From Candidatus Poribacteria bacterium (GTDB lineage Bacteria; Poribacteria; WGA-4E; PCPOR2b): DNA of 64,000 nt. The stretch lies in assembly GCA_965208325.1 (NCBI GenBank), contig OZ242326.1:2464001-2528000 (forward strand). The letters run 5' to 3'. Position 1 is the stretch's first letter. Each line of letters opens with the position of its first letter. Positions 1 to 64,000 of the stretch are shown here, piece after piece. Under the pieces are notes generated by a model, which was not told the DNA's origin, searched no databases, and saw only the letters and a program-made list of their open reading frames with translations. Both the position numbers and the translations under genes were made by a program.

Positions 1-421
1 AGCCATGCTGCACAAAGCCGTGCCGGAATCCAAGTTTTTCGTTGAATTGCCGCCTGACAAAGATTACACCATTCGCCGGGCTTACAATTCCGCATTCGAT
101 TCCATGCGCAAAAAGCACCGGTTCGAAACACCGTTGGGTTTCCATTCCCAAACGCAGAAGAAGGAGGCGCGTATCGAAACGCTGGAACCCTCAATAAAAA
201 ACGGCTGGCTCGCCTTCAACGAGGTCGGCCTGCCCGGCGAGTTCTGGAAACAGTTCCGCGAGTTCCCGACCGCCGATCACAACGACGCCCCGGACGCCGT
301 GCAGGGCGCATGCCGCGCGCGTATCTACAAATCTGAACGAATCCGCAACGCTAGACGGTATCAAGACCCCGATCTCGAAGAATGGTACCGTGTAAACAGA
401 TACAGAACCGTGCGCTTTTAA
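1..421 (+). CDS. Phage terminase large subunit, C-terminal nuclease domain (5'-truncated by window edge)
   Basis: KKEARIETLEPSIKNG...KQFREFPTADHNDAPDAVQGA matches the TerL C-terminal pattern K..RI..L.P...G / FP...HDD.PDA. Confidence 0.7.
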   Translation, partial: AMLHKAVPESKFFVELPPDKDYTIRRAYNSAFDSMRKKHRFETPLGFHSQTQKKEARIETLEPSIKNGWLAFNEVGLPGEFWKQFREFPTADHNDAPDAVQGACRARIYKSERIRNARRYQDPDLEEWYRVNRYRTVRF

Positions 422-439
422 CCCCCAAAATTAAAATTT

Positions 440-472
440 CTCCCCCTTACCAAGGGGGAGCTAGAGGGGGTT
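440..472 (+). repeat. Intact REP-like palindrome CTCCCCCTTACCAAGGGGGAG-CTAGAGGGGGTT
   Basis: Perfect 9-bp inverted arms around a 3-nt loop; the same motif is reconstituted at both IS4 insertion sites. Confidence 0.8.
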
Positions 473-661
473 CGGTGAAACACAATAATGTGGGAGAGGC
501 TTCCCAGCCTCGATAATCAATCTGTCCATTCATCCTGTCGCAAGTATGAACCGACATGACCGTAGAGGAAATTCGAAACAACGCAAAAAATAATGCAACA
601 CAAACCTTCGTTTTTACGGTTGTTTGGCGCCAACAATCACAAAATCCTCCCCCTTTACAAG

Positions 662-2315
662 CTTACTATTACCCACAAGTCATGTAATCTGGAAGGTGAG
701 CGTTTTTTTGCGTCTCTTATTTGCCTAACATGATTGCGTGCAAGTTAGGCGGGTAACATATCGGAATCGAGAATCAGTATTTGCTTGGCGAAAGCAAATG
801 TGATAAATTCGAGGGGCTAGGTTACCGAAAATCATAACGACCTCACTACGAAATTGGAGTCAACTATGCCTTCAAACCATGATGAGTTCAAGCTCCCTTG
901 GAGTCGCCAAGAATTTGGGACGATTCATTTGGGAGATAAACGTCTCACTGAGCGACTGATTGATGTCGCCGAAGAATTATCAGGCTATCCGCAATCCTCC
1001 ATCAACGCTGCCTGTGGTGATTGGGCAGCCACAAAAGCAGCTTATCGTTTATTTGATAACCAGAAGGTCACAGCAGAAAAAATTCTAGTGCCTCACTTTC
1101 AACGTACTGTTGAACGAATGAGTGAACATCAACGTGTTTTTGCAGTACAGGATACGACCTATCTGAATTACACGCATCACCCGTTGACCGAGGGCTTAGG
1201 TCCAATTGGGACAAAGTCGCAGCAAATCTACGGGTTTGTCAAACACACGACGCTAGTGCTCACTGAGTCGGGATTGCCATTGGGGTGACTCACGGATAAA
1301 GTTTGGGTCCGGGAAGATTCCGAGCAAACCGTTCGCAAAACCAATCCGCCACTGACTGAAAAAGAGAGTTACAAATGGATTGAAGCGTTAAATGAAATCA
1401 AAGCGCAAACTCCAGCAGGGGTTGAGGTAATTTCCATCTGTGACCGTGAAGCCGATATTTATGAATTTTTTGTTGAATCACAAGACACACCCTTCGTGAT
1501 TCGAGCGGTTCAGAATCGAATTGTTGATGATGAGCTGGGTAAACTCAATCCCTTGGTCAAAAGTCAACCTGCTTCCGGTATGCTAGTTGTTAAGGTACCC
1601 GCTCGTGGGAACCAAGCATCTCGTGAGGCTACGGTCAGTGTTCATTTTACGGCAACGACGCTGGTTCCTCCCTATCGTTCGCAGGCGTCACAATCGCCAA
1701 ATCTACCTGCAATTGAGGTGAATGTCATCTGGGTAGCAGAGGTGAATCCACCCGCGAGGGCAACCCCGATTGAATGGCTGTTAATCACGAATGTAGAAGT
1801 GGCCAATTTTTCGGACGCTCTGGAACGAATACGTTGGTACAGTTTAAGATGGCAAATTGAAGTCTATTTCAAGGTCCTCAAATCCGGCACCAAAATCGAA
1901 TCGTGCCGTCTGCAAACTAAAAGTCGGCTTTTACGATACTTTGCGCTAACCAGTGTGATTGCGTGGCGGTTGTACTGGCTGACGATGATGAACCGCCATG
2001 CCCCGACTGCGGATTGTAGGTGTGTGCTAACATCTGATGAGTGGAAAGCGCTCTATTGTGTGTCTCATCGGCGTAGCACTTTGCCCAAGCAAATTCCTAC
2101 CGTTTCTGAGGTAGTGATTTGGATTGCCAAGCTCGGTGGTTTTTTAGCGCGCAGGTCCGACGGTGAGCCTGGGGTGACTGTTATCTGGCGAGGGTGGCAG
2201 CGGTTAAGAGATATTTCTGACACCTTTCGCCTTTTTCACAGTGTCGAATTGAACGATAGTTCTTAGCACTAACATAGAAAACCACTACCTCCGAAGACTT
2301 GTGGGTAATAGTAAG
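662..2315 (+). mobile_element. IS4-family (IS50/Tn5-like) insertion sequence, copy 1, 1654 bp
   Basis: 20-bp perfect terminal IRs CTTACTATTACCCACAAGTC / GACTTGTGGGTAATAGTAAG; 9-bp target duplication CTTTACAAG at 653-661 and 2316-2324. Confidence 0.95.
866..2266 (+). CDS. IS4-family DDE transposase with one in-frame TGA (1286-1288, codon 141 of 466)
   Basis: ORFs 854..1288 and 1496..2266 are in the same frame and the intervening sequence is open (LTDKVWVR...EKESYKW...ICDREADIYE); catalytic QDTT, CDREAD and YSLRWQIEVYFK (YREK) motifs intact. Confidence 0.85.
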
Positions 2316-2468
2316 CTTTACAAGGGGGAGTTAGAGGGGGTAGGGTTCAAGACTAAATCCCAGATCGAATCCTCAATTCAAGCCAGTATACTAGATGTCT
2401 CTCTGCCTTCACTCTTGACTTCTGTTTTGCCATAATGCAATAATCTAGTAAAACCAATCCGAAAAACA

Positions 2469-5400
2469 ATGCCAACCCTCAACCTAAAACCCACCCACAA
2501 ACCCATCAAAAACTACTACGCCGCGCTCGATCAATTCGACCGCCTCGGCGTTACGCACGAATCCGCCGTCCGCTCGGCATTTCAATCCCTGCTCCAGCAC
2601 TGTGCGCGACAGTTTAATTGCACGCTTGTGCCCGAACATTCGACAACCGGACGTAAAAACAATCGGATTATTGTTGACGGTGCGTTGATGGACGATTTTC
2701 GGTTGACGCACGGCTATTGGGAAGCGAAGGATGAAGATGACGACTTGCCTTCTGAAGTGGTACGCAAGTTTAAGAGGGGTTATCCCCGTGACAACATCCT
2801 TTTCCAAGAACCGTACCGTGCCATTCTCTGGCAGAACGATCGCCAGACGCTTGATGCGGATTTGAGAGATCCTCCGCAACTGATAAGCACGCTTGAAAGA
2901 TTCTTTTCCTACCGCCCGGAAGAGTACACCGAGTGGGAGGAGGCGGTCGCACATTTCAAAGTGGTCGTGCCCGCACTCGGACATGAATTGGCGAAACTCA
3001 TACAGACAAAACGCGATACCAATCGTCAATTCAAGATCGCCTTTGAGGAATTTTACGAGAACTGTCGTCTAGCCATCAATCCCAATCTCTCCGAAGCCGC
3101 AGTCGAGGAGATGTTGATTCAGCACCTCTTGACAGAACAAGTATTCCGCACTGTCTTCGGTAACCCCGACTTCACCCGCCGCAACGTCATCGCCATAGAA
3201 ATCGAGAAGGTGATAGACGCACTAACATCGCAGGCGTTCAGCCGTCAAGATTTTTTGAGTCCCCTTAACACTTTCTACGCGAAAATTGAACGCACTGCGG
3301 CCACCATTGATGATTTTTCGCAAAAACAAGGCTTTCTCAACACCGTCTACGAGCAGTTTTTTCAGGGCTTTTCGGTGAAAGTTGCCGACACGCACGGAAT
3401 TGTCTACACGCCGCAGCCGATCGTCGATTTCATGGTGAGAAGCGTTGAAGAGATTCTAAAGAATGAGTTCAATCGATCGCTCTCCGATACCGGCGTAAAT
3501 ATCATTGACCCGTTTGTGGGCACCGGCAATTTCATCGTACGAATCATGCGCGAGATTCGCAAGACTGCGCTGGCACTAAAATATGCGAAAGAATTACACT
3601 GCATCGAGGTAATGCTGCTGCCCTACTACATTGCGTCAATGAACATTGAGCACGAGTTTTACGACGCGACAGGGATGTATCGTCCCTACGAGCTCATTTG
3701 CTTCGCGGACACTTTCGAGTCGGTGGATGACCCAGAATACCATGAAACATCGCTGTTCGCGGAAAAAAATACCCGCCGCTTTGAAAATCAGAAAGAGACG
3801 CCGATGTTTGTGGTTATCGGCAATCCCCCCTATAACATCGGTCAGGTTAACGAACACGACAATAACAAAAACCGGAAATACCCAGCGATTGATTCGCGGA
3901 TCGCAAGCACGTATGTTAATGACTCCAAAGCGATGCTAAAAACTGCACTTTACGACCCGTATGTGAAGGCTATTTCTTGGGCATCTGAAAGGATTGAACA
4001 GGAGGGAGTTGTCGCCTTCGTAACCAACAACAGTTTTCTTGATGGTGTGGCATTTGACGGGATGCGAAAGCACCTAGCGGCTGATTTCGACGCAATTTAC
4101 ATCCTCGACTTAGGCGGGAATGCTCGGAAGGGACTGAAGGTCTCGGATACGAATGTGTTCGGGATTCGAGTCGGGATAAGCATCAGTTTTTTAATCAGAA
4201 GGCGTTATAATTCAAACTCCCTTGCCGAAATTTTCTACGCCCGAGTTGATGAATTTTGGAACAAGGCGGAGATTTTCCAGCATCTCAATTCAATAGTACA
4301 CTACAGAAACATCGAATGGAAGCCAATTACGCCCGACCATCGAAATTCATGGCTCACCGAAGGGCTCCACACTGAGTTTGAGAGCTATATTTCGATGGGG
4401 ACTAAGGCCACAAAAGCTTCGAAAGGTGAGTCAGTCGACGCGATTTTTAAGATTTATAGCGGCGGTGTTAAAACTAATCGAGATGCGTGGGTGTACAATT
4501 TCAACAAAAAAGCGCTCGCTGAAACCATGAACGGGTTGATCGGAACTTTCGCGGTGGAGGCTGATAGATGGAAACGTCGCAAGAATTGGGACGTCACAGT
4601 TGATGACTTCGTGATTTACGATAGCACGAAAATCAAGTGGAGTTCAAGCTTAAAAAAGAAACTCGTAGGCGGTCAAATTGCAGAATTTTCAAACGCAAAA
4701 ATTAGGCGATCTTTCTATCGCCCATTCGTGATAGCGAATCTCTACTTTGATCGTATGGCAATCGATCGTGTACTCGTATTTCCATCTATTTTCCCAACAC
4801 CGGAAACCGAAACCAACAACAGAGTGATTTGTGTTGCTGGCGTTGGCGATAGAAAAGGCTTCGGTTGCTTTATTACCAACGGGATACCTGCCTTTGATCT
4901 GGCCTTTGAAAAAGCCCAATGTTTCCCTTTCTACACCTACGACGAGGACGGCTCAAACCGACGCGAAAACATCACCGCTTGGGCATTGTCACAATTCAGA
5001 GAGCATTACCGAGACATCGACATCGGCAAATGGGACATCTTTCATTACGTCTACGGTCTGCTGCATCATCCAGAATATCGGGAGCGGTACGCCGCGAATC
5101 TCAAGCGCGACCTCCCGCGTCTCCCCTATGCGCCCGACTTCTGGGGTTTTGCCAAAGCAGGCAAACGCCTGGGGGAAATCCACGTCGGTTATGAAAACGT
5201 GGGTGAATATCCGCTCGACCCAATCGAAACGCCGGATACACAGCTTGATTGGCGCGTAGAGAAGATGAAATTATCCAAGGACAAAACCCAAATAAAATAC
5301 AACAACTTCCTTACCCTCGACGGGATTCCTGCAAAGGCGTTTAACTATCGCCTAGGAAACCGATCGGCGTTGGAATGGGTAATTGACCAGTACCGTGTCA

Positions 5401-5570
5401 AGACCGACAAACGCAGCGGCATCGTCAACGACCCCAACCGCGGCGACGACCCGCAATACATCGTCAAACTCATCGCCAAAGTAATCACCGTCAGCCTCGA
5501 AACCGTCGACATTGTGGAAAATTTACCCGACTTGGGAATCCAAGAATTCTCCCGTGACATAGGGGGCTAA
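2469..5570 (+). CDS. Type ISP/IIG-like restriction-modification enzyme (PD-(D/E)xK nuclease + N6-adenine MTase + C-terminal TRD, no helicase)
   Basis: IVDGAL...YWEAKD nuclease motif; GIVYTP, motif I DPFVGTGNF, motif IV GNPPY; C-terminal SGGVKTNRDAWVYNF / YRPF / SALEWVIDQY typical of the Type ISP C-terminal domain. Confidence 0.85.
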   Translation: MPTLNLKPTHKPIKNYYAALDQFDRLGVTHESAVRSAFQSLLQHCARQFNCTLVPEHSTTGRKNNRIIVDGALMDDFRLTHGYWEAKDEDDDLPSEVVRKFKRGYPRDNILFQEPYRAILWQNDRQTLDADLRDPPQLISTLERFFSYRPEEYTEWEEAVAHFKVVVPALGHELAKLIQTKRDTNRQFKIAFEEFYENCRLAINPNLSEAAVEEMLIQHLLTEQVFRTVFGNPDFTRRNVIAIEIEKVIDALTSQAFSRQDFLSPLNTFYAKIERTAATIDDFSQKQGFLNTVYEQFFQGFSVKVADTHGIVYTPQPIVDFMVRSVEEILKNEFNRSLSDTGVNIIDPFVGTGNFIVRIMREIRKTALALKYAKELHCIEVMLLPYYIASMNIEHEFYDATGMYRPYELICFADTFESVDDPEYHETSLFAEKNTRRFENQKETPMFVVIGNPPYNIGQVNEHDNNKNRKYPAIDSRIASTYVNDSKAMLKTALYDPYVKAISWASERIEQEGVVAFVTNNSFLDGVAFDGMRKHLAADFDAIYILDLGGNARKGLKVSDTNVFGIRVGISISFLIRRRYNSNSLAEIFYARVDEFWNKAEIFQHLNSIVHYRNIEWKPITPDHRNSWLTEGLHTEFESYISMGTKATKASKGESVDAIFKIYSGGVKTNRDAWVYNFNKKALAETMNGLIGTFAVEADRWKRRKNWDVTVDDFVIYDSTKIKWSSSLKKKLVGGQIAEFSNAKIRRSFYRPFVIANLYFDRMAIDRVLVFPSIFPTPETETNNRVICVAGVGDRKGFGCFITNGIPAFDLAFEKAQCFPFYTYDEDGSNRRENITAWALSQFREHYRDIDIGKWDIFHYVYGLLHHPEYRERYAANLKRDLPRLPYAPDFWGFAKAGKRLGEIHVGYENVGEYPLDPIETPDTQLDWRVEKMKLSKDKTQIKYNNFLTLDGIPAKAFNYRLGNRSALEWVIDQYRVKTDKRSGIVNDPNRGDDPQYIVKLIAKVITVSLETVDIVENLPDLGIQEFSRDIGG
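5442..5537 (+). repeat. Direct repeat copy A (3' end of RM gene)
   Basis: 5448-5524 is identical (77 bp) to 11787-11863, with near-identity a few bases further on both sides. Confidence 0.95.
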
Positions 5571-5659
5571 GGGCCCCTGTGGCGTCAGGGTTTGTCGGGT
5601 GTTCGGACATTACTCTATTACGCTTCTATTACGCTGAAACAACACACCTCTTTGTTTAT

Positions 5660-6751
5660 ATGCGCACTCAACAAATTTTCACACCTGAAGAACGAGATGA
5701 AAACGCTAAGCGAAAGCGCGAGTTGATTAAGCTTGTTGTTTCAGGAGAGGCTGTTCTCATCGTTGGCGCTGGAAGTAGTGTGCGTGTTGGATTTCCTGAT
5801 TGGCCGTGTCTACTAACAGAACTGGAAGATTTAGCTATAAAATGGGGCGATAGTTTTAAATTAGATGAAATTAAACGCGAAAACGACCCATTGACATATG
5901 TTGAGGACATTAAATCACACATTTACGATAAAACGAGCAACCTAGATAGATATTATAATTTGCTTTATGAGTTATTTGGTCGTCGTCTCGCTTCAGTTGA
6001 TGATTTCCACAAGATGCTAGTGTCATTACCCTTCAAAGGAATCCTAACCACAAATTACGATACTGTGCTTGAAGCAGCATTAACCGAGATAGATCCGTCG
6101 CCACTTGCTTCTGCAAATTCCTTAGTTATTGATGGAGGTTTTGCCGCACCAGTTCGTGAATTTCTCATGGCTATGGTTGATTCAAGTGTCCCTCGACGCA
6201 TTGCTCACTTGCACGGAAGGTATGACAATTGGGATAATATCATTCTGAGTCGCAAGGATTATCAAAGAGCTTATGAAGGGACTTCCGATTCGAAGCCTAC
6301 CGATACTAATCAGGCGCATACGGATTCTGCGTGGACGCTTCATCGAAAATTGTTATGGGCTCTTTTGGCGACTCGTCGCGTTGTTTTTATTGGTTTTAGC
6401 ATGTGCGATCCCTATTTCAACGGTATGTTAGATGTCGTTAGCAATGATTTATGGCGATGGGATAAAGCCACTCACTACGCAATAATGAGTATTTCCCCTG
6501 AAAAAACTGAGTATTCAAAAGCAAAGAAAATCAAACGTGATTACGGAATTGACACTGTCTTTTACGAGGATTTTGACAACTCCCACCAAGGTTTGGATGG
6601 TATCGTCACGGAAATAGCTGAACGATGCAATGTTGAGGAACAACCAGCGATTGCAACAACTGAGACCCAGTCGTCAAGAGATGAAGAAGTACTGAATTGG
6701 CTAGAACAAATGAATCAACGCGTGGAAAGGACAATTGACGGTGAGAATTAA
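5660..6751 (+). CDS. SIR2-like (SIR2_2) protein, putative NADase effector
   Basis: LIVGAGSS, ILTTNYD, IAHLHG, VVFIGFSMCDP sirtuin motifs; start placed at ATG 5660 (ORF track extends to 5579). Confidence 0.88.
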   Translation: MRTQQIFTPEERDENAKRKRELIKLVVSGEAVLIVGAGSSVRVGFPDWPCLLTELEDLAIKWGDSFKLDEIKRENDPLTYVEDIKSHIYDKTSNLDRYYNLLYELFGRRLASVDDFHKMLVSLPFKGILTTNYDTVLEAALTEIDPSPLASANSLVIDGGFAAPVREFLMAMVDSSVPRRIAHLHGRYDNWDNIILSRKDYQRAYEGTSDSKPTDTNQAHTDSAWTLHRKLLWALLATRRVVFIGFSMCDPYFNGMLDVVSNDLWRWDKATHYAIMSISPEKTEYSKAKKIKRDYGIDTVFYEDFDNSHQGLDGIVTEIAERCNVEEQPAIATTETQSSRDEEVLNWLEQMNQRVERTIDGEN

Positions 6752-9700
6752 ACGAGAGAAACTACTCAAAGATCTTCGGAACTTTGCCTCTCAAGGAAAC
6801 GGAGTCATTATCGGCAGTCCTGGCGTCGGGAAAACATACTTGCTTAACGAACTCCGTCAGAATCTAATATCTGCTGGAATACCGCATCTCCTGCTACCGA
6901 TTGACCAACTCGGGGATGGCGCCGATAAAACTTTACGACAAGCATTGTCTTTCGAAGGCGATTTAATCGAAAAGTTGCTATCTGTTCCAGTTTCCGACAA
7001 AAAACCAATGTTACTATTTGATGCCTTCGATGCCGCTCGAAATGAACAGACACGCCAGCGATTTCTTCAACTGATTCGACGTGCAATTCAAGAACTCAGC
7101 GCTTGGAATGTCGTGGTCACAGTCCGTACCTATGACGCAAAAAAATCCCAAGAGTTATTAGACCTATTTGGCGGCACTCTTGATCCCGATTTACATCAAT
7201 ACCAAAATACAGCGATTTTGTGCCGACATTTCACTATTCCGCGGTTGAATGAGGCTGAGATTCAACAAGCCCTTAACCAGATGCAGTGTCCGGAATCAAT
7301 TTACAATTCTGGTTCTAAGGAATTTAAGCCGCTTTTTGCAATCCCATTTAACCTTTGGCTACTGGAGAAGATCCTAAAAACCTCACCGGATTTCGATTGT
7401 TTTAGTCATATTCGCTCTGAAGTCCAACTACTAAGCTTTTTTTGGCAACGGCGAATTGAGGGCGAAAACAATGGAGAGCATCGTCGATTTGTTCTTGAAC
7501 AAATTTCACACCGGATGGTTGAAGACAATTCATTGAGCGTCAGGCAGAACGACGTTTATAACGATCTGAACCTTGATGTTCCAGCGAGGCAAGGGGCATG
7601 GGACGATTTACTGAGTGATGAAATCTTGGCAAAGGTTTCTTTGACCGGGCAACGGATTGCTTTTTCTCACAACATCCTCTTCGACTACGCAATTAGCGTC
7701 CTACTCATTGATGACGAACCAAAACAACTTGAACGCTTTATCCTTGAAGATCCGTCGCGTCCGCTTTTTCTCCGACCAAGTCTCACCTACTTTTTCACCC
7801 GCCTCTGGCACGATGATCCAGAAACGTTTTGGAGAGCTTTCTGGCACATTTTCCCAAGCAATCAGTCCGTACATATACGCCTATTTGCCCGTTTGATTCC
7901 GACCAGCGTTATCGCAATTGAAGCCCACGTAATTAGCCAATTGACGCCGTTTTTCGATAAACTTAAGAGTGATAAAGAAATTGCCAATCAAGCAGTGATG
8001 TGGCTGTTGCAATCTCTCAATACGCTACAAATTGAACGCGACGAACTCTGGGTTGATTTTTTCGACCAAGTATCGGAAAATTTGCACAGCGACTTCGCGT
8101 GGGATTTGGCAACTATTACCTCTGCGGTGCTTGAGAGGTCAAAGACTGAAGACTCGGTTACCATAAACGCTTGCGGACGGATTGGACGCCGGTTACTCAA
8201 ATGGATTTGGCAAGCGCGAGAGACGAGCGAAAATGACTGGAATAACCGGCTCGGGAGTTCTTGGGCGGTTCCACTCGTCGCCAAGACTTTTGGAAATAAT
8301 CCTAAAGAATCGCGGGTACTGCTGGAAACAGTTCTCGACCTGACGCGGAAAGAAAATTTCACTATAAATTTCCTGATGCGGTTGACTAAACATGTTGACA
8401 GGATTTGGCTTCATGACCCTGAGTTTGTCACTCGAACTTATCTCGTGGTGTTTACTCACAACGAGACTAGCAATGAGATGACGCGCCTAGGCGGCGGTCC
8501 CATATTGCCTCTAGCAAGTACACGCCATCAAGACTACAGCAGTTGCCAGTATTTGTTGATACAGCATTTCCCGAACTTCCTGCGAGCTGCGCCATTATTC
8601 GCGACGCAAACAATGATTCCAATTTTGAACAACTTCATTTCTAAGACATATATCTTCAGTTTTGAAGACCGTGTGGACCGTGAAGATTCGCCCGAGAAGT
8701 TCAATTTTCGTGGAAAGCTTGCCCACTATGTACAGGACTACAGTTGCGAATGGGATAAAGTAGGATATCCTGATGAGCCAATCCAAATGGCAGATTCGTG
8801 GTTTGACTTCATCGCGGAATTGGCGGGGTTGACAGAAGCCCATTTGCTTCTTGATTCCCTACTAGACGTTTTCCGTGATGATGTCCGGGTTGCGTTCTTC
8901 TGGAAACGGCTATTGAAAACAGCGTCTCAATTTCCCGATGTCTTCGCGCCACGTCTGTTTGAACTGTGTATAGCGAAGCCGATACACATGGGTAACGATG
9001 TCCTAGACAATCTTTGTACGTTTTTAAAAGCTGCTGCGTGTCATTTCACGCGTGGGCAACGGCGTCAGATTGAAGAAAGCATTCTGGCGCTCCCCCGCGA
9101 AAGCGGTAACAACCGGCTATTTCTTCACCGTCGTAGAAATCAACTTCTAGAAAAAATCCCTTCGAATTTGTTAATTACGGAGGCTGCAAAGAAAATCCGC
9201 AAAGAATTCGAGCGTGAAAACGATGTCCCCGAAATTCCAACGTCTGCCGGTTTTGAATCTTCCCGTATACAAAATTCGTACGACCATCCTTTCTATCAGG
9301 GTGCTGACTCCGACGTACCTGAGAATCAAGAATTGAAAATCTTGGTTGATTCACTCACTCAATTCAGTTCAGATTGGCTAAATGGCAAACCGACGGAAGA
9401 CGCCGCTGAGTTGATTTTGCCAGAGTTAAGGGCCGCTTACGCCGCAATAAACGAAGACGAGGACATGGATGAGCAGGTATCAGATCGCCTCTGGTACAAA
9501 CTTACCGATTGCGCTGCAATCTTAAGTCGAGTAGTCGATAATACTGAAAGTCCCCTTTTCGATTTCTGCCGCCTAGTACTTTTACACGGCGCAACGCATA
9601 AACTTCCCGAACCGGAATTTGAACGCGATGCTCAATTAAGTTCTTCAAGCTATTCCCCATTTCCTCGACATGAAGCCGCCAAGGGATTACTAAGACTCGC

Positions 9701-10787
9701 GATTCGTCAATCTGATTCGGAAATGTTAAACGCGATCGAGGTTCTTGCACGCGATCCCGTACCGTCGGTTCGGATGGTGACAGCAACGGGTTTGTTCATG
9801 GTTTACGTCACTGCTCCAGAAAAATTCTGGCAGATCGTCGGGCAAAGAGCAGCTAATGAGAAAAATCTGGTCGTGCAAGGTCACATGTGTGCTACGTTAA
9901 CTCGGGTTGTCGGGCAAGGAATAGAGGAAGAAGAAAACACTGTAGGTGTTATGGACCAGATGCTGAAGTCGGCACTTGCACGCGCGCAGGCATTAAATCT
10001 GTCAAATTCGTTTGTCAATTTGTTGATGTGGCTGGCAATCGGTCGTAAAAATCCATGGGCATTGCAGACCATCGAACAAACCTTTTTCGAGGTACCAATC
10101 CAGTTCGCTCCATCCATGAATCATGCTGTTTCTTGGGCCATGCGAGAGTTTGTCGTCCCCAAGAATCTCGAATCAGATGACGCATGCGAAACGCTTCAAC
10201 GAGCTATTAAATGGTTAAAACAAGTAATTGACGTGGCTTCAGCCACGATTGAAGAATTGTCCGCGACCACCAACGGCGCTAGGACTGCAGAAACAACGAA
10301 ACAGTTACAGGACATCTACGGTGTGATTGACGAAGTTATCACGCGCCTATACTATACAACGGCCGCCCACGAAAAAGGTCAACCTGAGGAAATTGACGGT
10401 AAGCTACACTGTCAATTCTACGATCAAGTCAAGCCGTTAATGGAAGATGTCACTACTTTCGCATTAGGCGAACACGGCATCATGTTCGCTCCGACAGCCT
10501 ATCGTTTCACGCAACTCCTAACCTGTTTTATAAGCTGTAATCCCAAAGAGGTAATCCATCTCGCAGAGCGTGTTGCGAGGTCAAGCGAACCTTCCGGTTA
10601 TAATTTCGACTCCCTTGCAATCGAGGAAGTAGTCAAATTTGTCGAAATTGTCCTCGCGGACCACCGCAGCGAAGTGCGTGGTGGTGAAAGCTTGGAAAAC
10701 CTCCTGAAGCTGCTGGATATGTTTGCCAAAGCCGGTTGGTCAGATGCCCTAAGGCTCGTCTGGCGTCTTGATGAGATCTTTCGATAG
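6741..10787 (+). CDS. Large STAND/NACHT-like P-loop ATPase with long helical C-terminal region (Avs-like), no N-terminal effector
   Basis: Walker A GSPGVGKT about 25 aa from start, Walker B LLFDAFD, VTVR sensor, IPFNLWLL, IAFSHNILFDY; GTG 6741 follows GGAAAGGA and overlaps the SIR2 3' end. Confidence 0.75.
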   Translation: MRIKREKLLKDLRNFASQGNGVIIGSPGVGKTYLLNELRQNLISAGIPHLLLPIDQLGDGADKTLRQALSFEGDLIEKLLSVPVSDKKPMLLFDAFDAARNEQTRQRFLQLIRRAIQELSAWNVVVTVRTYDAKKSQELLDLFGGTLDPDLHQYQNTAILCRHFTIPRLNEAEIQQALNQMQCPESIYNSGSKEFKPLFAIPFNLWLLEKILKTSPDFDCFSHIRSEVQLLSFFWQRRIEGENNGEHRRFVLEQISHRMVEDNSLSVRQNDVYNDLNLDVPARQGAWDDLLSDEILAKVSLTGQRIAFSHNILFDYAISVLLIDDEPKQLERFILEDPSRPLFLRPSLTYFFTRLWHDDPETFWRAFWHIFPSNQSVHIRLFARLIPTSVIAIEAHVISQLTPFFDKLKSDKEIANQAVMWLLQSLNTLQIERDELWVDFFDQVSENLHSDFAWDLATITSAVLERSKTEDSVTINACGRIGRRLLKWIWQARETSENDWNNRLGSSWAVPLVAKTFGNNPKESRVLLETVLDLTRKENFTINFLMRLTKHVDRIWLHDPEFVTRTYLVVFTHNETSNEMTRLGGGPILPLASTRHQDYSSCQYLLIQHFPNFLRAAPLFATQTMIPILNNFISKTYIFSFEDRVDREDSPEKFNFRGKLAHYVQDYSCEWDKVGYPDEPIQMADSWFDFIAELAGLTEAHLLLDSLLDVFRDDVRVAFFWKRLLKTASQFPDVFAPRLFELCIAKPIHMGNDVLDNLCTFLKAAACHFTRGQRRQIEESILALPRESGNNRLFLHRRRNQLLEKIPSNLLITEAAKKIRKEFERENDVPEIPTSAGFESSRIQNSYDHPFYQGADSDVPENQELKILVDSLTQFSSDWLNGKPTEDAAELILPELRAAYAAINEDEDMDEQVSDRLWYKLTDCAAILSRVVDNTESPLFDFCRLVLLHGATHKLPEPEFERDAQLSSSSYSPFPRHEAAKGLLRLAIRQSDSEMLNAIEVLARDPVPSVRMVTATGLFMVYVTAPEKFWQIVGQRAANEKNLVVQGHMCATLTRVVGQGIEEEENTVGVMDQMLKSALARAQALNLSNSFVNLLMWLAIGRKNPWALQTIEQTFFEVPIQFAPSMNHAVSWAMREFVVPKNLESDDACETLQRAIKWLKQVIDVASATIEELSATTNGARTAETTKQLQDIYGVIDEVITRLYYTTAAHEKGQPEEIDGKLHCQFYDQVKPLMEDVTTFALGEHGIMFAPTAYRFTQLLTCFISCNPKEVIHLAERVARSSEPSGYNFDSLAIEEVVKFVEIVLADHRSEVRGGESLENLLKLLDMFAKAGWSDALRLVWRLDEIFR

Positions 10788-11191
10788 GATTTTTCGTGCA
10801 CACGCCTGGTGCTCGTATTATTGACGGAACACTCAAATAGATCTCGAAGTCATGTAGGATTTCCGTATTCATTCCGCAAAACCCATAACGGTGAGTTTGG
10901 AGACAGCGGAAATCGTTGAAAAGTTGGCTGTTTGAATGGCAGGTCGGGAATGTGCAGGAAAATGAAAAGAGGATAATTGTAGTGTGAGACCCCGCGATAC
11001 GCGATAAAAGATTGTAAACGACCAAATGCTTTAGAAATGTGCTCGGACTAAGTTATTTTGGAAACAATGTGAACCGTATCATTGTTGATCTCAACGCCGA
11101 GTTGGATAGATGGTACAAACCGAATCCAACAGGACAAGGCTGTCACGCTTTTGAGCGAGAAGCCGGTTACAGCTAAGGAAGGCATCGAATC

Positions 11192-11788
11192 GTGAAGCTA
11201 TGCTCATACATAGTAGCAACAGACTACGGATTCGCTCCAAATCCGTTCTACGGCTTCTGTACACTAGCAACTTGCAAATCTAGAATTCGAAAGAGCGCTA
11301 AGATTGGCGACTGGGTTATTGGTACTGGCTCAAAGGCTATTCAACGAGATGGTAATCTTGTCTATGTCATGCGTGTAACGGAGACAATTACGTTTGATGA
11401 ATACTGGAAAGACCCTCGTTTTAGTAATAAACGTCCTGACATGCACGCCAATGACAAGAAAGCCATCTTCGGCGACAATATCTATCACAAAGACCCTGAT
11501 TCAAATGAGTGGTGTCAGATAGATACCTATCACAGCCGTCGCGATAGAACGCCGTGTTATTCGTATATTTGCGATGACACGGAGGTAGACCAAGTCTTAA
11601 TCAGTGACGATTTCATTTACTGGGGAGGAACCGGACCCAAACTCCCTAGGTTTTGTGGGGTCAATTTTTGCTGGGATCGGCAGGGGCATAAGTGCAATTT
11701 TCCACAAGAAGCTGTTGCAGAATTAATCGCGTGGATTCGTAGTCTCAAAGATAGGGGCTACTGCGGTCGTCCTTCAGACTGGCGATGA
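11192..11788 (+). CDS. Nmad2-family (nucleotide-modification-associated domain 2) protein
   Basis: SYIVATDYGFAPNPFYGFCTLATCKSRIRKSAKIGDWVIGTGS, GDNIY, VLISDDFIYWG signature. Confidence 0.8.
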   Translation: MKLCSYIVATDYGFAPNPFYGFCTLATCKSRIRKSAKIGDWVIGTGSKAIQRDGNLVYVMRVTETITFDEYWKDPRFSNKRPDMHANDKKAIFGDNIYHKDPDSNEWCQIDTYHSRRDRTPCYSYICDDTEVDQVLISDDFIYWGGTGPKLPRFCGVNFCWDRQGHKCNFPQEAVAELIAWIRSLKDRGYCGRPSDWR

Positions 11789-11879
11789 CCCGCAATACAT
11801 CGTCAAACTCATCGCCAAAGTAATCACCGTCAGCCTCGAAACCGTCGACATTGTGGAAAATTTGCCGGAATTGGGATAA
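11781..11879 (+). repeat. Direct repeat copy B: displaced RM-gene 3' end (GDDPQYIVKLIAKVITVSLETVDIVENLPELG-stop)
   Basis: Matches 5442-5537 and carries its own in-frame TAA at 11877-11879. Confidence 0.92.
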
Positions 11880-11904
11880 AAATGGATATGGAGGAAATTC
11901 AACG

Positions 11905-12750
11905 ATGTCAAATTCTATCGTTAACTTGGGAAAGCTAGCAAAGCCTTTTGACACCCTGGTCAAGAAAATTGCGAAAGGCATCGGTGGCACGGTTGCTCCT
12001 TGGCAGATCAAAAGAGTTGCTAGGGCAGAAGCTGAGGCTGCAAGAATTAATGCGCAATCTGAGATTGAAGTGACCGACTTACATCAAAGAGCCGCGCAGC
12101 GTCGAATTGAAGAAGATGCACGTCAACAAAAGAATATGGAAGATATTATCACTAAAGCAGCACCACATTTGAAAGAAGATGCAAAACCCGACGCCATGGC
12201 TGACGACTGGATCTCCAACTTCTTTGATAAATCTCGAATCGTATCCGACAGTGAAATGCAGAGTTTGTGGTCGCGCGTACTGGCAGGTGAAGCGAACACT
12301 CCTGGTACCTACTCCAAGCGTACCGTTAATCTTATTGCGGAGTTTGACAGGCGCGATGCTGAACTTTTCACTAAGCTTTGTGGATTTGGCTGGATTATAG
12401 GAAATGTAATACCTTTGGTGTTTGATGTGCAGGCGGAAATTTACACTAAACAAGGAATAACCTTCGATAGCGTGAGTCATCTTGAAAGTTTTGGACTTGT
12501 TCAATCTGCAGGAGTTACTGGTTTCAGCCGAGTCAATTTGCGCAAAAGACTTATTGTGTACTACTATAGTAAGCCATTGCTACTGGAATTCCCCAAGGAT
12601 ACTGGTAACGAGCTAAAGATTGGAAAGATACGTCTCACTAAAATCGGACAGGAACTTGCGCCAATATGCGGAAGTAAGCCAGTAGAAGGTTTCTACGAAT
12701 ACGTCAAGAACCGGTGGAAGCAATTCATTCCCAAGGGTGAAAAAACATAA
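11905..12750 (+). CDS. DUF2806-like protein
   Basis: RQQKNMEDI, DDWISNFF, SDSEMQSLWSRVLAGEANTPGTYSKRT pattern; GGAGG RBS before ATG 11905. Confidence 0.75.
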   Translation: MSNSIVNLGKLAKPFDTLVKKIAKGIGGTVAPWQIKRVARAEAEAARINAQSEIEVTDLHQRAAQRRIEEDARQQKNMEDIITKAAPHLKEDAKPDAMADDWISNFFDKSRIVSDSEMQSLWSRVLAGEANTPGTYSKRTVNLIAEFDRRDAELFTKLCGFGWIIGNVIPLVFDVQAEIYTKQGITFDSVSHLESFGLVQSAGVTGFSRVNLRKRLIVYYYSKPLLLEFPKDTGNELKIGKIRLTKIGQELAPICGSKPVEGFYEYVKNRWKQFIPKGEKT

Positions 12751-12769
12751 TAGCAGTAGTAAGTCCTTA

Positions 12770-12873
12770 GTAGGTTGGGCAGAGTGAACACATTCGTAGC
12801 GCTTGGAAAGACTGCACAAGGTAGCAGGTGAAAACCACCGTTTTCTTTCTATAGCCCATTAGCGAAACCCAAC
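12770..12873 (+). repeat. ~100-bp GTAG-type REP-like element
   Basis: GTAGGTTGGG...GCGAAACCCAAC ends; family members at 14140-14241, 14382-14484(-), 53595-53694, 55469-55568. Confidence 0.75.
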
Positions 12874-13106
12874 GCTTTTGGAATTACCTTCAACTTGCGT
12901 AACGCATTGTTACGTTGGCTATGCGAGATAAAAATAATTCCTCTAGCAAACGACGAATAGGCGATTGGACACCGTAGGTGCGAATTGGTCTCTGCCAACT
13001 CATTTACAGGAGTTCAGAAGCTGAAATTGCAGCCACAGACGTATCGGTAGACTTAACAGAAGGTGACTTGCACCTCGCGTAGCAAGACATAGAAAAGGAG
13101 AAACTC

Positions 13107-14054
13107 ATGCGCCAGATGACATGGATAGGCAGACCCGTAAACGAAAACTCTGACCACTTCGAAAAAATACGCGGTCTTATTCCGACCTTCAGCAGAGAGG
13201 GTTTTAAAATCGATGGCCAAGAAAACGAGCATCTCGACATGATTGTCAAGCTGCCTCGATACCCAAACGATACAAAAATTCCAGTGGCAACGGTATCGAA
13301 ATCCTACTCGCTCATTCAACACCGTGAAATACTCAACGAAATAGAAAGCGCGTTGAAAACTATGGGTTACCCAATCGAAAATTTTGAAACAGACCTACAA
13401 TTGACAATCTACGGAGAACGCATGTGGTTGAGGATTACTTTCCAAGAGGAGCACTCGTTTGATCCCGGAGATGGGTACCCGCTAACACTACAGCTTCACG
13501 TTATTAACTCGGTTGACGGGAGCACTCCACTAACCTACGAAATGTGCTGGTTCAGACTCATCTGTGAAAACGGTCTTATGCAGTCCAACAGCGCAAGTGC
13601 CCGAATAAGGCACACTGCCTCACTAGATAAAACAAAATTCGTTGAACTCCTCGATTCCAGCATTAACGAGATGCGCGCTGAAGCCGATGCATACATGACT
13701 TGGTACGAAATACCGTTAAACCCGGGCACACAGATATTGGAAGACTGGATTGACTCGACGGTGAATAATAAGTGGGGCTTCCGGCTCGCAGCGCGTAGCT
13801 ATCACATAATTAAAACCGGAATGGACGGTAGAGTAGACAAAGTCGACGCGACTTCGGCGGAAAAACGTAAAGCCCCGCACACAATCAAAGTTTCGTCCGA
13901 ACAATCGGTGCCGGGGGCAATACCTGCTGAGAATGTCTATGATGTTGCAAACGCACTATCCTGGATTGCGTCACACCGCAATTCACTCCAAACTCGATAC
14001 AATTACATGAAGGCGATGCCTGAGCTACTTGCCGATCTTAACCAGAGACTCTAA
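13107..14054 (+). CDS. DUF932/DUF945-like mobile-element-associated protein
   Basis: VSKSYSLIQHRE, INSVDGS, FRLICENG motifs. Confidence 0.75.
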   Translation: MRQMTWIGRPVNENSDHFEKIRGLIPTFSREGFKIDGQENEHLDMIVKLPRYPNDTKIPVATVSKSYSLIQHREILNEIESALKTMGYPIENFETDLQLTIYGERMWLRITFQEEHSFDPGDGYPLTLQLHVINSVDGSTPLTYEMCWFRLICENGLMQSNSASARIRHTASLDKTKFVELLDSSINEMRAEADAYMTWYEIPLNPGTQILEDWIDSTVNNKWGFRLAARSYHIIKTGMDGRVDKVDATSAEKRKAPHTIKVSSEQSVPGAIPAENVYDVANALSWIASHRNSLQTRYNYMKAMPELLADLNQRL

Positions 14055-14139
14055 GGCAATTAAGACCCATTTGAAAACTTTCAACCTATTGAAGTAGACA
14101 ACCACGTACACATATGAAATTGCAATGTGAGTTGTTTTT

Positions 14140-14579
14140 GTAGGTTGGGTAGAGCGGATATGGTGAAACATGCGTGGTATTTGGTAAGCATTACATACGT
14201 TGAAATTGTTTGGCACATGTAATAGTGTAGCAAAACCCAACGTTTTTGAAACGTTCGCATAGCCGACCGGCAGACGCCAACACCGGAACACTAGGAACAA
14301 GGAACTACAATGAGCGTAATAGGAATTCGGAGCGGTGTATAGTAATCGGAATTTGTTAGCGTTCCCGGAGGGTATAAAAGCGTTGGGTTTCGTTCTGGGC
14401 GTATTGACAACAGCATTGTTAGAAATTCGTAACGGTCAATTGCTATCAGAACCGTTTTGGAATTACCCGCTCTACCCAACCTACAGAAACTGCGTGAATC
14501 AAATTTGGAGGTCGTTAGGCTTCCAGAATGAAACGTAAAACTGTACATCATTTGGTGAAATCCGCTCAGCCCAACCTAC
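14140..14579. repeat. Cluster of REP-like elements (14140-14241 +, 14382-14484 -, partial copy ending 14579 -)
   Basis: GTAGGTTGGGTAGAGCGG...AAACCCAAC and reverse complement GTTGGGTTTCG...CCGCTCTACCCAACCTAC. Confidence 0.75.
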
Positions 14580-14621
14580 TAGAGCTGTCCAGTTCACATA
14601 ACGCAAAAACGAAATTACAAT

Positions 14622-16694
14622 ATGAATTCATGTCAACCCACGATTGATCGACACACGCCAATGAAAACCCAAGCATTTCGTTACACGCTTATCCTATTGA
14701 GCGGACTTACCTTGTCTACATTCGCCCCGGTTGCTGACGCTCAAATTCAAGATTTCTCAATGTTGAATTTACCTGACGGAGCGATTGTCCGCTTGGGCAA
14801 AGGCGGGGTGAGTTTCGGCGACCGAGGTATCGCGTTTTCGCCCGATGGAAGCCGCCTCGCCGTAGCAACCAGCATCGGCATTTGGCTTTACGATGCCGAG
14901 ACGCTTAGTGAAATTGCACTGCTAGCCGGCCACAACGAAAAGGTGTCCACCGTGGCGTTCTCGCCTGACGGCAAAAAACTGGCTTCAGGGTCGGGCTCCC
15001 AATTGCCCGGAACGCTAAAACTTTGGGATGTCGAAAGCGGACAAAATATCGTTGCATTCCACGTAGAGAGAAGTTCAGTTGTTTCTGCGGCGTTCTCGCC
15101 TGACGGGGCAAAACTTGCCTGGGCGGGACGACTTTGGGATGTGGCAACCGGGCAACAACTCGATATAATCCAAGATAAGGGGTTGTTCAAGCTCGAGTTT
15201 TCGTCCGATGGTGTGATGTTAGCGGGGACAAGCATAAGCGCCGTTAACGGGAAGCGGGCGGGTATTGTAAAGTTATACGATATCGAAACCGGACAACTCC
15301 TTAAAACGCTAAATCAGGGTACAGAACGGGTCTCATCAATCGCCTTTTCACCTGATGGACATCTGTTAGCTTCAGGCTCGGCAGTCGACGGTACAGTCAA
15401 TCTGTGGGATGTAGATTCTGGGCAAAATACCGCCGTATTTACAGTGAAACCAAATGATGGTGTCGCAATGTGTGTTGCGTTCTCACCCGACGGCGCAAAA
15501 CTCGCCGTGGCGTCAGCGGCGGGAATCACCCTGTTGGAAGTATCCACGGGGCAGCATCTCTACACACGGCAACACGTCGAAATCGGCAAACTAGAAATTT
15601 CAGTGGACGTTTTCTCTGTTGCGTTTTCGCCCGACGGCACGAAACTCGCCTCAGCGTCATGGGATGGCGTCAAGCTGTGGGATGCGGCGGCCGGGCAAAA
15701 TATCGCCGCCTTACCCGGCCATGCGCGGGCGGTGAATGCTGTCGCGTTCGCACCTGACGGGTTGACGCTCGCGTCAAATTCGATAAGCGGCGTCCAAGTG
15801 TGGGAGGTTGCCGCCGGACAGCATATCGCCACGCTGGCAGGACCTCCGAATTTTGCCGCCTCCTTTGCGTATTCGCCAGACGGCACAAGACTCGCCGCGG
15901 GGTCAGCCGATGCAAGGAACGCCGAGCATACAGTTAAAATCTGGGACGTAGATACGGGGAAAAATACGTATACCCTGCAAGGGCACTCTGACTTAGTGAC
16001 CGCGGTCGCGTACTCGCAAGACGGAACGCTGCTTGCCGCAGGGTCAAAAGATAGAACTATCAACGTGTGGGATGTCAAAACAGGGCAAAGCGCCGCCAGA
16101 CTACAAGGGCATGAGAGCTCAATCAACGCTGTCGCGTTTTCGCCCGATGGAACGAAACTGGCTTCCGGCGCGGACGATACGTCAATTCGGTTGTGGGAGA
16201 TTCCGAATGGCAAAACACTGCATACACTAGGCGGGGTAAATAGCCCCCAAACCCCGGCAAAAGTGCTGCCCGCGCCGCGCCGAGGAGAGGACATCAACGA
16301 AGTTCAGATGGACAGTGACGGTGATGTTGAACCCGAGATTATCAGGGGTTCTGTCCGATCTGTCGCATTTTCGCCGGACGGGACGAAACTCGCCTCTGCG
16401 TCGATGGATGGCGTCAGACTGTGGCATGTAGGGAGGGGGCAGCTTCTCGGGGCGCTTACGGACGGGGAAGCATCTCCGGGTTTCTCCGTTGCATTTTCTC
16501 CGGATGGCGCAAAACTCGCTTCAGGATCCTGGGATGACACGGCAAAGCTGTGGGATGTTTCCACGCAAAAACATATCGCCGCATTTCGAGGGCATACCGG
16601 CAACGTCTGGACTGTGGCGTTTTCGCCCGACGGCACAAAACTGGCTTCAGGATCAGATGATGGAACGGTGCTGCTGTGGAATGCACCGGAGTAA
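14622..16694 (+). CDS. Secreted WD40-repeat beta-propeller protein
   Basis: Signal-peptide-like N-terminus; more than 12 repeats of VAFSPDG.KLASGS.D.T..LWD. Confidence 0.92.
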   Translation: MNSCQPTIDRHTPMKTQAFRYTLILLSGLTLSTFAPVADAQIQDFSMLNLPDGAIVRLGKGGVSFGDRGIAFSPDGSRLAVATSIGIWLYDAETLSEIALLAGHNEKVSTVAFSPDGKKLASGSGSQLPGTLKLWDVESGQNIVAFHVERSSVVSAAFSPDGAKLAWAGRLWDVATGQQLDIIQDKGLFKLEFSSDGVMLAGTSISAVNGKRAGIVKLYDIETGQLLKTLNQGTERVSSIAFSPDGHLLASGSAVDGTVNLWDVDSGQNTAVFTVKPNDGVAMCVAFSPDGAKLAVASAAGITLLEVSTGQHLYTRQHVEIGKLEISVDVFSVAFSPDGTKLASASWDGVKLWDAAAGQNIAALPGHARAVNAVAFAPDGLTLASNSISGVQVWEVAAGQHIATLAGPPNFAASFAYSPDGTRLAAGSADARNAEHTVKIWDVDTGKNTYTLQGHSDLVTAVAYSQDGTLLAAGSKDRTINVWDVKTGQSAARLQGHESSINAVAFSPDGTKLASGADDTSIRLWEIPNGKTLHTLGGVNSPQTPAKVLPAPRRGEDINEVQMDSDGDVEPEIIRGSVRSVAFSPDGTKLASASMDGVRLWHVGRGQLLGALTDGEASPGFSVAFSPDGAKLASGSWDDTAKLWDVSTQKHIAAFRGHTGNVWTVAFSPDGTKLASGSDDGTVLLWNAPE

Positions 16695-16955
16695 ATCGGC
16701 GACTGAATCGTTTTGGCCATCGGACAAAAAAACACCCGTGAGCGGCAACATCGCAATCTCTTCGACACGAGTGGAAATCCGTCACCGTACCGGGGAATGT
16801 GGTATAATGTAGATGAGTCGATGGTGCTCGCCTTTCTGTTTTTGTCAACCCACTGACTTTGTAACAAACTGTATTCCTCAATATATAGCGACTATCATAG
16901 TAGTTTCATTCGAGTCGTATTGACGTGCCGGTGCTAGAGTTAAGGAGTTTTTTGC

Positions 16956-18260
16956 ATGTTAAAAATTTTTGAAGCCCATACCGAAGAAGCGCAAGCCTTC
17001 ATCAATCGGTTAAACCTGCGCGGACGACTCGACGATGAAGTAATTTTGAAAACGGTACGCCGCATATTACAAGATGTTCGTAAAAATGGGGACGCCGCCG
17101 TAATCAAGTATACACGAAGGTTCGATGCACCGAGAATATCCGCAAAAGAGCTGCGGGTAAAAGCAAAAGAATTCAACGACGCACAGTCGCATGTCGATCC
17201 GGAATTCATTGATGCGGTCAGGCTCGCCCGGCAGAATATCGAAAGATTTCATCGGAAGCAGTTACGAAATTCATGGTTCACCGCCGAAGAAAACGGTGTC
17301 CTTTTAGGGCATATGATTCGCCCATTGAGGCGTGTCGGCGTATGTGTACCTTCGGTAAGTCAGCTATTGGTTTCGTCGCTCATTATGAACGTGGTTCCGG
17401 CAAAGGTTGCCGGCGTTGAAGAGATTGCCGTATTCATGGGCCCCATGCGAAATCGAAAGATTAATCCGCACATGCTTGTTGCCGCGGCAGAATGCGGCGT
17501 TCAGGAGGTTTACAAGTGCGGCGGCGCCCAAGCTGTCGCTGCAATGGCTTACGGAACGGAATCTTTGCCAAAAGTGGACAAGATTGTCGGGCCGGGAAAC
17601 TCGTTTGTCCAACTCGCCAAGAAAGAGGTCTACGGTATGGTCGACATTGACAAATTGGCGGGGCCGAGTGAAGTCCTCGTTATCGCCGACCAGAGCGCTG
17701 AACCGGCTTTCATCGCAGCAGATTTAATCTCTCAGGCAGAACACAGTGAAGATAGCTCCGCGATTCTTGTGACGCCGTCAAGAACACTCGCAGAACAGGT
17801 TCGAAAAGAGGTTGAATTGCAGACGAAAGCACTGCCGCGCCAGTCTGAACTTACAAGCGCGTTTGAGAACCACAGCGCCGCGCTGGTCGTCCCCGATCTG
17901 GCGGAAGCAATCAATCTGACAAATGCAATCGCTCCTGAACACGTTGAGTTGGAAGTGGAACGCCCATTCGAGTGGATTGGTGAAATTCGCAATGCGGGCG
18001 CAATTTTGGTGGGGCCTTACACACCGGAATCCGTTGGCGATTATATCGCAGGACCCAATCACATTCTTCCGACAGGGGGTGCGGCGCGATACGCATCACC
18101 GTTGAACGTCGACGATTTTCTTAAGAAGACCAGCGTCATCTCTTATACCGAGTCGGCTCTAAAAAAGGTGACCCCCGCCGTGGTCAAACTGGCGCAGGTG
18201 GAAGGGTTGGACGGACATGCAGCCGCGATGACAACCCGGTTTGATAGAAATCAGGAATAA
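16956..18260 (+). CDS. hisD: Histidinol dehydrogenase
   Basis: GGAQAVAAMAYG, KIVGPGN, AGPSEVLVIAD, SQAEH, APEH, GDYIAGPNHILPT. Confidence 0.96.
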   Translation: MLKIFEAHTEEAQAFINRLNLRGRLDDEVILKTVRRILQDVRKNGDAAVIKYTRRFDAPRISAKELRVKAKEFNDAQSHVDPEFIDAVRLARQNIERFHRKQLRNSWFTAEENGVLLGHMIRPLRRVGVCVPSVSQLLVSSLIMNVVPAKVAGVEEIAVFMGPMRNRKINPHMLVAAAECGVQEVYKCGGAQAVAAMAYGTESLPKVDKIVGPGNSFVQLAKKEVYGMVDIDKLAGPSEVLVIADQSAEPAFIAADLISQAEHSEDSSAILVTPSRTLAEQVRKEVELQTKALPRQSELTSAFENHSAALVVPDLAEAINLTNAIAPEHVELEVERPFEWIGEIRNAGAILVGPYTPESVGDYIAGPNHILPTGGAARYASPLNVDDFLKKTSVISYTESALKKVTPAVVKLAQVEGLDGHAAAMTTRFDRNQE

Positions 18261-18334
18261 GTAAATCTTGCAATCACCAGCGATGGTGTGACCTCTGCAT
18301 TTTCGCGGACGCGGTTTGCACAGCGCCGTTTTTG

Positions 18335-19558
18335 CTATTCCACGATTGCCGTCACGACCCCAATGCCAAGCTTCACTCCCATCTTCTTGAGGTCAAACCT
18401 CGCACCTACGGATAATGCCATAGGGGTGTCAAGCGTGATTTTTACTGTCGTGTATTCACCGGGGTTAATAACAGCAACGTCCGGCGGCAAGCGTAGATGT
18501 CCGGTAATGTCGATAGTCCAGAGATGGATGTCCGGTTTATCATTTTCTACAAGCGGGATGTGAACGCCGCATTCCTCTTGAGTCATGACATAAACCGCAG
18601 CTTCAAAAACAGTATGCGACTTCATGCTCTTCGGATCGGATACAACCTGCCCGGGCGAAAGCCAGCCCGGTTCCGAATCAACCTGAATGACCTCTTGGTT
18701 TTCAACCGATTGATCGGTCTGTCCATTGCGCGGCGAAAGGGAAAGTTCTGCATGGGAACGCATGGCTACACAACGCGTTTTGATGAGATTTCCCTTGCCG
18801 ACGATATGTACTGAATGGCCCACTGCAAGTCTGCCTTGAAAAATCTCTCCATGAAGTGTTGACATACCGGTTTTCGGATCATCGGTCACTTCTCGAATCG
18901 GAAAAATCAGCGGCAGATCTGAGGTGTTTATCGGTTGCGGAATGCAACGGTTCAGTGCAAAGATAAGGTCCACAATTGGTTTCCAGTCACCGGAACTCGG
19001 ATTATTCCCGTTATATCTTAAAGCTCTCTCGGCATCTCCAATGATTATCGGGGATCTGGCTTCTACATAGCCATAAGCGGTTAGCGTTTCGCGAATCTCC
19101 ATTTGACAGATTTCGATTAGCTCCGGGTCTTTGAGAAGCTCAGCTTTGTTTAGAAACGCAATCACCGCCGGTATTCGGGTTTGGCTTGCAAGGCGAATCT
19201 GCGATTGTGTTTCAGTCGTCACGCCGTCAATCGCACTCACAACTAGAATCGCTCCTCCAACTTTCGGTGAACCGCTTATCAGCATCTTGACGTTATCCGC
19301 GTGGCTGGTTGCGTCGATGTGCGTGTAATGCCTGCCGCTTGTCTCATAGTCAACTGCTTTATAACTAACGCCTAACCGCCCCCCGATTGAGTGGTGAATC
19401 GGTTGTTGTGCATCCAGATCAGGCGCCAGAGATTGTGTCGAGCCAACCTTTGATACCACGTTTATGGCAGCAGCGGTCAGGGTTGTTTTGCCGTGACCCG
19501 CGCCCCCAAGTGTACAAATTGTCGATACTTGATGCCGGTGGTGCTTTTTTGTCTCCAT
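18335..19558 (-). CDS. Divergent EF-Tu paralogue with degenerate GTPase motifs
   Basis: Collinear with EF-Tu over all three domains (HGKTTLTAA, YETSGRHYTHID, GAILVVSA.DG, FLNK, PGQV, HTVFEAAVYV, G.GVVT.I.E) but G1/G2/G3/G4 altered. Confidence 0.85.
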   Translation of the reverse strand: METKKHHRHQVSTICTLGGAGHGKTTLTAAAINVVSKVGSTQSLAPDLDAQQPIHHSIGGRLGVSYKAVDYETSGRHYTHIDATSHADNVKMLISGSPKVGGAILVVSAIDGVTTETQSQIRLASQTRIPAVIAFLNKAELLKDPELIEICQMEIRETLTAYGYVEARSPIIIGDAERALRYNGNNPSSGDWKPIVDLIFALNRCIPQPINTSDLPLIFPIREVTDDPKTGMSTLHGEIFQGRLAVGHSVHIVGKGNLIKTRCVAMRSHAELSLSPRNGQTDQSVENQEVIQVDSEPGWLSPGQVVSDPKSMKSHTVFEAAVYVMTQEECGVHIPLVENDKPDIHLWTIDITGHLRLPPDVAVINPGEYTTVKITLDTPMALSVGARFDLKKMGVKLGIGVVTAIVE

Positions 19559-19808
19559 ATGGCTATCCTCTCATAACAAACCGTGAAACCAATATAGATG
19601 ACGTGCGGTTGGATAGTTAATTGGCATGTTCCTTCGCGGAACATGTGTTACCGGTGATTCTTCGTATCTCTCTCATTTGGTTGCCTTATTTTTGTCCTTA
19701 GGTAGTTCTCTCTACGGTTAGCAATGATGGTCTGTAGTTTACCAGAGATAACAGTGGACATCAATCACAATCAACCGTTTGCAGGTATTCCGGGCGGACG
19801 GATTTTTA

Positions 19809-19837
19809 TTGACATTGCCCAAAAATATTGTTATTAT
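19809..19837 (+). promoter_or_regulatory. Putative sigma70 promoter for the S55 peptidase operon
   Basis: TTGACA-17 bp-TATTAT with TG extended -10. Confidence 0.55.
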
Positions 19838-19956
19838 TCGCAAGTTGTGTCTTGGCAACTACGATTCAAATGGGATTTGAATTTTCCATCAAATGAATGA
19901 TTTAGAACGGCCTTATTCGATTCTACGAATTGCAGATTGAATATTGAGGTGATAGT

Positions 19957-21810
19957 TTGAGGAAGTTTTTTTGTTGGCTGATAATAGGTGCATTCTGCTC
20001 GATTGTAATGCACGCGGCAGCGGAAATTAAGTGGGACGCGGCGAAATTTATGCCCTTGTCAGAAATTAAACCGGGCATGAAAGGAGAAGCATACACCGTT
20101 TTTTCGGGAACAACTGTCGAAAGTTTTCCCTTTGAAGTTGTGACCATAGAATACAATTTTTTGCCGCAGTGGCACGTGATATGGGTTGAAGCGAGTGGAA
20201 ATAATTACGAGAAGACCGGTGCGGCCGGCGGCATGAGCGGCAGCCCGGGTTATATCAACGGACGACTAATCGGCGCCCTTTCCCTCGGTTACTTTTACCA
20301 GCGGGAAGATTCAAACCTCGTCGGCTTTACGCCCATTGAATCTATGATAGAGGTAACGCGGCGCGGTATGCAACCGAATATGAGCTATTCCGGAGGCGCA
20401 CGTTTTGACGTTGGCATACATACCGCCTGGAAGCCGTTCGAGCCATTGCCTTCAGTTTCCAATGAGTTCTTTAATACTAAGGAGTTTGTGGAGACTCGCC
20501 CCATTCCGACGGTAGAAAGCGGTTCACCTCTGCTTCAGATTCCGATGGCGTTGTCTACGATGAATCCTCAAGTATTAGGATTCCTTAAACCGATGTTTGA
20601 CAAACATGGACTGATGCCAATGCGTGGAACGGCTGGAGGAGCGCCAGTTGATAGCGCACCCATTGAGCCCGGCCAGATAGTCGGTATGGAATTTTCACGG
20701 GGAGATTTCACAGCTTTTGGTTACGGTACAATGACCTACATCGAAGGAAATCAGGTAATCGGTTTCGGTCATTCAATGTTTGGAGAAGGTCATGTAAATC
20801 TCCCGCTTTCTGGAGGGTATGTCCATTTTATTCTACCGAGTATTACTCGATCCTTCAAGGTCGCTTCCCCAACTAAACCGATAGGCACATTGGTGCAGGA
20901 TCGCCAAACAGCCATCGCGGGTTTAACCGGAGCACATCCCAGTTTTTTGCCGGTAAGCGCCAGCATTGAAACGACAGACGGGCAAACCCATCCAGTCCGG
21001 TATGAGGTGCTGCGCCATCGCGACTTATCAGCGGCACTCGCCATGACTGGAGTTTGGAATAGCATCAGTGCGCTTGAGATTGACAGCGGCGATCATACCA
21101 TCAACATAAATACGACAATTGCGCTCCAAGATCAGGCCAATCTCTCATCTCAAGAGATTGTGCGCAGCAATGTTTATTCATCCAGTTTTTCACCAGGGTT
21201 TTGGGCGTTTCAGGCTTTTTCCCCGTTAGCAAGTCTAATTGGTAATCAATATGAAAAGATTGTGGTTAAAGGCGTTACCGTTGACATCAAAATTGAGGAT
21301 AAGCGCAAAACGGCGGTTATTGAAGCAGTTCGGATTAATAAAAACCGGTATCGCCCGGGTGAGCAAATTGAGGTGATGGTGACCCTTCGCCCTTATCTTG
21401 AAGCGCCAATTATGCAAGTGGGGCACATCACAATTCCGGATGACGCCCCTGAAGGATTATCTACACTCCTTATTGCAAGCGCGGTGTCCCATGAAGCCTG
21501 GCAGCGAACCCGCGCGCCGCTGAACTACTACCCAAAAAATATCAATCAACTCATCCAACTATTGCAACACAACCCTAGCAATAATAATATTATACTTGAG
21601 ATTTTTATCCCGAAAATTGGCATGACTGTTCAAGGGCGGGAATTCCCGGAACTCCCTTTGTCTATGCTCTCGGTCATGAGTTCGCCCAGCCAGTCTGGTG
21701 AAGGAGGCTATACGCGCGGGACTACTTTGCATATTGAAGATGTCCCGACGAAGTACGTTATCTCTGGTGGACAATTTGTACGATTCACCGTAGACCGAAA
21801 CGCCCCATAG
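19957..21810 (+). CDS. SpoIVB-like S55 serine peptidase domain protein, secreted
   Basis: IKPGMKG, GGMSGSPGYINGRLIGALS, GFGH; N-terminal signal peptide. Confidence 0.85.
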   Translation: MRKFFCWLIIGAFCSIVMHAAAEIKWDAAKFMPLSEIKPGMKGEAYTVFSGTTVESFPFEVVTIEYNFLPQWHVIWVEASGNNYEKTGAAGGMSGSPGYINGRLIGALSLGYFYQREDSNLVGFTPIESMIEVTRRGMQPNMSYSGGARFDVGIHTAWKPFEPLPSVSNEFFNTKEFVETRPIPTVESGSPLLQIPMALSTMNPQVLGFLKPMFDKHGLMPMRGTAGGAPVDSAPIEPGQIVGMEFSRGDFTAFGYGTMTYIEGNQVIGFGHSMFGEGHVNLPLSGGYVHFILPSITRSFKVASPTKPIGTLVQDRQTAIAGLTGAHPSFLPVSASIETTDGQTHPVRYEVLRHRDLSAALAMTGVWNSISALEIDSGDHTININTTIALQDQANLSSQEIVRSNVYSSSFSPGFWAFQAFSPLASLIGNQYEKIVVKGVTVDIKIEDKRKTAVIEAVRINKNRYRPGEQIEVMVTLRPYLEAPIMQVGHITIPDDAPEGLSTLLIASAVSHEAWQRTRAPLNYYPKNINQLIQLLQHNPSNNNIILEIFIPKIGMTVQGREFPELPLSMLSVMSSPSQSGEGGYTRGTTLHIEDVPTKYVISGGQFVRFTVDRNAP

Positions 21811-21856
21811 TACATTGCCAATCTTCAATTAGCCATTAAGAGGAGGAAGTTTCTTC

Positions 21857-23935
21857 ATGAGGCATTATCGTGTTCTTTGTCTGTTGGGTTTCATAGCCAT
21901 ACTATTGGTTGCCGCAATCGGATCGGCGTTTGCAGTGAAAACGTCCGTTTGGGAACAATACCGCCATCGTGATTTTGAAGCCGGTACCGGTAAAGATGTA
22001 TCGATTTCAAGCAAAAACGAAGTCGTTTTGTCCCCTAAACTGGACGCTGTTTTCACAGATATAGAGCAAATATACATTTGGTGTCTAGCCGAGGATTCTA
22101 AAGGAAACATCTACGCGGGTACTGGCAATCAGGGGAAAATTTATAAGATTAATCCCGAAGGTCAATCATCGCTCTTTTACGACTCGCCAGAGGTCGCAAT
22201 CTTGAGTCTTGCAGTAGACACAAATGATAACATTTATGCTGGAACCGCCCCTGATGGCTTAATATATAAAATTTCGCAAGAAGGTGTTCCACCAAATACG
22301 CTTCTTAGTTCCGAGGAAAAATTCGTTTTTGCGCTGACGTTTGATGATGCCGGAAATCTTTATGCAGCGACGGGAACAAACGGCAAGATTTACAAAATCA
22401 CGCCTGAGGGTGAAAACAGCGTCCTGTTTGATTCTGAAGAGAGTTCCATTATGTGCCTGCTGTACCACCAAGGCGCTCTGTACGCTGGAAGTGAGGGTAA
22501 AGGTGTCATTTACCGAATAACGCCCGATGGAGCGGTTTCAGTTGTATTTCAGACGGGACAAAAAGAGGTCCGCACGCTGGTTGTAAATACCCAAGGCACC
22601 ATTTACGCCGGTACCGTCACAACTTCTCCACCGAAGCCGGGCGCACCGCCAAGCAGCCCTCCTCCGCCAGGCGCGCCGCCCGAAGAAAAGAAGTCACAGC
22701 TTTATCAGATTAATTCTGACGGCGTGGTCTCCGTGATTTGGGCGGCACCAGCCCCATTGATTCTGTCAATGGTTGTCGAAGCGGATAATCAACTCTTGGT
22801 TGGAACCGGGGACGAAGGAAAGATTTTTCGAGTCAATACGGAAGGGGACTTTACGTTATTGGGAAAATGCGATGCAAGTCAGATTCTTGCGATGCACCAA
22901 GGAAAAGATAGCAAACTTACCTTAGGAACAGGCAACCCCGGTAAATTCTTTGAACTGAAAGTCGATCGCAATTCATCGGGAACGCTTGAATCTGTAGCTC
23001 ATGATACGCGACTCATTTCGCGGTGGGGGAAATTATCGTGGGAAGGACTTTCGGCGGAAGGTACTTCAATATCGTTCGCTACGCGTACTGGCAATACCGG
23101 AAAGCCGGATAACACTTGGAGCAATTGGTCAAGCGAACTGACAATACCGGAAGGTTCTCAGATTACAAGTCCAACAGCACGATACATCCAATGGCGTGCA
23201 ACACTTACGACGAGCGCTCCGTCAACGACTCCAATCCTAAAAAGAGTAGCTGTTGCATCTGTCCAATCAAATGTCGAACCTCGATTTACTTCAGTTGAAA
23301 TTAATCGCGGTGATAAACCCAAAGGCTCCGGCAGACCCCCTGATGTAAGTCCACCGGGAGAAAACAGAGCCCAAAGCCAAGCTGAAAGCAACAATGGCAA
23401 ACGGCGGGCGTCATGGAAAGTAGAAGACGCGAACAATGATACCCTGCAGTTCACCATTTACTACAAAAGCATTGATGAGACTAATTGGAAACTTCTCAAA
23501 AAGAAACTGGATCAGCCCAACTACACTTGGGATACGACATCAATGCCCGATGGACGCTACACCCTGAAAATTCAAGCGACGGACAAGCTAAGCAACCCGC
23601 CTAACTTAGCAAAAATTTCTGAGAAAATCAGCGATCCCTTTGACATTGATAATACACAGCCAGCAGTAGGCAATATCGCTGCGACCGCCAATGGAGATGA
23701 TACATTTCAAATCGTTTGTTCGGTTGAGGACGCGATGAGTTATATTCAAAAGGCGGTTTATAAAATCGACAACGATGAACATTGGAAGGTCATGTTTCCG
23801 GCGGATGGAATCTTTGATTCCAAACGGGAAGAACTTATGATTCAAACGGAGACACTGCCGGCCGGTGAACACACCATAACAATTCAGGCTACTGATGCAG
23901 AGGGAAACACGTCTGTTGGGCGGGGGAAGTTCTGA
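21857..23935 (+). CDS. Secreted beta-propeller protein with C-terminal Ig/FN3-like domains
   Basis: Signal peptide; repeats of D..GNIYAGT...GKIYKI; Pro-rich linker; WDTTSMPDGRY. Confidence 0.7.
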   Translation: MRHYRVLCLLGFIAILLVAAIGSAFAVKTSVWEQYRHRDFEAGTGKDVSISSKNEVVLSPKLDAVFTDIEQIYIWCLAEDSKGNIYAGTGNQGKIYKINPEGQSSLFYDSPEVAILSLAVDTNDNIYAGTAPDGLIYKISQEGVPPNTLLSSEEKFVFALTFDDAGNLYAATGTNGKIYKITPEGENSVLFDSEESSIMCLLYHQGALYAGSEGKGVIYRITPDGAVSVVFQTGQKEVRTLVVNTQGTIYAGTVTTSPPKPGAPPSSPPPPGAPPEEKKSQLYQINSDGVVSVIWAAPAPLILSMVVEADNQLLVGTGDEGKIFRVNTEGDFTLLGKCDASQILAMHQGKDSKLTLGTGNPGKFFELKVDRNSSGTLESVAHDTRLISRWGKLSWEGLSAEGTSISFATRTGNTGKPDNTWSNWSSELTIPEGSQITSPTARYIQWRATLTTSAPSTTPILKRVAVASVQSNVEPRFTSVEINRGDKPKGSGRPPDVSPPGENRAQSQAESNNGKRRASWKVEDANNDTLQFTIYYKSIDETNWKLLKKKLDQPNYTWDTTSMPDGRYTLKIQATDKLSNPPNLAKISEKISDPFDIDNTQPAVGNIAATANGDDTFQIVCSVEDAMSYIQKAVYKIDNDEHWKVMFPADGIFDSKREELMIQTETLPAGEHTITIQATDAEGNTSVGRGKF

Positions 23936-24100
23936 GATTCATACTAACATAATCAAGCTCACGCCGCAGCGGGCGGAACGTAAGGTATTCCTTCCGCAAG
24001 CTTGAGAATGAGGAGTGCCTGCCTACATAGCTCTTACGAATATTGCCTCAGTCGGATTTGCCTCGATTCGCCACCCAAGCCGCAACAACGTCAGGCAACT

Positions 24101-25150
24101 TTAGGTCCTTGCAACATTAGGGCACAGGCAGATTTTTCCGAAGTTCTCTCGATTTTCAAGGATGCGATGCGCCTCTGCTGCCGCTTGTAACGGCAACACG
24201 CGGTCGACAATAGGAGATAACTTTCCGCCTTCTGCAAGACGAATGATTGTGCGCAGTTCAGATGTCGATCCTAACGCCGATCCAAGAATTGTCAATTGCC
24301 GCTGATAAATCTTGCGAATATTGATGCGTGCGATATTTCCCGTCGTAACGCCGCACGTAACAAGCCGCCCATTTTTCGCAAGACTCGCCATACTCTCCTC
24401 CCATGTCGCCGATCCAACATGCTCAAACACAATGTCAACACCTCGATTATCTGTCATTTCCCGGACGGCTTTACTAAAATCGGTTTGTGTATAGTTAATC
24501 GTAAAATCTGCTCCCATCTGCCGCGCGCGCTCGAGCTTTTCATCGGTGCTGGCTGTAGCAATAACGGCAACACCGCACAACTTGGAAATTTGCAGCGCTG
24601 CGCTGCCAACGCCGCTTCCGGCGGACAGAATAAGTACGCTTTCACCGGGCCGAATCTTCGCCCGACTGATTAGCATGTGCCATGCAGTAAGGTAAGCCGT
24701 TGGAATTGCGGAAGCGTGCGAGTAGGAGAACTCTGATGAGATTGGAATCACATTTTTGGCGGGGGATTTGACATATTCTGCATAGCCGCCATTGGATTGA
24801 AAACCCAAAATTTCTTGGAAGTCACACATGTTTTCATCGCCGTTGAGACAATCGCTGCACTCGCCGCAAGAGATGCATGGAGACAAAACAACACGATCAC
24901 CGACAGCAACATTGCGGACATCTGAACCTACCTCGACCACGTCGCCGGCAATGTCCGATCCAAGAATGTGCGGGAACGGCTGAACCTCCGGACGATCGCG
25001 GCGCACGGATATGTCGAGGTAATTCACCGCGCATGCTTTGACTTCAACCAATACTTCTGATGGGGCGATGACCGGAACAGGAACATCTTCATAAAGAAGT
25101 TTGTCTATGCCGCCCTGTTCGTGAAAAACGACTGCTTTCATATCGATCAT
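24101..25150 (-). CDS. Zinc-binding (MDR) alcohol dehydrogenase/quinone oxidoreductase
   Basis: CGECSDCLNGDENMC structural Zn site; AGSGVG NAD(P) motif; FGKI. Confidence 0.9.
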   Translation of the reverse strand: MIDMKAVVFHEQGGIDKLLYEDVPVPVIAPSEVLVEVKACAVNYLDISVRRDRPEVQPFPHILGSDIAGDVVEVGSDVRNVAVGDRVVLSPCISCGECSDCLNGDENMCDFQEILGFQSNGGYAEYVKSPAKNVIPISSEFSYSHASAIPTAYLTAWHMLISRAKIRPGESVLILSAGSGVGSAALQISKLCGVAVIATASTDEKLERARQMGADFTINYTQTDFSKAVREMTDNRGVDIVFEHVGSATWEESMASLAKNGRLVTCGVTTGNIARINIRKIYQRQLTILGSALGSTSELRTIIRLAEGGKLSPIVDRVLPLQAAAEAHRILENRENFGKICLCPNVART

Positions 25151-25153
25151 TCA

Positions 25154-25969
25154 TCAACCATATGCCCCGCGCTCAAGGAAACCGAGGAGACGGCGCAGCC
25201 GAGGATTTGCATCTGAGTAGATATGCTCAGGCATGGTGTAATTCATAAACGGGTAATATTTGTGTCCAATCATTCGCCGGGCATAAGTAACCTGTGTGAT
25301 GTAGCGTGTCCGTTCACTTTGATTTGGCCCCCCGCGATGGCAAACTTGGTTGTTGAACATCACTACGCTGCCAGCTGCTCCTAGATTGTAGTGAATCCGA
25401 CTTTCCCATTCCGTGCCTTCCAACGCGGCAGGCAGCTGGGCGCCAAGCAGATGGGAACCTGGAATTACCTCTGTGCCGCCGTATTCTTTTGCGGTAACAT
25501 CAGTCAAATAGTAATTTGCCGTAAAAAAAAGGACTGGCAGGTGCACGTTCGTTGGCGGCTCACCGTCATTGACAACATAGTGGGGAGCGTCGTCCTGATG
25601 CCAGTTCGTAATACCGCCCCCCGGAAGGCATCGAAAAGAATTATTGTGGATGACGTGACAGTTGGCAGCAACAAGCGCCTCGGCAAAACTAACAATGGGC
25701 TCAAGATCGAACAACCTGAGATTGGCTTGACTGTGTTCGAACATCCGGTGGCACAGTTGGATTGTCTCGCTAGTGATGTTAAGGCCGTCCGGGTTTTCTT
25801 GCAGCGCCCAGTCTAAATCTTTGCGCAACTCGGCGCACCACTCTGGCGGCAATACATTCTCAATAAACAAAAATCCGTTTCGGTGGAACTTTTCAACCCA
25901 TTCCTGAATCTTTTCCTCACTGACAATTTGGTTGGCTAAGTATGTTTCAGGCTCTGAAATTGCGCGCAT
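25154..25969 (-). CDS. Phytanoyl-CoA dioxygenase (PhyH)-family Fe(II)/2OG oxygenase
   Basis: WHQD, IPGSH, HRGGPNQS..R. Confidence 0.88.
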   Translation of the reverse strand: MRAISEPETYLANQIVSEEKIQEWVEKFHRNGFLFIENVLPPEWCAELRKDLDWALQENPDGLNITSETIQLCHRMFEHSQANLRLFDLEPIVSFAEALVAANCHVIHNNSFRCLPGGGITNWHQDDAPHYVVNDGEPPTNVHLPVLFFTANYYLTDVTAKEYGGTEVIPGSHLLGAQLPAALEGTEWESRIHYNLGAAGSVVMFNNQVCHRGGPNQSERTRYITQVTYARRMIGHKYYPFMNYTMPEHIYSDANPRLRRLLGFLERGAYG

Positions 25970-26215
25970 TTGAGATTCCCTTATCCGAATTGGATATGAT
26001 TGTGTGCTAAATCTGGCAGGCTAGGGTTTGGGTAATGAGTTGAGAATCGGCATTAAACCCGACTTCGTGCGCCAAGAGGATACCATCAGATCCGGAAAAA
26101 TTCAACAGATTTAATGATTTAAGCGAGACGCTATTCAATAAACAATCTGTCTTTCTCATCGTCTTATAAAAGCAAGTGCACCAAGATCCATTTACGTCGA
26201 CGAAGGAATCGAACG

Positions 26216-28129
26216 ATGATAGAACGATTAAACAAAGCGCGATCCTCTCGTGCACTTCTCATCTCTTTGGCAATTCATCTTTGTCTACTCATCGCATGGA
26301 CAATTGTAATTTATCGCCAGCAGGAAGAAGATTTGAAGGACGCAGTTGCCGTAGAATTCGTCGATGAAGAAAACTTGCCAAAGCCGCGTCGAAAGGTGCT
26401 TAAACCCTTACCACGCCTTTTTGTCCCGCGTCAAGACCATGCACCGGTGCCAGACCAACCGCAAACCGTCAAGTTGCAGGCTACCCAACATCCTATTAAC
26501 GAAACCTTAAATCTATCAGATCGCGTTTTACAGCACAGCGCATCAGTCAATCAGAGCAACCCTCAAGACAGATTGCCCGATGTCATGACAGCAACGCAGC
26601 AACTCAATAGCCGCGAAGTCAGTATCCCTTCGGTTTCAACCCTCGCCCTACCTGATGATGGGGACGGCGTAAAAAGTTTCCGCCAGCGCGTTCAAGGAAA
26701 TGGCTCCGGCGGCCTTGATATGTTTGAATCGACAGGCACGGCAGATGTAGGTCCGATCGGAAGCCGCTCCGGCGGAGGCGGCATAGTACCAGACGAAAAT
26801 CCTTTCGCAGAAGCGCTGCGCGAAATCGCAGAGCATGTCATCAATACACGGCAAAAAGATAAGGTCAATGTCGTGTTTGTGCTTGACACCAGCGCAAGTA
26901 TGCGGGATAACATTCAGCAGGTTGCAGATCATCTCTTTGCTATGACGGACGCATACACCGACATAAACCTCGAATATCATCTTGGTATGCTAGAATTCAG
27001 TGTGAAACAGGGAGCACAGGTCGTAAAAACAAATCCGCTTTTGCCGGATGTAGCGATGCTGCGCCGCCGAATGAAGAACCTTCCGCTTAGCGGCGACGAA
27101 CGCGCGCTCGACGCATTGATGTCAACCTTGAGTTTTATTCAATTTCATGAAGACGCTGACAAACATTTGGTGTTGGTGACAGATGAACCTGCCACCACGA
27201 GTTTGCGAAAGGCCGGTGCAATCAAAGAGATGCGTGAGAAGGTGTTATACAATTACACATCACAAGACATTCACATTAACGTTCTGGGGCACACCGACTC
27301 ATTTCAACAACGCCTTGCGAAAGCAACGGACGGGCTCTGGCAAGAGATTCCGGGCGGAGTTACTCAACCCGGCGGTTTGCCGGCGTCACACCATTCCAAT
27401 GAAAAGCTACTCAGCAGTGTGCGAAAAATTGCAAAAGAGATTGCTCGAGGCGTTGTTGGTTCCAACCCTGAGGCACGTGCACAACCCTCTCCCCAAAGTG
27501 AGGATGGGTTCCCGGTGTTGCCGGATGCGCTGAAGTTCCAAGCGAATGCAAAGGGAACGCCGCCGACAAATGTTCCTGCAAAAAGGGCGGCGCCGAAAGC
27601 AAATCGCGCAAAGGTAGATATCGTTATTATGCTTGATTACAGTCGCAGTATGGGTGGAAAATCGGAAGCGGTTATGCTCGGCATTAGTGAATTTCTCGGC
27701 AAACTGGAACTCTGGCCGATTGACTATCGGATCGGATTGATTCGTTTTGCGGAAGCAAAGGACGCTATCAAATCAATTGATGGAACAGTTGTCACGCATA
27801 TGCCCATTAGCGAAGGGTTGATAAAAAGACTTACGAATCTTCCCTTCGGAGGCGATGAACATTTTATCGACGCCATCGTAGAGGGGTTACCCCAGATTCG
27901 CTTTCGTTCCGATGCGAGGCGCGCTCTTTTAGCTTTTACAGATGAACCCAGCACAGGTAACCATCCCCCAGAACATGCAATCGAAATCTGCCAATCCTTG
28001 GGCGTTCGGGCTTTCGTCATCGGCATCACCGATGAGGGCAGCGATTTTCAATCAATGCTAGCCCAAAAAACGCATGGCCTCGCCTTTCCAATGCCCAATG
28101 GCTTCTCGAAACCATATCCCTACCAATAA
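26216..28129 (+). CDS. Membrane-anchored protein with two VWA domains
   Basis: N-terminal TM (SLAIH); two MIDAS motifs DTSASM and DYSRSM, each followed by GGDE/SGDE and TDEP. Confidence 0.8.
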   Translation: MIERLNKARSSRALLISLAIHLCLLIAWTIVIYRQQEEDLKDAVAVEFVDEENLPKPRRKVLKPLPRLFVPRQDHAPVPDQPQTVKLQATQHPINETLNLSDRVLQHSASVNQSNPQDRLPDVMTATQQLNSREVSIPSVSTLALPDDGDGVKSFRQRVQGNGSGGLDMFESTGTADVGPIGSRSGGGGIVPDENPFAEALREIAEHVINTRQKDKVNVVFVLDTSASMRDNIQQVADHLFAMTDAYTDINLEYHLGMLEFSVKQGAQVVKTNPLLPDVAMLRRRMKNLPLSGDERALDALMSTLSFIQFHEDADKHLVLVTDEPATTSLRKAGAIKEMREKVLYNYTSQDIHINVLGHTDSFQQRLAKATDGLWQEIPGGVTQPGGLPASHHSNEKLLSSVRKIAKEIARGVVGSNPEARAQPSPQSEDGFPVLPDALKFQANAKGTPPTNVPAKRAAPKANRAKVDIVIMLDYSRSMGGKSEAVMLGISEFLGKLELWPIDYRIGLIRFAEAKDAIKSIDGTVVTHMPISEGLIKRLTNLPFGGDEHFIDAIVEGLPQIRFRSDARRALLAFTDEPSTGNHPPEHAIEICQSLGVRAFVIGITDEGSDFQSMLAQKTHGLAFPMPNGFSKPYPYQ

Positions 28130-28579
28130 GCCTTCACAATCTTAACAAATCCATTTAATTTGACACCTTACCGTAAAAATGCGAGGGTTGCGAATACCGC
28201 GTTATTTTAGCCACGCTTACGTGATTAACGAATGACTACTACTCCCCAGAGGCATGCAAAAATTGCACAATTATGAAAAATTTGCACCATGAATTCAACT
28301 CTCATCGGCAATCGGAGGTCATGCATGAAAAACCAACTTCATACGTTAGGAGTATAAACAGGAGCCTACCCAATTGATACCGTGAAGGGCGCCCGTATCC
28401 ATCACGCATAGTGTTTGCCATTGGTAACGGTACGAAAAATAACGCCATTCCTAAAGCGCAAAACCATCCCCTTTGAACATGGAATGAAATTGACAATCCC
28501 CGAATTATGGTTATTGGCATAATTCTTGCGCATTCATGATTTTAAAGTCAGCGATCTTTAGCGGAAAAGGTGACCATAA

Positions 28580-29158
28580 ATGGCGCAGGAACTACAACGC
28601 AAGGGCATTCACCTGATTGGACTAATCGTCCCTATTGTCTATTCCTTCACCGAACAACGTACAATAATCGGCATTGTCGGCATTCTTACTCTCATTGCGC
28701 TGCTGATTGAGCTGTTGAAATGGCTGTCGCCGTCGTTTCTCGATTTATTCGTCCGGATATTTTCCCCAATGTTACGCCCTCAAGAACGAAAAGGAGGGAT
28801 TACCGGCGCGACATACTACCTTATTGGCTCGTTTGTTTGCGTATTTGTTTTCGATAAAACGCTTGCTATCGTTTGCATCTGTTTTCTCATTTTAGGGGAT
28901 TTGTTTGCAGCCATAATCGGCAAACAATGGGGACGAACGAAGCTTATTTCGCAAAAAAGCTTAGAGGGTAGTCTCGCGTGTTTCGCGGTGTGCGCATTGA
29001 TTGCACTATTGATGAAAATCCATCCGATTATTGCGCTCACTGGAGCTGCCGTGGCGACACTGATTGAACTCTTCCCGCTTGGATTGGATGATAATGTGGC
29101 AATGCCGTTAATCTCGGGCGTCGTGATGCACCTGATGATTAACAATTGGCAGTTTTAA
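28580..29158 (+). CDS. Polyprenol/phytol kinase-like (CTP_transf_1 superfamily) membrane protein
   Basis: RKGIH, GDLFAAIIGK.WG, KSLEGS, DDN. Confidence 0.85.
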   Translation: MAQELQRKGIHLIGLIVPIVYSFTEQRTIIGIVGILTLIALLIELLKWLSPSFLDLFVRIFSPMLRPQERKGGITGATYYLIGSFVCVFVFDKTLAIVCICFLILGDLFAAIIGKQWGRTKLISQKSLEGSLACFAVCALIALLMKIHPIIALTGAAVATLIELFPLGLDDNVAMPLISGVVMHLMINNWQF

Positions 29159-29458
29159 ATTCCGCCCACACTTGTCCTCACTCCGCGCTTCGCTTCCTCC
29201 CCTGTTGCGTTTCCTCCGTTTTCCTCAACCGTTGACCGGACTCGCGCATTCACCGGCTTGGCAGAATACTAGCGAATGAATTCCCCAAACAACAAATGAA
29301 GCCGCCGATTCGGACCGGTTGGGATAATCCGTCCTACCATTTCGAAATTCTGTTTTCAATTACGGCTGTGCTATGTTAAAATGTAGCTGTTCATCTCCCG
29401 CAGGGAAATCCCAACCCAAGCTGCATACCCGCATTTTCGTGACGCCGCACTGTTCTTC

Positions 29459-30577
29459 ATGGCAAAAATCGATCTTGAACATATCACAAAACGCTTTGGC
29501 AACGTCGTTGCCGTCAATGATTTAACCGTCGAAATCCATGATGGGGAATTTTTCTTTTTACTGGGACCTTCCGGGTGCGGCAAGACAACAACACTTAGAG
29601 TAATTGCCGGACTGGATCGTTCGGATGAAGGCGCTATTTTCATTGATGGGAGACAGGTAAATCATCTGCAGCCAGCGGATCGAGACATCGCTTTTGTATT
29701 TCAATTTTACGCGCTTTATCCACACCTGACCGCCTATGATAACATCGCATTCCCGCTCAAAGCGGTAAATGTGCCCAAACCTGAAATTCAGAGCAGGGTA
29801 GGAGAGGTCGCATTGACCTTGCAAATTGAGCACCTTCTAAACCGGAAGCCGGGAAATTTGAGCGGCGGCGAAATGCAGCGAGTCGCACTTGGCAGAGCGA
29901 TGGTACGCCGTCCGAGAGCGTTTTTGATGGATGAACCCATGGCAAACCTTGATGCGAAGCTTCGGGTCGACACGCGTTCAGAACTCAAGCACCTACAGCG
30001 TGAAATCGGAACAACGACGGTCTTCGTCACTCACGATCAGGTCGAAGCCATGTCAATGGCAGATCGAATCGCCGTCATGCACGAGGGCGTGTTACAACAG
30101 CTTGGCGCTCCACAGGAAGTTTACAACCAGCCGAAAAGCCTGTTTGTCGCTGAATTCATGGGAAGCCCATCAATGAATTTGATTGATGGAGAGATTCAAT
30201 CGCAAGCCGGAGAATTTATCTTGCAATTAACACACACCGATATCGGATTACCGATATCCGGCAAACAGATGGCGCGAGTTCAACGTCAAGCCGCAAACAA
30301 CAAACTGGTTTTCGGTGTCCGTCCTGAACACATTGTTGTATCCAAAGAGCCAATCAATGGAAGAATTCAGGCATCGGTACATCTTGTAGAATCCCTAGGG
30401 TCAGCCAATATTGTTGATACTTTCCTCGGTGAGAATTCAGAAACGGGCAATTTGATAATATTTAGAGCACGCACTCATCCCGCATTTCAAGTAGAAACCG
30501 GACAATCTGTTTGGCTGGATTTTGACGAGCAACACACCCACCTATTCGACCGGTATACAGGAAAAGCTATCCGCTGA
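29459..30577 (+). CDS. Sugar ABC transporter ATP-binding subunit (MalK/UgpC-like)
   Basis: GPSGCGKTT, VFQFYALYPH, LSGGEMQR, MDEP, VTHDQ. Confidence 0.93.
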   Translation: MAKIDLEHITKRFGNVVAVNDLTVEIHDGEFFFLLGPSGCGKTTTLRVIAGLDRSDEGAIFIDGRQVNHLQPADRDIAFVFQFYALYPHLTAYDNIAFPLKAVNVPKPEIQSRVGEVALTLQIEHLLNRKPGNLSGGEMQRVALGRAMVRRPRAFLMDEPMANLDAKLRVDTRSELKHLQREIGTTTVFVTHDQVEAMSMADRIAVMHEGVLQQLGAPQEVYNQPKSLFVAEFMGSPSMNLIDGEIQSQAGEFILQLTHTDIGLPISGKQMARVQRQAANNKLVFGVRPEHIVVSKEPINGRIQASVHLVESLGSANIVDTFLGENSETGNLIIFRARTHPAFQVETGQSVWLDFDEQHTHLFDRYTGKAIR

Positions 30578-30714
30578 TTGCCGCTAGGGTATTCGATAGG
30601 CGTGCATGAAAAATGCTCGTTACGATTGAATTTTAACGCTAAATTATTTCGTAGTAGCCGGGGCGTGTTAGAGGATTGCGGACAGATATGGGGGAAACAA
30701 AAGGGATACAAAAA

Positions 30715-31536
30715 ATGGAAAGAATTCCATGTTGTTTAGTAGCTGTGGATCTGGACGGAACGCTACTAAACGACGATTTCATTATTTCCGAGCGGAACTG
30801 TAGAGCACTTCGGGCTTTAACGGCGCAAGGAGTTATCGTGGTGCTTGTCTCAGGTAGGATGCACCAATCAATCTTGCCAATCAGTAATCAGATTGGGTTA
30901 GAGAATCCGATTATTTCATACAACGGCGGGATGGTTAAACATGCCACAACTGAAAAGGTTCTTCATCACAGCCCTATTCCTGCGAAAATTGCAACTGAAC
31001 TTGTTGAATATTGCGATACGCGGCGGTTGCATTTCAATTTTTGCTTAAACGATAGGTTGTATGTTAAAACGCGCAATCAGTGGAGTCAACTCTACGAGGA
31101 AAGAACGGGGGTGGCGGCTACGGTTCTTGGCAATATCCATCAATTGTACGGGGAAACCCCCACCAAGATGCAGGTAATAGATACACCAGAAAGAATTAAA
31201 CGCCTTCGGAATGAATTTGAAGAACGCTTTGGAGAACGTCTGTACGTTACACGAACACAAGTTGAATATATTGAGTTTATGAATCCTCATGTGTCAAAGG
31301 GACGGGCATTAAAAACACTTGCGGCTCAAATCAATGTCCCCATGAAACTCGTTGTTGCTATCGGCGATGGCTACAACGATGAAAGCATGATGAAGGCCGC
31401 GGGATTTCGTATTGCGATGGGCAATTCTGTGGACGAGATAAAAGCGTGCGCGGACTACATTACAGAAACTAATCAAAACGACGGCGTCGCGAAGGCGGTT
31501 GAACAACTCCTACTACCCGAGGCAGTTAGAACATAA
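30715..31536 (+). CDS. Cof-type HAD-IIB hydrolase
   Basis: DLDGTLL, SGR, NGG, SKG, GDGYND, NDGVA. Confidence 0.92.
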   Translation: MERIPCCLVAVDLDGTLLNDDFIISERNCRALRALTAQGVIVVLVSGRMHQSILPISNQIGLENPIISYNGGMVKHATTEKVLHHSPIPAKIATELVEYCDTRRLHFNFCLNDRLYVKTRNQWSQLYEERTGVAATVLGNIHQLYGETPTKMQVIDTPERIKRLRNEFEERFGERLYVTRTQVEYIEFMNPHVSKGRALKTLAAQINVPMKLVVAIGDGYNDESMMKAAGFRIAMGNSVDEIKACADYITETNQNDGVAKAVEQLLLPEAVRT

Positions 31537-31552
31537 TTCAACTTGTCCATAC

Positions 31553-31828
31553 TCATGCTTGTAGAGGGCGGCGAACTTTTAAACTGGAGACCGGAATATT
31601 TGCAACGAGCGCCATCGACTGCCCCTCCCGTTGCATCTCCATCTCAATTCCGTCTTGTTCAAGTTCAAAATATCTTGACAATAGCGCTGTCATGTCCGTC
31701 TGCAAGGCTTGCATAAGTTGTTCATCAATGCCAATCCGATCTTGAACCAAGATTAATTGTAGGCGGCTCTTGGCAACATCTTTGCTTTTCTGGTTTCGAC
31801 GCAATAGTCTCACCAATTGCTTAAGCAT
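31553..31828 (-). CDS. minE: Cell division topological specificity factor MinE
   Basis: SKDVAKSRLQLILVQDR...LVANIPV; follows minD. Confidence 0.92.
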   Translation of the reverse strand: MLKQLVRLLRRNQKSKDVAKSRLQLILVQDRIGIDEQLMQALQTDMTALLSRYFELEQDGIEMEMQREGQSMALVANIPVSSLKVRRPLQA

Positions 31829-31848
31829 ACCTTATACCCCTTTTGAAC

Positions 31849-32640
31849 TCACTTGAACGAATTGAATTTGAACAAGTTTCCCAACCAACTACCGGGTTTA
31901 AACTCTGGAATCGGTATGTCTTCTCCGTCGATCCGCCGCGCAATGCGCCTGTAGGCTTGTCCGGCGGACGATTGGTGGTTGTAGGTCGTGGGTAATCCTC
32001 GGTTGGTCGAGATGACAATTTCTTTATCCTCCGGAACGACGCCAATGAAATTAATTGATAAAATATCAATTATGTCATCCGGATTCATCATATCACCCGA
32101 TTCGACCATTTTAGGCGCAAGGCGGTTGATAATCAACCCCATGTCATCTATTTCCATGTTCATCAACAATCCGATGATTCGATCGGCATCTCTGACTGAC
32201 GCAACTTCCGGTGTTGTTACGATAATTGCTACATCAGCACCTGCTGCCGCGTTGCGAAACCCCTGTTCAATCCCGGCAGGCGAATCAACAAGAACATAAT
32301 CGTACTCTTCTTTCAACTCAAGACAAATCTTTTTCATCTGTTCGGGTTGAATGTCATTTTTATTATTCTTCTGAGAAGCAGCTAGGAGGTGTAAATCCTT
32401 CGTGCGCCTATCCTTGACAAGCGCTTTGTCGAGATCGCAAGTACCCTCAATCACATCCATTGAGGTGTAAACCACACGGCTTTCCAATCCCATAATGACA
32501 TCGAGGTTTCTTAACCCAATGTCCGCATCAACAACAACGACCCTTTGGTTCAGTAAGGCCAAAGCAGTTCCTAGATTTGCTGTGGAAGTACTTTTGCCAA
32601 CCCCACCTTTGCCGGAGGTAACCACAATTACTTTCCCCAT
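31849..32640 (-). CDS. minD: Septum site-determining ATPase MinD
   Basis: SGKGGVGKST, DIGLRNLD, DSPAGIEQGF. Confidence 0.96.
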   Translation of the reverse strand: MGKVIVVTSGKGGVGKSTSTANLGTALALLNQRVVVVDADIGLRNLDVIMGLESRVVYTSMDVIEGTCDLDKALVKDRRTKDLHLLAASQKNNKNDIQPEQMKKICLELKEEYDYVLVDSPAGIEQGFRNAAAGADVAIIVTTPEVASVRDADRIIGLLMNMEIDDMGLIINRLAPKMVESGDMMNPDDIIDILSINFIGVVPEDKEIVISTNRGLPTTYNHQSSAGQAYRRIARRIDGEDIPIPEFKPGSWLGNLFKFNSFK

Positions 32641-32727
32641 GGGTTTTACCATCCTTTCATTCAATTATTCTCATTAGTTGCTCGAGGAAATTAAATTCCA
32701 CCTAAAAATTGGATGTATTCATGCAGA

Positions 32728-33471
32728 TTACAGTCCACTGTAATCCTCAACGATGATGGCCTTTTCGCGAATCCGGGCAATTTCCACTTTCTGACGCGAC
32801 GCTTGCCGTCCACTCGGCGGGCGTGTAATGAATTGCCCAATTCTTAATTGGGTCGGTACCAGATTTAAAGCGATTATTACCGATGAGGTGTCACCGAGCG
32901 CTCCCGCATGAGCAACACCGCGCAATACTCCAAGCACGATGATGTCGCCAGTCGCTATCACTTCCGCTCCGGGGTTTACATCGCCTAAAACAATCATGTT
33001 CCCCTCTAAGAAGCGTTCAACCTGCCCGGATCGCAAGGTGTGCCGGATATACCGAACTTCCTCTATTTTCGGCAAAAAGTTATTCTTGATGACATTTTCT
33101 TCGCGATGGAGCGCAGGGGCGCCCCTAATCTTTCGATTCGGCGTCGGTTCATTTGCCCAATCTGCGACTGTCTCATGTATCTCATTGTCCGCCGGTTCAT
33201 TTTCACGGCCCATTCCATCCAAAAGCCGTTCAACTTCTAAGCCGTAGGTCTCATGCAGCAGCATTTTGACGCGATTCATCTCTTCATCACTCAGGGTTTC
33301 GTTTCGAATATCAATGTTCATCGTTGTTCCAGCAAGGGAATACCCCAAGTTTGCCATCCGCTTCTTTATCGCGAGTTCTACCTGCTCTATAGATGCATCT
33401 GGTGCAATGATTAACCGTAAGCTGTCACGAAATCCTTTTAGTTCGACAATTGGGTGTGACACGTTCTTCAC
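32728..33471 (-). CDS. minC: Septum site-determining protein MinC
   Basis: LRSGQ, GDVNPGAEVIATGDIIVLGVLRGVAHAG; start set at GTG after GGGAG. Confidence 0.92.
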   Translation of the reverse strand: MKNVSHPIVELKGFRDSLRLIIAPDASIEQVELAIKKRMANLGYSLAGTTMNIDIRNETLSDEEMNRVKMLLHETYGLEVERLLDGMGRENEPADNEIHETVADWANEPTPNRKIRGAPALHREENVIKNNFLPKIEEVRYIRHTLRSGQVERFLEGNMIVLGDVNPGAEVIATGDIIVLGVLRGVAHAGALGDTSSVIIALNLVPTQLRIGQFITRPPSGRQASRQKVEIARIREKAIIVEDYSGL

Positions 33472-33531
33472 TGGTAGTCTCCCTGTGCAAAATATCGCCA
33501 ATTAACGGGGTAAGGTATACTTACGCCCTAT

Positions 33532-34812
33532 TTAAGACATCTTTTCAACTGTTGCCAAAACGTAGGGACCGTCGGGTATCGCCGCAATTTTCGCGTCCGA
33601 CCCGTGTTTTGAAAGTACGAGTTCAATTCCTTCTTCAAGGGTTGCTACCGGACGCACAAAGAGGTTTTCCATTTGATTGTGTGGAATACCGCCGGCATAA
33701 CAATAAATTGCAGCTTTTCTTACGGCCTTTGCCAGTTCTTCAAGCTGCCACTGATCGATGATAAAGTTCGCCGAGTTGAAAATACCTTGAACAAACTGTT
33801 CAAGGTCCTGGGTTTTCAGGATGAGGTCCGTAAAGGATTCACTACCGATACCCTGACTGCATTCAGCCACAAGAATTATGCTTCCATCGGGCTTGACAAT
33901 CTCCGCGGCAGCCAACACGCCCTTAATCCCTTGATAAAATGTCGCGTCTAGTGGATAACCGGCACCCGACACGACTACCGCGTCTACTGGACGCGGCAGC
34001 GTAGCTTTCACATTTGTCTCAACGAATTTGGCACCGGCTAGGTGTGCTTCAACCAAATCGCCGGCAAATACGCCGGTTAACCTTCGCCGACTATCAATCG
34101 CTGCATTGACACTGAAATCGACACCCGCCATCAGGGCAATTTCTGTGGCTTCGATATGAAATGGATTGTCCTCCAACACGCCAACGGATGCTTTTGGATG
34201 CTCAAGGATTTTCGGACCGTGCATAGTTTTGATCGTTTCGACCGAAACTAAACCTGGACAGACCGCCTTGCGTCCACCAGAATATCCTGCCATCAAATGC
34301 GGTTCAATCAGAGAGGTTGTAATCTTGAGATCGGATTCCAAATAGGTTTTATCAATATGAACGGGTGTGCCATTCCGTGTTAAACCGAGGTATTTGTGTG
34401 TTTGGGGTTCTTGAGCAAGATGATTAACAATCCGGTAGGTATTTAAGATATCGCACCCAACCATCTCCTCCAGCTCTTTCCCTTCATTGGGGCGATGAAT
34501 TCCCGTAGCAATTAAAATTGTAATTTTTTCACGCGGGATGCGTTGTAGTTCCAAAGTTTGCAGGATAGGCGGAAGAATCAATTGATTGGGAACCGGGCGT
34601 GTCACATCCGAAATAACCACACAAGCGGAGGTGCGATTCGCCGCTAATTCGCTCAATGGCGCTGAATCAATCGGCGACTCAAGCGCTTCCCAAATTGATT
34701 GTTCTGCATCGGCAAGCGGTACGGACTGTTGGACAGTTAAAACCCCTGCCAAATTTTGGTCAGGAATTTCAACTTGCAAAGTTCCTCGACCATATCTCAT
34801 GCCGACTCGCAC
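33532..34812 (-). CDS. larA: Nickel-pincer-dependent lactate racemase family protein
   Basis: SDVTRPVPN, ATGIHR, EPHLMAGYSGGRKAVCPG, DATFYQGIK, AECSQGIG. Confidence 0.88.
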   Translation of the reverse strand: MRVGMRYGRGTLQVEIPDQNLAGVLTVQQSVPLADAEQSIWEALESPIDSAPLSELAANRTSACVVISDVTRPVPNQLILPPILQTLELQRIPREKITILIATGIHRPNEGKELEEMVGCDILNTYRIVNHLAQEPQTHKYLGLTRNGTPVHIDKTYLESDLKITTSLIEPHLMAGYSGGRKAVCPGLVSVETIKTMHGPKILEHPKASVGVLEDNPFHIEATEIALMAGVDFSVNAAIDSRRRLTGVFAGDLVEAHLAGAKFVETNVKATLPRPVDAVVVSGAGYPLDATFYQGIKGVLAAAEIVKPDGSIILVAECSQGIGSESFTDLILKTQDLEQFVQGIFNSANFIIDQWQLEELAKAVRKAAIYCYAGGIPHNQMENLFVRPVATLEEGIELVLSKHGSDAKIAAIPDGPYVLATVEKMS

Positions 34813-35515
34813 TGGTAAAATCCTCAATTCTGCTTGAAAAACATAATGCCGTTACAAACCGGATTGGCGTATCGCGCTAGTCATTTTGAGAAATATATAT
34901 TTTCACTATAACGTAACATAACGCTTAGAGTTTTCAATTGGATTCAAAAAAAACTGGAATTTAATTAGAAAAACACAAATTAATTCCGAATTGAGCTATT
35001 GTTAGTAAGTCCTTTGGCATATTTTCGATTTTCGGTTGGGCACAATTCGATTTTTCAGCATCAACCGTCGTAGGCGGGGCATCTTGCACCGCATCACTCT
35101 CATCGTACAACTGCGTTAGTCCTAACAATTTTTATTTTGGAACGTTCGCCGCAACAGTTGCATTTTCACATTTCAGAAAGATAGCTTAACACATCCTCAA
35201 TATATTTGCAAGTTACAGGCGTGAGTACCTAGATTGAACCCTGTTTAGAACCGTAATCGGCGGCTCTGCCAACCGCGTGTTCAAACTGTCCGCGCAATTT
35301 CGTTTATGGATGATGACCCAAATGACTCAACGCTTTTCAATTCCATCAATCCTCGACTTTCCAACGACGAAGCGTAATGATGAATTTAAAAATGCCTTGA
35401 CAAAACAAGGTAGAATCGGCAAAAATGCAGTATGATACAATTTCATCTGCGCCAATGTTGAAAACCGTTAACACGAATACCGGTTTAAGAATCGCTTGGA
35501 CGGAGTTGGCAAAAC

Positions 35516-36016
35516 ATGTTTCCCTTGGAAACCGCCAACTACTGGGTGCAAGAGTTTAAATTCAATCGCGGCGAAGGTAGTCGTTTAATACCAACCCCAA
35601 AGGGGAAGACAATCTTAGGGAGAAACGAAACCGTGCAACAGGTAGTTGTTACCACTAAACCGAACGGCGCTGGGCGCAGTTGGTTGGAGGTGGGTAATTT
35701 TGAGACTGATCAATTCAACCGTAAACAGTGGGTAAAACGAAACGTGCCGTATCAGGATCGGCGTTTGAAAACCGATCGTCGATACTCGGATCGGGGCGAA
35801 ACGGTTGATTGGATTATACTCATTCCCGACGATTATCCGATGTCGCTGGTTAAGGTGAATTATGATCGATTAAACCCTAGAAACGTAGAAGTTCTCTGGG
35901 AACCGGCCAGTACATCAGATGTAGACCGGGAAACAAAGGTAAAACGTGCTCTTGAGCTGGCGGCTGGGAATGAAGAGTTGGAAAACTTACTGAAGGAATT
36001 GCTTGCCGCGCAATGA
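35516..36016 (+). CDS. Hypothetical protein
   Basis: 166-aa ORF with GGAG RBS; no recognisable motif. Confidence 0.55.
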   Translation: MFPLETANYWVQEFKFNRGEGSRLIPTPKGKTILGRNETVQQVVVTTKPNGAGRSWLEVGNFETDQFNRKQWVKRNVPYQDRRLKTDRRYSDRGETVDWIILIPDDYPMSLVKVNYDRLNPRNVEVLWEPASTSDVDRETKVKRALELAAGNEELENLLKELLAAQ

Positions 36017-36227
36017 CAAGCCCGTAACCGGAGAGCGGATGCAATTCGACAACAGCGAGGTACACGTTCAACAACTCTTGTATTAACGGCTCGGGAAACA
36101 TCAGTAAATTTCTCCCGCACCCCCCTAGCGCGGCAGATGGCGGAAATTTCAATCTTCACGGAGTTCCCGATGTCCACGTTTCAATGCAACGGCATCAATC
36201 CATTTTACGATTTCGCAAGGAGTACAT

Positions 36228-37280
36228 ATGAATGACATTGTGACCCGGGAGGAACTTTGTCGAAGTATTGCGCTGGTTCCTCAAGTAGACATTGGTCACT
36301 TCCCAACACCCCTAGAAGAATGTCCCCGCTTATCCGAAGCATTGGGCGGGCCTCGCATTTTTATGAAAAGGGAAGATTGTTCAGGGCTGGCATTCGGTGG
36401 GAACAAGGTCCGACAGTTGACTTTCACAATTGGCGAAGCAGTCCATCGCGGTGCAGATACCATCGTTCACGGTGCAGCGTCACAATCGAACCACTGCCGC
36501 CAAACTGCCGCTGCCGCCGCTCGATTGGGATTGAAGTGTTACCTGCGGTTGTCACGAGGGCAGAAAAGCACTCTGCAAGGAAATCTACTCTTGGATTACC
36601 TCGCTGGCGCAGACGTTGAACTCGTCGATCCCCCTATTGGCCCTGAATTGGATGCGATCAAATACGCCACGGCGCAGCAACTGGAAGCAGCGGGTCTCAA
36701 GCCATACGTCATTGCACACCCCCGATCGACTGCCCTAGCGTCTGTGGCTTTTGCGTGGTGCGTCACTGAAATCCATGCGCAACAGCAGCAATTAGGAATT
36801 GAGGCAGACTGGATTTATGCAGGATCAACCGGCGGAACCCAAGCGGGGTTAATCCTCGGATCAAAAGCGTTAGGAATGAAATTGAAACCCGTGGGAATCA
36901 CTCCGATTCGTTGGGATGATCGGGTCGAGCGAATCCGAAATGCCGCAAATGACGCGGCGAAGATTCTAAATTTAAACCTTCAAATCGCTGATGATGAGGT
37001 AGAAAACTCAGGCGATTACGTCGGGGAGGCATACGGCGTAGTCTCCTCCGAATGCATTGACGCCTTGAAATTGGCCGCGCGGACCGAGGGCATCTTTCTG
37101 GATCCGGTGTACACCAGCAAAGCCCTGGCCGGCTTAATTGACCATGTTAGGAAAGGCAAGATTACTTCCGATGAAACGGTGATTTTCTTGCACACCGGGG
37201 GAACTCCGGCACTATTTGCGTATAATGAAGAGCTATTTGCTACAGATAAACGAGGCAGCCTAATCGAGCTATGGGATTGA
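36228..37280 (+). CDS. D-cysteine desulfhydrase / ACC deaminase family PLP enzyme
   Basis: KREDCSGLAFGGNKVRQL, QSNHCR, LDPVYTSKA, FLHTGG. Confidence 0.9.
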   Translation: MNDIVTREELCRSIALVPQVDIGHFPTPLEECPRLSEALGGPRIFMKREDCSGLAFGGNKVRQLTFTIGEAVHRGADTIVHGAASQSNHCRQTAAAAARLGLKCYLRLSRGQKSTLQGNLLLDYLAGADVELVDPPIGPELDAIKYATAQQLEAAGLKPYVIAHPRSTALASVAFAWCVTEIHAQQQQLGIEADWIYAGSTGGTQAGLILGSKALGMKLKPVGITPIRWDDRVERIRNAANDAAKILNLNLQIADDEVENSGDYVGEAYGVVSSECIDALKLAARTEGIFLDPVYTSKALAGLIDHVRKGKITSDETVIFLHTGGTPALFAYNEELFATDKRGSLIELWD

Positions 37281-37370
37281 AAATTGGGGAAACACATACT
37301 CGGAAAATCCAGTTAGAGGATGGCGCTATGCTGCGCACGGAGTTCTCGTTTGACACTGGAATAGGAAAAA

Positions 37371-38153
37371 ATGGATTTCACCGTACGTCCCATAACGCCA
37401 GATGAGATTGACCGTGTCCCACTGCGTTGTTGGCCGGATCGCGATGCGTTAGCAAAACTCTTCATATCGCAAGAAACTATCGGCATGGCTGCATGGGACG
37501 GGAATCGGTGTATCGCACAGCTTCACTGCTACCGGATTGATTGCCCCGACGATCTCGTCTCCAACTGGCCCAGATGGAATCGGCCGTGGTGGACGGAGAG
37601 TGTTCAGAAAAGTGAAGTCCATCTACAGCTCCCCGCTTGGTGCCATGCATGTTTCCATGTGGGACGAACACTGCAGACCGCCCAAGAAGAGGTTTTGGAA
37701 TTGGTCCATCGGTTTGCTCAACAGTCCGAATGGGATGTCGATCGGATCCATGAAAAACTCAACTTGTTCGACGCCGTCTATCTGAGCCGGAAGGAGGTGG
37801 AAAACGCGGTCCACGAATTGTTCATTTCAAAACGCGATGGTTTCGACACGGAAGCGCCAGAGTATCGCGGTCGTGGAATTGGCACGGCGATGTGCCAAGA
37901 ATCTATCAGATGGGCAACAAACCACGGCTGTGCGGTTGTTGTCGGCTCGGGAGTTCCCAGCGGTATCCCGGTAGCCGCTAATCATGAAGGGGCGCTGCCT
38001 TGGACTACCTATGCGCGACTCGGCTTCCGCAACAAACTCCTGCAACTTATAGTGGACGACCATGCCCCCATTCGCCAGGCTAAGGAAAGAGCTTTAAAGT
38101 CAGGCCGGTCGCAGGAGGATGTCTGCCACCGAATGATGGTATTTGATGTATAA
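37371..38153 (+). CDS. GNAT-family acetyltransferase with internal insertion
   Basis: CFHVG...PEYRGRGIGTAM acetyl-CoA motif, YARLGF. Confidence 0.65.
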   Translation: MDFTVRPITPDEIDRVPLRCWPDRDALAKLFISQETIGMAAWDGNRCIAQLHCYRIDCPDDLVSNWPRWNRPWWTESVQKSEVHLQLPAWCHACFHVGRTLQTAQEEVLELVHRFAQQSEWDVDRIHEKLNLFDAVYLSRKEVENAVHELFISKRDGFDTEAPEYRGRGIGTAMCQESIRWATNHGCAVVVGSGVPSGIPVAANHEGALPWTTYARLGFRNKLLQLIVDDHAPIRQAKERALKSGRSQEDVCHRMMVFDV

Positions 38154-38258
38154 GCATCGCGAAGCATGATTGTGAATACAAACAAATTCAAATCTCTTCA
38201 TTTTCGATTGTTTATGAATTGATCCATTCATCTTCCGATTCTCGCAAATAAACCGTTC

Positions 38259-39338
38259 TCATTGTTGAATCTGATACCGCCGGGCGTCTGCGGCTTCGAC
38301 TACATCGCCGCTTAGAGAGACATCCAACTTCTCTGCCCAGTCCTGTATCTGCCGATAGATGGTGTCCGGCACTTCAACTCCGTGAGCTAGACGCTCAACC
38401 CGCGAATTGTATTCAAAATCTCCAGGCACCAATACTTCATCAAAGCCGCGTGCCGGCGGCGTTTTCTTGATGTCGTCTAGAAACCCGCGAACACGCTGCT
38501 GGTAGGCCTCCAACGGAGCAAAAGCGCGGGGATCAAATACTTGCATAAACGTACCGCCCATTGCTCCCCGCTCAGCGTTGAAGCCTTCAGACAATCCTCC
38601 AAGCAGGCAAATTAGGAGCGAGAGCGCGTAGCCCTTATGTCCGCCGAACGGCAGTAGGAATCCGCCGTCGTAATAATCCTCCGTTTTGACGCTTGGGTTG
38701 CCATGTTTATCAATAATGCAACCCTCCGGAAGTTCGGAATTTTTGCTTTTGGCGACCATGATTTTGCCCCCGGCAATCTTCGCGGTGGCGAAATCAATGA
38801 CGAAGGGAACTTCATCACCCGTGGGAACCCCAACCGCAATCGGGTTGGTTCCCAACATGCCGCTTGCGCCGCCAAAAGGCACAATCTTTTTGCCTACCCG
38901 CTCGCCTCTGCCATAGGTAATGATACCGATGCATCCCGAATGTGCCGCAATTTCTACATATTCCCCCAACCGCCCGATATGTCCGGTACCTACGAAACTC
39001 ACACAACAGACACCGGTTTCTCTTGCTTTCTCAATTGCCAGCTTCGTTGCTTTTCTGGCAGTGTAGTGTCCAAAACCCCACTGCCCATCAATAAATAGGG
39101 TGTTGGCGGTCTCTTTGACTACTTTTGGTTCCGCACTGGGATGGATTATGCCTTTTGAAATATCGGACAAATAGTGGGGCACACGGAGCACACCGTGTGA
39201 GTCATGTCCTGAAAGGTTGGCGTTGACCAGAACCTCTGCCACGACCTCAGCAACGTGACGCAGCGTGCCTGCTGCCGTCAACAATCGCCGGGTAATCGCG
39301 TGAAGATAGCTGGCTTGAAAGCAATGATTTTTTTCCAC
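38259..39338 (-). CDS. Ldh_2 (malate/L-lactate/sulfolactate dehydrogenase-like) oxidoreductase, paralogue 2
   Basis: GHDSHG, HIGRLGEY, GTNPIA, IDFAT, PFGGHKGY; start at GTG 39338 by alignment to neighbour (both 359 aa). Confidence 0.9.
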   Translation of the reverse strand: MEKNHCFQASYLHAITRRLLTAAGTLRHVAEVVAEVLVNANLSGHDSHGVLRVPHYLSDISKGIIHPSAEPKVVKETANTLFIDGQWGFGHYTARKATKLAIEKARETGVCCVSFVGTGHIGRLGEYVEIAAHSGCIGIITYGRGERVGKKIVPFGGASGMLGTNPIAVGVPTGDEVPFVIDFATAKIAGGKIMVAKSKNSELPEGCIIDKHGNPSVKTEDYYDGGFLLPFGGHKGYALSLLICLLGGLSEGFNAERGAMGGTFMQVFDPRAFAPLEAYQQRVRGFLDDIKKTPPARGFDEVLVPGDFEYNSRVERLAHGVEVPDTIYRQIQDWAEKLDVSLSGDVVEAADARRYQIQQ

Positions 39339-39615
39339 AGCTTCCGCTCCTACTCTGACCGAGCATTTCTGCCGCAAAACGGGTAGCTAACGCGCAATTA
39401 TAGAGGCATTAACAGTGGTAGGTAGTATGAAATCCGCTTGATAATTAAGTACCCATTAGCCTAGGATGATTTGAGTTTCGCGCAGCAAATCGACTCGCAC
39501 AGCGGAGTAGGAACGGACTTTACGAACATCATGCTGGATTTACACTAGAAACAAGGAATAATGCCCAATCTGTAGTGAAATTTACACTATGCGCGTTACA
39601 AGTTGCCTATCACGT

Positions 39616-40695
39616 TCACGATACAAGATATCGATCTACATCGGCGGCTTCGACCACTTCCTCACCCAGAGTAACACCCAACTTATCCGCCCATTCTCGA
39701 GTACGTTTGTAGTAGATGGCGTCCGGTACATCAATGCCGTTAGCCAAGCGGTGCTGACGCGAACGGCGCTCAAAATCACCGGGTACCAGGACCTCGTCAA
39801 AACCGGGTGCCGGCGGCGATGCCTTGATATTGTCCAGGAATTCACGAACATTCCGCTGGTACGCTTCCACAGGCGCAAAAGCATTTATGTTAATCACCTG
39901 CATGAATATACCGCCGACGTAGTCCTCCTCGGCATCGAAGTCTCCATGCTGGAAGCCGAGCAGACAAGTCAGCAGTGAAAGTGCATAACCCTTGTGCCCG
40001 CCAAACGGCAGCAGCGCTCCGCCATCCCAATAATCCGCCGATTTGACGGTTGGATTCCCGTGTTTATCAACAATGCACCCTTCGGGAAGATCTTCGCCTT
40101 TACTGTCCGCAAATTCAATTTTTGCGCCGGCAATCACGCTTGTAGCAAAATCGATGATGAACGGCGTATCATCACCGGTCGGAACACCTACGGCAATCGG
40201 GTTGGTCTCAAGCGCACCCCTTGCACCCCCGAAAGGCGCGACAAACCCCTTGTCTATCCCGCTGTAACCGACCGTGATGATGCCAATGCACCCCGCTCGC
40301 GCAGCAACCTCTGCATACTCTCCCAGCCGGCCGATATGCCCGGTACGCAGGAAACTCACACAGCAGACATCAGCTTGTTTGGCTTTCTCAATAGCCAAAT
40401 CCATCGCCTTCCGTGCAATGTAGTGCCCAAAAGCCTTGTTCCCGTCAATGTGAAGCGTGCTCGCTGTCTCTTTGACCACTTTCGGTTCGGCATCCGGGTC
40501 AAGTCGCCCTTCTGCGATGTCCAACAAATAGCGGGGGACGTGAAGCACGCCGTGTGAATCATGACCGACAAGGTTGGAATTAACCAAAATTTCGGCAACG
40601 GTATCGGCAATATGACGCGGCGTGCCTGCCGCCATGAATAGCTGCCGCGTGATTGCGTGAAGATGGCTGGCTTGAAAGTGATGAGTCGTTTCCAT
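39616..40695 (-). CDS. Ldh_2 family oxidoreductase, paralogue 1
   Basis: Same motifs; collinear with the adjacent paralogue. Confidence 0.9.
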   Translation of the reverse strand: METTHHFQASHLHAITRQLFMAAGTPRHIADTVAEILVNSNLVGHDSHGVLHVPRYLLDIAEGRLDPDAEPKVVKETASTLHIDGNKAFGHYIARKAMDLAIEKAKQADVCCVSFLRTGHIGRLGEYAEVAARAGCIGIITVGYSGIDKGFVAPFGGARGALETNPIAVGVPTGDDTPFIIDFATSVIAGAKIEFADSKGEDLPEGCIVDKHGNPTVKSADYWDGGALLPFGGHKGYALSLLTCLLGFQHGDFDAEEDYVGGIFMQVININAFAPVEAYQRNVREFLDNIKASPPAPGFDEVLVPGDFERRSRQHRLANGIDVPDAIYYKRTREWADKLGVTLGEEVVEAADVDRYLVS

Positions 40696-40721
40696 ATCTT
40701 GCAGCGCCCCTTACAATGGTT

Positions 40722-41570
40722 TTAGCTTAACCTGTAAAACTGGATAGCGTTGTCGTGGAATAACTTATTGATTTCATCCTCAGAATAGTCTTGCACCGTC
40801 CACTTCAGGGTATCAACCCACCGCGGATACTCCGTTGCTGCCGTCGAAACAGGCCAATCACTTCCGTACATCACGCGCTCAAAACTGAAGCATTCTATCA
40901 CATGCTCAATGTACGGCTTCATATCGTCCCGAGTCCAATTCTCGTGATCGGCTTCCGTTGCGAGCCCAGAAATTTTGCAGACGATATTCGGAAATTCGGA
41001 CAGTTTTTTTAATTCGCGCCGCCACGGATCGAAGATTTGCCCTTTAATATCGGGTTTTGCAATGTGATCCAATATGAACTGGATGTTCGGACACTGCTTC
41101 ACCATTTGAATGGTATTTGCCAACTGCGGGTGACGGATACAGATGTCAAAGTTGAAACCAAATTCTTCGAGAATCTGCACCCCTTTTACGAAATTCGGCT
41201 GTACGCAAAATTCAATGCTTTCGCCTTCAATGACGTGTCGGACGCCTTTGACTAATTGAATATCAGCCAGTTTTTCGAGTACTGGTCTGACTTCCTCCCC
41301 GTTATAAACAGGTGCCTCCGCTACAATTCCTTTAAGCCTAGCATCGTCTCTTGCCAGAGAAGCCACCCATTCCGCTTCCACGACTCCATCATACCCGCCG
41401 CATTGCACAAAGACCAGCGCTTCAATATTAATTTCTCCATGAGCGGCTCGATATTCCGCTAACGCATGTGGACTAGCAAATGATGGCGGAGCATCTTCAA
41501 GCCACGGATATCTCAACGCACCTTGATCCCATAAGTGAACATGGGTATCAACAATTGGTATATTTTTCAA
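40722..41570 (-). CDS. Amidohydrolase_2 family (sugar lactonase-like)
   Basis: DTHVHLW, LDHIAKP, CKISGL, YGSDWPV. Confidence 0.88.
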   Translation of the reverse strand: MKNIPIVDTHVHLWDQGALRYPWLEDAPPSFASPHALAEYRAAHGEINIEALVFVQCGGYDGVVEAEWVASLARDDARLKGIVAEAPVYNGEEVRPVLEKLADIQLVKGVRHVIEGESIEFCVQPNFVKGVQILEEFGFNFDICIRHPQLANTIQMVKQCPNIQFILDHIAKPDIKGQIFDPWRRELKKLSEFPNIVCKISGLATEADHENWTRDDMKPYIEHVIECFSFERVMYGSDWPVSTAATEYPRWVDTLKWTVQDYSEDEINKLFHDNAIQFYRLS

Positions 41571-42208
41571 ATTTCAACCCCTTCCTGAGTAGAATGATTT
41601 ATCCGTCTCACGATGTTAAAATCTTCGGGAGTATTGATGTTAAAAAACGAATGCCCGTGCGGATCAAATTGCCGCCATTCAGAGGGCGGGACAACACGAA
41701 CGGAGATACGATTGTATAATTCATGGACGCGCAGTTCACCCTCGGCGAACATCTGCTTGATGGCAGACAAGCACTTCTTGGAATATACGGCGGACAGTGT
41801 TTGAAATATGGGGTCAGAGGGATCCGAATCCTCGACATACGGAACAACGGCATCGTCTTCGCCCAAGATTGTGGTTAAATAACACAATAGTCTCGGCTGC
41901 AGCAGCGGCATATCACAAGCAACACAGATTACGGCAGGAGTGTCTGCACGGGTGAGACCGGTATATATGCCGCCCAATGCACCCATGTTTGGAACAACAT
42001 CTGTATACATCCGCACGCCTAGATGCCCAAACTGCGATGGGGTGTTCGTAATCAGTAGGACATTAGTCGTGACCAATCTCATTTGACAAAGCGTGTGTTC
42101 AATGAGAGTGGCACAGCCAAGCCGCATTAGCGCCTTGTTCTGCCCCATTCGACGGCTGCTTCCGCCAGCGAGGATGATTCCTGTTGTGGAGTCCTTGACG
42201 GTTTGCAT
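41567..42208 (-). CDS. mobA: Molybdenum cofactor guanylyltransferase
   Basis: LAGGSSRRMGQNKA, GALGGI, ACDMP, FNINTPED. Confidence 0.9.
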   Translation of the reverse strand: MQTVKDSTTGIILAGGSSRRMGQNKALMRLGCATLIEHTLCQMRLVTTNVLLITNTPSQFGHLGVRMYTDVVPNMGALGGIYTGLTRADTPAVICVACDMPLLQPRLLCYLTTILGEDDAVVPYVEDSDPSDPIFQTLSAVYSKKCLSAIKQMFAEGELRVHELYNRISVRVVPPSEWRQFDPHGHSFFNINTPEDFNIVRRINHSTQEGVEI

Positions 42209-42356
42209 GATATTTTACCCATCATATCATTCTAGCCTAACCGCGTCAACAGAAAATCTAAAATTTCAGAAATCACCGTTGACGGATTAGAGCTATTCTG
42301 ATAGGCTGCAACTGCTTTGATTTCTGAGTTCAATCCCTCTTTGTAAAGGAAGACTT

Positions 42357-43199
42357 ATGCAGATTGGAATTTTCGCGAAGACGTTCATTCGCCCAACGCT
42401 TGAAGAAACCTTGGATGCTGTGAAGGCATACGGATTGGGTTGCGTACAATTCAACATGGTATGCGCCGGGCTGCCGTCTATGCCTGACCGCATAAAGGTT
42501 GAACACTGCGACGCCATACGCCGAGAGATGTCATCGCGGGATGTTACGATGGCAGCAGTGTCCGGTACGTTCAACATGATTCACCCCGATGTTCAGAACC
42601 GCCGCACCGGGCTGCGGCGGCTGCGTGAACTCGCATCTGTGTGCAATCGGCTTGGCACATCGGTGATTACGCTGTGCACAGGCACGCGGGATCCCGAAAA
42701 CATGTGGCGCCGCCACCCTGAAAACGATTCGCCGCAGGCGTGGAAAGACCTGATCACATCAATGAGGGAAGCGTTGCAAATTGCAGAAGAACACGGCGTC
42801 ACACTCGCTATTGAACCCGAAGTGTCGAATGTAGTGGATTCAGCGGGGAAAGGCCGCCGTCTGCTTGATGAGATGCAGTCGCCGTATTTGAAAGTGGTGA
42901 TGGATGCCGCCAACATCTTTCACACTGGCGAACTGCCGCGCATGCGCGAAATTCTTGACGAGGCGTTCGCTCTCTTAGGCGAGTATATCGTTATTGCACA
43001 TGCCAAAGACTTGAGCCGTGATGGCGAAGCGGGGGATGTAGCCGCCGGTCGAGGCGTATTGGATTACGACTATTATCTGTCCCTGCTACACAGAACCGGA
43101 TTCGACGGCCCCTTGATACTTCACGGCCTTGCGGAAGCAGAGGTTCAAGAAAGTGTGAATTTCCTTCGTGGGAAACTTCAGGGTGTAGATAAGAACTGA
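42357..43199 (+). CDS. Sugar phosphate isomerase/epimerase (TIM barrel, AP_endonuc_2)
   Basis: LAIEPE, MDAAN, AHAKD, G.G.LDY. Confidence 0.85.
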   Translation: MQIGIFAKTFIRPTLEETLDAVKAYGLGCVQFNMVCAGLPSMPDRIKVEHCDAIRREMSSRDVTMAAVSGTFNMIHPDVQNRRTGLRRLRELASVCNRLGTSVITLCTGTRDPENMWRRHPENDSPQAWKDLITSMREALQIAEEHGVTLAIEPEVSNVVDSAGKGRRLLDEMQSPYLKVVMDAANIFHTGELPRMREILDEAFALLGEYIVIAHAKDLSRDGEAGDVAAGRGVLDYDYYLSLLHRTGFDGPLILHGLAEAEVQESVNFLRGKLQGVDKN

Positions 43200-43432
43200 T
43201 TCTCTCTTGTTTTTTCATTTATGAATGTATTTGCCCCGCGGTTGGAAACCGCACCTACCGAAATGTGTGTAAGGAGTTTTCGGCTAGCAGAGCGATGCCG
43301 TTGAGACATCATTCGGTTAATCTAACATAAAATACGGCAATCACATCTACACATGAATCGCCCCGTCAATCGCTCTTTTTCATAGTGATTCAAGTAATAA
43401 TACGTTGAGATTTGCGACCCACCGGATTTTCC

Positions 43433-43462
43433 TTGACACACACTTCCCGGTTATGATACCCT
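43433..43462 (+). promoter_or_regulatory. Putative sigma70 promoter of the leader-hisI-trpE-trpG operon
   Basis: TTGACA (43433-38), 18-bp spacer, TG-n-TACCCT extended -10. Confidence 0.5.
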
Positions 43463-43491
43463 TTAGCAAATAGCAGCGAAAGGCAAGGCTG

Positions 43492-43593
43492 ATGAAATTT
43501 TCGAATCTCCTCCTCCATTCCAATACGGCAACACACAACTGGCATTGGTGGCATTCAATCTGGAGTCGGAGGAGTATGCCTTTGCTGAAATAG
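43492..43593 (+). CDS. His/Trp-rich attenuator leader peptide, 33 aa (MKFSNLLLHSNTATHNWHWWHSIWSRRSMPLLK)
   Basis: Translated by hand; 4 His + 4 Trp codons with core HNWHWWHSIW; below the ORF-track length cutoff. Confidence 0.85.
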   Translation: MKFSNLLLHSNTATHNWHWWHSIWSRRSMPLLK

Positions 43594-43618
43594 AATCCGT
43601 ATTCATTTGATAGTTTTT

Positions 43619-43656
43619 AGCCGTAGGCATACGTCCCGTTGTCTACGGCTTTTTTT
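43619..43656 (+). terminator. Attenuator intrinsic terminator upstream of hisI
   Basis: AGCCGTAGGCA / TGTCTACGGCT 11-bp stem (one G-U) followed by a T run. Confidence 0.85.
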
Positions 43657-43683
43657 ATGCCAACTGTTAGGAGGAAAATCTCG

Positions 43684-44067
43684 ATGCAAATGCTTGACGA
43701 ACTCAAATTCGATTCAAACGGACTCATCCCGGCAATCATACAAGATTACGAGAACAACGACGTACTGATGATGGGTTACATGAACCGAGAAGCGGTGCGG
43801 CGAACGCTTGAATCAGGGCGCGTCACGTTCTGGAGCCGCTCCCGCCAGAAATACTGGGTAAAGGGGGAGACTTCGGGGCACACCCAAGATGTACGCTCGC
43901 TAGCTTTCGATTGCGATGCGGACACGCTTCTCATCAAGGTCGTGCAGAAAGGCGGGGCATGCCACGTAGGGTACCGCTCCTGTTTTTTCCGGGAAGTCTC
44001 CCCCAACGGCAATTCGGCACGCATCGTTGGTACAAAAGTTTTTGACCCGGGCGCAGTTTATTCGTAA
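43684..44067 (+). CDS. hisI: Phosphoribosyl-AMP cyclohydrolase
   Basis: [46 protein letters not shown]. Confidence 0.95.
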
Positions 44068-44145
44068 CCGTGTGGGAGCGGTTTGATGGCCGCAACCAAT
44101 GCCGACATTTGACGGGGCGCCCACAGTTAGCAAGGAGGCTTCTCA

Positions 44146-45630
44146 ATGTATTATCCGACTTTGGAATATTTTCGAGAAAAAGCGCAACACGGCAATTTGA
44201 TTCCCGTTTACAAATCCATCTTGGCGGATATGGAAACCCCTGTATCCGCATTTTACAAAATCGGCGGAGATGAATACGCCTTCCTTTTGGAAAGCGTCGA
44301 AGGCGGGGAAAATCTCGCTCGATACTCCTTCCTCGGCGCAAATCCGTCCACCCTGTTTCAGAGCAAGGGGAATCAGATTAAAATCACGGATGTGCGAACC
44401 GGCAAGATCGTCGAGTGTGAATCGAGGGACGCGCTCACTCAACTCGAAGCACTGATGACTCGCTACCAACCGGTGCAGGTCGAAGGACTGTCCCATTTCC
44501 ACGGCGGGGTTGTGGGCTACCTCAGTTATGATGTCGTGCGGTTGGTCGAAGAATTACCCGATTGCACCGAGGATGACCGGGATTTACCTGATTGCTATTT
44601 CATGACCGCCGATACACTCTTGGTCTTCGACCACGTGAACCACCGGATCAAGGTCATCGCCAACGCACATATTGATGGTGATGTTGACGCAGCGTATGCA
44701 GATGCAATCAACCGAATTGACGTGTTGATTGCGAAACTCAAGCGTCCGCTTCGCACGAATCCCGGCAAGAAAGCGCCAGAGGATAACACCCAAAAACAGA
44801 TTACATCGAATTTCACGAAAGCAGGTTACGAATCTGTCGTCCTTCGCGCGAAGGAGTACGTCGCTGCGGGGGACATCATTCAAGTCGTTCCGTCACAACG
44901 GTTCAGCCGACCGATTTCTGTCGATGCCTTTGAAATCTACCGCGCGCTGCGCACGGTCAATCCCTCGCCCTATATGTACTATCTCAAATTCGCCGGCATC
45001 CAGATTGTTGGGGCTTCGCCGGAGATGATGGTGCGTGTAGAGAACGGACGCGCAGAGACCCGCCCAATCGCGGGTACGAGACCTCGCGGACGCACCCCCG
45101 CCGAAGACGCCGCACTCGCTGAAGAGTTGCTCGCCGATCCGAAGGAACGCGCGGAACATGTGATGCTCGTTGATCTGGGGCGAAACGACCTCGGCAGAGT
45201 CTGCGAATACCACACGGTTCGTGTGAGCGAGATGATGGTAATCGAGCGCTATTCGCATGTCATGCACATCGCGTCGCACGTCGAAGGGCAATTGCGCGAG
45301 GGACAGACCGCTTTTGATGTCATCCGCGCCTGCCTCCCCGCCGGAACGCTGTCCGGAGCACCGAAGATTCGGGCGATGGAGATTATTGAGGAACTCGAGC
45401 CGACGCGGCGGGGACCCTACGGGGGAGCGGTCGGTTACTTTAGTTTCTCCGGCAGCGCAGACACGGCGATTACGATTCGTACCCTCGTCGTCGTGGATGG
45501 TGTTGCCTACATCCAGGCTGGCGCCGGCATCGTTGCGGACTCTGTACCCGAATTCGAATTCGAGGAAACGCTGAACAAGGCGCAGGCGGGATTGAGAGCC
45601 ATTGAATTTGCGGAGGCGGGACTGGAATAA
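44146..45630 (+). CDS. trpE: Anthranilate synthase component I
   Basis: LLESVEGG, NPSPYM, ASPE, PIAGTRPRG, EHVMLVDLGRNDLGRV, GTLSGAPK. Confidence 0.93.
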   Translation: MYYPTLEYFREKAQHGNLIPVYKSILADMETPVSAFYKIGGDEYAFLLESVEGGENLARYSFLGANPSTLFQSKGNQIKITDVRTGKIVECESRDALTQLEALMTRYQPVQVEGLSHFHGGVVGYLSYDVVRLVEELPDCTEDDRDLPDCYFMTADTLLVFDHVNHRIKVIANAHIDGDVDAAYADAINRIDVLIAKLKRPLRTNPGKKAPEDNTQKQITSNFTKAGYESVVLRAKEYVAAGDIIQVVPSQRFSRPISVDAFEIYRALRTVNPSPYMYYLKFAGIQIVGASPEMMVRVENGRAETRPIAGTRPRGRTPAEDAALAEELLADPKERAEHVMLVDLGRNDLGRVCEYHTVRVSEMMVIERYSHVMHIASHVEGQLREGQTAFDVIRACLPAGTLSGAPKIRAMEIIEELEPTRRGPYGGAVGYFSFSGSADTAITIRTLVVVDGVAYIQAGAGIVADSVPEFEFEETLNKAQAGLRAIEFAEAGLE

Positions 45631-45693
45631 GCGTTTTTTAAATCGGAAAAAAGATGTGAGAAACTACAGGCATACTTAATTAAGGAAAAAACT

Positions 45694-46257
45694 ATGGTAC
45701 TCATGATTGACAACTACGACTCATTCACTTACAACCTCGTCCAATATCTCGGCGAACTAGGGGCGAATCTTGTTGTCCACCGCAACGACAAAATTTCTAT
45801 TGAACAGGTTGAAGACCTCGCACCTGAGAAAATTGTAATTTCGCCGGGCCCCTGCACGCCGCGCCAGGCAGGCATCTCCTGCGAGTTGATTCGTCGCTTT
45901 GCCGGCCGCTTGCCGCTGCTCGGCGTCTGCTTGGGGCATCAGTGCATCAGCGAAGCCTTCGGCGGCGACGTTGTGCGGGCGGAGCGGCTGATGCATGGCA
46001 AAACATCTATGATTCACCACGACGGCGAGGAAATTTTCGACGAACTGGAAAACCCGTTTGAGGCGACGCGCTACCATTCGCTCATCGTGAAAAAGGAGAC
46101 GCTGCCAGACTGTTTTAAACTCACGGCATGGACCGACCAAGACGAAATTATGGGAATCCGGCACAAGGAACATCCAATCTGGGGTGTGCAATTTCATCCG
46201 GAATCAATTCTGACACACGCCGGTAAACCGCTATTGCAAAATTTCTTGCAAATTTAA
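45694..46257 (+). CDS. trpG: Anthranilate/aminodeoxychorismate synthase component II (glutamine amidotransferase)
   Basis: [33 protein letters not shown]. Confidence 0.9.
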
Positions 46258-46355
46258 CATGAAGCCCCGAATGTTTCTGGATTTATCATCGTTTCTTTGG
46301 TATAGTATCATATACTTTTGTTACCTAATCTTCCATTCAGTGACGGATTATACAG

Positions 46356-47762
46356 ATGCCGGACCTTAGCAACATTGATGAAAACCTCGTTCAGAAATTA
46401 TGGAATGATCGACGCTTTTTTGACTTTGAGTTGAAGGCGACGGACGGACGTACTTTGCAAGTGCTGAAAACCGGGCAGTGGAATCATAACGAGGGGCCCG
46501 ACTTCGCTGGAGCTGAAATTCTAGTCAATGGGAAGTTGTTAACGGGTGATATTGAGATTCACGTTTCTTCATCCAATTGGTACGATCACAAGCATCATCT
46601 CGACTCAAAGTATAACCGCGCCGTTCTGCATGTTGTTTTTTGGGATGACGATATCAATCTGCGTACTCGGACTCAAAACGGCAATCGGATTCCGACGTTA
46701 GAACTGTCTCACCGGCTCGACACACCTTTGGTTGAACTAATCGACGAATACAACAATCCAAAGGCGGATCAGCTGGAATGCCGAATAACAGGCAGAAGGC
46801 TGAAGATTGAACCGCTCAAGTCGGTTTTCGATCAACTCGGACAAGAGCGGCTCATCGCACACAAAGAGGCGATGCAAGCGCTGCGCGTTTCGGTCGATTT
46901 TGAGCAGTTGCTCTACGCGGGAATCATGGATGCGCTGGGGTACAAATTAAACCGCGAATCCTTTCGGGAACTTGCGCAACGCGTTCCCATCTCGCAACTG
47001 ATGGGCAAGTCGAATGAGGAAATTCAAGCGATACTGCTCGGGGTTGCGGGCTTACTCCCCTCGCAATCTAGGTTTCCCCATCCCGGCGAAGCCGATACAC
47101 CGTTCATATCTCAGTTAGAAACACTATGGGCTGCTTCTGCGCAATACGAGAATTCCAATCAAATGTCGGGGGATGTGTGGCGGTTCGGAAACACGCGGCC
47201 GCCGAACTACCCCACTCGCCGCATCGCCGCGATGGGTATGCTGATTAATTCCCGGACGGATAGCTTGATGGCGGAATTCGTTCCCCACATCGAAGCCGCA
47301 GCCACGACTGACAAGAGTGGCTTGCTACGAATACGGCGTGAACTGTCAGCGTTATTAATGATTCCCGCCGCCGGTTACTGGTCGAGCCATTCCCATTTTG
47401 GGAAAGGAATTTCACCGGCGGGAACGGCAATGATTGGGAAACCACGGGCTTCTGACATTATCATCAACACGTTGCTGCCGCTGGCGCTTGTATGGGCGGA
47501 AGAGTCGCAGAGTTCCAGATTGTCTGACGCGGTTCAAAAACTCTACGACCGCCATCCAAAACTTCAGGACAACCGTATAACCAAAGACCTTACCGCCCAA
47601 ATCTTCACCGAACAACAACCTATCCAGAGCATCTCACCCACCGCCAAAAAGCAACAGGGAGCAATCTACCTCCACGAAAACTTCTGCAAAAGCCAACTCT
47701 GTGAACTCTGTCCAATCTTCAACAGCGGCGCGGTAGACGACAACGTCGCCCCCAATCCTTAA
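46356..47762 (+). CDS. DUF2851-family protein
   Basis: GPDF, GDIEIH, W..H.H..D..YN..VLHV, RPPNYPTRR, C-terminal C..C..C. Confidence 0.8.
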   Translation: MPDLSNIDENLVQKLWNDRRFFDFELKATDGRTLQVLKTGQWNHNEGPDFAGAEILVNGKLLTGDIEIHVSSSNWYDHKHHLDSKYNRAVLHVVFWDDDINLRTRTQNGNRIPTLELSHRLDTPLVELIDEYNNPKADQLECRITGRRLKIEPLKSVFDQLGQERLIAHKEAMQALRVSVDFEQLLYAGIMDALGYKLNRESFRELAQRVPISQLMGKSNEEIQAILLGVAGLLPSQSRFPHPGEADTPFISQLETLWAASAQYENSNQMSGDVWRFGNTRPPNYPTRRIAAMGMLINSRTDSLMAEFVPHIEAAATTDKSGLLRIRRELSALLMIPAAGYWSSHSHFGKGISPAGTAMIGKPRASDIIINTLLPLALVWAEESQSSRLSDAVQKLYDRHPKLQDNRITKDLTAQIFTEQQPIQSISPTAKKQQGAIYLHENFCKSQLCELCPIFNSGAVDDNVAPNP

Positions 47763-48473
47763 AGTGCTAGTAGGTTGGGTTCAGCTATCAGTTGAGCGGA
47801 TGGGGAAGGCGATAGACATAATTGCGCAGTCCAAGGGGAATTGGAATGATAGCGCTGCCGACAATTCAGTGTTTAAAGGGAGCGACACCGCCAGGTGTCT
47901 CCCCCTTTTTTTTTCAGGGAAAAATTAGAAAAGAAACGCAATGAAAAATTGGCGATTTACGGGCGAGGCGAGGTTGGTGGTTACCTTTTTTCGAAATGCA
48001 CCGGCCCGCTTGTGGTGCGGGTTCATTGAAATCGTGAGGTAACCAAAAGGTAACCAAGAAAAAAGATCTTTACGTCTTTTGAGACGATTAACATGCGAAA
48101 TTATTAGCATAGTATATAGGAGCAATTTAAGGCTTTCACAGGCAGCGGATTGAAGGGTATGTCAAGGCAATCGAGACGCTAAAAGGGCGGAGCATTTCCC
48201 TGAAGAGTTCGGAACTGGTGGATTTTCAATCTCAGGGAATGTTGATTGGGTTAAGCGACCGATCATGGAGCGAACAAGCGAGCGAGTAGCGCGTGCGATA
48301 GTCTTCTGCGACGAACTATTCCGAATACACAACGACGCTCTTGGCAAGAATCGTAAAGCGTAACCCAACGCTTTTCATGTCTCTCAATTTCTAAGCGACC
48401 AGCCGTTGTATTGCGTTCGCCAAGGAAATAAAGCACCGTATAACCAAGGCACAACCCATCGAGGACCACAAAC

Positions 48474-48799
48474 ATGAATACTGATACGAAATCAATTTGG
48501 TTACCCCAAGCCATTGTCATTGCGACGTTAATGGCCGCTCCTTTTTTGATGGATTCTGACGTGTATTTCGGATTGCTCAAATTGGTTTGCTGTCCGGTCT
48601 TCGCGTATCTTGCATATCACGCGTGGAAATTAAAAAAAATGCTTGGGTTTGGGTTCTTGGGATTACCGCAGTTATATTCAATCCCATTATCCGGGTATAC
48701 TCAATTTGGGACATGTCGCTACTTGTCGTCTTGGCTAGTATTGGAATAGCCTTCGCCTCGCTCTTCGTGTTGAATTCCAATAATGAGGAAAAAGAGTAA
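48474..48799 (+). pseudogene. Small membrane protein (DUF6804-like) frameshifted at an A8 run
   Basis: YFGLLKLVCC...AYHAW in one frame continues as NAWVWVLGITAVIFNPII in the -1 frame; A9 at 48632-48639 would fuse them. Confidence 0.6.
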
Positions 48800-48829
48800 C
48801 CGTAAACTCGTTAATGAAAGGATATTAAA

Positions 48830-49048
48830 ATGATACCCTTTATAGTGTTTATTGCATCGTTAGTTTATTTTACCTGTTTAAGTGTAATGCTAACGGCGTC
48901 GTTAAAAATTTCGTCGGGCACCGCTGAAATCAGTGATTTAGTCATAACGTGGGGTTTTATCCTTTGTACGTCTGGGTTTTTTGCTCTCATTGCTTGGTCC
49001 TGGTCTCAAGGAAAGAATCAGACCAAGGATCAGTCCAATTCAAATTGA
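48830..49048 (+). CDS. Small two-TM membrane protein
   Basis: 72 aa, two hydrophobic segments, AAGGA RBS. Confidence 0.5.
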   Translation: MIPFIVFIASLVYFTCLSVMLTASLKISSGTAEISDLVITWGFILCTSGFFALIAWSWSQGKNQTKDQSNSN

Positions 49049-49630
49049 CCCACAGCGCCGGCACCTAACACGCCAGAAGGCACATTAACCCGGTAGTAGT
49101 CAGCGCGCGAAGGGAGAACTTACCACCATATTTTGGACATGGATGTACGAGGCACAAGGTGGTAAAGTGTTAACGGGAGTGCCCCAACTGATTGGACACG
49201 AAATTGCCGATGTTAAGAAGGTATTTTGAAGTTTCGGACTCACATACAACTGCGTTAGTGCTGCGTAGTTGATTCAAGATGAAAAACCGATTTGAGTTCT
49301 AGTGCGCATTTTACGCAGCCTCGAATTCAGCAGGTGAGCGTTGCCGTCGCTGTGGCGTAGCCGCACCGCAGCGACGGTTTCGAGGCGTGCAAGTACGCCA
49401 TGGGTCGGCTTAAGCAAGTTGTGCCAATCTGGAAGCGCGAAATCTGGGTTGAAGGCGCGGAGGAGTGGGTAAAGCCGGATCCTGTTTATTTTGATATCGA
49501 TTGGGGAGTGCGTAGGTCGGATGGATGACGCTTATAAAATCGCGATCAATGGTTGCAGATTTATTCCCCGTGATAGATTAGTCAGATTGTGAGCTTTCCA
49601 ATACCTCTCAATACTTAGACAATAGTATAA

Positions 49631-50152
49631 TCAGACATTGTTTCGCTCCGATAGAATCTCTCGGATTCTCGTCGGGAGTTTCCTAATGGGGATCATTTCA
49701 TCAAGCCGTTTTGTTAATTTAAACGTTACCCCTTGTCCTTCCGCCATCCGTGCCAATCTGCCTGCTTTACGTTCAGCAACCATTCCTTTACGCCACAGGT
49801 TGAATACTAAATCGTGCGGGCAAATCCCTAAGCAAAGTAGATAATCATACTCCCGATCCAATCGAACATGGTTGAACTGGAATGTTCCATTAGCCCCCAA
49901 TGAAGCTGTCTTGACCTCAAATTGAAGTGTACCAATTCGTATGTCCGTCTCTGAGGTACGGTCTCCGTTTTCGGCCTTGATCCCATTCTGTAGTAGATAC
50001 CGGTGAATGAACTCCTCTCCGATTTCGCCGCGATTTGTGTTGCCAAGCATTCGATACCGGATCAACGGAGAATCTCTCCAAATATCCTCAGGCGAATGCT
50101 CCCGAATGATTGAGACTAGCAGGTCAACTGGATTCACTTGGGAGGCTCCCAT
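49631..50152 (-). CDS. Putative type II restriction endonuclease (PD-(D/E)xK)
   Basis: GEIGEEF...TDIRI...FEVKTA...FQFNHVRLDREYD; overlaps the MTase 3' end. Confidence 0.7.
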   Translation of the reverse strand: MGASQVNPVDLLVSIIREHSPEDIWRDSPLIRYRMLGNTNRGEIGEEFIHRYLLQNGIKAENGDRTSETDIRIGTLQFEVKTASLGANGTFQFNHVRLDREYDYLLCLGICPHDLVFNLWRKGMVAERKAGRLARMAEGQGVTFKLTKRLDEMIPIRKLPTRIREILSERNNV

Positions 50153-50994
50153 GCGCGTTTGTCTGATCCGCGTTTCCAGAATACCAGAAAGTACGAGTGG
50201 TTTTTTCGCGCATGAACCTGACGCACTGTTCGACTGACACCAGGCTTGTTCTGACGCATTACTACGAACAGGTCCTCCGCTACGAATCCAATCCGTTCAT
50301 AGGCTTGCATGATTTCAACATGAGTAAATCTCTGGCGATTGGCGCAGACCTCGTCTTGGCATTTCACGATTAGCACACCGCGCTCGCGCAGTACCCTATG
50401 TGCTTCCGCAGCAGCATCCTCGTAGAGCGACAGAACTGCCTCATGGTATTTCTTTGTAGTCCTGTTCCCGGTGCGGTTGTTTCTGTAGTGATGCTCGAAC
50501 GCCTGGTGAACGGTATGAGCCGTTCCTCCGGGAGAATGCATGTATGGCGGATCAAGCACAACGCAGTCGATTTCACCGTCTATGTAAGGAAGATCTCTGC
50601 AATCAACGCCGGTGAGGATGTCGGATGGCCTCAAACTATAAAGATCTTCAGGTATTCGCCTCCAAAATACGCCCTTCCCGTAGGTGACATCAGCGACTAT
50701 GCTGCCCGGAGCAACATACAAACCAATTACATGTCGGAAGACATCATCATTCCCTTCGGAATAGGCACTAAATACAAGATCGTTGGTCGGCTTGCCATTG
50801 CGAACCCGGCGACGTTCTCGCGTTGCTTGCGAAACTCCAGTAATAGTCAGTTGGTTCATGACTGTAATCCCAAATCCAGTCCCGCGTTTTGCGCTACCTT
50901 TAATGATACTTTCATCCGTAACGGCAACTAAAATTTCTTCAATAATTTCTTTATCGGAATTAGGTTCTGTTGACATTTCATCGCAACCGGACAA
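50134..50994 (-). CDS. DNA amino-methyltransferase (m6A or m4C)
   Basis: Motif I ADVTYGKGVFW, motif IV VVLDPPY, EAHRVL...G.LIVKCQD. Confidence 0.8.
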   Translation of the reverse strand: MSGCDEMSTEPNSDKEIIEEILVAVTDESIIKGSAKRGTGFGITVMNQLTITGVSQATRERRRVRNGKPTNDLVFSAYSEGNDDVFRHVIGLYVAPGSIVADVTYGKGVFWRRIPEDLYSLRPSDILTGVDCRDLPYIDGEIDCVVLDPPYMHSPGGTAHTVHQAFEHHYRNNRTGNRTTKKYHEAVLSLYEDAAAEAHRVLRERGVLIVKCQDEVCANRQRFTHVEIMQAYERIGFVAEDLFVVMRQNKPGVSRTVRQVHARKNHSYFLVFWKRGSDKRAWEPPK

Positions 50995-51354
50995 TCAAGA
51001 ACGGTGCGCAGACACATGACCCTTCGTAGGGGTTGGGTCCCCCAACCCTTTTTTCACAATCAGATACGATTTCGGACTGCTGTAGGTTGTTCGACCAAAA
51101 TCGACTCAACCTGTATGGTTGGAAGTTCACTGCCCGCGTTGGTCAATGGGCGAGGTGACCTGATAAACACTATCGCCCTCGCTATTCAATCGGTCGATCC
51201 CCTACGATTACAGGCAGCTTCACATGAATGTCAACACGCCCTAGTAGTTTCTCACCCCAAGGTCAACTACTACTAATTCCATTGGAATACGTTTAAGGTT
51301 ATGGCACCGAAGTAGAGAAATGTTAGTGTCGTTGGATAGTATCAGCCGTGAACT

Positions 51355-51606
51355 TTACTTACCCCTATAAGTAACTTTATTGAGAAGTTCTTTTATTTCT
51401 TTTGCCTTAGTTTCAATTTCAACAAAAAAGTCTTTCTGAGCATAATGATTTTCCAACTGCGTTTGAGCCTCCTTCGAATCTCGAACACCATCGGGCAATT
51501 CACCTTTGTTCTGTAAGTTTTCCCGGTTTTCATTATCCTCATGAAATGTATCACAATAGGCTAACAAAACTTCAATAGCACTTACAGCTTGATTTCTATC
51601 CGTCAT
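51355..51606 (-). CDS. Hypothetical protein
   Basis: 83-aa ORF with AAGGAG RBS. Confidence 0.5.
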   Translation of the reverse strand: MTDRNQAVSAIEVLLAYCDTFHEDNENRENLQNKGELPDGVRDSKEAQTQLENHYAQKDFFVEIETKAKEIKELLNKVTYRGK

Positions 51607-51668
51607 AATTAAAGTCTCCTTTATGCCTTAATGCAGAGCTGATTAGATAGGCGACTGCTTAAGCCAAT

Positions 51669-52028
51669 TCAATAGTTTTCTCTAGACATTTCTGTATAAG
51701 CTTGCTCTATAATCGGTTTGATTTTATCTACATCACTAACGCTATAGCAATGACATTGAGATTCCCATTAATCTCGACGGCAAACCTCAAAAGGTATTTC
51801 AGGGCTTGCTATTTTATCAAGGTCCAAAGCAATCCTTATCTTTATACAATCACTTAAAGGTTCCGGGCTTATAAATCGCCTCTGCATATCGGGTGTTTTA
51901 TATGAGAAATTCTTTCTAGCATTTGAGACTGATTCCACATCTGGAAGGCTAAGGATAAACTCTTCCAACCCATCAAATATATCAATTACTCTCGTTGGCA
52001 CGTCACTACGCTCCAAATTTGCCTCCAT
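51669..52028 (-). pseudogene. DUF5655-like gene with premature TAA
   Basis: LEEFILSLPDV...SYK...F pattern; after TAA (51768-51770) the same frame continues SVSDVDKIKPIIEQAY to TGA at 51669. Confidence 0.45.
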
Positions 52029-52270
52029 TATGAACGTATACTATATCATTCCGGCATGCCCCATTGATAAGTGTTGGTTTTCGTAAGATTGGAATCTAGA
52101 GAGATTTTTGTTTGCTTTAAAGCCAAAATGTACAAATCAAAAATATTTTAACTTTTAAATGAAATGATTTCAAGTCAAAACACATAACTTACCCCCATCC
52201 TTTAGACAGAAACTAACGAGATTTAAGTAATAAAACCTGACTAATTCTGGTCAATTTTCAACGCCTGAAG

Positions 52271-53050
52271 TTAGTGAAAATACACCTCGTAAGGTGTACG
52301 GTATTCGAGCGATTGATGTGACCGCTCTCGGTTGTAATAGTTGAAATAATCTCTCAAGCGGCGCCGAGCCGTGTTCATTGAGTCATAGTCGTTGAGGTAA
52401 ACCTCCTCATACTTAACACTGCGCCAAAGTCGTTCAACGAAGATGTTGTCAAAGTAACGGCCTCTGCCGTTCCAACTAATGGCTATGCCAGAGGCTTCAA
52501 GTCTAGCAGTAAACGCCTCGGAAGTAAATTGACTTCCTTGGTCGTTGTTGAATATTAATGGACTCGCTTTACCAAGCGCCCGTTCCAGCGCCGATAGGCA
52601 AAAGAACACGTCAAGGGAGTTTGAAAGTTCCCATGACAACACATAGCGGGAAAACCAATCCATAATGGCTACCAGATAAACAAAGCCATGGCTTAAACGA
52701 ATATAGGTGATATCAGTTGCCCAGACATGGTTCGGTCTGGTAATACTTAATCCGTTCAACAGATAGGGGTACACTTTCGACGGCTTGCCCATTCTGGAGG
52801 TCTTGGGCTTGGGATAAATGGCAACTAATCCCATCTTCCGCATTAACCGTGCGACTCGTTTCGGATTGACCACATATCCTTGACGACGAAGCCAATCCGT
52901 TAACTTAGGCACCCCACACCACGGCGTCTTGGTGTACTGTTCGTCTAACAGACGCATATACAGCAGATTTTGTGGAGACTCCCCTACAGGAGTGTAATAG
53001 AACGATGCTCTAGGCAAGCCTAAAAGCTCGCACTGTCTTGCAATCGACAA
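52271..53050 (-). CDS. IS3 transposase OrfB (rve DDE)
   Basis: WATDITYI, NNDQGSQF, DNIFVERLWRSVKYE. Confidence 0.92.
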   Translation of the reverse strand: MSIARQCELLGLPRASFYYTPVGESPQNLLYMRLLDEQYTKTPWCGVPKLTDWLRRQGYVVNPKRVARLMRKMGLVAIYPKPKTSRMGKPSKVYPYLLNGLSITRPNHVWATDITYIRLSHGFVYLVAIMDWFSRYVLSWELSNSLDVFFCLSALERALGKASPLIFNNDQGSQFTSEAFTARLEASGIAISWNGRGRYFDNIFVERLWRSVKYEEVYLNDYDSMNTARRRLRDYFNYYNRERSHQSLEYRTPYEVYFH

Positions 53051-53087
53051 TGAACGGCACTCCGGTTCAACAAGCTGCCGCCGCTGT

Positions 53088-53375
53088 TCAACGGAGGCGC
53101 GACGTTTTTTTTTGAAGCCAGTCCAGTTCTACCTTCAACTGACCAATCTGGCGATACAGTTCAGACACTAGCTCGTCGTTGTCGGAAGCTGTTTTTGAAC
53201 GTCCCTTCGCAAAGAGTTGAGGTAATTCCTCAAGCACCTGTTTTTTCCATTGGCTAACTTGTGCCGGATTGACACCGTATTCACTGGCAATTTGACTGAT
53301 AGTCTGCTGATTCTTGATAGCTTCAAGAGCCACTTGCGCTTTGAATCGGCCATCACGCTGAATTCTACGGGACAT
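53088..53375 (-). CDS. IS3 transposase OrfA (HTH)
   Basis: FKAQVALEA...IASEYGV...QVSQWKK...LYRQIGQLKVELDWLQKK. Confidence 0.92.
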   Translation of the reverse strand: MSRRIQRDGRFKAQVALEAIKNQQTISQIASEYGVNPAQVSQWKKQVLEELPQLFAKGRSKTASDNDELVSELYRQIGQLKVELDWLQKKTSRLR

Positions 53376-53594
53376 GGTGGAGAAACTCCTTTCTTTTTCT
53401 TGGCGTTTCCGAGTCCTATTTTCGCTCAGATGATGACCATTTTTCTAGTCGAAAAGATCTCTTATTTAATTGTCTAGTTTTTGGGGGTAATTACACCACT
53501 ATCGTTGACTCGTGCAATCCGAAACAGATACAAACCCAAGTGCTTCGCCGTCAACTTTACCTACATTGATAACGTCATCACCCTTATTCTGACC

Positions 53595-53694
53595 GAAGGT
53601 TGGGTTAAGCCGATTCGTGAATAACGCCGCATAAGTGGCATGAGTGCAGAACCTAGATTCCGTCTCAAGATAGTCATGACGCAGCGAACCCAAC
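53595..53694 (+). repeat. ~100-bp REP-like element, near-duplicate of 55469-55568
   Basis: GGTTGGGTTAAGC.GATTCGTGAA...AGATAGTCATGA...AGCGAACCCAAC shared, including the core. Confidence 0.8.
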
Positions 53695-53779
53695 GATTGA
53701 CCGAGCGAACAGCGTGGGATCGACTGACCGGATAGAGAAGGCGATAGTTTTCCCCTTTAAAATCCTCCCCCTTACCAAG

Positions 53780-55433
53780 CTTACTATTACCCACAAGTCT
53801 TCGGAGGTAGTGGTTTTCTATGTTAGTGCTAAGAACTATCGTTCAATTCGACACTGTGAAAAAGGCGAAAGGTGTCAGAAATATCTCTTAACCGCTGCCA
53901 CCCTCGCCAGATAACAGTCACCCCAGGCTCACCGTCGGACCTGCGCGCTAAAAAACCACCGAGCTTGGCAATCCAAATCACTACCTCAGAAACGGTAGGA
54001 ATTTGCTTGGGCAAAGTGCTACGCCGATGAGACACACAATAGAGCGCTTTCCACTCATCAGATGTTAGCACACACCTACAATCCGCAGTCGGGGCATGGC
54101 GGTTCATCATCGTCAGCCAGTACAACCGCCACGCAATCACACTGGTTAGCGCAAAGTATCGTAAAAGCCGACTTTTAGTTTGCAGACGGCACGATTCGAT
54201 TTTGGTGCCGGATTTGAGGACCTTGAAATAGACTTCAATTTGCCATCTTAAACTGTACCAACGTATTCGTTCCAGAGCGTCCGAAAAATTGGCCACTTCT
54301 ACATTCGTGATTAACAGCCATTCAATCGGGGTTGCCCTCGCGGGTGGATTCACCTCTGCTACCCAGATGACATTCACCTCAATTGCAGGTAGATTTGGCG
54401 ATTGTGACGCCTGCGAACGATAGGGAGGAACCAGCGTCGTTGCCGTAAAATGAACACTGACCGTAGCCTCACGAGATGCTTGGTTCCCACGAGCGGGTAC
54501 CTTAACAACTAGCATACCGGAAGCAGGTTGACTTTTGACCAAGGGATTGAGTTTACCCAGCTCATCATCAACAATTCGATTCTGAACCGCTCGAATCACG
54601 AAGGGTGTGTCTTGTGATTCAACAAAAAATTCATAAATATCGGCTTCACGGTCACAGATGGAAATTACCTCAACCCCTGCTGGAGTTTGCGCTTTGATTT
54701 CATTTAACGCTTCAATCCATTTGTAACTCTCTTTTTCAGTCAGTGGCGGATTGGTTTTGCGAACGGTTTGCTCGGAATCTTCCCGGACCCAAACTTTATC
54801 CGTGAGTCACCCCAATGGCAATCCCGACTCAGTGAGCACTAGCGTCGTGTGTTTGACAAACCCGTAGATTTGCTGCGACTTTGTCCCAATTGGACCTAAG
54901 CCCTCGGTCAACGGGTGATGCGTGTAATTCAGATAGGTCGTATCCTGTACTGCAAAAACACGTTGATGTTCACTCATTCGTTCAACAGTACGTTGAAAGT
55001 GAGGCACTAGAATTTTTTCTGCTGTGACCTTCTGGTTATCAAATAAACGATAAGCTGCTTTTGTGGCTGCCCAATCACCACAGGCAGCGTTGATGGAGGA
55101 TTGCGGATAGCCTGATAATTCTTCGGCGACATCAATCAGTCGCTCAGTGAGACGTTTATCTCCCAAATGAATCGTCCCAAATTCTTGGCGACTCCAAGGG
55201 AGCTTGAACTCATCATGGTTTGAAGGCATAGTTGACTCCAATTTCGTAGTGAGGTCGTTATGATTTTCGGTAACCTAGCCCCTCGAATTTATCACATTTG
55301 CTTTCGCCAAGCAAATACTGATTCTCGATTCCGATATGTTACCCGCCTAACTTGCACGCAATCATGTTAGGCAAATAAGAGACGCAAAAAAACGCTCACC
55401 TTCCAGATTACATGACTTGTGGGTAATAGTAAG
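53780..55433 (-). mobile_element. IS4-family insertion sequence, copy 2, 1654 bp
   Basis: Same IRs and translated ORFs as copy 1; 9-bp TSD CTTACCAAG at 53771-53779 and 55434-55442. Confidence 0.95.
53829..55229 (-). CDS. IS4 transposase with the same in-frame TGA (54807-54809)
   Basis: Both ORF-track segments identical to copy 1. Confidence 0.85.
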
Positions 55434-55468
55434 CTTACCAAGGGGGAGCTAGAGGGGGTTAGTTTTTT

Positions 55469-55568
55469 GTAGGTTGGGTTAAGCGGATTCGTGAACAACG
55501 CTGCATAAGAGGCATGAGTGCCCAACCTAGATTCAGTCTCAAGATAGTCATGAGGTAGCGAACCCAAC
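55469..55568 (+). repeat. ~100-bp REP-like element
   Basis: GTAGGTTGGGTTAAGCGG...GCGAACCCAAC. Confidence 0.8.
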
Positions 55569-55694
55569 GCTTTTCTTTGACACAAGTTCCTGTAGGTTGG
55601 AGAGGGCAATCCACCGACCGAATAGCTAGCGCGATCGTTTTCTCAAGTCTTTCGGTGACCCAATGCTATTTTGAAACAAGGAGAAAATTTCACT

Positions 55695-57026
55695 ATGAAC
55701 CTAACTAATCCCGTCGAATGGGCACGCTATTCCCCCGAACACCGCGAGGGGAAGCTGTGCTACCACAAATGGACAAAGGAGTCGCACCTACCTTTGCGGA
55801 ACGTGCCTGGCGGATCAACGGAACCGAATTACGAGACCATGACTTACAACTATTGCGACGAATGCAACCAGAGAAGCGTTCGCTCCGCGGTCAACAATGG
55901 TTGTTCGCATATTCTGTTTATCACGCGGTATTATGGGAAAAGTCAGCAATACGCGGGACGCCCTTTTATCGTGGGCTATTATGAGATTGGCTGGAAAACC
56001 GAGGTCAATGGCGCAACCGCCGTTCGTCCAAAGCAACTTTCGTTCGTGCGTATTGAGGACGCCTACGAAATCACGCCTGAACGGTGGAAACGCATCAACC
56101 CCTACAGAAAAACGTATGAACTAAAAAATCTCCGCCACGCGACGCAGCGGGTCGAGGGCTGCTTATTTGAGGAAATAATTGACCATCTTGACCAACATGA
56201 CGCCACGACAGCTTTTCTGCTCGAAGTTGCGCGGCTTAAAGCCGAAACTAATCCCTTTGAAGACGTACCGACGGGGCGTATCTTCATAATCAACGTTGGC
56301 GCGAACAGCACCCACCCGCTACAAAGCCCGTTGTTTGAAGACAACAGTTTCGAATTCGTTCCCATCCCTGCTTCGGCCGATGACGGTTACACCCTTGCGA
56401 ATCTTCGCCAGTTCGATGCACCGGACAGACCAATGATTAATCACTTTCGGTCATTAAATATCTCACCGGACACGAAGATTCACAATGATCCGGAGTTCGC
56501 CACCTTCACGTTCGGCGACAGCCCAATTGTTAAGGCCGGGCTTAAATCCATGACAAAAGGCGATTTTCTGTTCTTTCTAGTTCGTTTAGTTCCATATCGA
56601 AACCAGCAATATTACAACCATGAGGGGATATTCGCTTTAATCGGTTTTCTTGAAATCGAAGAGATAATCCCGCTGCCGTTTGACGCGACGATCGACTCGC
56701 TTCTTCCCAGCCCTGCATTCAACCGTAATGCCCATGTCATTCGTTGGTTAAACGACCATGTTCCGTACGACGATGGATATGTGGTTTACAAAGGATCGAC
56801 CAATTCTCGCCGTTTCGGTAAAGCCGTTAAGTTTGACCGCGAGTTTGTAGAGGATATCCCGCTACTTACTGCTGCAGGTGCCCCATGGAACTGGGAAACA
56901 AACACTGAACTCGGCGTTATCAGCTCACACACACGCGGCCCACGCCAACATATTGACCCAAGCGCAGATTCGGAACGGGCCGCCCAGTTCTGGCGGCGTA
57001 TTAGGGAATTACAGGAATGGGTCTGA
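55695..57026 (+). CDS. Two-domain protein: unassigned N-terminal domain + C-terminal Nmad3-like domain
   Basis: C-half RIFIINVGANS...SPLFEDNSFEFVPIP...HNDPEF..FTFGD...GDFLFF resembles Nmad3; N-half EPNYETMTY...ILFITR...IVGYY. Confidence 0.65.
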   Translation: MNLTNPVEWARYSPEHREGKLCYHKWTKESHLPLRNVPGGSTEPNYETMTYNYCDECNQRSVRSAVNNGCSHILFITRYYGKSQQYAGRPFIVGYYEIGWKTEVNGATAVRPKQLSFVRIEDAYEITPERWKRINPYRKTYELKNLRHATQRVEGCLFEEIIDHLDQHDATTAFLLEVARLKAETNPFEDVPTGRIFIINVGANSTHPLQSPLFEDNSFEFVPIPASADDGYTLANLRQFDAPDRPMINHFRSLNISPDTKIHNDPEFATFTFGDSPIVKAGLKSMTKGDFLFFLVRLVPYRNQQYYNHEGIFALIGFLEIEEIIPLPFDATIDSLLPSPAFNRNAHVIRWLNDHVPYDDGYVVYKGSTNSRRFGKAVKFDREFVEDIPLLTAAGAPWNWETNTELGVISSHTRGPRQHIDPSADSERAAQFWRRIRELQEWV

Positions 57027-57299
57027 ACCAGCTTTCGTAGCTTGGGTAGAGATCAACTGAGCAAATAGCGGAGGATCGAGCGAATTAAGAGTGAGTATGA
57101 TAGTCTTATGTTTAACAACCTCCGGCAAAGGATGCCATTTGAAATTAACGAAAAGCGTTGGGTTTCGCAGAAGACTGGTGAAGACTAATGGAAGACTATC
57201 GTCCTCCCTATTCGGTCGGTTGATCCTTCGCTATTCGCTCATTTTATCTATCCGCTCAGTTGATCCCTCTCTATTCGGTAAGATGATCCTACAAGAACT

Positions 57300-57476
57300 G
57301 ACTCCGTTTGAATGTTGAACTTTAACTTATCGAAAAACCCTCACCCTACCCGACTCGTCACCAACAGCAATATACTAGTCATTCGGTGACCAACGAGGCT
57401 TGTGATCCCCGATGTCAGAGCGGCTTCATGAACCGCCCGAGAACGGAGTCGGCCTTGCAATTGCCAGACGCAGACC
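57300..57476 (-). pseudogene. Degenerate copy of the 3' end of the WD40 gene (61252-61430)
   Basis: Collinear 177 vs 179 bp match with substitutions and two 1-bp deletions. Confidence 0.88.
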
Positions 57477-57769
57477 AGATGGTTAAAATCTCTCCCGCTA
57501 TTATCCAATGCTTGATGGACACTGCCTGTTATACTGCTTAAATGTACAAAGTCGAGCTTAGCGCAAGACTGAATTGACTGCGAGAAATTTTCCGGGTATC
57601 GTAGAGCCTTGCGAAAATTTGGAAAGGCTCAGGGACGGTTATAAATCGAAAAGTTTGATTCTCTCAATCTTTTACGATATTCTTTATACCACATTAATCT
57701 TCAAGCAGTTAAAGCATTTCTCTGTTTACAGAGGAGTCCGAAACTGGACCGATCAGTGAGGAGGGACCT

Positions 57770-58588
57770 ATGCCAGTTTTTGACGCAGAAGCCTTAGAAT
57801 TTTGGGAAGAGAACGGTTACGTCGTTGTACCGGAGGCGGTACCACTTGAAAATTGCCACGCCGCAGAACAAGCCGTCTGGGATTTTCTTGAAATGGACCG
57901 CGACAATCCAGACAGTTGGTATTCCGATCCACCGCGCGGGAGCATCATGGTGGAGATTTATCAACACCAAGCGTTGTGGGACAACCGCCAATACCCACAT
58001 GTTCATCAGGCGTTCTCGGAAATTTGGGAGACGGAGAAGCTCTGGGTTAGTTTTGATCGTGCGAGCATGAATCCGCCTGAACGTCCGGATTGGAAGTTCA
58101 CCGGTCCTCACTTACATTGGGATATGTCGTTGGATGATATGCCGGTAGGTTTAAAGGTGCAAGGTGTTTTGTATCTGGCAGATACGCCGGGTAATCAGGG
58201 TGCATTCTCCTGTATTCCGGGATTTCATCGGAAGTTGGAGAAATGGTTGGAGGATTTATCTGATGACGCGAATCCGCGGGAAGTTGTCCGAGAATACCAA
58301 GCAGAAGCGGTGCCGGTTGCTGGGAAAGCCGTCGATCTGGTTATCTGGCATAGTGCATTGCCGCATGGAAGTAGACCGAACTCCGCTGAGCGTCCTCGTA
58401 TGGCGCAATATATCACGATGTCGCCTGCGCCAGAGAATGCCAATCCTGAGTCGCGAATTAAAGGGTGGCGCGAACGCTTGACGGGACTCGGAAAAGAGGC
58501 GAAAGAGAAGGAGCATCACCACGGTGAAACAGCGGAATTGGCACCTTTAGGAAAGAAACTTCTCGGACTTGAATCATGGGTTACTTAA
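57770..58588 (+). CDS. PhyH-family Fe(II)/2OG dioxygenase
   Basis: LHWD, VQGVLYL, PGFH, HGSRPN...PR. Confidence 0.88.
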   Translation: MPVFDAEALEFWEENGYVVVPEAVPLENCHAAEQAVWDFLEMDRDNPDSWYSDPPRGSIMVEIYQHQALWDNRQYPHVHQAFSEIWETEKLWVSFDRASMNPPERPDWKFTGPHLHWDMSLDDMPVGLKVQGVLYLADTPGNQGAFSCIPGFHRKLEKWLEDLSDDANPREVVREYQAEAVPVAGKAVDLVIWHSALPHGSRPNSAERPRMAQYITMSPAPENANPESRIKGWRERLTGLGKEAKEKEHHHGETAELAPLGKKLLGLESWVT

Positions 58589-58593
58589 ACACG

Positions 58594-58618
58594 GTAGGTG
58601 CGGTTTCCTAACCGCACC
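58594..58618 (+). repeat. Short GTAG REP hairpin GTAGGTGCGGTTTCCTAACCGCACC
   Basis: Related copies at 43238-43258 (-) and 51026-51049. Confidence 0.65.
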
Positions 58619-58698
58619 GAGTCTCCGTAAAAACCTATGCATCGGAATATCTCAAGGATTCCCTAACCCCTTAGAAATGTTATGAGGAGAACCTTCTC

Positions 58699-59988
58699 GT
58701 GACAGATTTGTTGGCAGCACGCGCACAGATGGCGATGTCGCTTGCATTTCACATTATTTTTGCGGTGATCGGTATAGCGATGCCGCTGCTAATGGTGATT
58801 GCGGAAGGGCTATGGCTCAAAACGCGAGAAGAGGTTTACCTGACGCTTGCGAAGCGGTGGGCAAAAGGGACGGCGATTATGTTTGCTGTCGGCGCGGTCT
58901 CTGGCACCGTTTTGTCTTTTGAACTCGGTTTGTTGTGGCCCAATTTTATGGCTTACGCTGGTCCGATCATCGGCATGCCGTTTTCATTGGAAGGGTTTGC
59001 ATTCTTCCTGGAAGCGATCTTCTTAGGGCTTTACCTCTATGGCTGGGACCGCATTCCAAAATATGCCCACTGGTATGCTGGGATGATGGTGCTGCTCGGC
59101 GGCACCTTGTCCGGTATTTTTGTTGTCACCGCGAATGCATGGATGAACACGCCTACCGGATTCACTATTGTCAATGGAGAGGTGACGGATGTCGATCCGA
59201 TTGCGGCAATGTTGAATCCCTCCTCGTTTAGCCAAACACTTCACATGACTATCGCTGCTTTTCTGACAGTCGGATTTGCGGTGGCGGGCATTCACGCCTA
59301 TTTTCTGCGACGTGATCCCGACAACCTTTTCCATCGCCGTGCGTTTGCGATTGCCTTGAGTGTTGGCGGTGTGTTCGCACTCCTGCAACCGATTTCGGGT
59401 GACATCAGTGCCAAGAAGCTGGCGAAACACCAACCTATCAAGCTTGCGGCGATGGAGGCGCAGTGGGAGACCGAACGCGGGGCACCTTTACGTATCGGTG
59501 GTATTCCTAACGAGGACACTGAAGAAACTCGATATGCGCTTGAAATTCCGAAGGCACTCAGTTTTCTTGCGTACTCTGACTTCAACGCTGAGGTTATGGG
59601 GCTTAAGGCGGTGCCACCGGAAGACCGTCCGCCTGTGGCGATTGTGCATTTCGCATTTCAAATTATGGTAGCGTGCGGGATAGTGCTGATTGCCGCTGCT
59701 GTTATCGGTGGTTGGCTCGCATGGAAACATAAAAGACTACCGGATCAACGTTGGTATCTTCGGTTCGTTACGTTCTGTACACCGCTTGGGTTTATCGCAA
59801 TTGAGGCAGGTTGGACGGTCACAGAGGTTGGACGGCAACCGTGGATTATTTACAATTACATGCGAACCGCCGAGGCGGTAACCTCAATGCCGAACCTCGT
59901 CGTTCCCTTTCTCGGTTTTACGGTACTTTATATTTTCCTCTCTATTGTCGTTGTTATCCTATTACGTCGTCAGATATTTTTAAGCTAA
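58699..59988 (+). CDS. cydA: Cytochrome bd ubiquinol oxidase subunit I
   Basis: FHIIF, LEGFAFFLEAIF, ANAWMNTP, QPIKLAAME, GWTVTEVGRQPW. Confidence 0.95.
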   Translation: MTDLLAARAQMAMSLAFHIIFAVIGIAMPLLMVIAEGLWLKTREEVYLTLAKRWAKGTAIMFAVGAVSGTVLSFELGLLWPNFMAYAGPIIGMPFSLEGFAFFLEAIFLGLYLYGWDRIPKYAHWYAGMMVLLGGTLSGIFVVTANAWMNTPTGFTIVNGEVTDVDPIAAMLNPSSFSQTLHMTIAAFLTVGFAVAGIHAYFLRRDPDNLFHRRAFAIALSVGGVFALLQPISGDISAKKLAKHQPIKLAAMEAQWETERGAPLRIGGIPNEDTEETRYALEIPKALSFLAYSDFNAEVMGLKAVPPEDRPPVAIVHFAFQIMVACGIVLIAAAVIGGWLAWKHKRLPDQRWYLRFVTFCTPLGFIAIEAGWTVTEVGRQPWIIYNYMRTAEAVTSMPNLVVPFLGFTVLYIFLSIVVVILLRRQIFLS

Positions 59989-60135
59989 CGCCAAGCGTTA
60001 AACACGATTATTGGTTAAACAACATCTCTTGGATAAGTTCCGCAGGACTCCGATCTTGTCCTGCTGCTTGCCTTTCAATAGATTTTTGCGACGAACTTAC
60101 TGCCAGGCACCCACCGACACGTCGAGAGAACTTTT

Positions 60136-61176
60136 ATGTTGAGTCTTGAATTCTGCATTGCATGTGTAATGCTTATTTCCCTGATTATCTATATGTTGAC
60201 AGGTGGTGCTGATTTTGGCGGTGGCATCTGGGATCTGTTTGCAACAGGTCGCCGTGCGAACGCACAGCGCTCGCTTATCGCACACGCAATTGGACCCATC
60301 TGGGAAGCGAACCATGTCTGGTTGATTGTGATTGTCGTTCTACTTTTCGTGGCGTTTCCTGTTGCATTCGCTGCAATTAGTACGGCTTTACATATTCCAT
60401 TGACATTTATGCTCATCGGTATTGTGCTTCGCGGCACGGCGTTTGTGTTTCGCACCTATGATGTTCAATCGGAAGTAATACACCGCCGTTGGAGCCGAGT
60501 ATTCGCTGTTGCAAGTGTTATTACGCCTGTGATGTTAGGGGTTACGTTGGGCGCGGTCGCGTCCGGCACGATACACGTTGACGTGGAGAGTGGACAGGTG
60601 GACACAGATTTCATCTCGGCATGGTTTGCGCCGTTTCCGTTTTCAAACGGGTTCTTTACCTTGACGCTTTGTGCGTTGCTTGCGGCGGTGTATCTCACCC
60701 TTGAGACTGAGGACACAGAATTGCAGGAGGATTTTCGGCGACGTGCTCTCATCTCGGCAGTGAGTGTCGGTGCGATGGCAGGACTGAGTTTTATCTTGTC
60801 TGCGGAGGGTGCGCCGGCAATTCGACGCGGACTCGGTAGCGCGTCTTGGTCGATCCCGTTTCATATTTTAACGGGCGCGATGGCACTGTGGGCGATCTGG
60901 ACAATTTGGAAGCGCCAGTTTCGCCTCGCGCGTATCCTCGTTCCGATACAGGTTACGCTCATCGTTTTCGGTTGGGGGCTGGCACAGTATCCGTATCTTG
61001 TCACACCGGACTTAACCTTTTCAAATACGGCTGCACCGGATACAGTGTTGCGTCCGTTGTTGATTGTACTGATTGCGGGGGGTGTGCTGTTGGTGCCTGC
61101 TTTCTGGTATCTTTACGCTGTGTTTAAGGGTGCATCTCGGCAGGCGGGGCAAACCAAAGAAGAGAATGGTCCTTAA
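60136..61176 (+). CDS. cydB: Cytochrome bd ubiquinol oxidase subunit II
   Basis: GGADFGGG, IGPIWEANHVWL, LRGTAF, QYPYL. Confidence 0.93.
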   Translation: MLSLEFCIACVMLISLIIYMLTGGADFGGGIWDLFATGRRANAQRSLIAHAIGPIWEANHVWLIVIVVLLFVAFPVAFAAISTALHIPLTFMLIGIVLRGTAFVFRTYDVQSEVIHRRWSRVFAVASVITPVMLGVTLGAVASGTIHVDVESGQVDTDFISAWFAPFPFSNGFFTLTLCALLAAVYLTLETEDTELQEDFRRRALISAVSVGAMAGLSFILSAEGAPAIRRGLGSASWSIPFHILTGAMALWAIWTIWKRQFRLARILVPIQVTLIVFGWGLAQYPYLVTPDLTFSNTAAPDTVLRPLLIVLIAGGVLLVPAFWYLYAVFKGASRQAGQTKEENGP

Positions 61177-61273
61177 CGTGAATGGGCTGAAAACGCCATT
61201 CCGATTCCACTCGGCATCGGTTAAATAACGAAAGTAAGAACTTGGGCAACCGACTCCGTTAGAATGTTAAACT

Positions 61274-62329
61274 TTAACTTATCGAAAAAACGCTCACCCG
61301 ACCCGACTCGTCACCAACGGCAATAAACTGGTCATTCGGTGACCATACAAGGCTTGTGATTCCCGCTGTCAGCGCCGCTTCGTGAACCGGCCGAGAACGG
61401 AGTCTGCCTCGCAATTGCCAGACGAAGACCCGACCGTCGGCGCCGCCCGAAGCCAACAGTTTTCCGTGATGTTGAAAACGCACAACGTTGAGAAAATCCT
61501 GGTGCCCGGAGAGCGTAATGGGTTTGGTACCGGCGGGCCCGCGGCCGGAACAATCCCACACCGAAATCTCCTCACCGCCTCCCGTCGCCAAGTATCGACT
61601 CGCGGCATCCCACGAGAGTTCTCGCACTTTTGTCGGATAGCCAGACATTTGCAGGTCGCCACCGGTAGACACGATCCAGAAATGTACGGTCGAATCTTGA
61701 TCTCCGGTTGCGATGTATTTGCCGTCGGGGCTCCACGCAATCACCAGTGATGAGCCTATCCATTCCAATCGGCGGACGGCGTCCGGCTGTTGCGGGTCCC
61801 ACAGCGTGACGCCGCCGTAGGCTATCGAGGCGAGTTGCTTGACATGCGGTTTCCACTGGAGTCCAGAAATTGTGCTGTGACCGTCGCGGTATTCGCGAAC
61901 AAGATCGCCGGCAGCGTTCCAGAGTTTCAGCTTACGGCCGGCGGCAGAGGCGAGCATCGGTTTTTTGCCGCCACTCCAAGCCAGGTGCTCGACCCATGCT
62001 GCGCCCCCGTCAAGCGAATGGACGGCTTCGCCAGTTGTCATATCCCACAACCGAATTTTCCCATCTTGTCCCGCGCTTGCAAGCACCTTGCTGTCCGGAC
62101 GCCACGCGATTGACATTGTGCCGAATTCATGCCCTTTGAAAGCATGGATAACGGCTCGACGACGACCTTCAAAAATTGTCACCGGACCGAGAACCGACGC
62201 GGCAGCGATGTATCTCCCATCCGGTGACCACGCCAGGTCAATGACATGGTCGCTGATGGTTGCGGTCCAATTTTCGCGCAGTTGAAGCGGCTGGACAAAG
62301 CGGTTACTTAGGCTGTTCAAGCGAGACAT
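61274..62329 (-). CDS. WD40-repeat protein co-transcribed with COG0523 GTPase
   Basis: About 7 WD repeats (AWSPDG, GQDGKIRLWD); overlaps the upstream GTPase gene. Confidence 0.9.
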   Translation of the reverse strand: MSRLNSLSNRFVQPLQLRENWTATISDHVIDLAWSPDGRYIAAASVLGPVTIFEGRRRAVIHAFKGHEFGTMSIAWRPDSKVLASAGQDGKIRLWDMTTGEAVHSLDGGAAWVEHLAWSGGKKPMLASAAGRKLKLWNAAGDLVREYRDGHSTISGLQWKPHVKQLASIAYGGVTLWDPQQPDAVRRLEWIGSSLVIAWSPDGKYIATGDQDSTVHFWIVSTGGDLQMSGYPTKVRELSWDAASRYLATGGGEEISVWDCSGRGPAGTKPITLSGHQDFLNVVRFQHHGKLLASGGADGRVFVWQLRGRLRSRPVHEAALTAGITSLVWSPNDQFIAVGDESGRVSVFSIS

Positions 62330-63657
62330 GCTTCAAACCCTTCAGTCAATTCTGCCCGGTCGAGGTTGCGCCCGATGAAGATGAGGCTATTGTTGCGCGG
62401 TTCACTGCCCCACGGGCGGTCCGGGCGGCCGTCGAAGAGCATATGAACGCCTTGGAAGACGAATCGGTTTGGCTGACCCTTTATGCTCAGAATACCTTTC
62501 ATGCGGAAGATGTCGAGGCCTTTAGTCTGAAGCAGATCGCCAATCCAACCGTTCAGCCGGTCGGAGTCGAGGTCGCCGGGGATTGTTATGCCGACCGATG
62601 TGACTTCGTCATCATGTTCGTGATCCGGCTTAAATTCGCGTTCAACAACCGGCTTGACATGGTCTCCGCCGCCAAAGAGTTGCGCTTGAAATTCGTCGGG
62701 GTGATGCTCGGTAAACAGCGCGTAAGCGCCGGGGCGGTCGACCTGCACGTCAAAGCGTAATTCGTCCGCCGTGAGATTCAACGCAATGAGCCGTCCACTC
62801 GGTTGAAGGGCGCTACCCGCCCAAAGTTCACGCTCATCGTCGGAGAAAACCATAACGACTGGCTCAACCGCGCCCTCCAAAGCTGCATCGGTTGACTCAC
62901 TTACGGGAATCAATGCGACTTTCATCGTCGGGTCAGGGCCTTCTTGGAGAACCAGTTCATACGTACCAGCCGAAAGGTAATAGACCCCAGCCCATTCGAA
63001 GGGATACTCCGGTTCCATAAACTGTGGGTCCACCTCCATCGCCCGGTCGAGATCGAATCCGCCGACATTGAGAATCTTGTCCATCTCAACCACGGCATTT
63101 TTCGTTCGATAAATCTTCGCCGCAGCGTTCATGCTGCGAATTCTGGCTTCCAGTTGCTCTAACTCCCCCGCGGTCACAAGGTCAATCTTGTTCAACAAAA
63201 TAACATCGGCAAAGGCAATCTGTTCACGCGCTTCGCCGCTGTCATCAATGTGCTGCCAGATGTGCTTGGCATCAACCACCGTCGTGACGGAATCCAGTTG
63301 CAGTTTGTCCTGCATTTCGGCATCCATGAAAAACGTTTGAGCAACTGGCCCGGGATCCGCTAGCCCTGTGGTTTCGACCATGATGTAGTCAAACTTATCG
63401 CGGCGCTTCATCAGATTCCCCAAAATACGGATGAGATCGCCGCGCACCGTGCAGCAGATGCAGCCATTGTTCATCTCGAAAATCTCTTCTTCGGCGCCGA
63501 TGACCAAATCATTATCGACGCCGACCTCGCCAAACTCGTTTTCGATGACGGCGATACGTTTGCCATGGTTTTCGGTGAGAATTCGGTTGAGAAGCGTGGT
63601 TTTACCAGACCCCAAAAAGCCCGTTAACACGGTGACAGGGACTTGATTGTTTAGCAT
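62317..63657 (-). CDS. COG0523/CobW-family metallochaperone GTPase
   Basis: GFLGSGKTT, ENEFG, GCICCT, ETTGLADP, NKID, HEHD, RMKG, FQGVH. Confidence 0.93.
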   Translation of the reverse strand: MLNNQVPVTVLTGFLGSGKTTLLNRILTENHGKRIAVIENEFGEVGVDNDLVIGAEEEIFEMNNGCICCTVRGDLIRILGNLMKRRDKFDYIMVETTGLADPGPVAQTFFMDAEMQDKLQLDSVTTVVDAKHIWQHIDDSGEAREQIAFADVILLNKIDLVTAGELEQLEARIRSMNAAAKIYRTKNAVVEMDKILNVGGFDLDRAMEVDPQFMEPEYPFEWAGVYYLSAGTYELVLQEGPDPTMKVALIPVSESTDAALEGAVEPVVMVFSDDERELWAGSALQPSGRLIALNLTADELRFDVQVDRPGAYALFTEHHPDEFQAQLFGGGDHVKPVVEREFKPDHEHDDEVTSVGITIPGDLDSDRLNGWIGDLLQTKGLDIFRMKGILSIKGQPNRFVFQGVHMLFDGRPDRPWGSEPRNNSLIFIGRNLDRAELTEGFEACLA

Positions 63658-63688
63658 GGCTGAGTTTACCTTTCTCTCCTTGTTGAGT

Positions 63689-63949
63689 TTAGCCGGCGGT
63701 TAAGCTAACGATGTCCGTCTGCTTCACCTCCGCCAGCGGTTTGTGAATCTTGTATTGCCGGGGCTTACCGGGCGTCTCCATGATTGCAATGACCGTTTCA
63801 ATAGGCGGGCAGCCTTCCTCGGTGCATTGCAACTGAGTAACCATCACGGAGACGTCTTCCGATAGGTCAAAGGCTTGGGAGATCCAAGATTTGACTTGGA
63901 CGAATTGCCGCGGGTCACTCTCTTTTTGCGTATTGAAAAAATTCTGCAC
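63689..63949 (-). CDS. Small conserved-looking protein upstream of COG0523 gene
   Basis: C.EEGCPPIETVIA...KIHKPL pattern; GGAGG RBS. Confidence 0.6.
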   Translation of the reverse strand: MQNFFNTQKESDPRQFVQVKSWISQAFDLSEDVSVMVTQLQCTEEGCPPIETVIAIMETPGKPRQYKIHKPLAEVKQTDIVSLTAG

Positions 63950-64000
63950 GGTTGTATTGCCTCCTTTCCAAGCATATGATGCTGTTTTAATACCTGAAAT

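Follow-up and report, generated by a model that had tools for sequence, protein, structure and literature searches.

The closest described relatives of the locus analysed here combine a STAND NTPase with an effector. According to the available part of its description, SeAvs7 (PDB 9n00 and 9n01; Nature 2026, PMC13581612) has a Cap4 nuclease fused to it and recognises the major capsid protein through a TPR sensor, and effectors are exchanged within its family. Its activation is described, in the accessible portion of PMC12803255, as induced proximity on an oligomer. Avs5 (AVAST type 5, EfAvs5) joins a SIR2 effector, a STAND NTPase and a C-terminal sensor in one polypeptide, with NAD+ depletion as its expected output (PMC11897194, in the text available). 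A different arrangement is reported for the EAD-coupled STANDs (Kaur et al.; eLife 2021, PMC8195603), in which a separate effector is recruited via a small helical element; in the section available, EADs are small domains on both partners that are thought to pair homotypically.

The locus studied here has the SIR2 and the STAND ATPase on two separate genes. The window, which is the whole stretch of DNA analysed, is 64,000 nt from Candidatus Poribacteria bacterium (GCA_965208325.1 OZ242326.1:2464001-2528000), and the stretch under study is 5660-11788. The features discussed below are as follows.

2469 to 5570, + strand: single-chain Type IIL (DrdV-like) restriction-modification enzyme, 1033 aa (PDB and Pfam matches)
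5442 to 5537, + strand: left 96-nt repeat, at the 3' end of the DrdV-like restriction-modification gene (repeat comparison)
5660 to 6751, + strand: SIR2 effector gene, 363 aa, a stand-alone SIR2_2 protein of the ThsA/DSR2 type (Pfam, PADLOC and profile searches)
6686 to 6733, + strand: conserved C-terminal SIR2 segment, residues 343-358, EVLNWLEQMNQRVERT, a proposed docking helix (alignments)
6741 to 10787, + strand: NACHT-type STAND ATPase, 1348 aa from GTG 6741, with no N-terminal effector domain (PADLOC and Pfam)
6741 to 8090, + strand: predicted NACHT module (NBD-HD1-WHD-HD2), ATPase residues 1-450 (AlphaFold2 model, Foldseek, VIA-align and profile)
8181 to 10784, + strand: presumed sensor, about 870 aa, with weak HEAT-like signals (profile against the PDB, and Pfam)
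10922 to 11164, + strand: degraded remains of a ThsB-type TIR gene (its 3' half), a passenger (tblastn)
11192 to 11788, + strand: Nmad2 gene (Pfam Nmad2, E 2.5e-66)
11781 to 11876, + strand: right 96-nt repeat (repeat comparison)

Two sets of homologous loci were used for comparison. A genome survey within the window's phylum gave 29 other ATPase loci. Metagenome loci were retrieved with ATPase patterns alone, and of these 72 loci, 61 include the ATPase N-terminus. Clustering of these 61 leaves 50 groups at 90% identity and 15 groups at 50% identity.

The SIR2 reading frame spans 5579-6751, and its likely start is ATG 5660, since the N-termini of homologues align there. The protein is matched by Pfam SIR2_2 (E 6.6e-21) and by the PADLOC models for ThsA (3.8e-20) and LmuA-SIR2 (3.2e-19). 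When a profile of 50 homologues was compared with the PDB, the nearest solved structures included the NADases ThsA (6lhx, 1.4e-24), DSR2 (2e-19) and KomC, and FAM118B was also matched. The motifs TTNYD and HLHG are present as first noted, and G36 and G38 of the Rossmann GxG, the catalytic N132 and the catalytic H185 are invariant in all 50 aligned SIR2s. Judged by these residues the SIR2 appears catalytically intact and would be expected to act as an NADase. SIR2 domains can have activities besides NAD+ hydrolysis.

The ATPase frame runs from 6735 to 10787 and would give 1350 aa from the alternative start TTG 6735. GTG 6741 is the more likely start, because most homologues have an ATG there and the protein record P0005 has 1348 aa. 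The gene overlaps the SIR2 stop codon (6749-6751), by 11 nt counted from GTG and 17 nt from TTG. Walker A (GSPGVGKT, 6813-6836) occupies residues 25-32 from the GTG, with the lysine at residue 31, and this leaves no space for an N-terminal domain; such an extension is also missing in 92 of the best 120 ATPase homologues. The overlapping genes, the P-loop close to the N-terminus and the missing fused effector, which were the core of the original prediction, are thus all seen directly in the reading frames and motifs. In characterised Avs proteins the effector is usually fused N-terminally to the NTPase, whereas here it is a separate upstream gene.

Pfam NACHT scores just above its threshold on the ATPase (E 4.2e-6; 27.1 bits, the cut-off being 26.7). 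Walker B (LLFDAFD) and a WHD motif (FSHNILFDY) can be recognised, and G25, P27, G28, G30, K31, D94, D97, R129 and H310 are invariant in the alignment (Walker residues 37/37). AlphaFold2 gives a confident model of the module (pLDDT 91.1, pTM 0.90). Its best Foldseek match is NLRP3 (E 4.4e-10), with a VIA-align Z of 21.2 and an rmsd of 4.7 Å over 381 residues, followed in VIA-align by NLRC4 (20.5), NOD2 (19.9), Apaf-1 (16.4) and Avs4 (12.4). The model thus resembles the closed form of the NACHT fold of the animal NLRs NLRP3, NLRC4 and NOD2 (Z 19.9-21.2 over 345-383 residues), although identity is only 11-14%, and LRR sensors and death-fold adaptors belong to the animal proteins.

Homology to the Avs receptors is found by profile. 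Residues 1-500 of the ATPase match the PDB 9n00 chain (1523 aa) at E 8.4e-15, in two collinear stretches that correspond to the NBD and the HD/WHD. We take 9n00 to be SeAvs7, since the accession appears in the SeAvs7 paper (PMC13581612). The NTPase modules of the two proteins are homologous, and in both a long C-terminal region follows. The fold of the model and this homology together bear out the earlier description of an Avs-like STAND ATPase; in the model, a P-loop NBD is followed by helical and winged-helix domains.

The C-terminal region is presumed to be the sensor. Its profile matches 9n00 at E 0.005 over 52 residues and HEAT proteins at 0.02-0.3, none of which is significant; the sensor of the Avs7 type is a bilobed TPR structure shared with Dsr1. 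Pfam HEAT_2 is found in 8/37 ATPase homologues and is not found in the window's own ATPase.

The split between SIR2 and ATPase is deeply conserved. A SIR2 gene lies directly upstream of the ATPase and on the same strand in 60 of the 61 metagenome loci with an ATPase N-terminus, down to 25% ATPase identity, and upstream in 22 of the 29 genome loci. Among these 60 and 22 pairs there is no SIR2-ATPase fusion. In 47 of the 60 metagenome pairs the overlap between SIR2 stop and ATPase start is 1-17 nt, and in a further 11 a gap of 2-13 nt separates them. Overlapping frames are also what would be left if a fused gene of the Avs5 kind had been broken by a frameshift, and fused SIR2-STAND proteins do exist (PMC11897194, in the text available). 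The original prediction named a frameshift near 6735-6751 as a possible flaw in its reading. Neither the read contigs nor the homologues contain such a fused frame: no indel at 6735-6751 occurs in contigs of four public runs, which represent two samples of one study and are possibly the source of the assembly itself. Furthermore, the relative reading frame of the two genes varies between loci, and the PADLOC Avs models match none of the window's proteins. An artefact or pseudogene can practically be dismissed, and the split is real. The pair is widespread in bacteria but uncharacterised; the flanks of distant pair loci are often housekeeping genes and not defence islands, a point against the defence reading given below.

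The possibility that the pair belongs to a system that already has a name was answered in two parts. The body of the ATPase does match a named model, PDC-M54A, one of the two components (A and B) of the PADLOC candidate PDC-M54, at E 6.4e-189. This match is limited to profile positions 300-1657, whereas the canonical protein (WP_012555068.1 of Rhizobium pRLG202, 1619 aa) covers 1-1621, has an extra N-terminal domain of about 300 aa, and is followed by PDC-M54B. PDC-M54B is present downstream in the plasmid loci but has no match in the eight window proteins around the ATPase, nor in the scanned neighbours of its relatives. The window has a SIR2 upstream instead of the N-domain and partner B, and its ATPase is 22-24% identical to the plasmid proteins. 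The pair itself is therefore not PDC-M54. Although no catalogued system is closer, PDC-M54 has only candidate status, and no paper was found for it.

Avs5 has counterparts of the SIR2, of the STAND NTPase and of the presumed sensor, with NAD+ depletion expected as the output (PMC11897194, in the text available), but it differs in having SIR2 and STAND in a single chain. Its structures are much weaker fold matches than the NACHT modules of NLRP3 and NLRC4 (Z 20-21): 9nc9 reaches a Z of 11.4 over 165 residues and 9jap a Foldseek E of 2e-6. The closest SIR2 relatives here are all short proteins: the best 150 representatives (E <= 1.5e-33) are 156-658 aa long. Thoeris ThsA and DSR2 belong to the SIR2_2 family too and share the catalytic Asn and His. 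However, Pfam finds no SLOG domain here, the ThsA models match over their SIR2 part alone, and the SIR2 has no working ThsB partner, the sole TIR trace being the decayed remnant that goes with Nmad2. This is not a Thoeris system. Nor is there a DSR2-type C-terminal domain, NCBIfam Dsr2 scoring 27 bits against a cut-off of 1400.

The pair lies in a 6.3-kb insert, together with Nmad2, between direct repeats of 96 nt that are 96% identical, as the original prediction of a repeat-bounded cassette had it. The repeat is a duplication of the 3' end of the upstream restriction-modification gene: the right copy reads as an orphan C-terminus of that enzyme (…ENLPELG, stop) and overlaps the Nmad2 stop codon. 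In same-genus genomes the site is empty, and the restriction-modification gene runs straight into a DUF2806 gene. The pair and its TIR-remnant/Nmad2 passenger were inserted by recombination at this 3' end.

Nmad2 had been suggested as a third component that reads modified phage DNA. It shares the insert with the pair and lies 405 nt downstream of the ATPase on the same strand, but it is absent from 29/29 other genome loci and 72/72 metagenome loci of the ATPase, and in none of the seven other genomes of the phylum that carry it does it stand beside the ATPase. In six of seven other Nmad2 loci it comes after a ThsB-type TIR gene, its usual partner, and a decayed copy of such a gene lies between ATPase and Nmad2 in the window: tblastn with the TIR of locus L137 aligns residues 79-156 at 27% identity (E 1.5e-4 for the whole window), in a frame interrupted by stop codons. 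A role in the system is very improbable, and Nmad2 is an unrelated passenger.

The restriction-modification enzyme matches PDB 7lo5 (1029 aa) at E 5.9e-203 over residues 15-1020, and Pfam Type_ISP_C at 1.7e-104. It might be a functional partner in a three-gene system, for instance by labelling the cell's own DNA or signalling that DNA is unmodified. Of 20 wide loci from the phylum, 14 have a homologue of full or nearly full length immediately upstream, in SIR2-split and SMEK-fused forms alike, and Eco57I-type IIG enzymes are upstream in L055/L058, L056 and L107/L108. None of the promoter-like sites listed falls at 5570-5660, and the best one precedes 2469, though their number is no greater than expected by chance. 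Against this, a homologue was seen in only two metagenome loci out of 72, L053 and L086, flanks there being variable, and the family occurs in 146/176 genomes of the phylum, most of which carry several copies. Same-genus genomes carry the gene without the pair, the insertion in the window lies behind it, and the homology extends along the whole of a Type IIL enzyme of known structure, a single chain that acts alone, by the part of that report available (10.1101/2021.01.06.425610). A three-gene system thus seems rather unlikely. As a neighbour the restriction-modification gene is common but limited to certain lineages, and it is where the cassette was anchored by recombination.

The SIR2 tail ends …SSRDEEVLNWLEQMNQRVERTIDGEN. 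The acidic linker and short terminal segment were described correctly at the outset, and the segment is putatively helical. The linker is variable, but behind it nearly all of the 50 aligned SIR2s (46-48, depending on the position) have residues at positions 347-358, which follow the pattern W-[LIV]-x-x-[ILVM]-[NTS]-x-[RK] (WLEQMNQRV in the window). Of the 120 best matches, 27 are N-extended, and every one of these relatives has the same motif between its effector and its NACHT module. Relatives in the window's phylum have a fused SMEK nuclease in place of the SIR2 (SMEK/REase, Pfam 1.6e-41; PADLOC short-pAgo REase 2e-59), and HNH also occurs as a fused effector. In the ATPase tree the SMEK form is confined to the clade of the window's phylum, and the starred branches require at least five changes of the SMEK label. 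Such modularity of effectors is typical of defence STANDs. In 3/3 loci whose ATPase has its own effector and segment, the SIR2 is without the tail segment. In comparisons of this kind the segment behaves like a docking element, and we infer that it may bind the ATPase. There is a likeness to the EAD systems, but here the ATPase has no N-terminal domain, and the SIR2 has only about 12 conserved residues, which are covalent in the fused relatives.

On the basis of these observations, we hypothesise that the two genes 5660-6751 and 6741-10787 probably make up an abortive-infection module of NLR-like (Avs-like) type that is complete in itself, with the SIR2 tethered by its tail. Translation of an overlapping, coupled frame would yield the SIR2 NADase as a polypeptide of its own, and WLEQMNQRV, the counterpart of the covalent piece that joins effector to NACHT in fused relatives, would hold it on the ATPase. 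Recognition of a phage protein would lead the ATPase to bind ATP and to oligomerise, which would gather the tethered SIR2 domains into an active assembly that destroys NAD+, so that phage growth stops. Defence function and NAD+ depletion are what this model predicts for the pair.

The separateness of the SIR2 could itself be the purpose of the split, if the ATPase kept it inactive in the manner of an antitoxin, and sensing or ATP then freed it to self-assemble and deplete NAD+. The SIR2 is always separate and produced in amounts coupled to the ATPase, and its profile matches FAM118B and ThsA, both of which self-assemble. The tail-less SIR2s of L042, L050 and L059 retain GAGSS, TTNYD and HLHG; since their motifs are kept, SIR2 may act without the segment, or these copies may be recent leftovers. 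Toxicity of SIR2 alone has no support here, and the fusion of SMEK or HNH at the same site in relatives fits induced proximity, as outlined for SeAvs7 in the accessible portion of PMC12803255. Restraint followed by release is accordingly a minor possibility, and tethering remains our preferred reading.

More tentatively, and with rather less confidence than for tethering, the whole family may be described as NACHT proteins with one effector socket. A free-standing SIR2 that bears the roughly 12-residue segment (W-L-x-x-[ILVM]-N-x-R) would complete the receptor by structural complementation, in most lineages and probably in the ancestor too; SMEK or HNH effectors that bring their own segment would displace the SIR2, which would then shed its tail. 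If this is true, it would constitute a plug-and-socket rule for the exchange of effectors in a bacterial NLR family, different both from the fused Avs proteins and from homotypic EAD adaptors, and it would provide a short transferable peptide with which a chosen effector could be joined to a chosen sensor.

The region contains four genes in the same orientation, all on the + strand:

2469–5570, + strand: restriction-modification enzyme of 1033 aa (Type IIL, DrdV-like)
5660–6751, + strand: SIR2 protein of 363 aa (Pfam SIR2_2, 6.6e-21)
6741–10787, + strand: P-loop ATPase of 1348 aa
11192–11788, + strand: Nmad2 protein (Pfam, 2.5e-66), preceded by a 404-nt spacer

The SIR2 gene starts with the ATG at 5660, the point at which the N-termini of its homologues align. 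The start of the ATPase is most likely the GTG at 6741, because homologues have an ATG in this position and the record in the collection is also of 1348 aa. Counted from this GTG, the ATPase gene overlaps the SIR2 stop by 11 nt. With its Walker A lysine at residue 31, the ATPase has no N-terminal domain. The original prediction described the overlap, the lack of room for a fused effector, the Nmad2 gene and the repeat-bounded cassette, and every one of these points is confirmed. A scan for promoters and terminators gave 16 sites where 14.3 were expected, which is not above chance, and an Rfam scan of window positions 1–16000 gave no match. No RNA holder is listed, and no copy was found in the phage records and viral contigs searched.

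The ATPase is present in 56 of the 176 genomes of Poribacteria, and the family has at least 754 homologues among 8000 candidates scored. Within the phylum, 29 non-self genome loci were taken with 1.5-kb flanks. A SIR2 gene lies directly upstream in 22 of them, one of which also has a SMEK-fused ATPase; of the remaining seven, one stops at a contig end, and in six the ATPase itself bears a fused N-terminal domain in place of SIR2. A metagenome scan, seeded by ATPase patterns only, added 72 loci, 61 with the ATPase N-terminus and 11 without. SIR2 is directly upstream on the same strand in 60 of these 61 (50 clusters at 90% identity, 15 at 50%), with ATPase identity down to 25%. Between the SIR2 stop and the ATPase start there is an overlap of 1–17 nt in 47 of the 60 pairs, and a gap of 2–13 nt in 11; the two outliers are one broken SIR2 and one N-extended ATPase. 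The relative frame of the two genes differs among the pairs. The effector-less ATPase with a separate SIR2, as originally proposed from this one locus, is on these counts both real and old. In the 50 SIR2 homologues from these loci the GxG motif, N132 (TTNYD) and H185 (HLHG) are invariant (50/50), and on sequence grounds the protein is a member of the ThsA/DSR2 group.

An alternative would be that the pair is a single SIR2-STAND reading frame, split artificially by a frameshift. This is very improbable, because no fusion was found among the homologues and the junction is intact in sequencing runs. None of the 60 metagenome pairs is fused; a filter-free SIR2 search returned 2295 matches, of which the best 150 (E <= 1.5e-33) are only 156–658 aa long; and the junction is covered, with no indel, by contigs of four runs (from two samples of one study, possibly including the source sample).

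The ATPase was modelled using AlphaFold2 over residues 1–500 (37 sequences), with a pLDDT of 91.1 and a pTM of 0.90. Foldseek places the NACHT modules of NLRP3, NLRC4, NLRP9 and NOD2 at the top ranks (E from 4.4e-10). VIA-align gives a Z of 21.2 against NLRP3 (rmsd 4.7 A over 381 residues), with 20.5 for NLRC4, 19.9 for NOD2, 16.4 for Apaf-1, 12.4 for Avs4 and 12.2 for Avs3. The sequence profile of the same residues matches PDB 9n00/9n01 (E 8.4e-15) in two collinear stretches, corresponding to the NBD and to the HD/WHD; these accession codes are given in a 2026 Nature paper on SeAvs7 (PMC13581612). Walker A, Walker B and the WHD histidine (FSHNILFDY) are invariant in the homologues, and the C-terminal 870 or so residues give HEAT-like signals, which are weak only. 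The fold and the profile match both uphold the reading of this protein as an Avs-like STAND ATPase.

The pair might be an already named system. PADLOC matches the ATPase to the candidate PDC-M54A with an E-value of 6.4e-189, over profile positions 300–1657 only. Canonical PDC-M54 is found on plasmids of Rhizobium, Streptomyces and Sphingobium (L144–L146), at 22–24% identity. The canonical PDC-M54A is however about 1560–1620 aa long, and has an extra N-terminal domain of about 300 aa (of no Pfam family) that the window ATPase lacks. PDC-M54B, which is also missing from the window, comes directly after it in Rhizobium and Sphingobium, whereas the annotation of the Streptomyces locus shows no PDC-M54B gene. 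The body of the ATPase is thus related to PDC-M54A, but the pair does not belong to PDC-M54 as defined. It is also related to Avs7, and is probably not a member of Avs7 as defined. We note that the N-terminal domain of the Streptomyces PDC-M54A has a weak LmuA-like PADLOC match (3e-4), and that the two PDC-M54B proteins have 463–481 aa and no Pfam family; both A and B are uncharacterised. No paper naming PDC-M54 was found in the library searched, and a literature search for a named two-gene SIR2-STAND system returned SIR2-HerA, Avs5, DSR2 and Lamassu, none of which matches the pair. The clade may be listed in the supplement of the 2026 Nature survey of STAND proteins (PMC13581612).

The original prediction had pointed to the C-terminal tail of SIR2. 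Column counts over 50 SIR2 sequences show that positions 347–358 are occupied in 46–48 of them, behind a linker of very variable length, with the pattern W, [LIV], x, x, [ILVM], [NTS], x, [RK]. The overlapping ATPase start constrains the last three or four residues. Among the best 120 ATPase homologues, 92 begin at the NACHT module, 27 are extended at the N-terminus and one lacks the Walker A pattern searched for. In the cases scanned the extension is a SMEK domain (Pfam 1.6e-41), which PADLOC matches to the restriction endonuclease that partners short Argonautes (2e-59); SMEK is counted among the short-pAgo nucleases (PMC10810196). In one relative from the metagenomes the extension is HNH and not SMEK. 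All 27 of the extended homologues have the tail motif as well (…DWLEKVNNLW…), placed after the SMEK domain and before the NACHT module.

At three loci (L042, L050 and L059) an upstream SIR2 stops just short of the tail segment, and the ATPase bears the segment together with its own fused effector. SIR2 lacks the segment where the ATPase has one, so that each system has a single segment. It is chiefly from this that we infer the segment to be the point of attachment of the effector. The catalytic motifs of the tail-less SIR2 proteins are still intact, a mild argument against the tail being indispensable. The same three loci look like intermediates in the displacement of one effector by another. 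In a FastTree analysis of 60 ATPases, which has local support values only, the SIR2-split form occurs in every deep clade, and the SMEK form only within one 24-row clade of Poribacteria, interleaved with split forms; the starred branches of this tree require at least five changes of the SMEK label.

The restriction-modification protein shows full-length homology to PDB 7lo5 (1029 aa; E 5.9e-203), and in 14 of 20 wide Poribacteria loci its gene is the immediate upstream neighbour of the ATPase unit. A three-gene unit that includes it was considered, but was downgraded on the metagenome loci, where a homologue was noted in only 2 of 72, and on the existence of an empty site. The flanks of the metagenome loci are of many kinds, housekeeping genes as well as other defence genes. 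Of the 176 genomes, 146 carry the family, most of them in several copies. We read the gene as a frequent neighbour and recombination anchor, and not as a component. In one other locus (L038, 47–1342) the full-length gene is closely preceded by a truncated copy of its C-terminal part, which again speaks for recombination among the paralogues.

The cassette is bounded by a 96-nt direct repeat (5442–5537 and 11781–11876, copies 96% identical). The left copy belongs to the restriction-modification gene, as its 3' end, and the right copy reads as an orphan C-terminus of a restriction-modification protein, overlapping the Nmad2 stop. The ATPase is absent from three genomes of the same genus, in which a 70–77% identical restriction-modification gene leads straight into a DUF2806 gene; in the window the DUF2806 gene stands after the right repeat. 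A three-way alignment shows a clean insertion, and with these empty sites SIR2, the ATPase, the spacer and Nmad2 therefore arrived as one 6.3-kb piece. The entry route was recombination, with the 3' end of the restriction-modification gene as its site. No such duplicated repeat was seen in 13 other loci examined.

Other features of the surroundings are as follows. The DUF2806 gene (11905–12750, TIGR03899-like, likely start ATG 11905) is followed by a DUF932 gene (13107–14054, phage/plasmid-like TIGR03299), in a region flanked by short inverted repeats (12768–12784/14565–14581 and 14134–14160/14464–14490) with the common core GTAGGTTGGG. A similar word follows the DUF2806 gene of a sister genome (L124), and these repeats may form a small dispersed family. 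Further downstream is a WD40 repeat protein of 690 aa (14622–16694), with internally repeated DNA (repeat families D1–D3), in a stretch of higher G+C (0.54–0.58). At 647–2330 there is an IS4/Tn5-like insertion sequence, with 35-nt inverted repeats at its ends (91% complementary) and a transposase in two ORFs, 854–1288 (DNA-binding domain) and 1496–2266 (DDE and dimerisation domains).

The suggestion that Nmad2 forms part of the system did not survive the comparison. It is found next to the pair in none of the 29 other genome loci and none of the 72 metagenome loci, and in none of the seven other genomes of the phylum that have Nmad2 is it near the ATPase. In six of these seven (L137–L142) Nmad2 comes 13–21 nt after a 157-aa ORF of the same strand. 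Of these ORFs, the two that were scanned (L137 and L138) are ThsB-type TIR genes, matching PADLOC ThsB PDLC00418 over the full length (5.7e-68 and 3.9e-65). In the spacer of the window, 10922–11164 is a decayed remnant of a gene of this type, from its 3' half and with stop codons. The absence of Nmad2 from all other loci of the pair examined, and its usual ThsB-type partner, mark it as a passenger in the cassette. Nmad2 occupies the place beside the TIR gene where ThsA would be, and the two may be an undescribed Thoeris-like pair; PADLOC gave no match to Nmad2, and a literature search on it found unrelated papers only.

The SIR2-ATPase pair is a genuine two-gene NLR-like module, widespread and uncharacterised, in which SIR2 is supplied in trans. 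Knowledge of the family suggests its role in defence and its mechanism; the proposed tail-segment socket is the specific, testable new element. The pair adds an uncatalogued two-gene SIR2 system, for which PADLOC 2.0 has only a distant relative and NCBIfam 20.0 no ATPase model, and the corrected reading of Nmad2 points to a separate ThsB-Nmad2 pairing. Bacterial NLR-like receptors such as Avs and bNACHT have mostly been described as single proteins with a fused effector. Here there is a large family with the effector habitually on a separate protein, and nothing but the short, conserved segment of the tail visibly connects SIR2 with the ATPase. Together with the apparent displacement intermediates, the split provides a model, open to direct test, for the attachment of effectors to an NLR scaffold and for their exchange there.

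Follow-up and report, generated by a model that had tools for sequence, protein, structure and literature searches.

The genes hisI, trpE and trpG of a poribacterial genome lie one behind the other in the window (the whole 64,000-nt stretch of DNA that was analysed) and are preceded by a short reading frame containing tryptophan and histidine codons and by a hairpin with a T run. This locus raises the question whether these elements together form a transcription attenuator and, if so, whether the leader responds to tryptophan only or to histidine as well. The initial annotation had proposed the latter, pointing out that the amino acids of the leader match the two pathways encoded downstream, and Pfam searches confirm the identity of the genes on which this proposal was built:

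43684-44067, plus strand: hisI, phosphoribosyl-AMP cyclohydrolase (PRA-CH), 127 aa (Pfam PF01502, E = 5.8e-36)
44146-45630, plus strand: trpE, anthranilate synthase component I (Pfam Chorismate_bind, Anth_synt_I_N)
45694-46257, plus strand: trpG, anthranilate synthase component II, a class-I glutamine amidotransferase (Pfam GATase, E = 2e-63)

The gene after trpG encodes a DUF2851 protein and is unrelated. The genome consists of one 4.7-Mb contig, and a whole-genome search returned a single match for PRA-CH, which makes hisI its only gene for this enzyme. The gene is present in 41 of 41 relatives and in 171 of the 176 genomes of the phylum, and trpE directly follows it in 30 of 30 first loci. 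No leaders were seen 5' of trpB, trpA, hisG, hisB, hisA or hisF in the genome of the window. An open frame of 309 aa elsewhere in this genome, at 3974503-3975213, matches HisG weakly, at 22 bits and under the cut-off, and then shows the best PRA-PH (hisE) match in the genome; this frame may be a HisG-like/HisE fusion. In one relative (locus L075 of genome G041, family f10) a long ORF of at least 229 aa ends 12 nt before trpE, and no leader is present there.

The region upstream of hisI contains the following elements, listed with the evidence on which they are based:

43433-43462, plus strand: probable sigma-70-type promoter, with TTGACA at 43433-38, an 18-nt spacer and TG-n-TACCCT at 43454-62 (inferred from reading the sequence)
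43478-43489, plus strand: purine-rich Shine-Dalgarno region of the leader (AAAGG/AAGG), which doubles as the 5' strand of the outer protector helix (minimum-energy folds)
43492-43593, plus strand: leader ORF of 33 codons, 4 of them for Trp and 4 for His (sequence read, ORF listing, homologous leaders in relatives)
43507-43522, plus strand: region 1, which holds the His-9 codon and, as the 5' side of the inner protector helix, pairs with 43561-43574 in minimum-energy folds
43561-43586, plus strand: region 2, in which 43561-74 is the 3' strand of the protector; the antiterminator takes its 5' strand from 43571-86, in the codons that close the leader (S-M-P-L-L) (folds, anchored pair counts)
43619-43656, plus strand: intrinsic terminator, a hairpin at 43619-43650 with a T7 run at 43650-43656; its 5' arm, 43626-43637, is region 3 (fold energy, covariation)

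The leader frame was found just where the initial annotation had placed a 33-aa peptide with interleaved His and Trp codons. It is a translatable short ORF with a start codon and a Shine-Dalgarno region directly 5' of a biosynthetic operon, its translation is MKFSNLLLHSNTATHNWHWWHSIWSRRSMPLLK, and the corresponding ORFs of relatives have 25-36 codons. The cognate codons are clustered ahead of hisI and trpE/G: tryptophan is encoded at 43540-42, 43546-51 and 43561-63, and histidine at 43516-18, 43534-36, 43543-45 and 43552-54. The promoter that had been proposed was kept, with TTGACA as its -35 element, but its -10 element, first read as TATGAT at 13-nt spacing, was replaced by TACCCT, which with its upstream TG after 18 nt fits better. 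An arrangement of TTGACA...TTATGATA recurs 5' of the leaders in relatives. The -10 element is weak, and a consensus promoter scan did not call the leader promoter. The nearest upstream gene ends at 43199, 230 nt 5' of the promoter. On the downstream side hisI begins 28 nt past the terminator, and this gap leaves no room for a hisI promoter.

Folding of the alternative structures predicts a terminator, an antiterminator and a protector, and the mutually exclusive pairings described in the initial annotation do exist. The terminator claimed ahead of hisI is there; the hairpin alone has a folding energy of -19.2 kcal/mol and is followed by the T7 run. A simple terminator scan did not call the hairpin at 43619-43650 because it has a bulge. 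The proposed pairing of 43571-43581 with the 5' arm of the terminator (43626-43637) was also recovered, with a predicted energy of -21.3 kcal/mol before the 3' arm exists, and this antiterminator is at least as stable as the terminator. Since it forms before the 3' arm is made, it could pre-empt the terminator whenever region 2 is free. Taken one sequence at a time, the antiterminator duplex is only weakly significant (z mostly from -1.4 to -3), and for that reason the case for it rests on position and covariation. As for the protector, the proposed helix with 43561-43574 is present in the folds, but it shares only 4 nt with the antiterminator, and most of the overlap is provided by an outer helix in which the Shine-Dalgarno region (43478-89) pairs with 43577-86. 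The inner helix (43507-22 with 43561-74) was seen only in the genus of the window. The position of the 1:2 protector, predicted in the window as these inner and outer helices, is not conserved between lineages: according to the folds, the partner is the Shine-Dalgarno region (GAAAGGTAC) in genomes of families f1, f6 and f7 and the early codons UCACACUCC in family f2. The predicted folding energy of the whole leader is -54 kcal/mol (z = -2.43), a value matched by 2 of 200 shuffled sequences. A conserved segment after the stop codon (43598-43611, CCGTATTCATTTGA; GGA(C/T)TCAT in relatives) pairs with region 2 in some folds; it may act as an extra competing or pause element.

Comparison with relatives provides the covariation evidence. 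In an alignment of 48 sequences (A2), the 12 terminator pairs are of standard type in 96.2% of cells, and 6 of the 12 change on both sides. Neither value was reached in any of 500 shuffles, and in controls in which the pairing was slid the paired share fell to 23-53%. The antiterminator helix, counted over 21 distinct combinations, has 156 of its 168 cells paired, a value that none of 1000 permutations attained. Three of its pairs show changes on both sides; in family f2, for example, C-G is replaced by G-U, and in locus L074 C-G is replaced by U-A and U-A by C-G. The antiterminator pairs were counted on an anchored, ungapped register; the MAFFT alignments A1 and A2 misplace the f2 antiterminator by two columns. 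In 52 leaders the antiterminator strand has a constant location, the final codons of the ORF. The conserved C-terminus of the leader (AGUGUGCCU; S-V/M-P-L-L) can be attributed to an RNA constraint because this strand sits there. A role for S-V/M-P-L-L as a peptide motif was rejected, as it coincides with RNA region 2.

The element recurs 5' of hisI in most poribacterial loci examined, far beyond chance. Leader and terminator were found in families f1, f2, f3, f4 (genus g12), f6, f7 and f9, and the W-H-W-W core with flanking His codons and the terminator precedes hisI in f1, f2, f3, f6, f7 and f9. A reduced form of the leader occurs in genus g12 of f4, with a terminator, and in f8, for which no terminator came up in the scripted search. 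The W-x-W-W core is the most invariant part of the leader, and the N-terminal parts differ between families and show no conservation. No leader was seen upstream of hisI in loci L039, L047, L054 and L055; in L024 the leader is decayed, and in L038 it has a premature stop.

Several relatives show rearrangements of this region. In L023 (G011) and L050 (G136) insertions of about 30-40 nt split W-H-W-W, which gives ...HHWLVPHCEDPENREWH... and ...HWQCEAKTNSARVGRIWWH..., respectively; the inserts, possibly small mobile or palindromic elements, may have inactivated or retuned the sensor. In L011 (relative G023) the leader-terminator unit is tandemly duplicated, about 100-385 nt 5' of hisI, and the second copy opens with the first hisI codons (ATGGAAATTCTA...), joined there to mid-leader sequence, so the 5' end of hisI must have been included in an earlier duplication. 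Leader and terminator are gone in L054 and L055 (genus g15); GC-rich REP-like repeats (GCGAGGGCCTGTCCCTCGCC...) occupy the whole space in L054, and L055 has just one such repeat-like stretch. Short dispersed repeats, such as GTCGAGTATGGAAACTCGACCTACA and ...GTAGGCG(G/T)GGCATCTTGCCCCGC..., lie between the terminator and hisI in L008, L018, L025 and L027. A copy of the latter repeat type is found in the genome of the window at about 3.8170-3.8173 Mb, between trpB and trpA.

Wider searches returned little that resembles the element. An Rfam cmscan of 42800-44300 with E values up to 10 gave four matches, none of them to a leader family, a T-box or a riboswitch; the best was osmY RNA with 23.7 bits against a gathering score of 46.9, covering the terminator only. 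No second copy of the terminator motif was found in the whole genome. A genome-wide scan for small frames rich in W or H was too noisy for use. When public genomes were searched with a back-translated HHWHWW motif, the at least 120 matched loci listed included 117 chance hits in unrelated frames and 3 poribacterial-type leaders; these listed matches are uninformative on other phyla.

If the element is an attenuator, the next issue is whether its histidine codons are meaningful. In the hisI-first leaders of 18 genus representatives, pooled, 60 His residues were observed where 12.6 were expected. This 4.8-fold enrichment ranks behind that of Trp (7.2-fold) and ahead of that of the next residue, Ser (1.7-fold). 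The middle His of W-H-W-W is kept in 33 of 36 distinct contexts and is encoded by CAT in 29 and by CAC in 4 of them, so a synonymous change is tolerated at this position. His is found at leader positions -2 and -1 in 23 of the 36 contexts each and at +1 in 11, the +1 position alternating freely between His and Arg. In at least eight poribacterial families, almost every hisI-first leader has His beside or within its Trp run; the lack of conservation that the initial annotation had named as the mark of a plain tryptophan leader was not what we found. Some features of family f2 point in another direction. Here the codon ahead of the first Trp is GAT, CAT, AAT or TAT, always NAT, which fits an AUUGG:CCAAU pairing, and the upstream His codon CAC falls in region 1. 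In view of these two features, an RNA structural constraint may account for part of the His signal. Moreover, the His codons are single and dispersed without forming a run, and sensitivity to histidine may be low.

A further comparison is with loci in which hisI is missing from the operon. In genus g10 and family f11 leaders stand directly before trpE, with no hisI ahead, and the homologous leader and terminator are kept. The trpE-first leaders of L072 (MQTRWPRSKVISCVKRWWYTSWGRSVPV) and L074 (MRTSDAKKVFQIARNWCWWWRNEVRVCPTPD) have 0 His, that of L071 is frame-shifted and has 0 His in the ATG frame, and that of L073 has 1 His. This contrast by operon content covers no more than two independent lineages within the Poribacteria.

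A second phylum, the Verrucomicrobiota, was examined in the same respect. From a sample of 251 genomes 90 trpE loci were fetched, of which 89 had a trpE match; 24 of these are his-type (hisF-hisI-trpE or hisI-trpE) and 65 trpE-first. The preset rule for calling leaders asked for an ORF that begins with ATG, is no longer than 45 aa, contains two or more Trp, lies at most 330 nt from the first gene and has a hairpin and T run 5-140 nt beyond its end. It detected a leader in 10 of the 24 his-type and in 8 of the 65 trpE-first loci. All 10 his-type leaders have His beside the Trp codons (22 His in 175 residues), for example MKFAWWHHHTERGSNRT, MVTSWHWHDEGVSAGA and MWHFQQHHEFLQIPHHAWWRRISGAVCG. His is present in none of the 8 trpE-first leaders (0 of 127 residues). 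The association of His with operon type has a Fisher p of 2.3e-5, uncorrected for kinship; the distinct peptides number 10 (his-type) and 7 (trpE-first), several of them close variants. The mixed operon hisF-hisI-(x)-trpE-trpG is similar to the poribacterial one in having a terminator and a leader in which Trp and His codons adjoin, but there the leader precedes hisF, is shorter (15-28 aa) and has a sequence unrelated to that of the poribacterial leader. In both phyla the codon class thus correlates with the downstream pathway, His codons occurring with a his gene and being absent or nearly absent where there is none.

We consider it very probable that the element is a ribosome-mediated (leader-peptide) transcription attenuator ahead of hisI-trpE-trpG. 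That the leader senses histidine as well as tryptophan is, judging from the sequences compared here, the best-supported reading and a probable one. It is favoured because the codons of the leader go with the genes of the operon in two phyla and because the logic of the locus requires it: with a single-copy hisI that has no promoter of its own, a switch governed by tryptophan only would shut down an essential step of histidine synthesis whenever tryptophan is plentiful. A further reason given in the initial annotation, that two PRPP-consuming pathways are being co-regulated, is weak and was rejected as unsupported; HisI, TrpE and TrpG do not use PRPP, as is established biochemistry.

A mechanism with dual sensing can be outlined as follows, in which we infer both the stalling and the response to histidine. 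Transcription would start about 22 nt 5' of the leader, and a ribosome would translate the 33 codons while the polymerase proceeds. If both Trp-tRNA and His-tRNA are charged, the ribosome would reach the last codons and mask region 2 (43571-86). With region 2 masked the terminator (43619-50 and U7) would form, and transcription would stop before hisI. If instead the ribosome stalls on one of the Trp or His codons in 43516-43563, region 2 would remain available for pairing with 43626-37, and the polymerase would read through into hisI-trpE-trpG. The known size of the ribosome footprint suggests that a ribosome stalled at 43516-43554 would leave region 2 free, that one at 43561-63 would cover only its first few bases, and that one at the stop codon would cover it. 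Without translation, region 2 would be held by 43507-22 and the Shine-Dalgarno region, and termination would follow. The device would then act as an OR gate, lack of either amino acid raising expression.

Three other readings can be considered. The most serious is that only the Trp codons sense, that the His codons are kept for RNA structure, pacing or by descent, and that hisI is a passenger living on basal read-through. The variable NAT codon at -1 and the use of CAC in region 1 in f2, the flipping of the +1 position between His and Arg, the absence of leaders from the other his genes and the invariance of the W-x-W-W core are all in agreement with it. However, a structural role does not readily explain why His is, besides Trp, the sole strongly enriched residue (4.8-fold), nor why a synonymous change from CAT to CAC is tolerated at the middle His, nor why His is absent or nearly so from homologous leaders that have no hisI downstream. 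The Verrucomicrobiota, with His in 10 of 10 his-type and 0 of 8 trpE-first leaders, add to this difficulty, and a single RNA constraint shared by both phyla is unlikely because their leader sequences are quite different. A single-copy hisI without its own promoter also fits poorly with the role of a passenger. We therefore regard sensing by tryptophan only as rather unlikely, while noting that histidine control of hisI alone is physiologically odd, because hisG, hisB, hisA, hisF and trpBA have no leader here.

In the remaining two readings the product is the peptide itself, or there is no switch at all. The H/W-rich peptide could itself be functional, as an arrest peptide or as a trans-acting leader peptide similar to peTrpL of Sinorhizobium, for which two reports describe a role in trans (PMC7298713, PMC7968998). 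Roles of this kind for trp leader peptides and the conservation of H-W-H-W-W at the amino-acid level would be in line with this, but the N-terminal parts are not conserved across families, the C-terminus (AGUGUGCCU) is explained by RNA pairing as region 2, and the leaders of the Verrucomicrobiota share codon content and not sequence. The link to his genes would also be left unexplained, and a functional peptide is accordingly a very unlikely solution. Still harder to credit is that there is no switch, the hairpin being a constitutive terminator or the end of a small RNA and the short ORF fortuitous. The failure of the promoter and terminator scans to call either site and the lack of a match to an Rfam leader family could be taken to suggest this. 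Against it, terminator and antiterminator are conserved along with the ORF and its regulatory codons, with compensatory changes, across families and in a second phylum, and 230 nt separate the promoter from the end of the upstream gene at 43199.

The preferred reading, an attenuator sensing both amino acids, can be compared with known systems. The trp attenuator of E. coli and Salmonella (trpL; RF00513) likewise has a short leader with clustered Trp codons, alternative 2:3 and 3:4 pairings and a terminator just ahead of the first biosynthetic gene of its operon, which here includes trpE-trpG; its 1:2 pairing and the masking of region 2 by a ribosome at the end of the leader correspond to what is predicted here. 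The element described here differs in that it matches neither RF00513 (Trp_leader) nor RF00514 (His_leader) with E values up to 10, in that 4 Trp codons are interleaved with 4 His codons in a frame of 33 and hisI is the first regulated gene, and in that region 2 lies inside the ORF while region 1 is in part the leader's own Shine-Dalgarno region. Leaders that respond to more than one amino acid are familiar from the enterobacterial thr operon (Thr and Ile codons) and from ilvGMEDA and ilvBN (Ile, Leu and Val codons). In these, too, codons for several amino acids are combined in one leader and starvation for any of them relieves termination, as it would here, but there the amino acids belong to one branched pathway, whereas here unrelated pathways are joined only by operon structure.

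In Sinorhizobium meliloti only the anthranilate synthase operon trpE(G) is described as having a leader and attenuator, the other trp genes being separate and without one (PMC6614838). The absence of a leader from trpBA in the genome studied here is similar to that arrangement. The difference is that the Trp sensor of S. meliloti is described as standing before trpE(G) alone, with no his gene or His codons mentioned in the abstract (PMC6614838). Full-text searches found no literature on a leader with both His and Trp codons or on a hisI-trpE operon, the scope of these searches being such that the classic comparative papers on attenuation, published in subscription journals, lay outside it; nor was a published description of regulation in Poribacteria found in the literature searched. 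The mechanism is a familiar one, and the combination of two pathways is apparently undescribed.

For annotation, the locus provides a small ORF and RNA element unmatched by any Rfam family in our search. It extends leader-peptide attenuation to the Poribacteria, an uncultured, sponge-associated phylum, and it offers a cross-pathway case, in which a single-copy histidine gene has come to lie behind a tryptophan switch and the leader, as a result, appears to read two amino acids that are unrelated. The presence or absence of His codons, matched to the presence or absence of his genes in two phyla, is unusually direct comparative evidence for the tuning of a leader to the content of its operon. 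Whether this amounts to a two-input OR gate whose codon content co-evolves with operon content, His codons coming and going with hisI or hisF-hisI before trpEG in at least two phyla, is a proposal for which we see the arguments as evenly balanced. If it is true, it would describe an old, modular cross-pathway regulon that couples a late step of histidine synthesis to the first step of tryptophan synthesis, and would imply an unrecognised physiological link between the supply of histidine and tryptophan in these bacteria.
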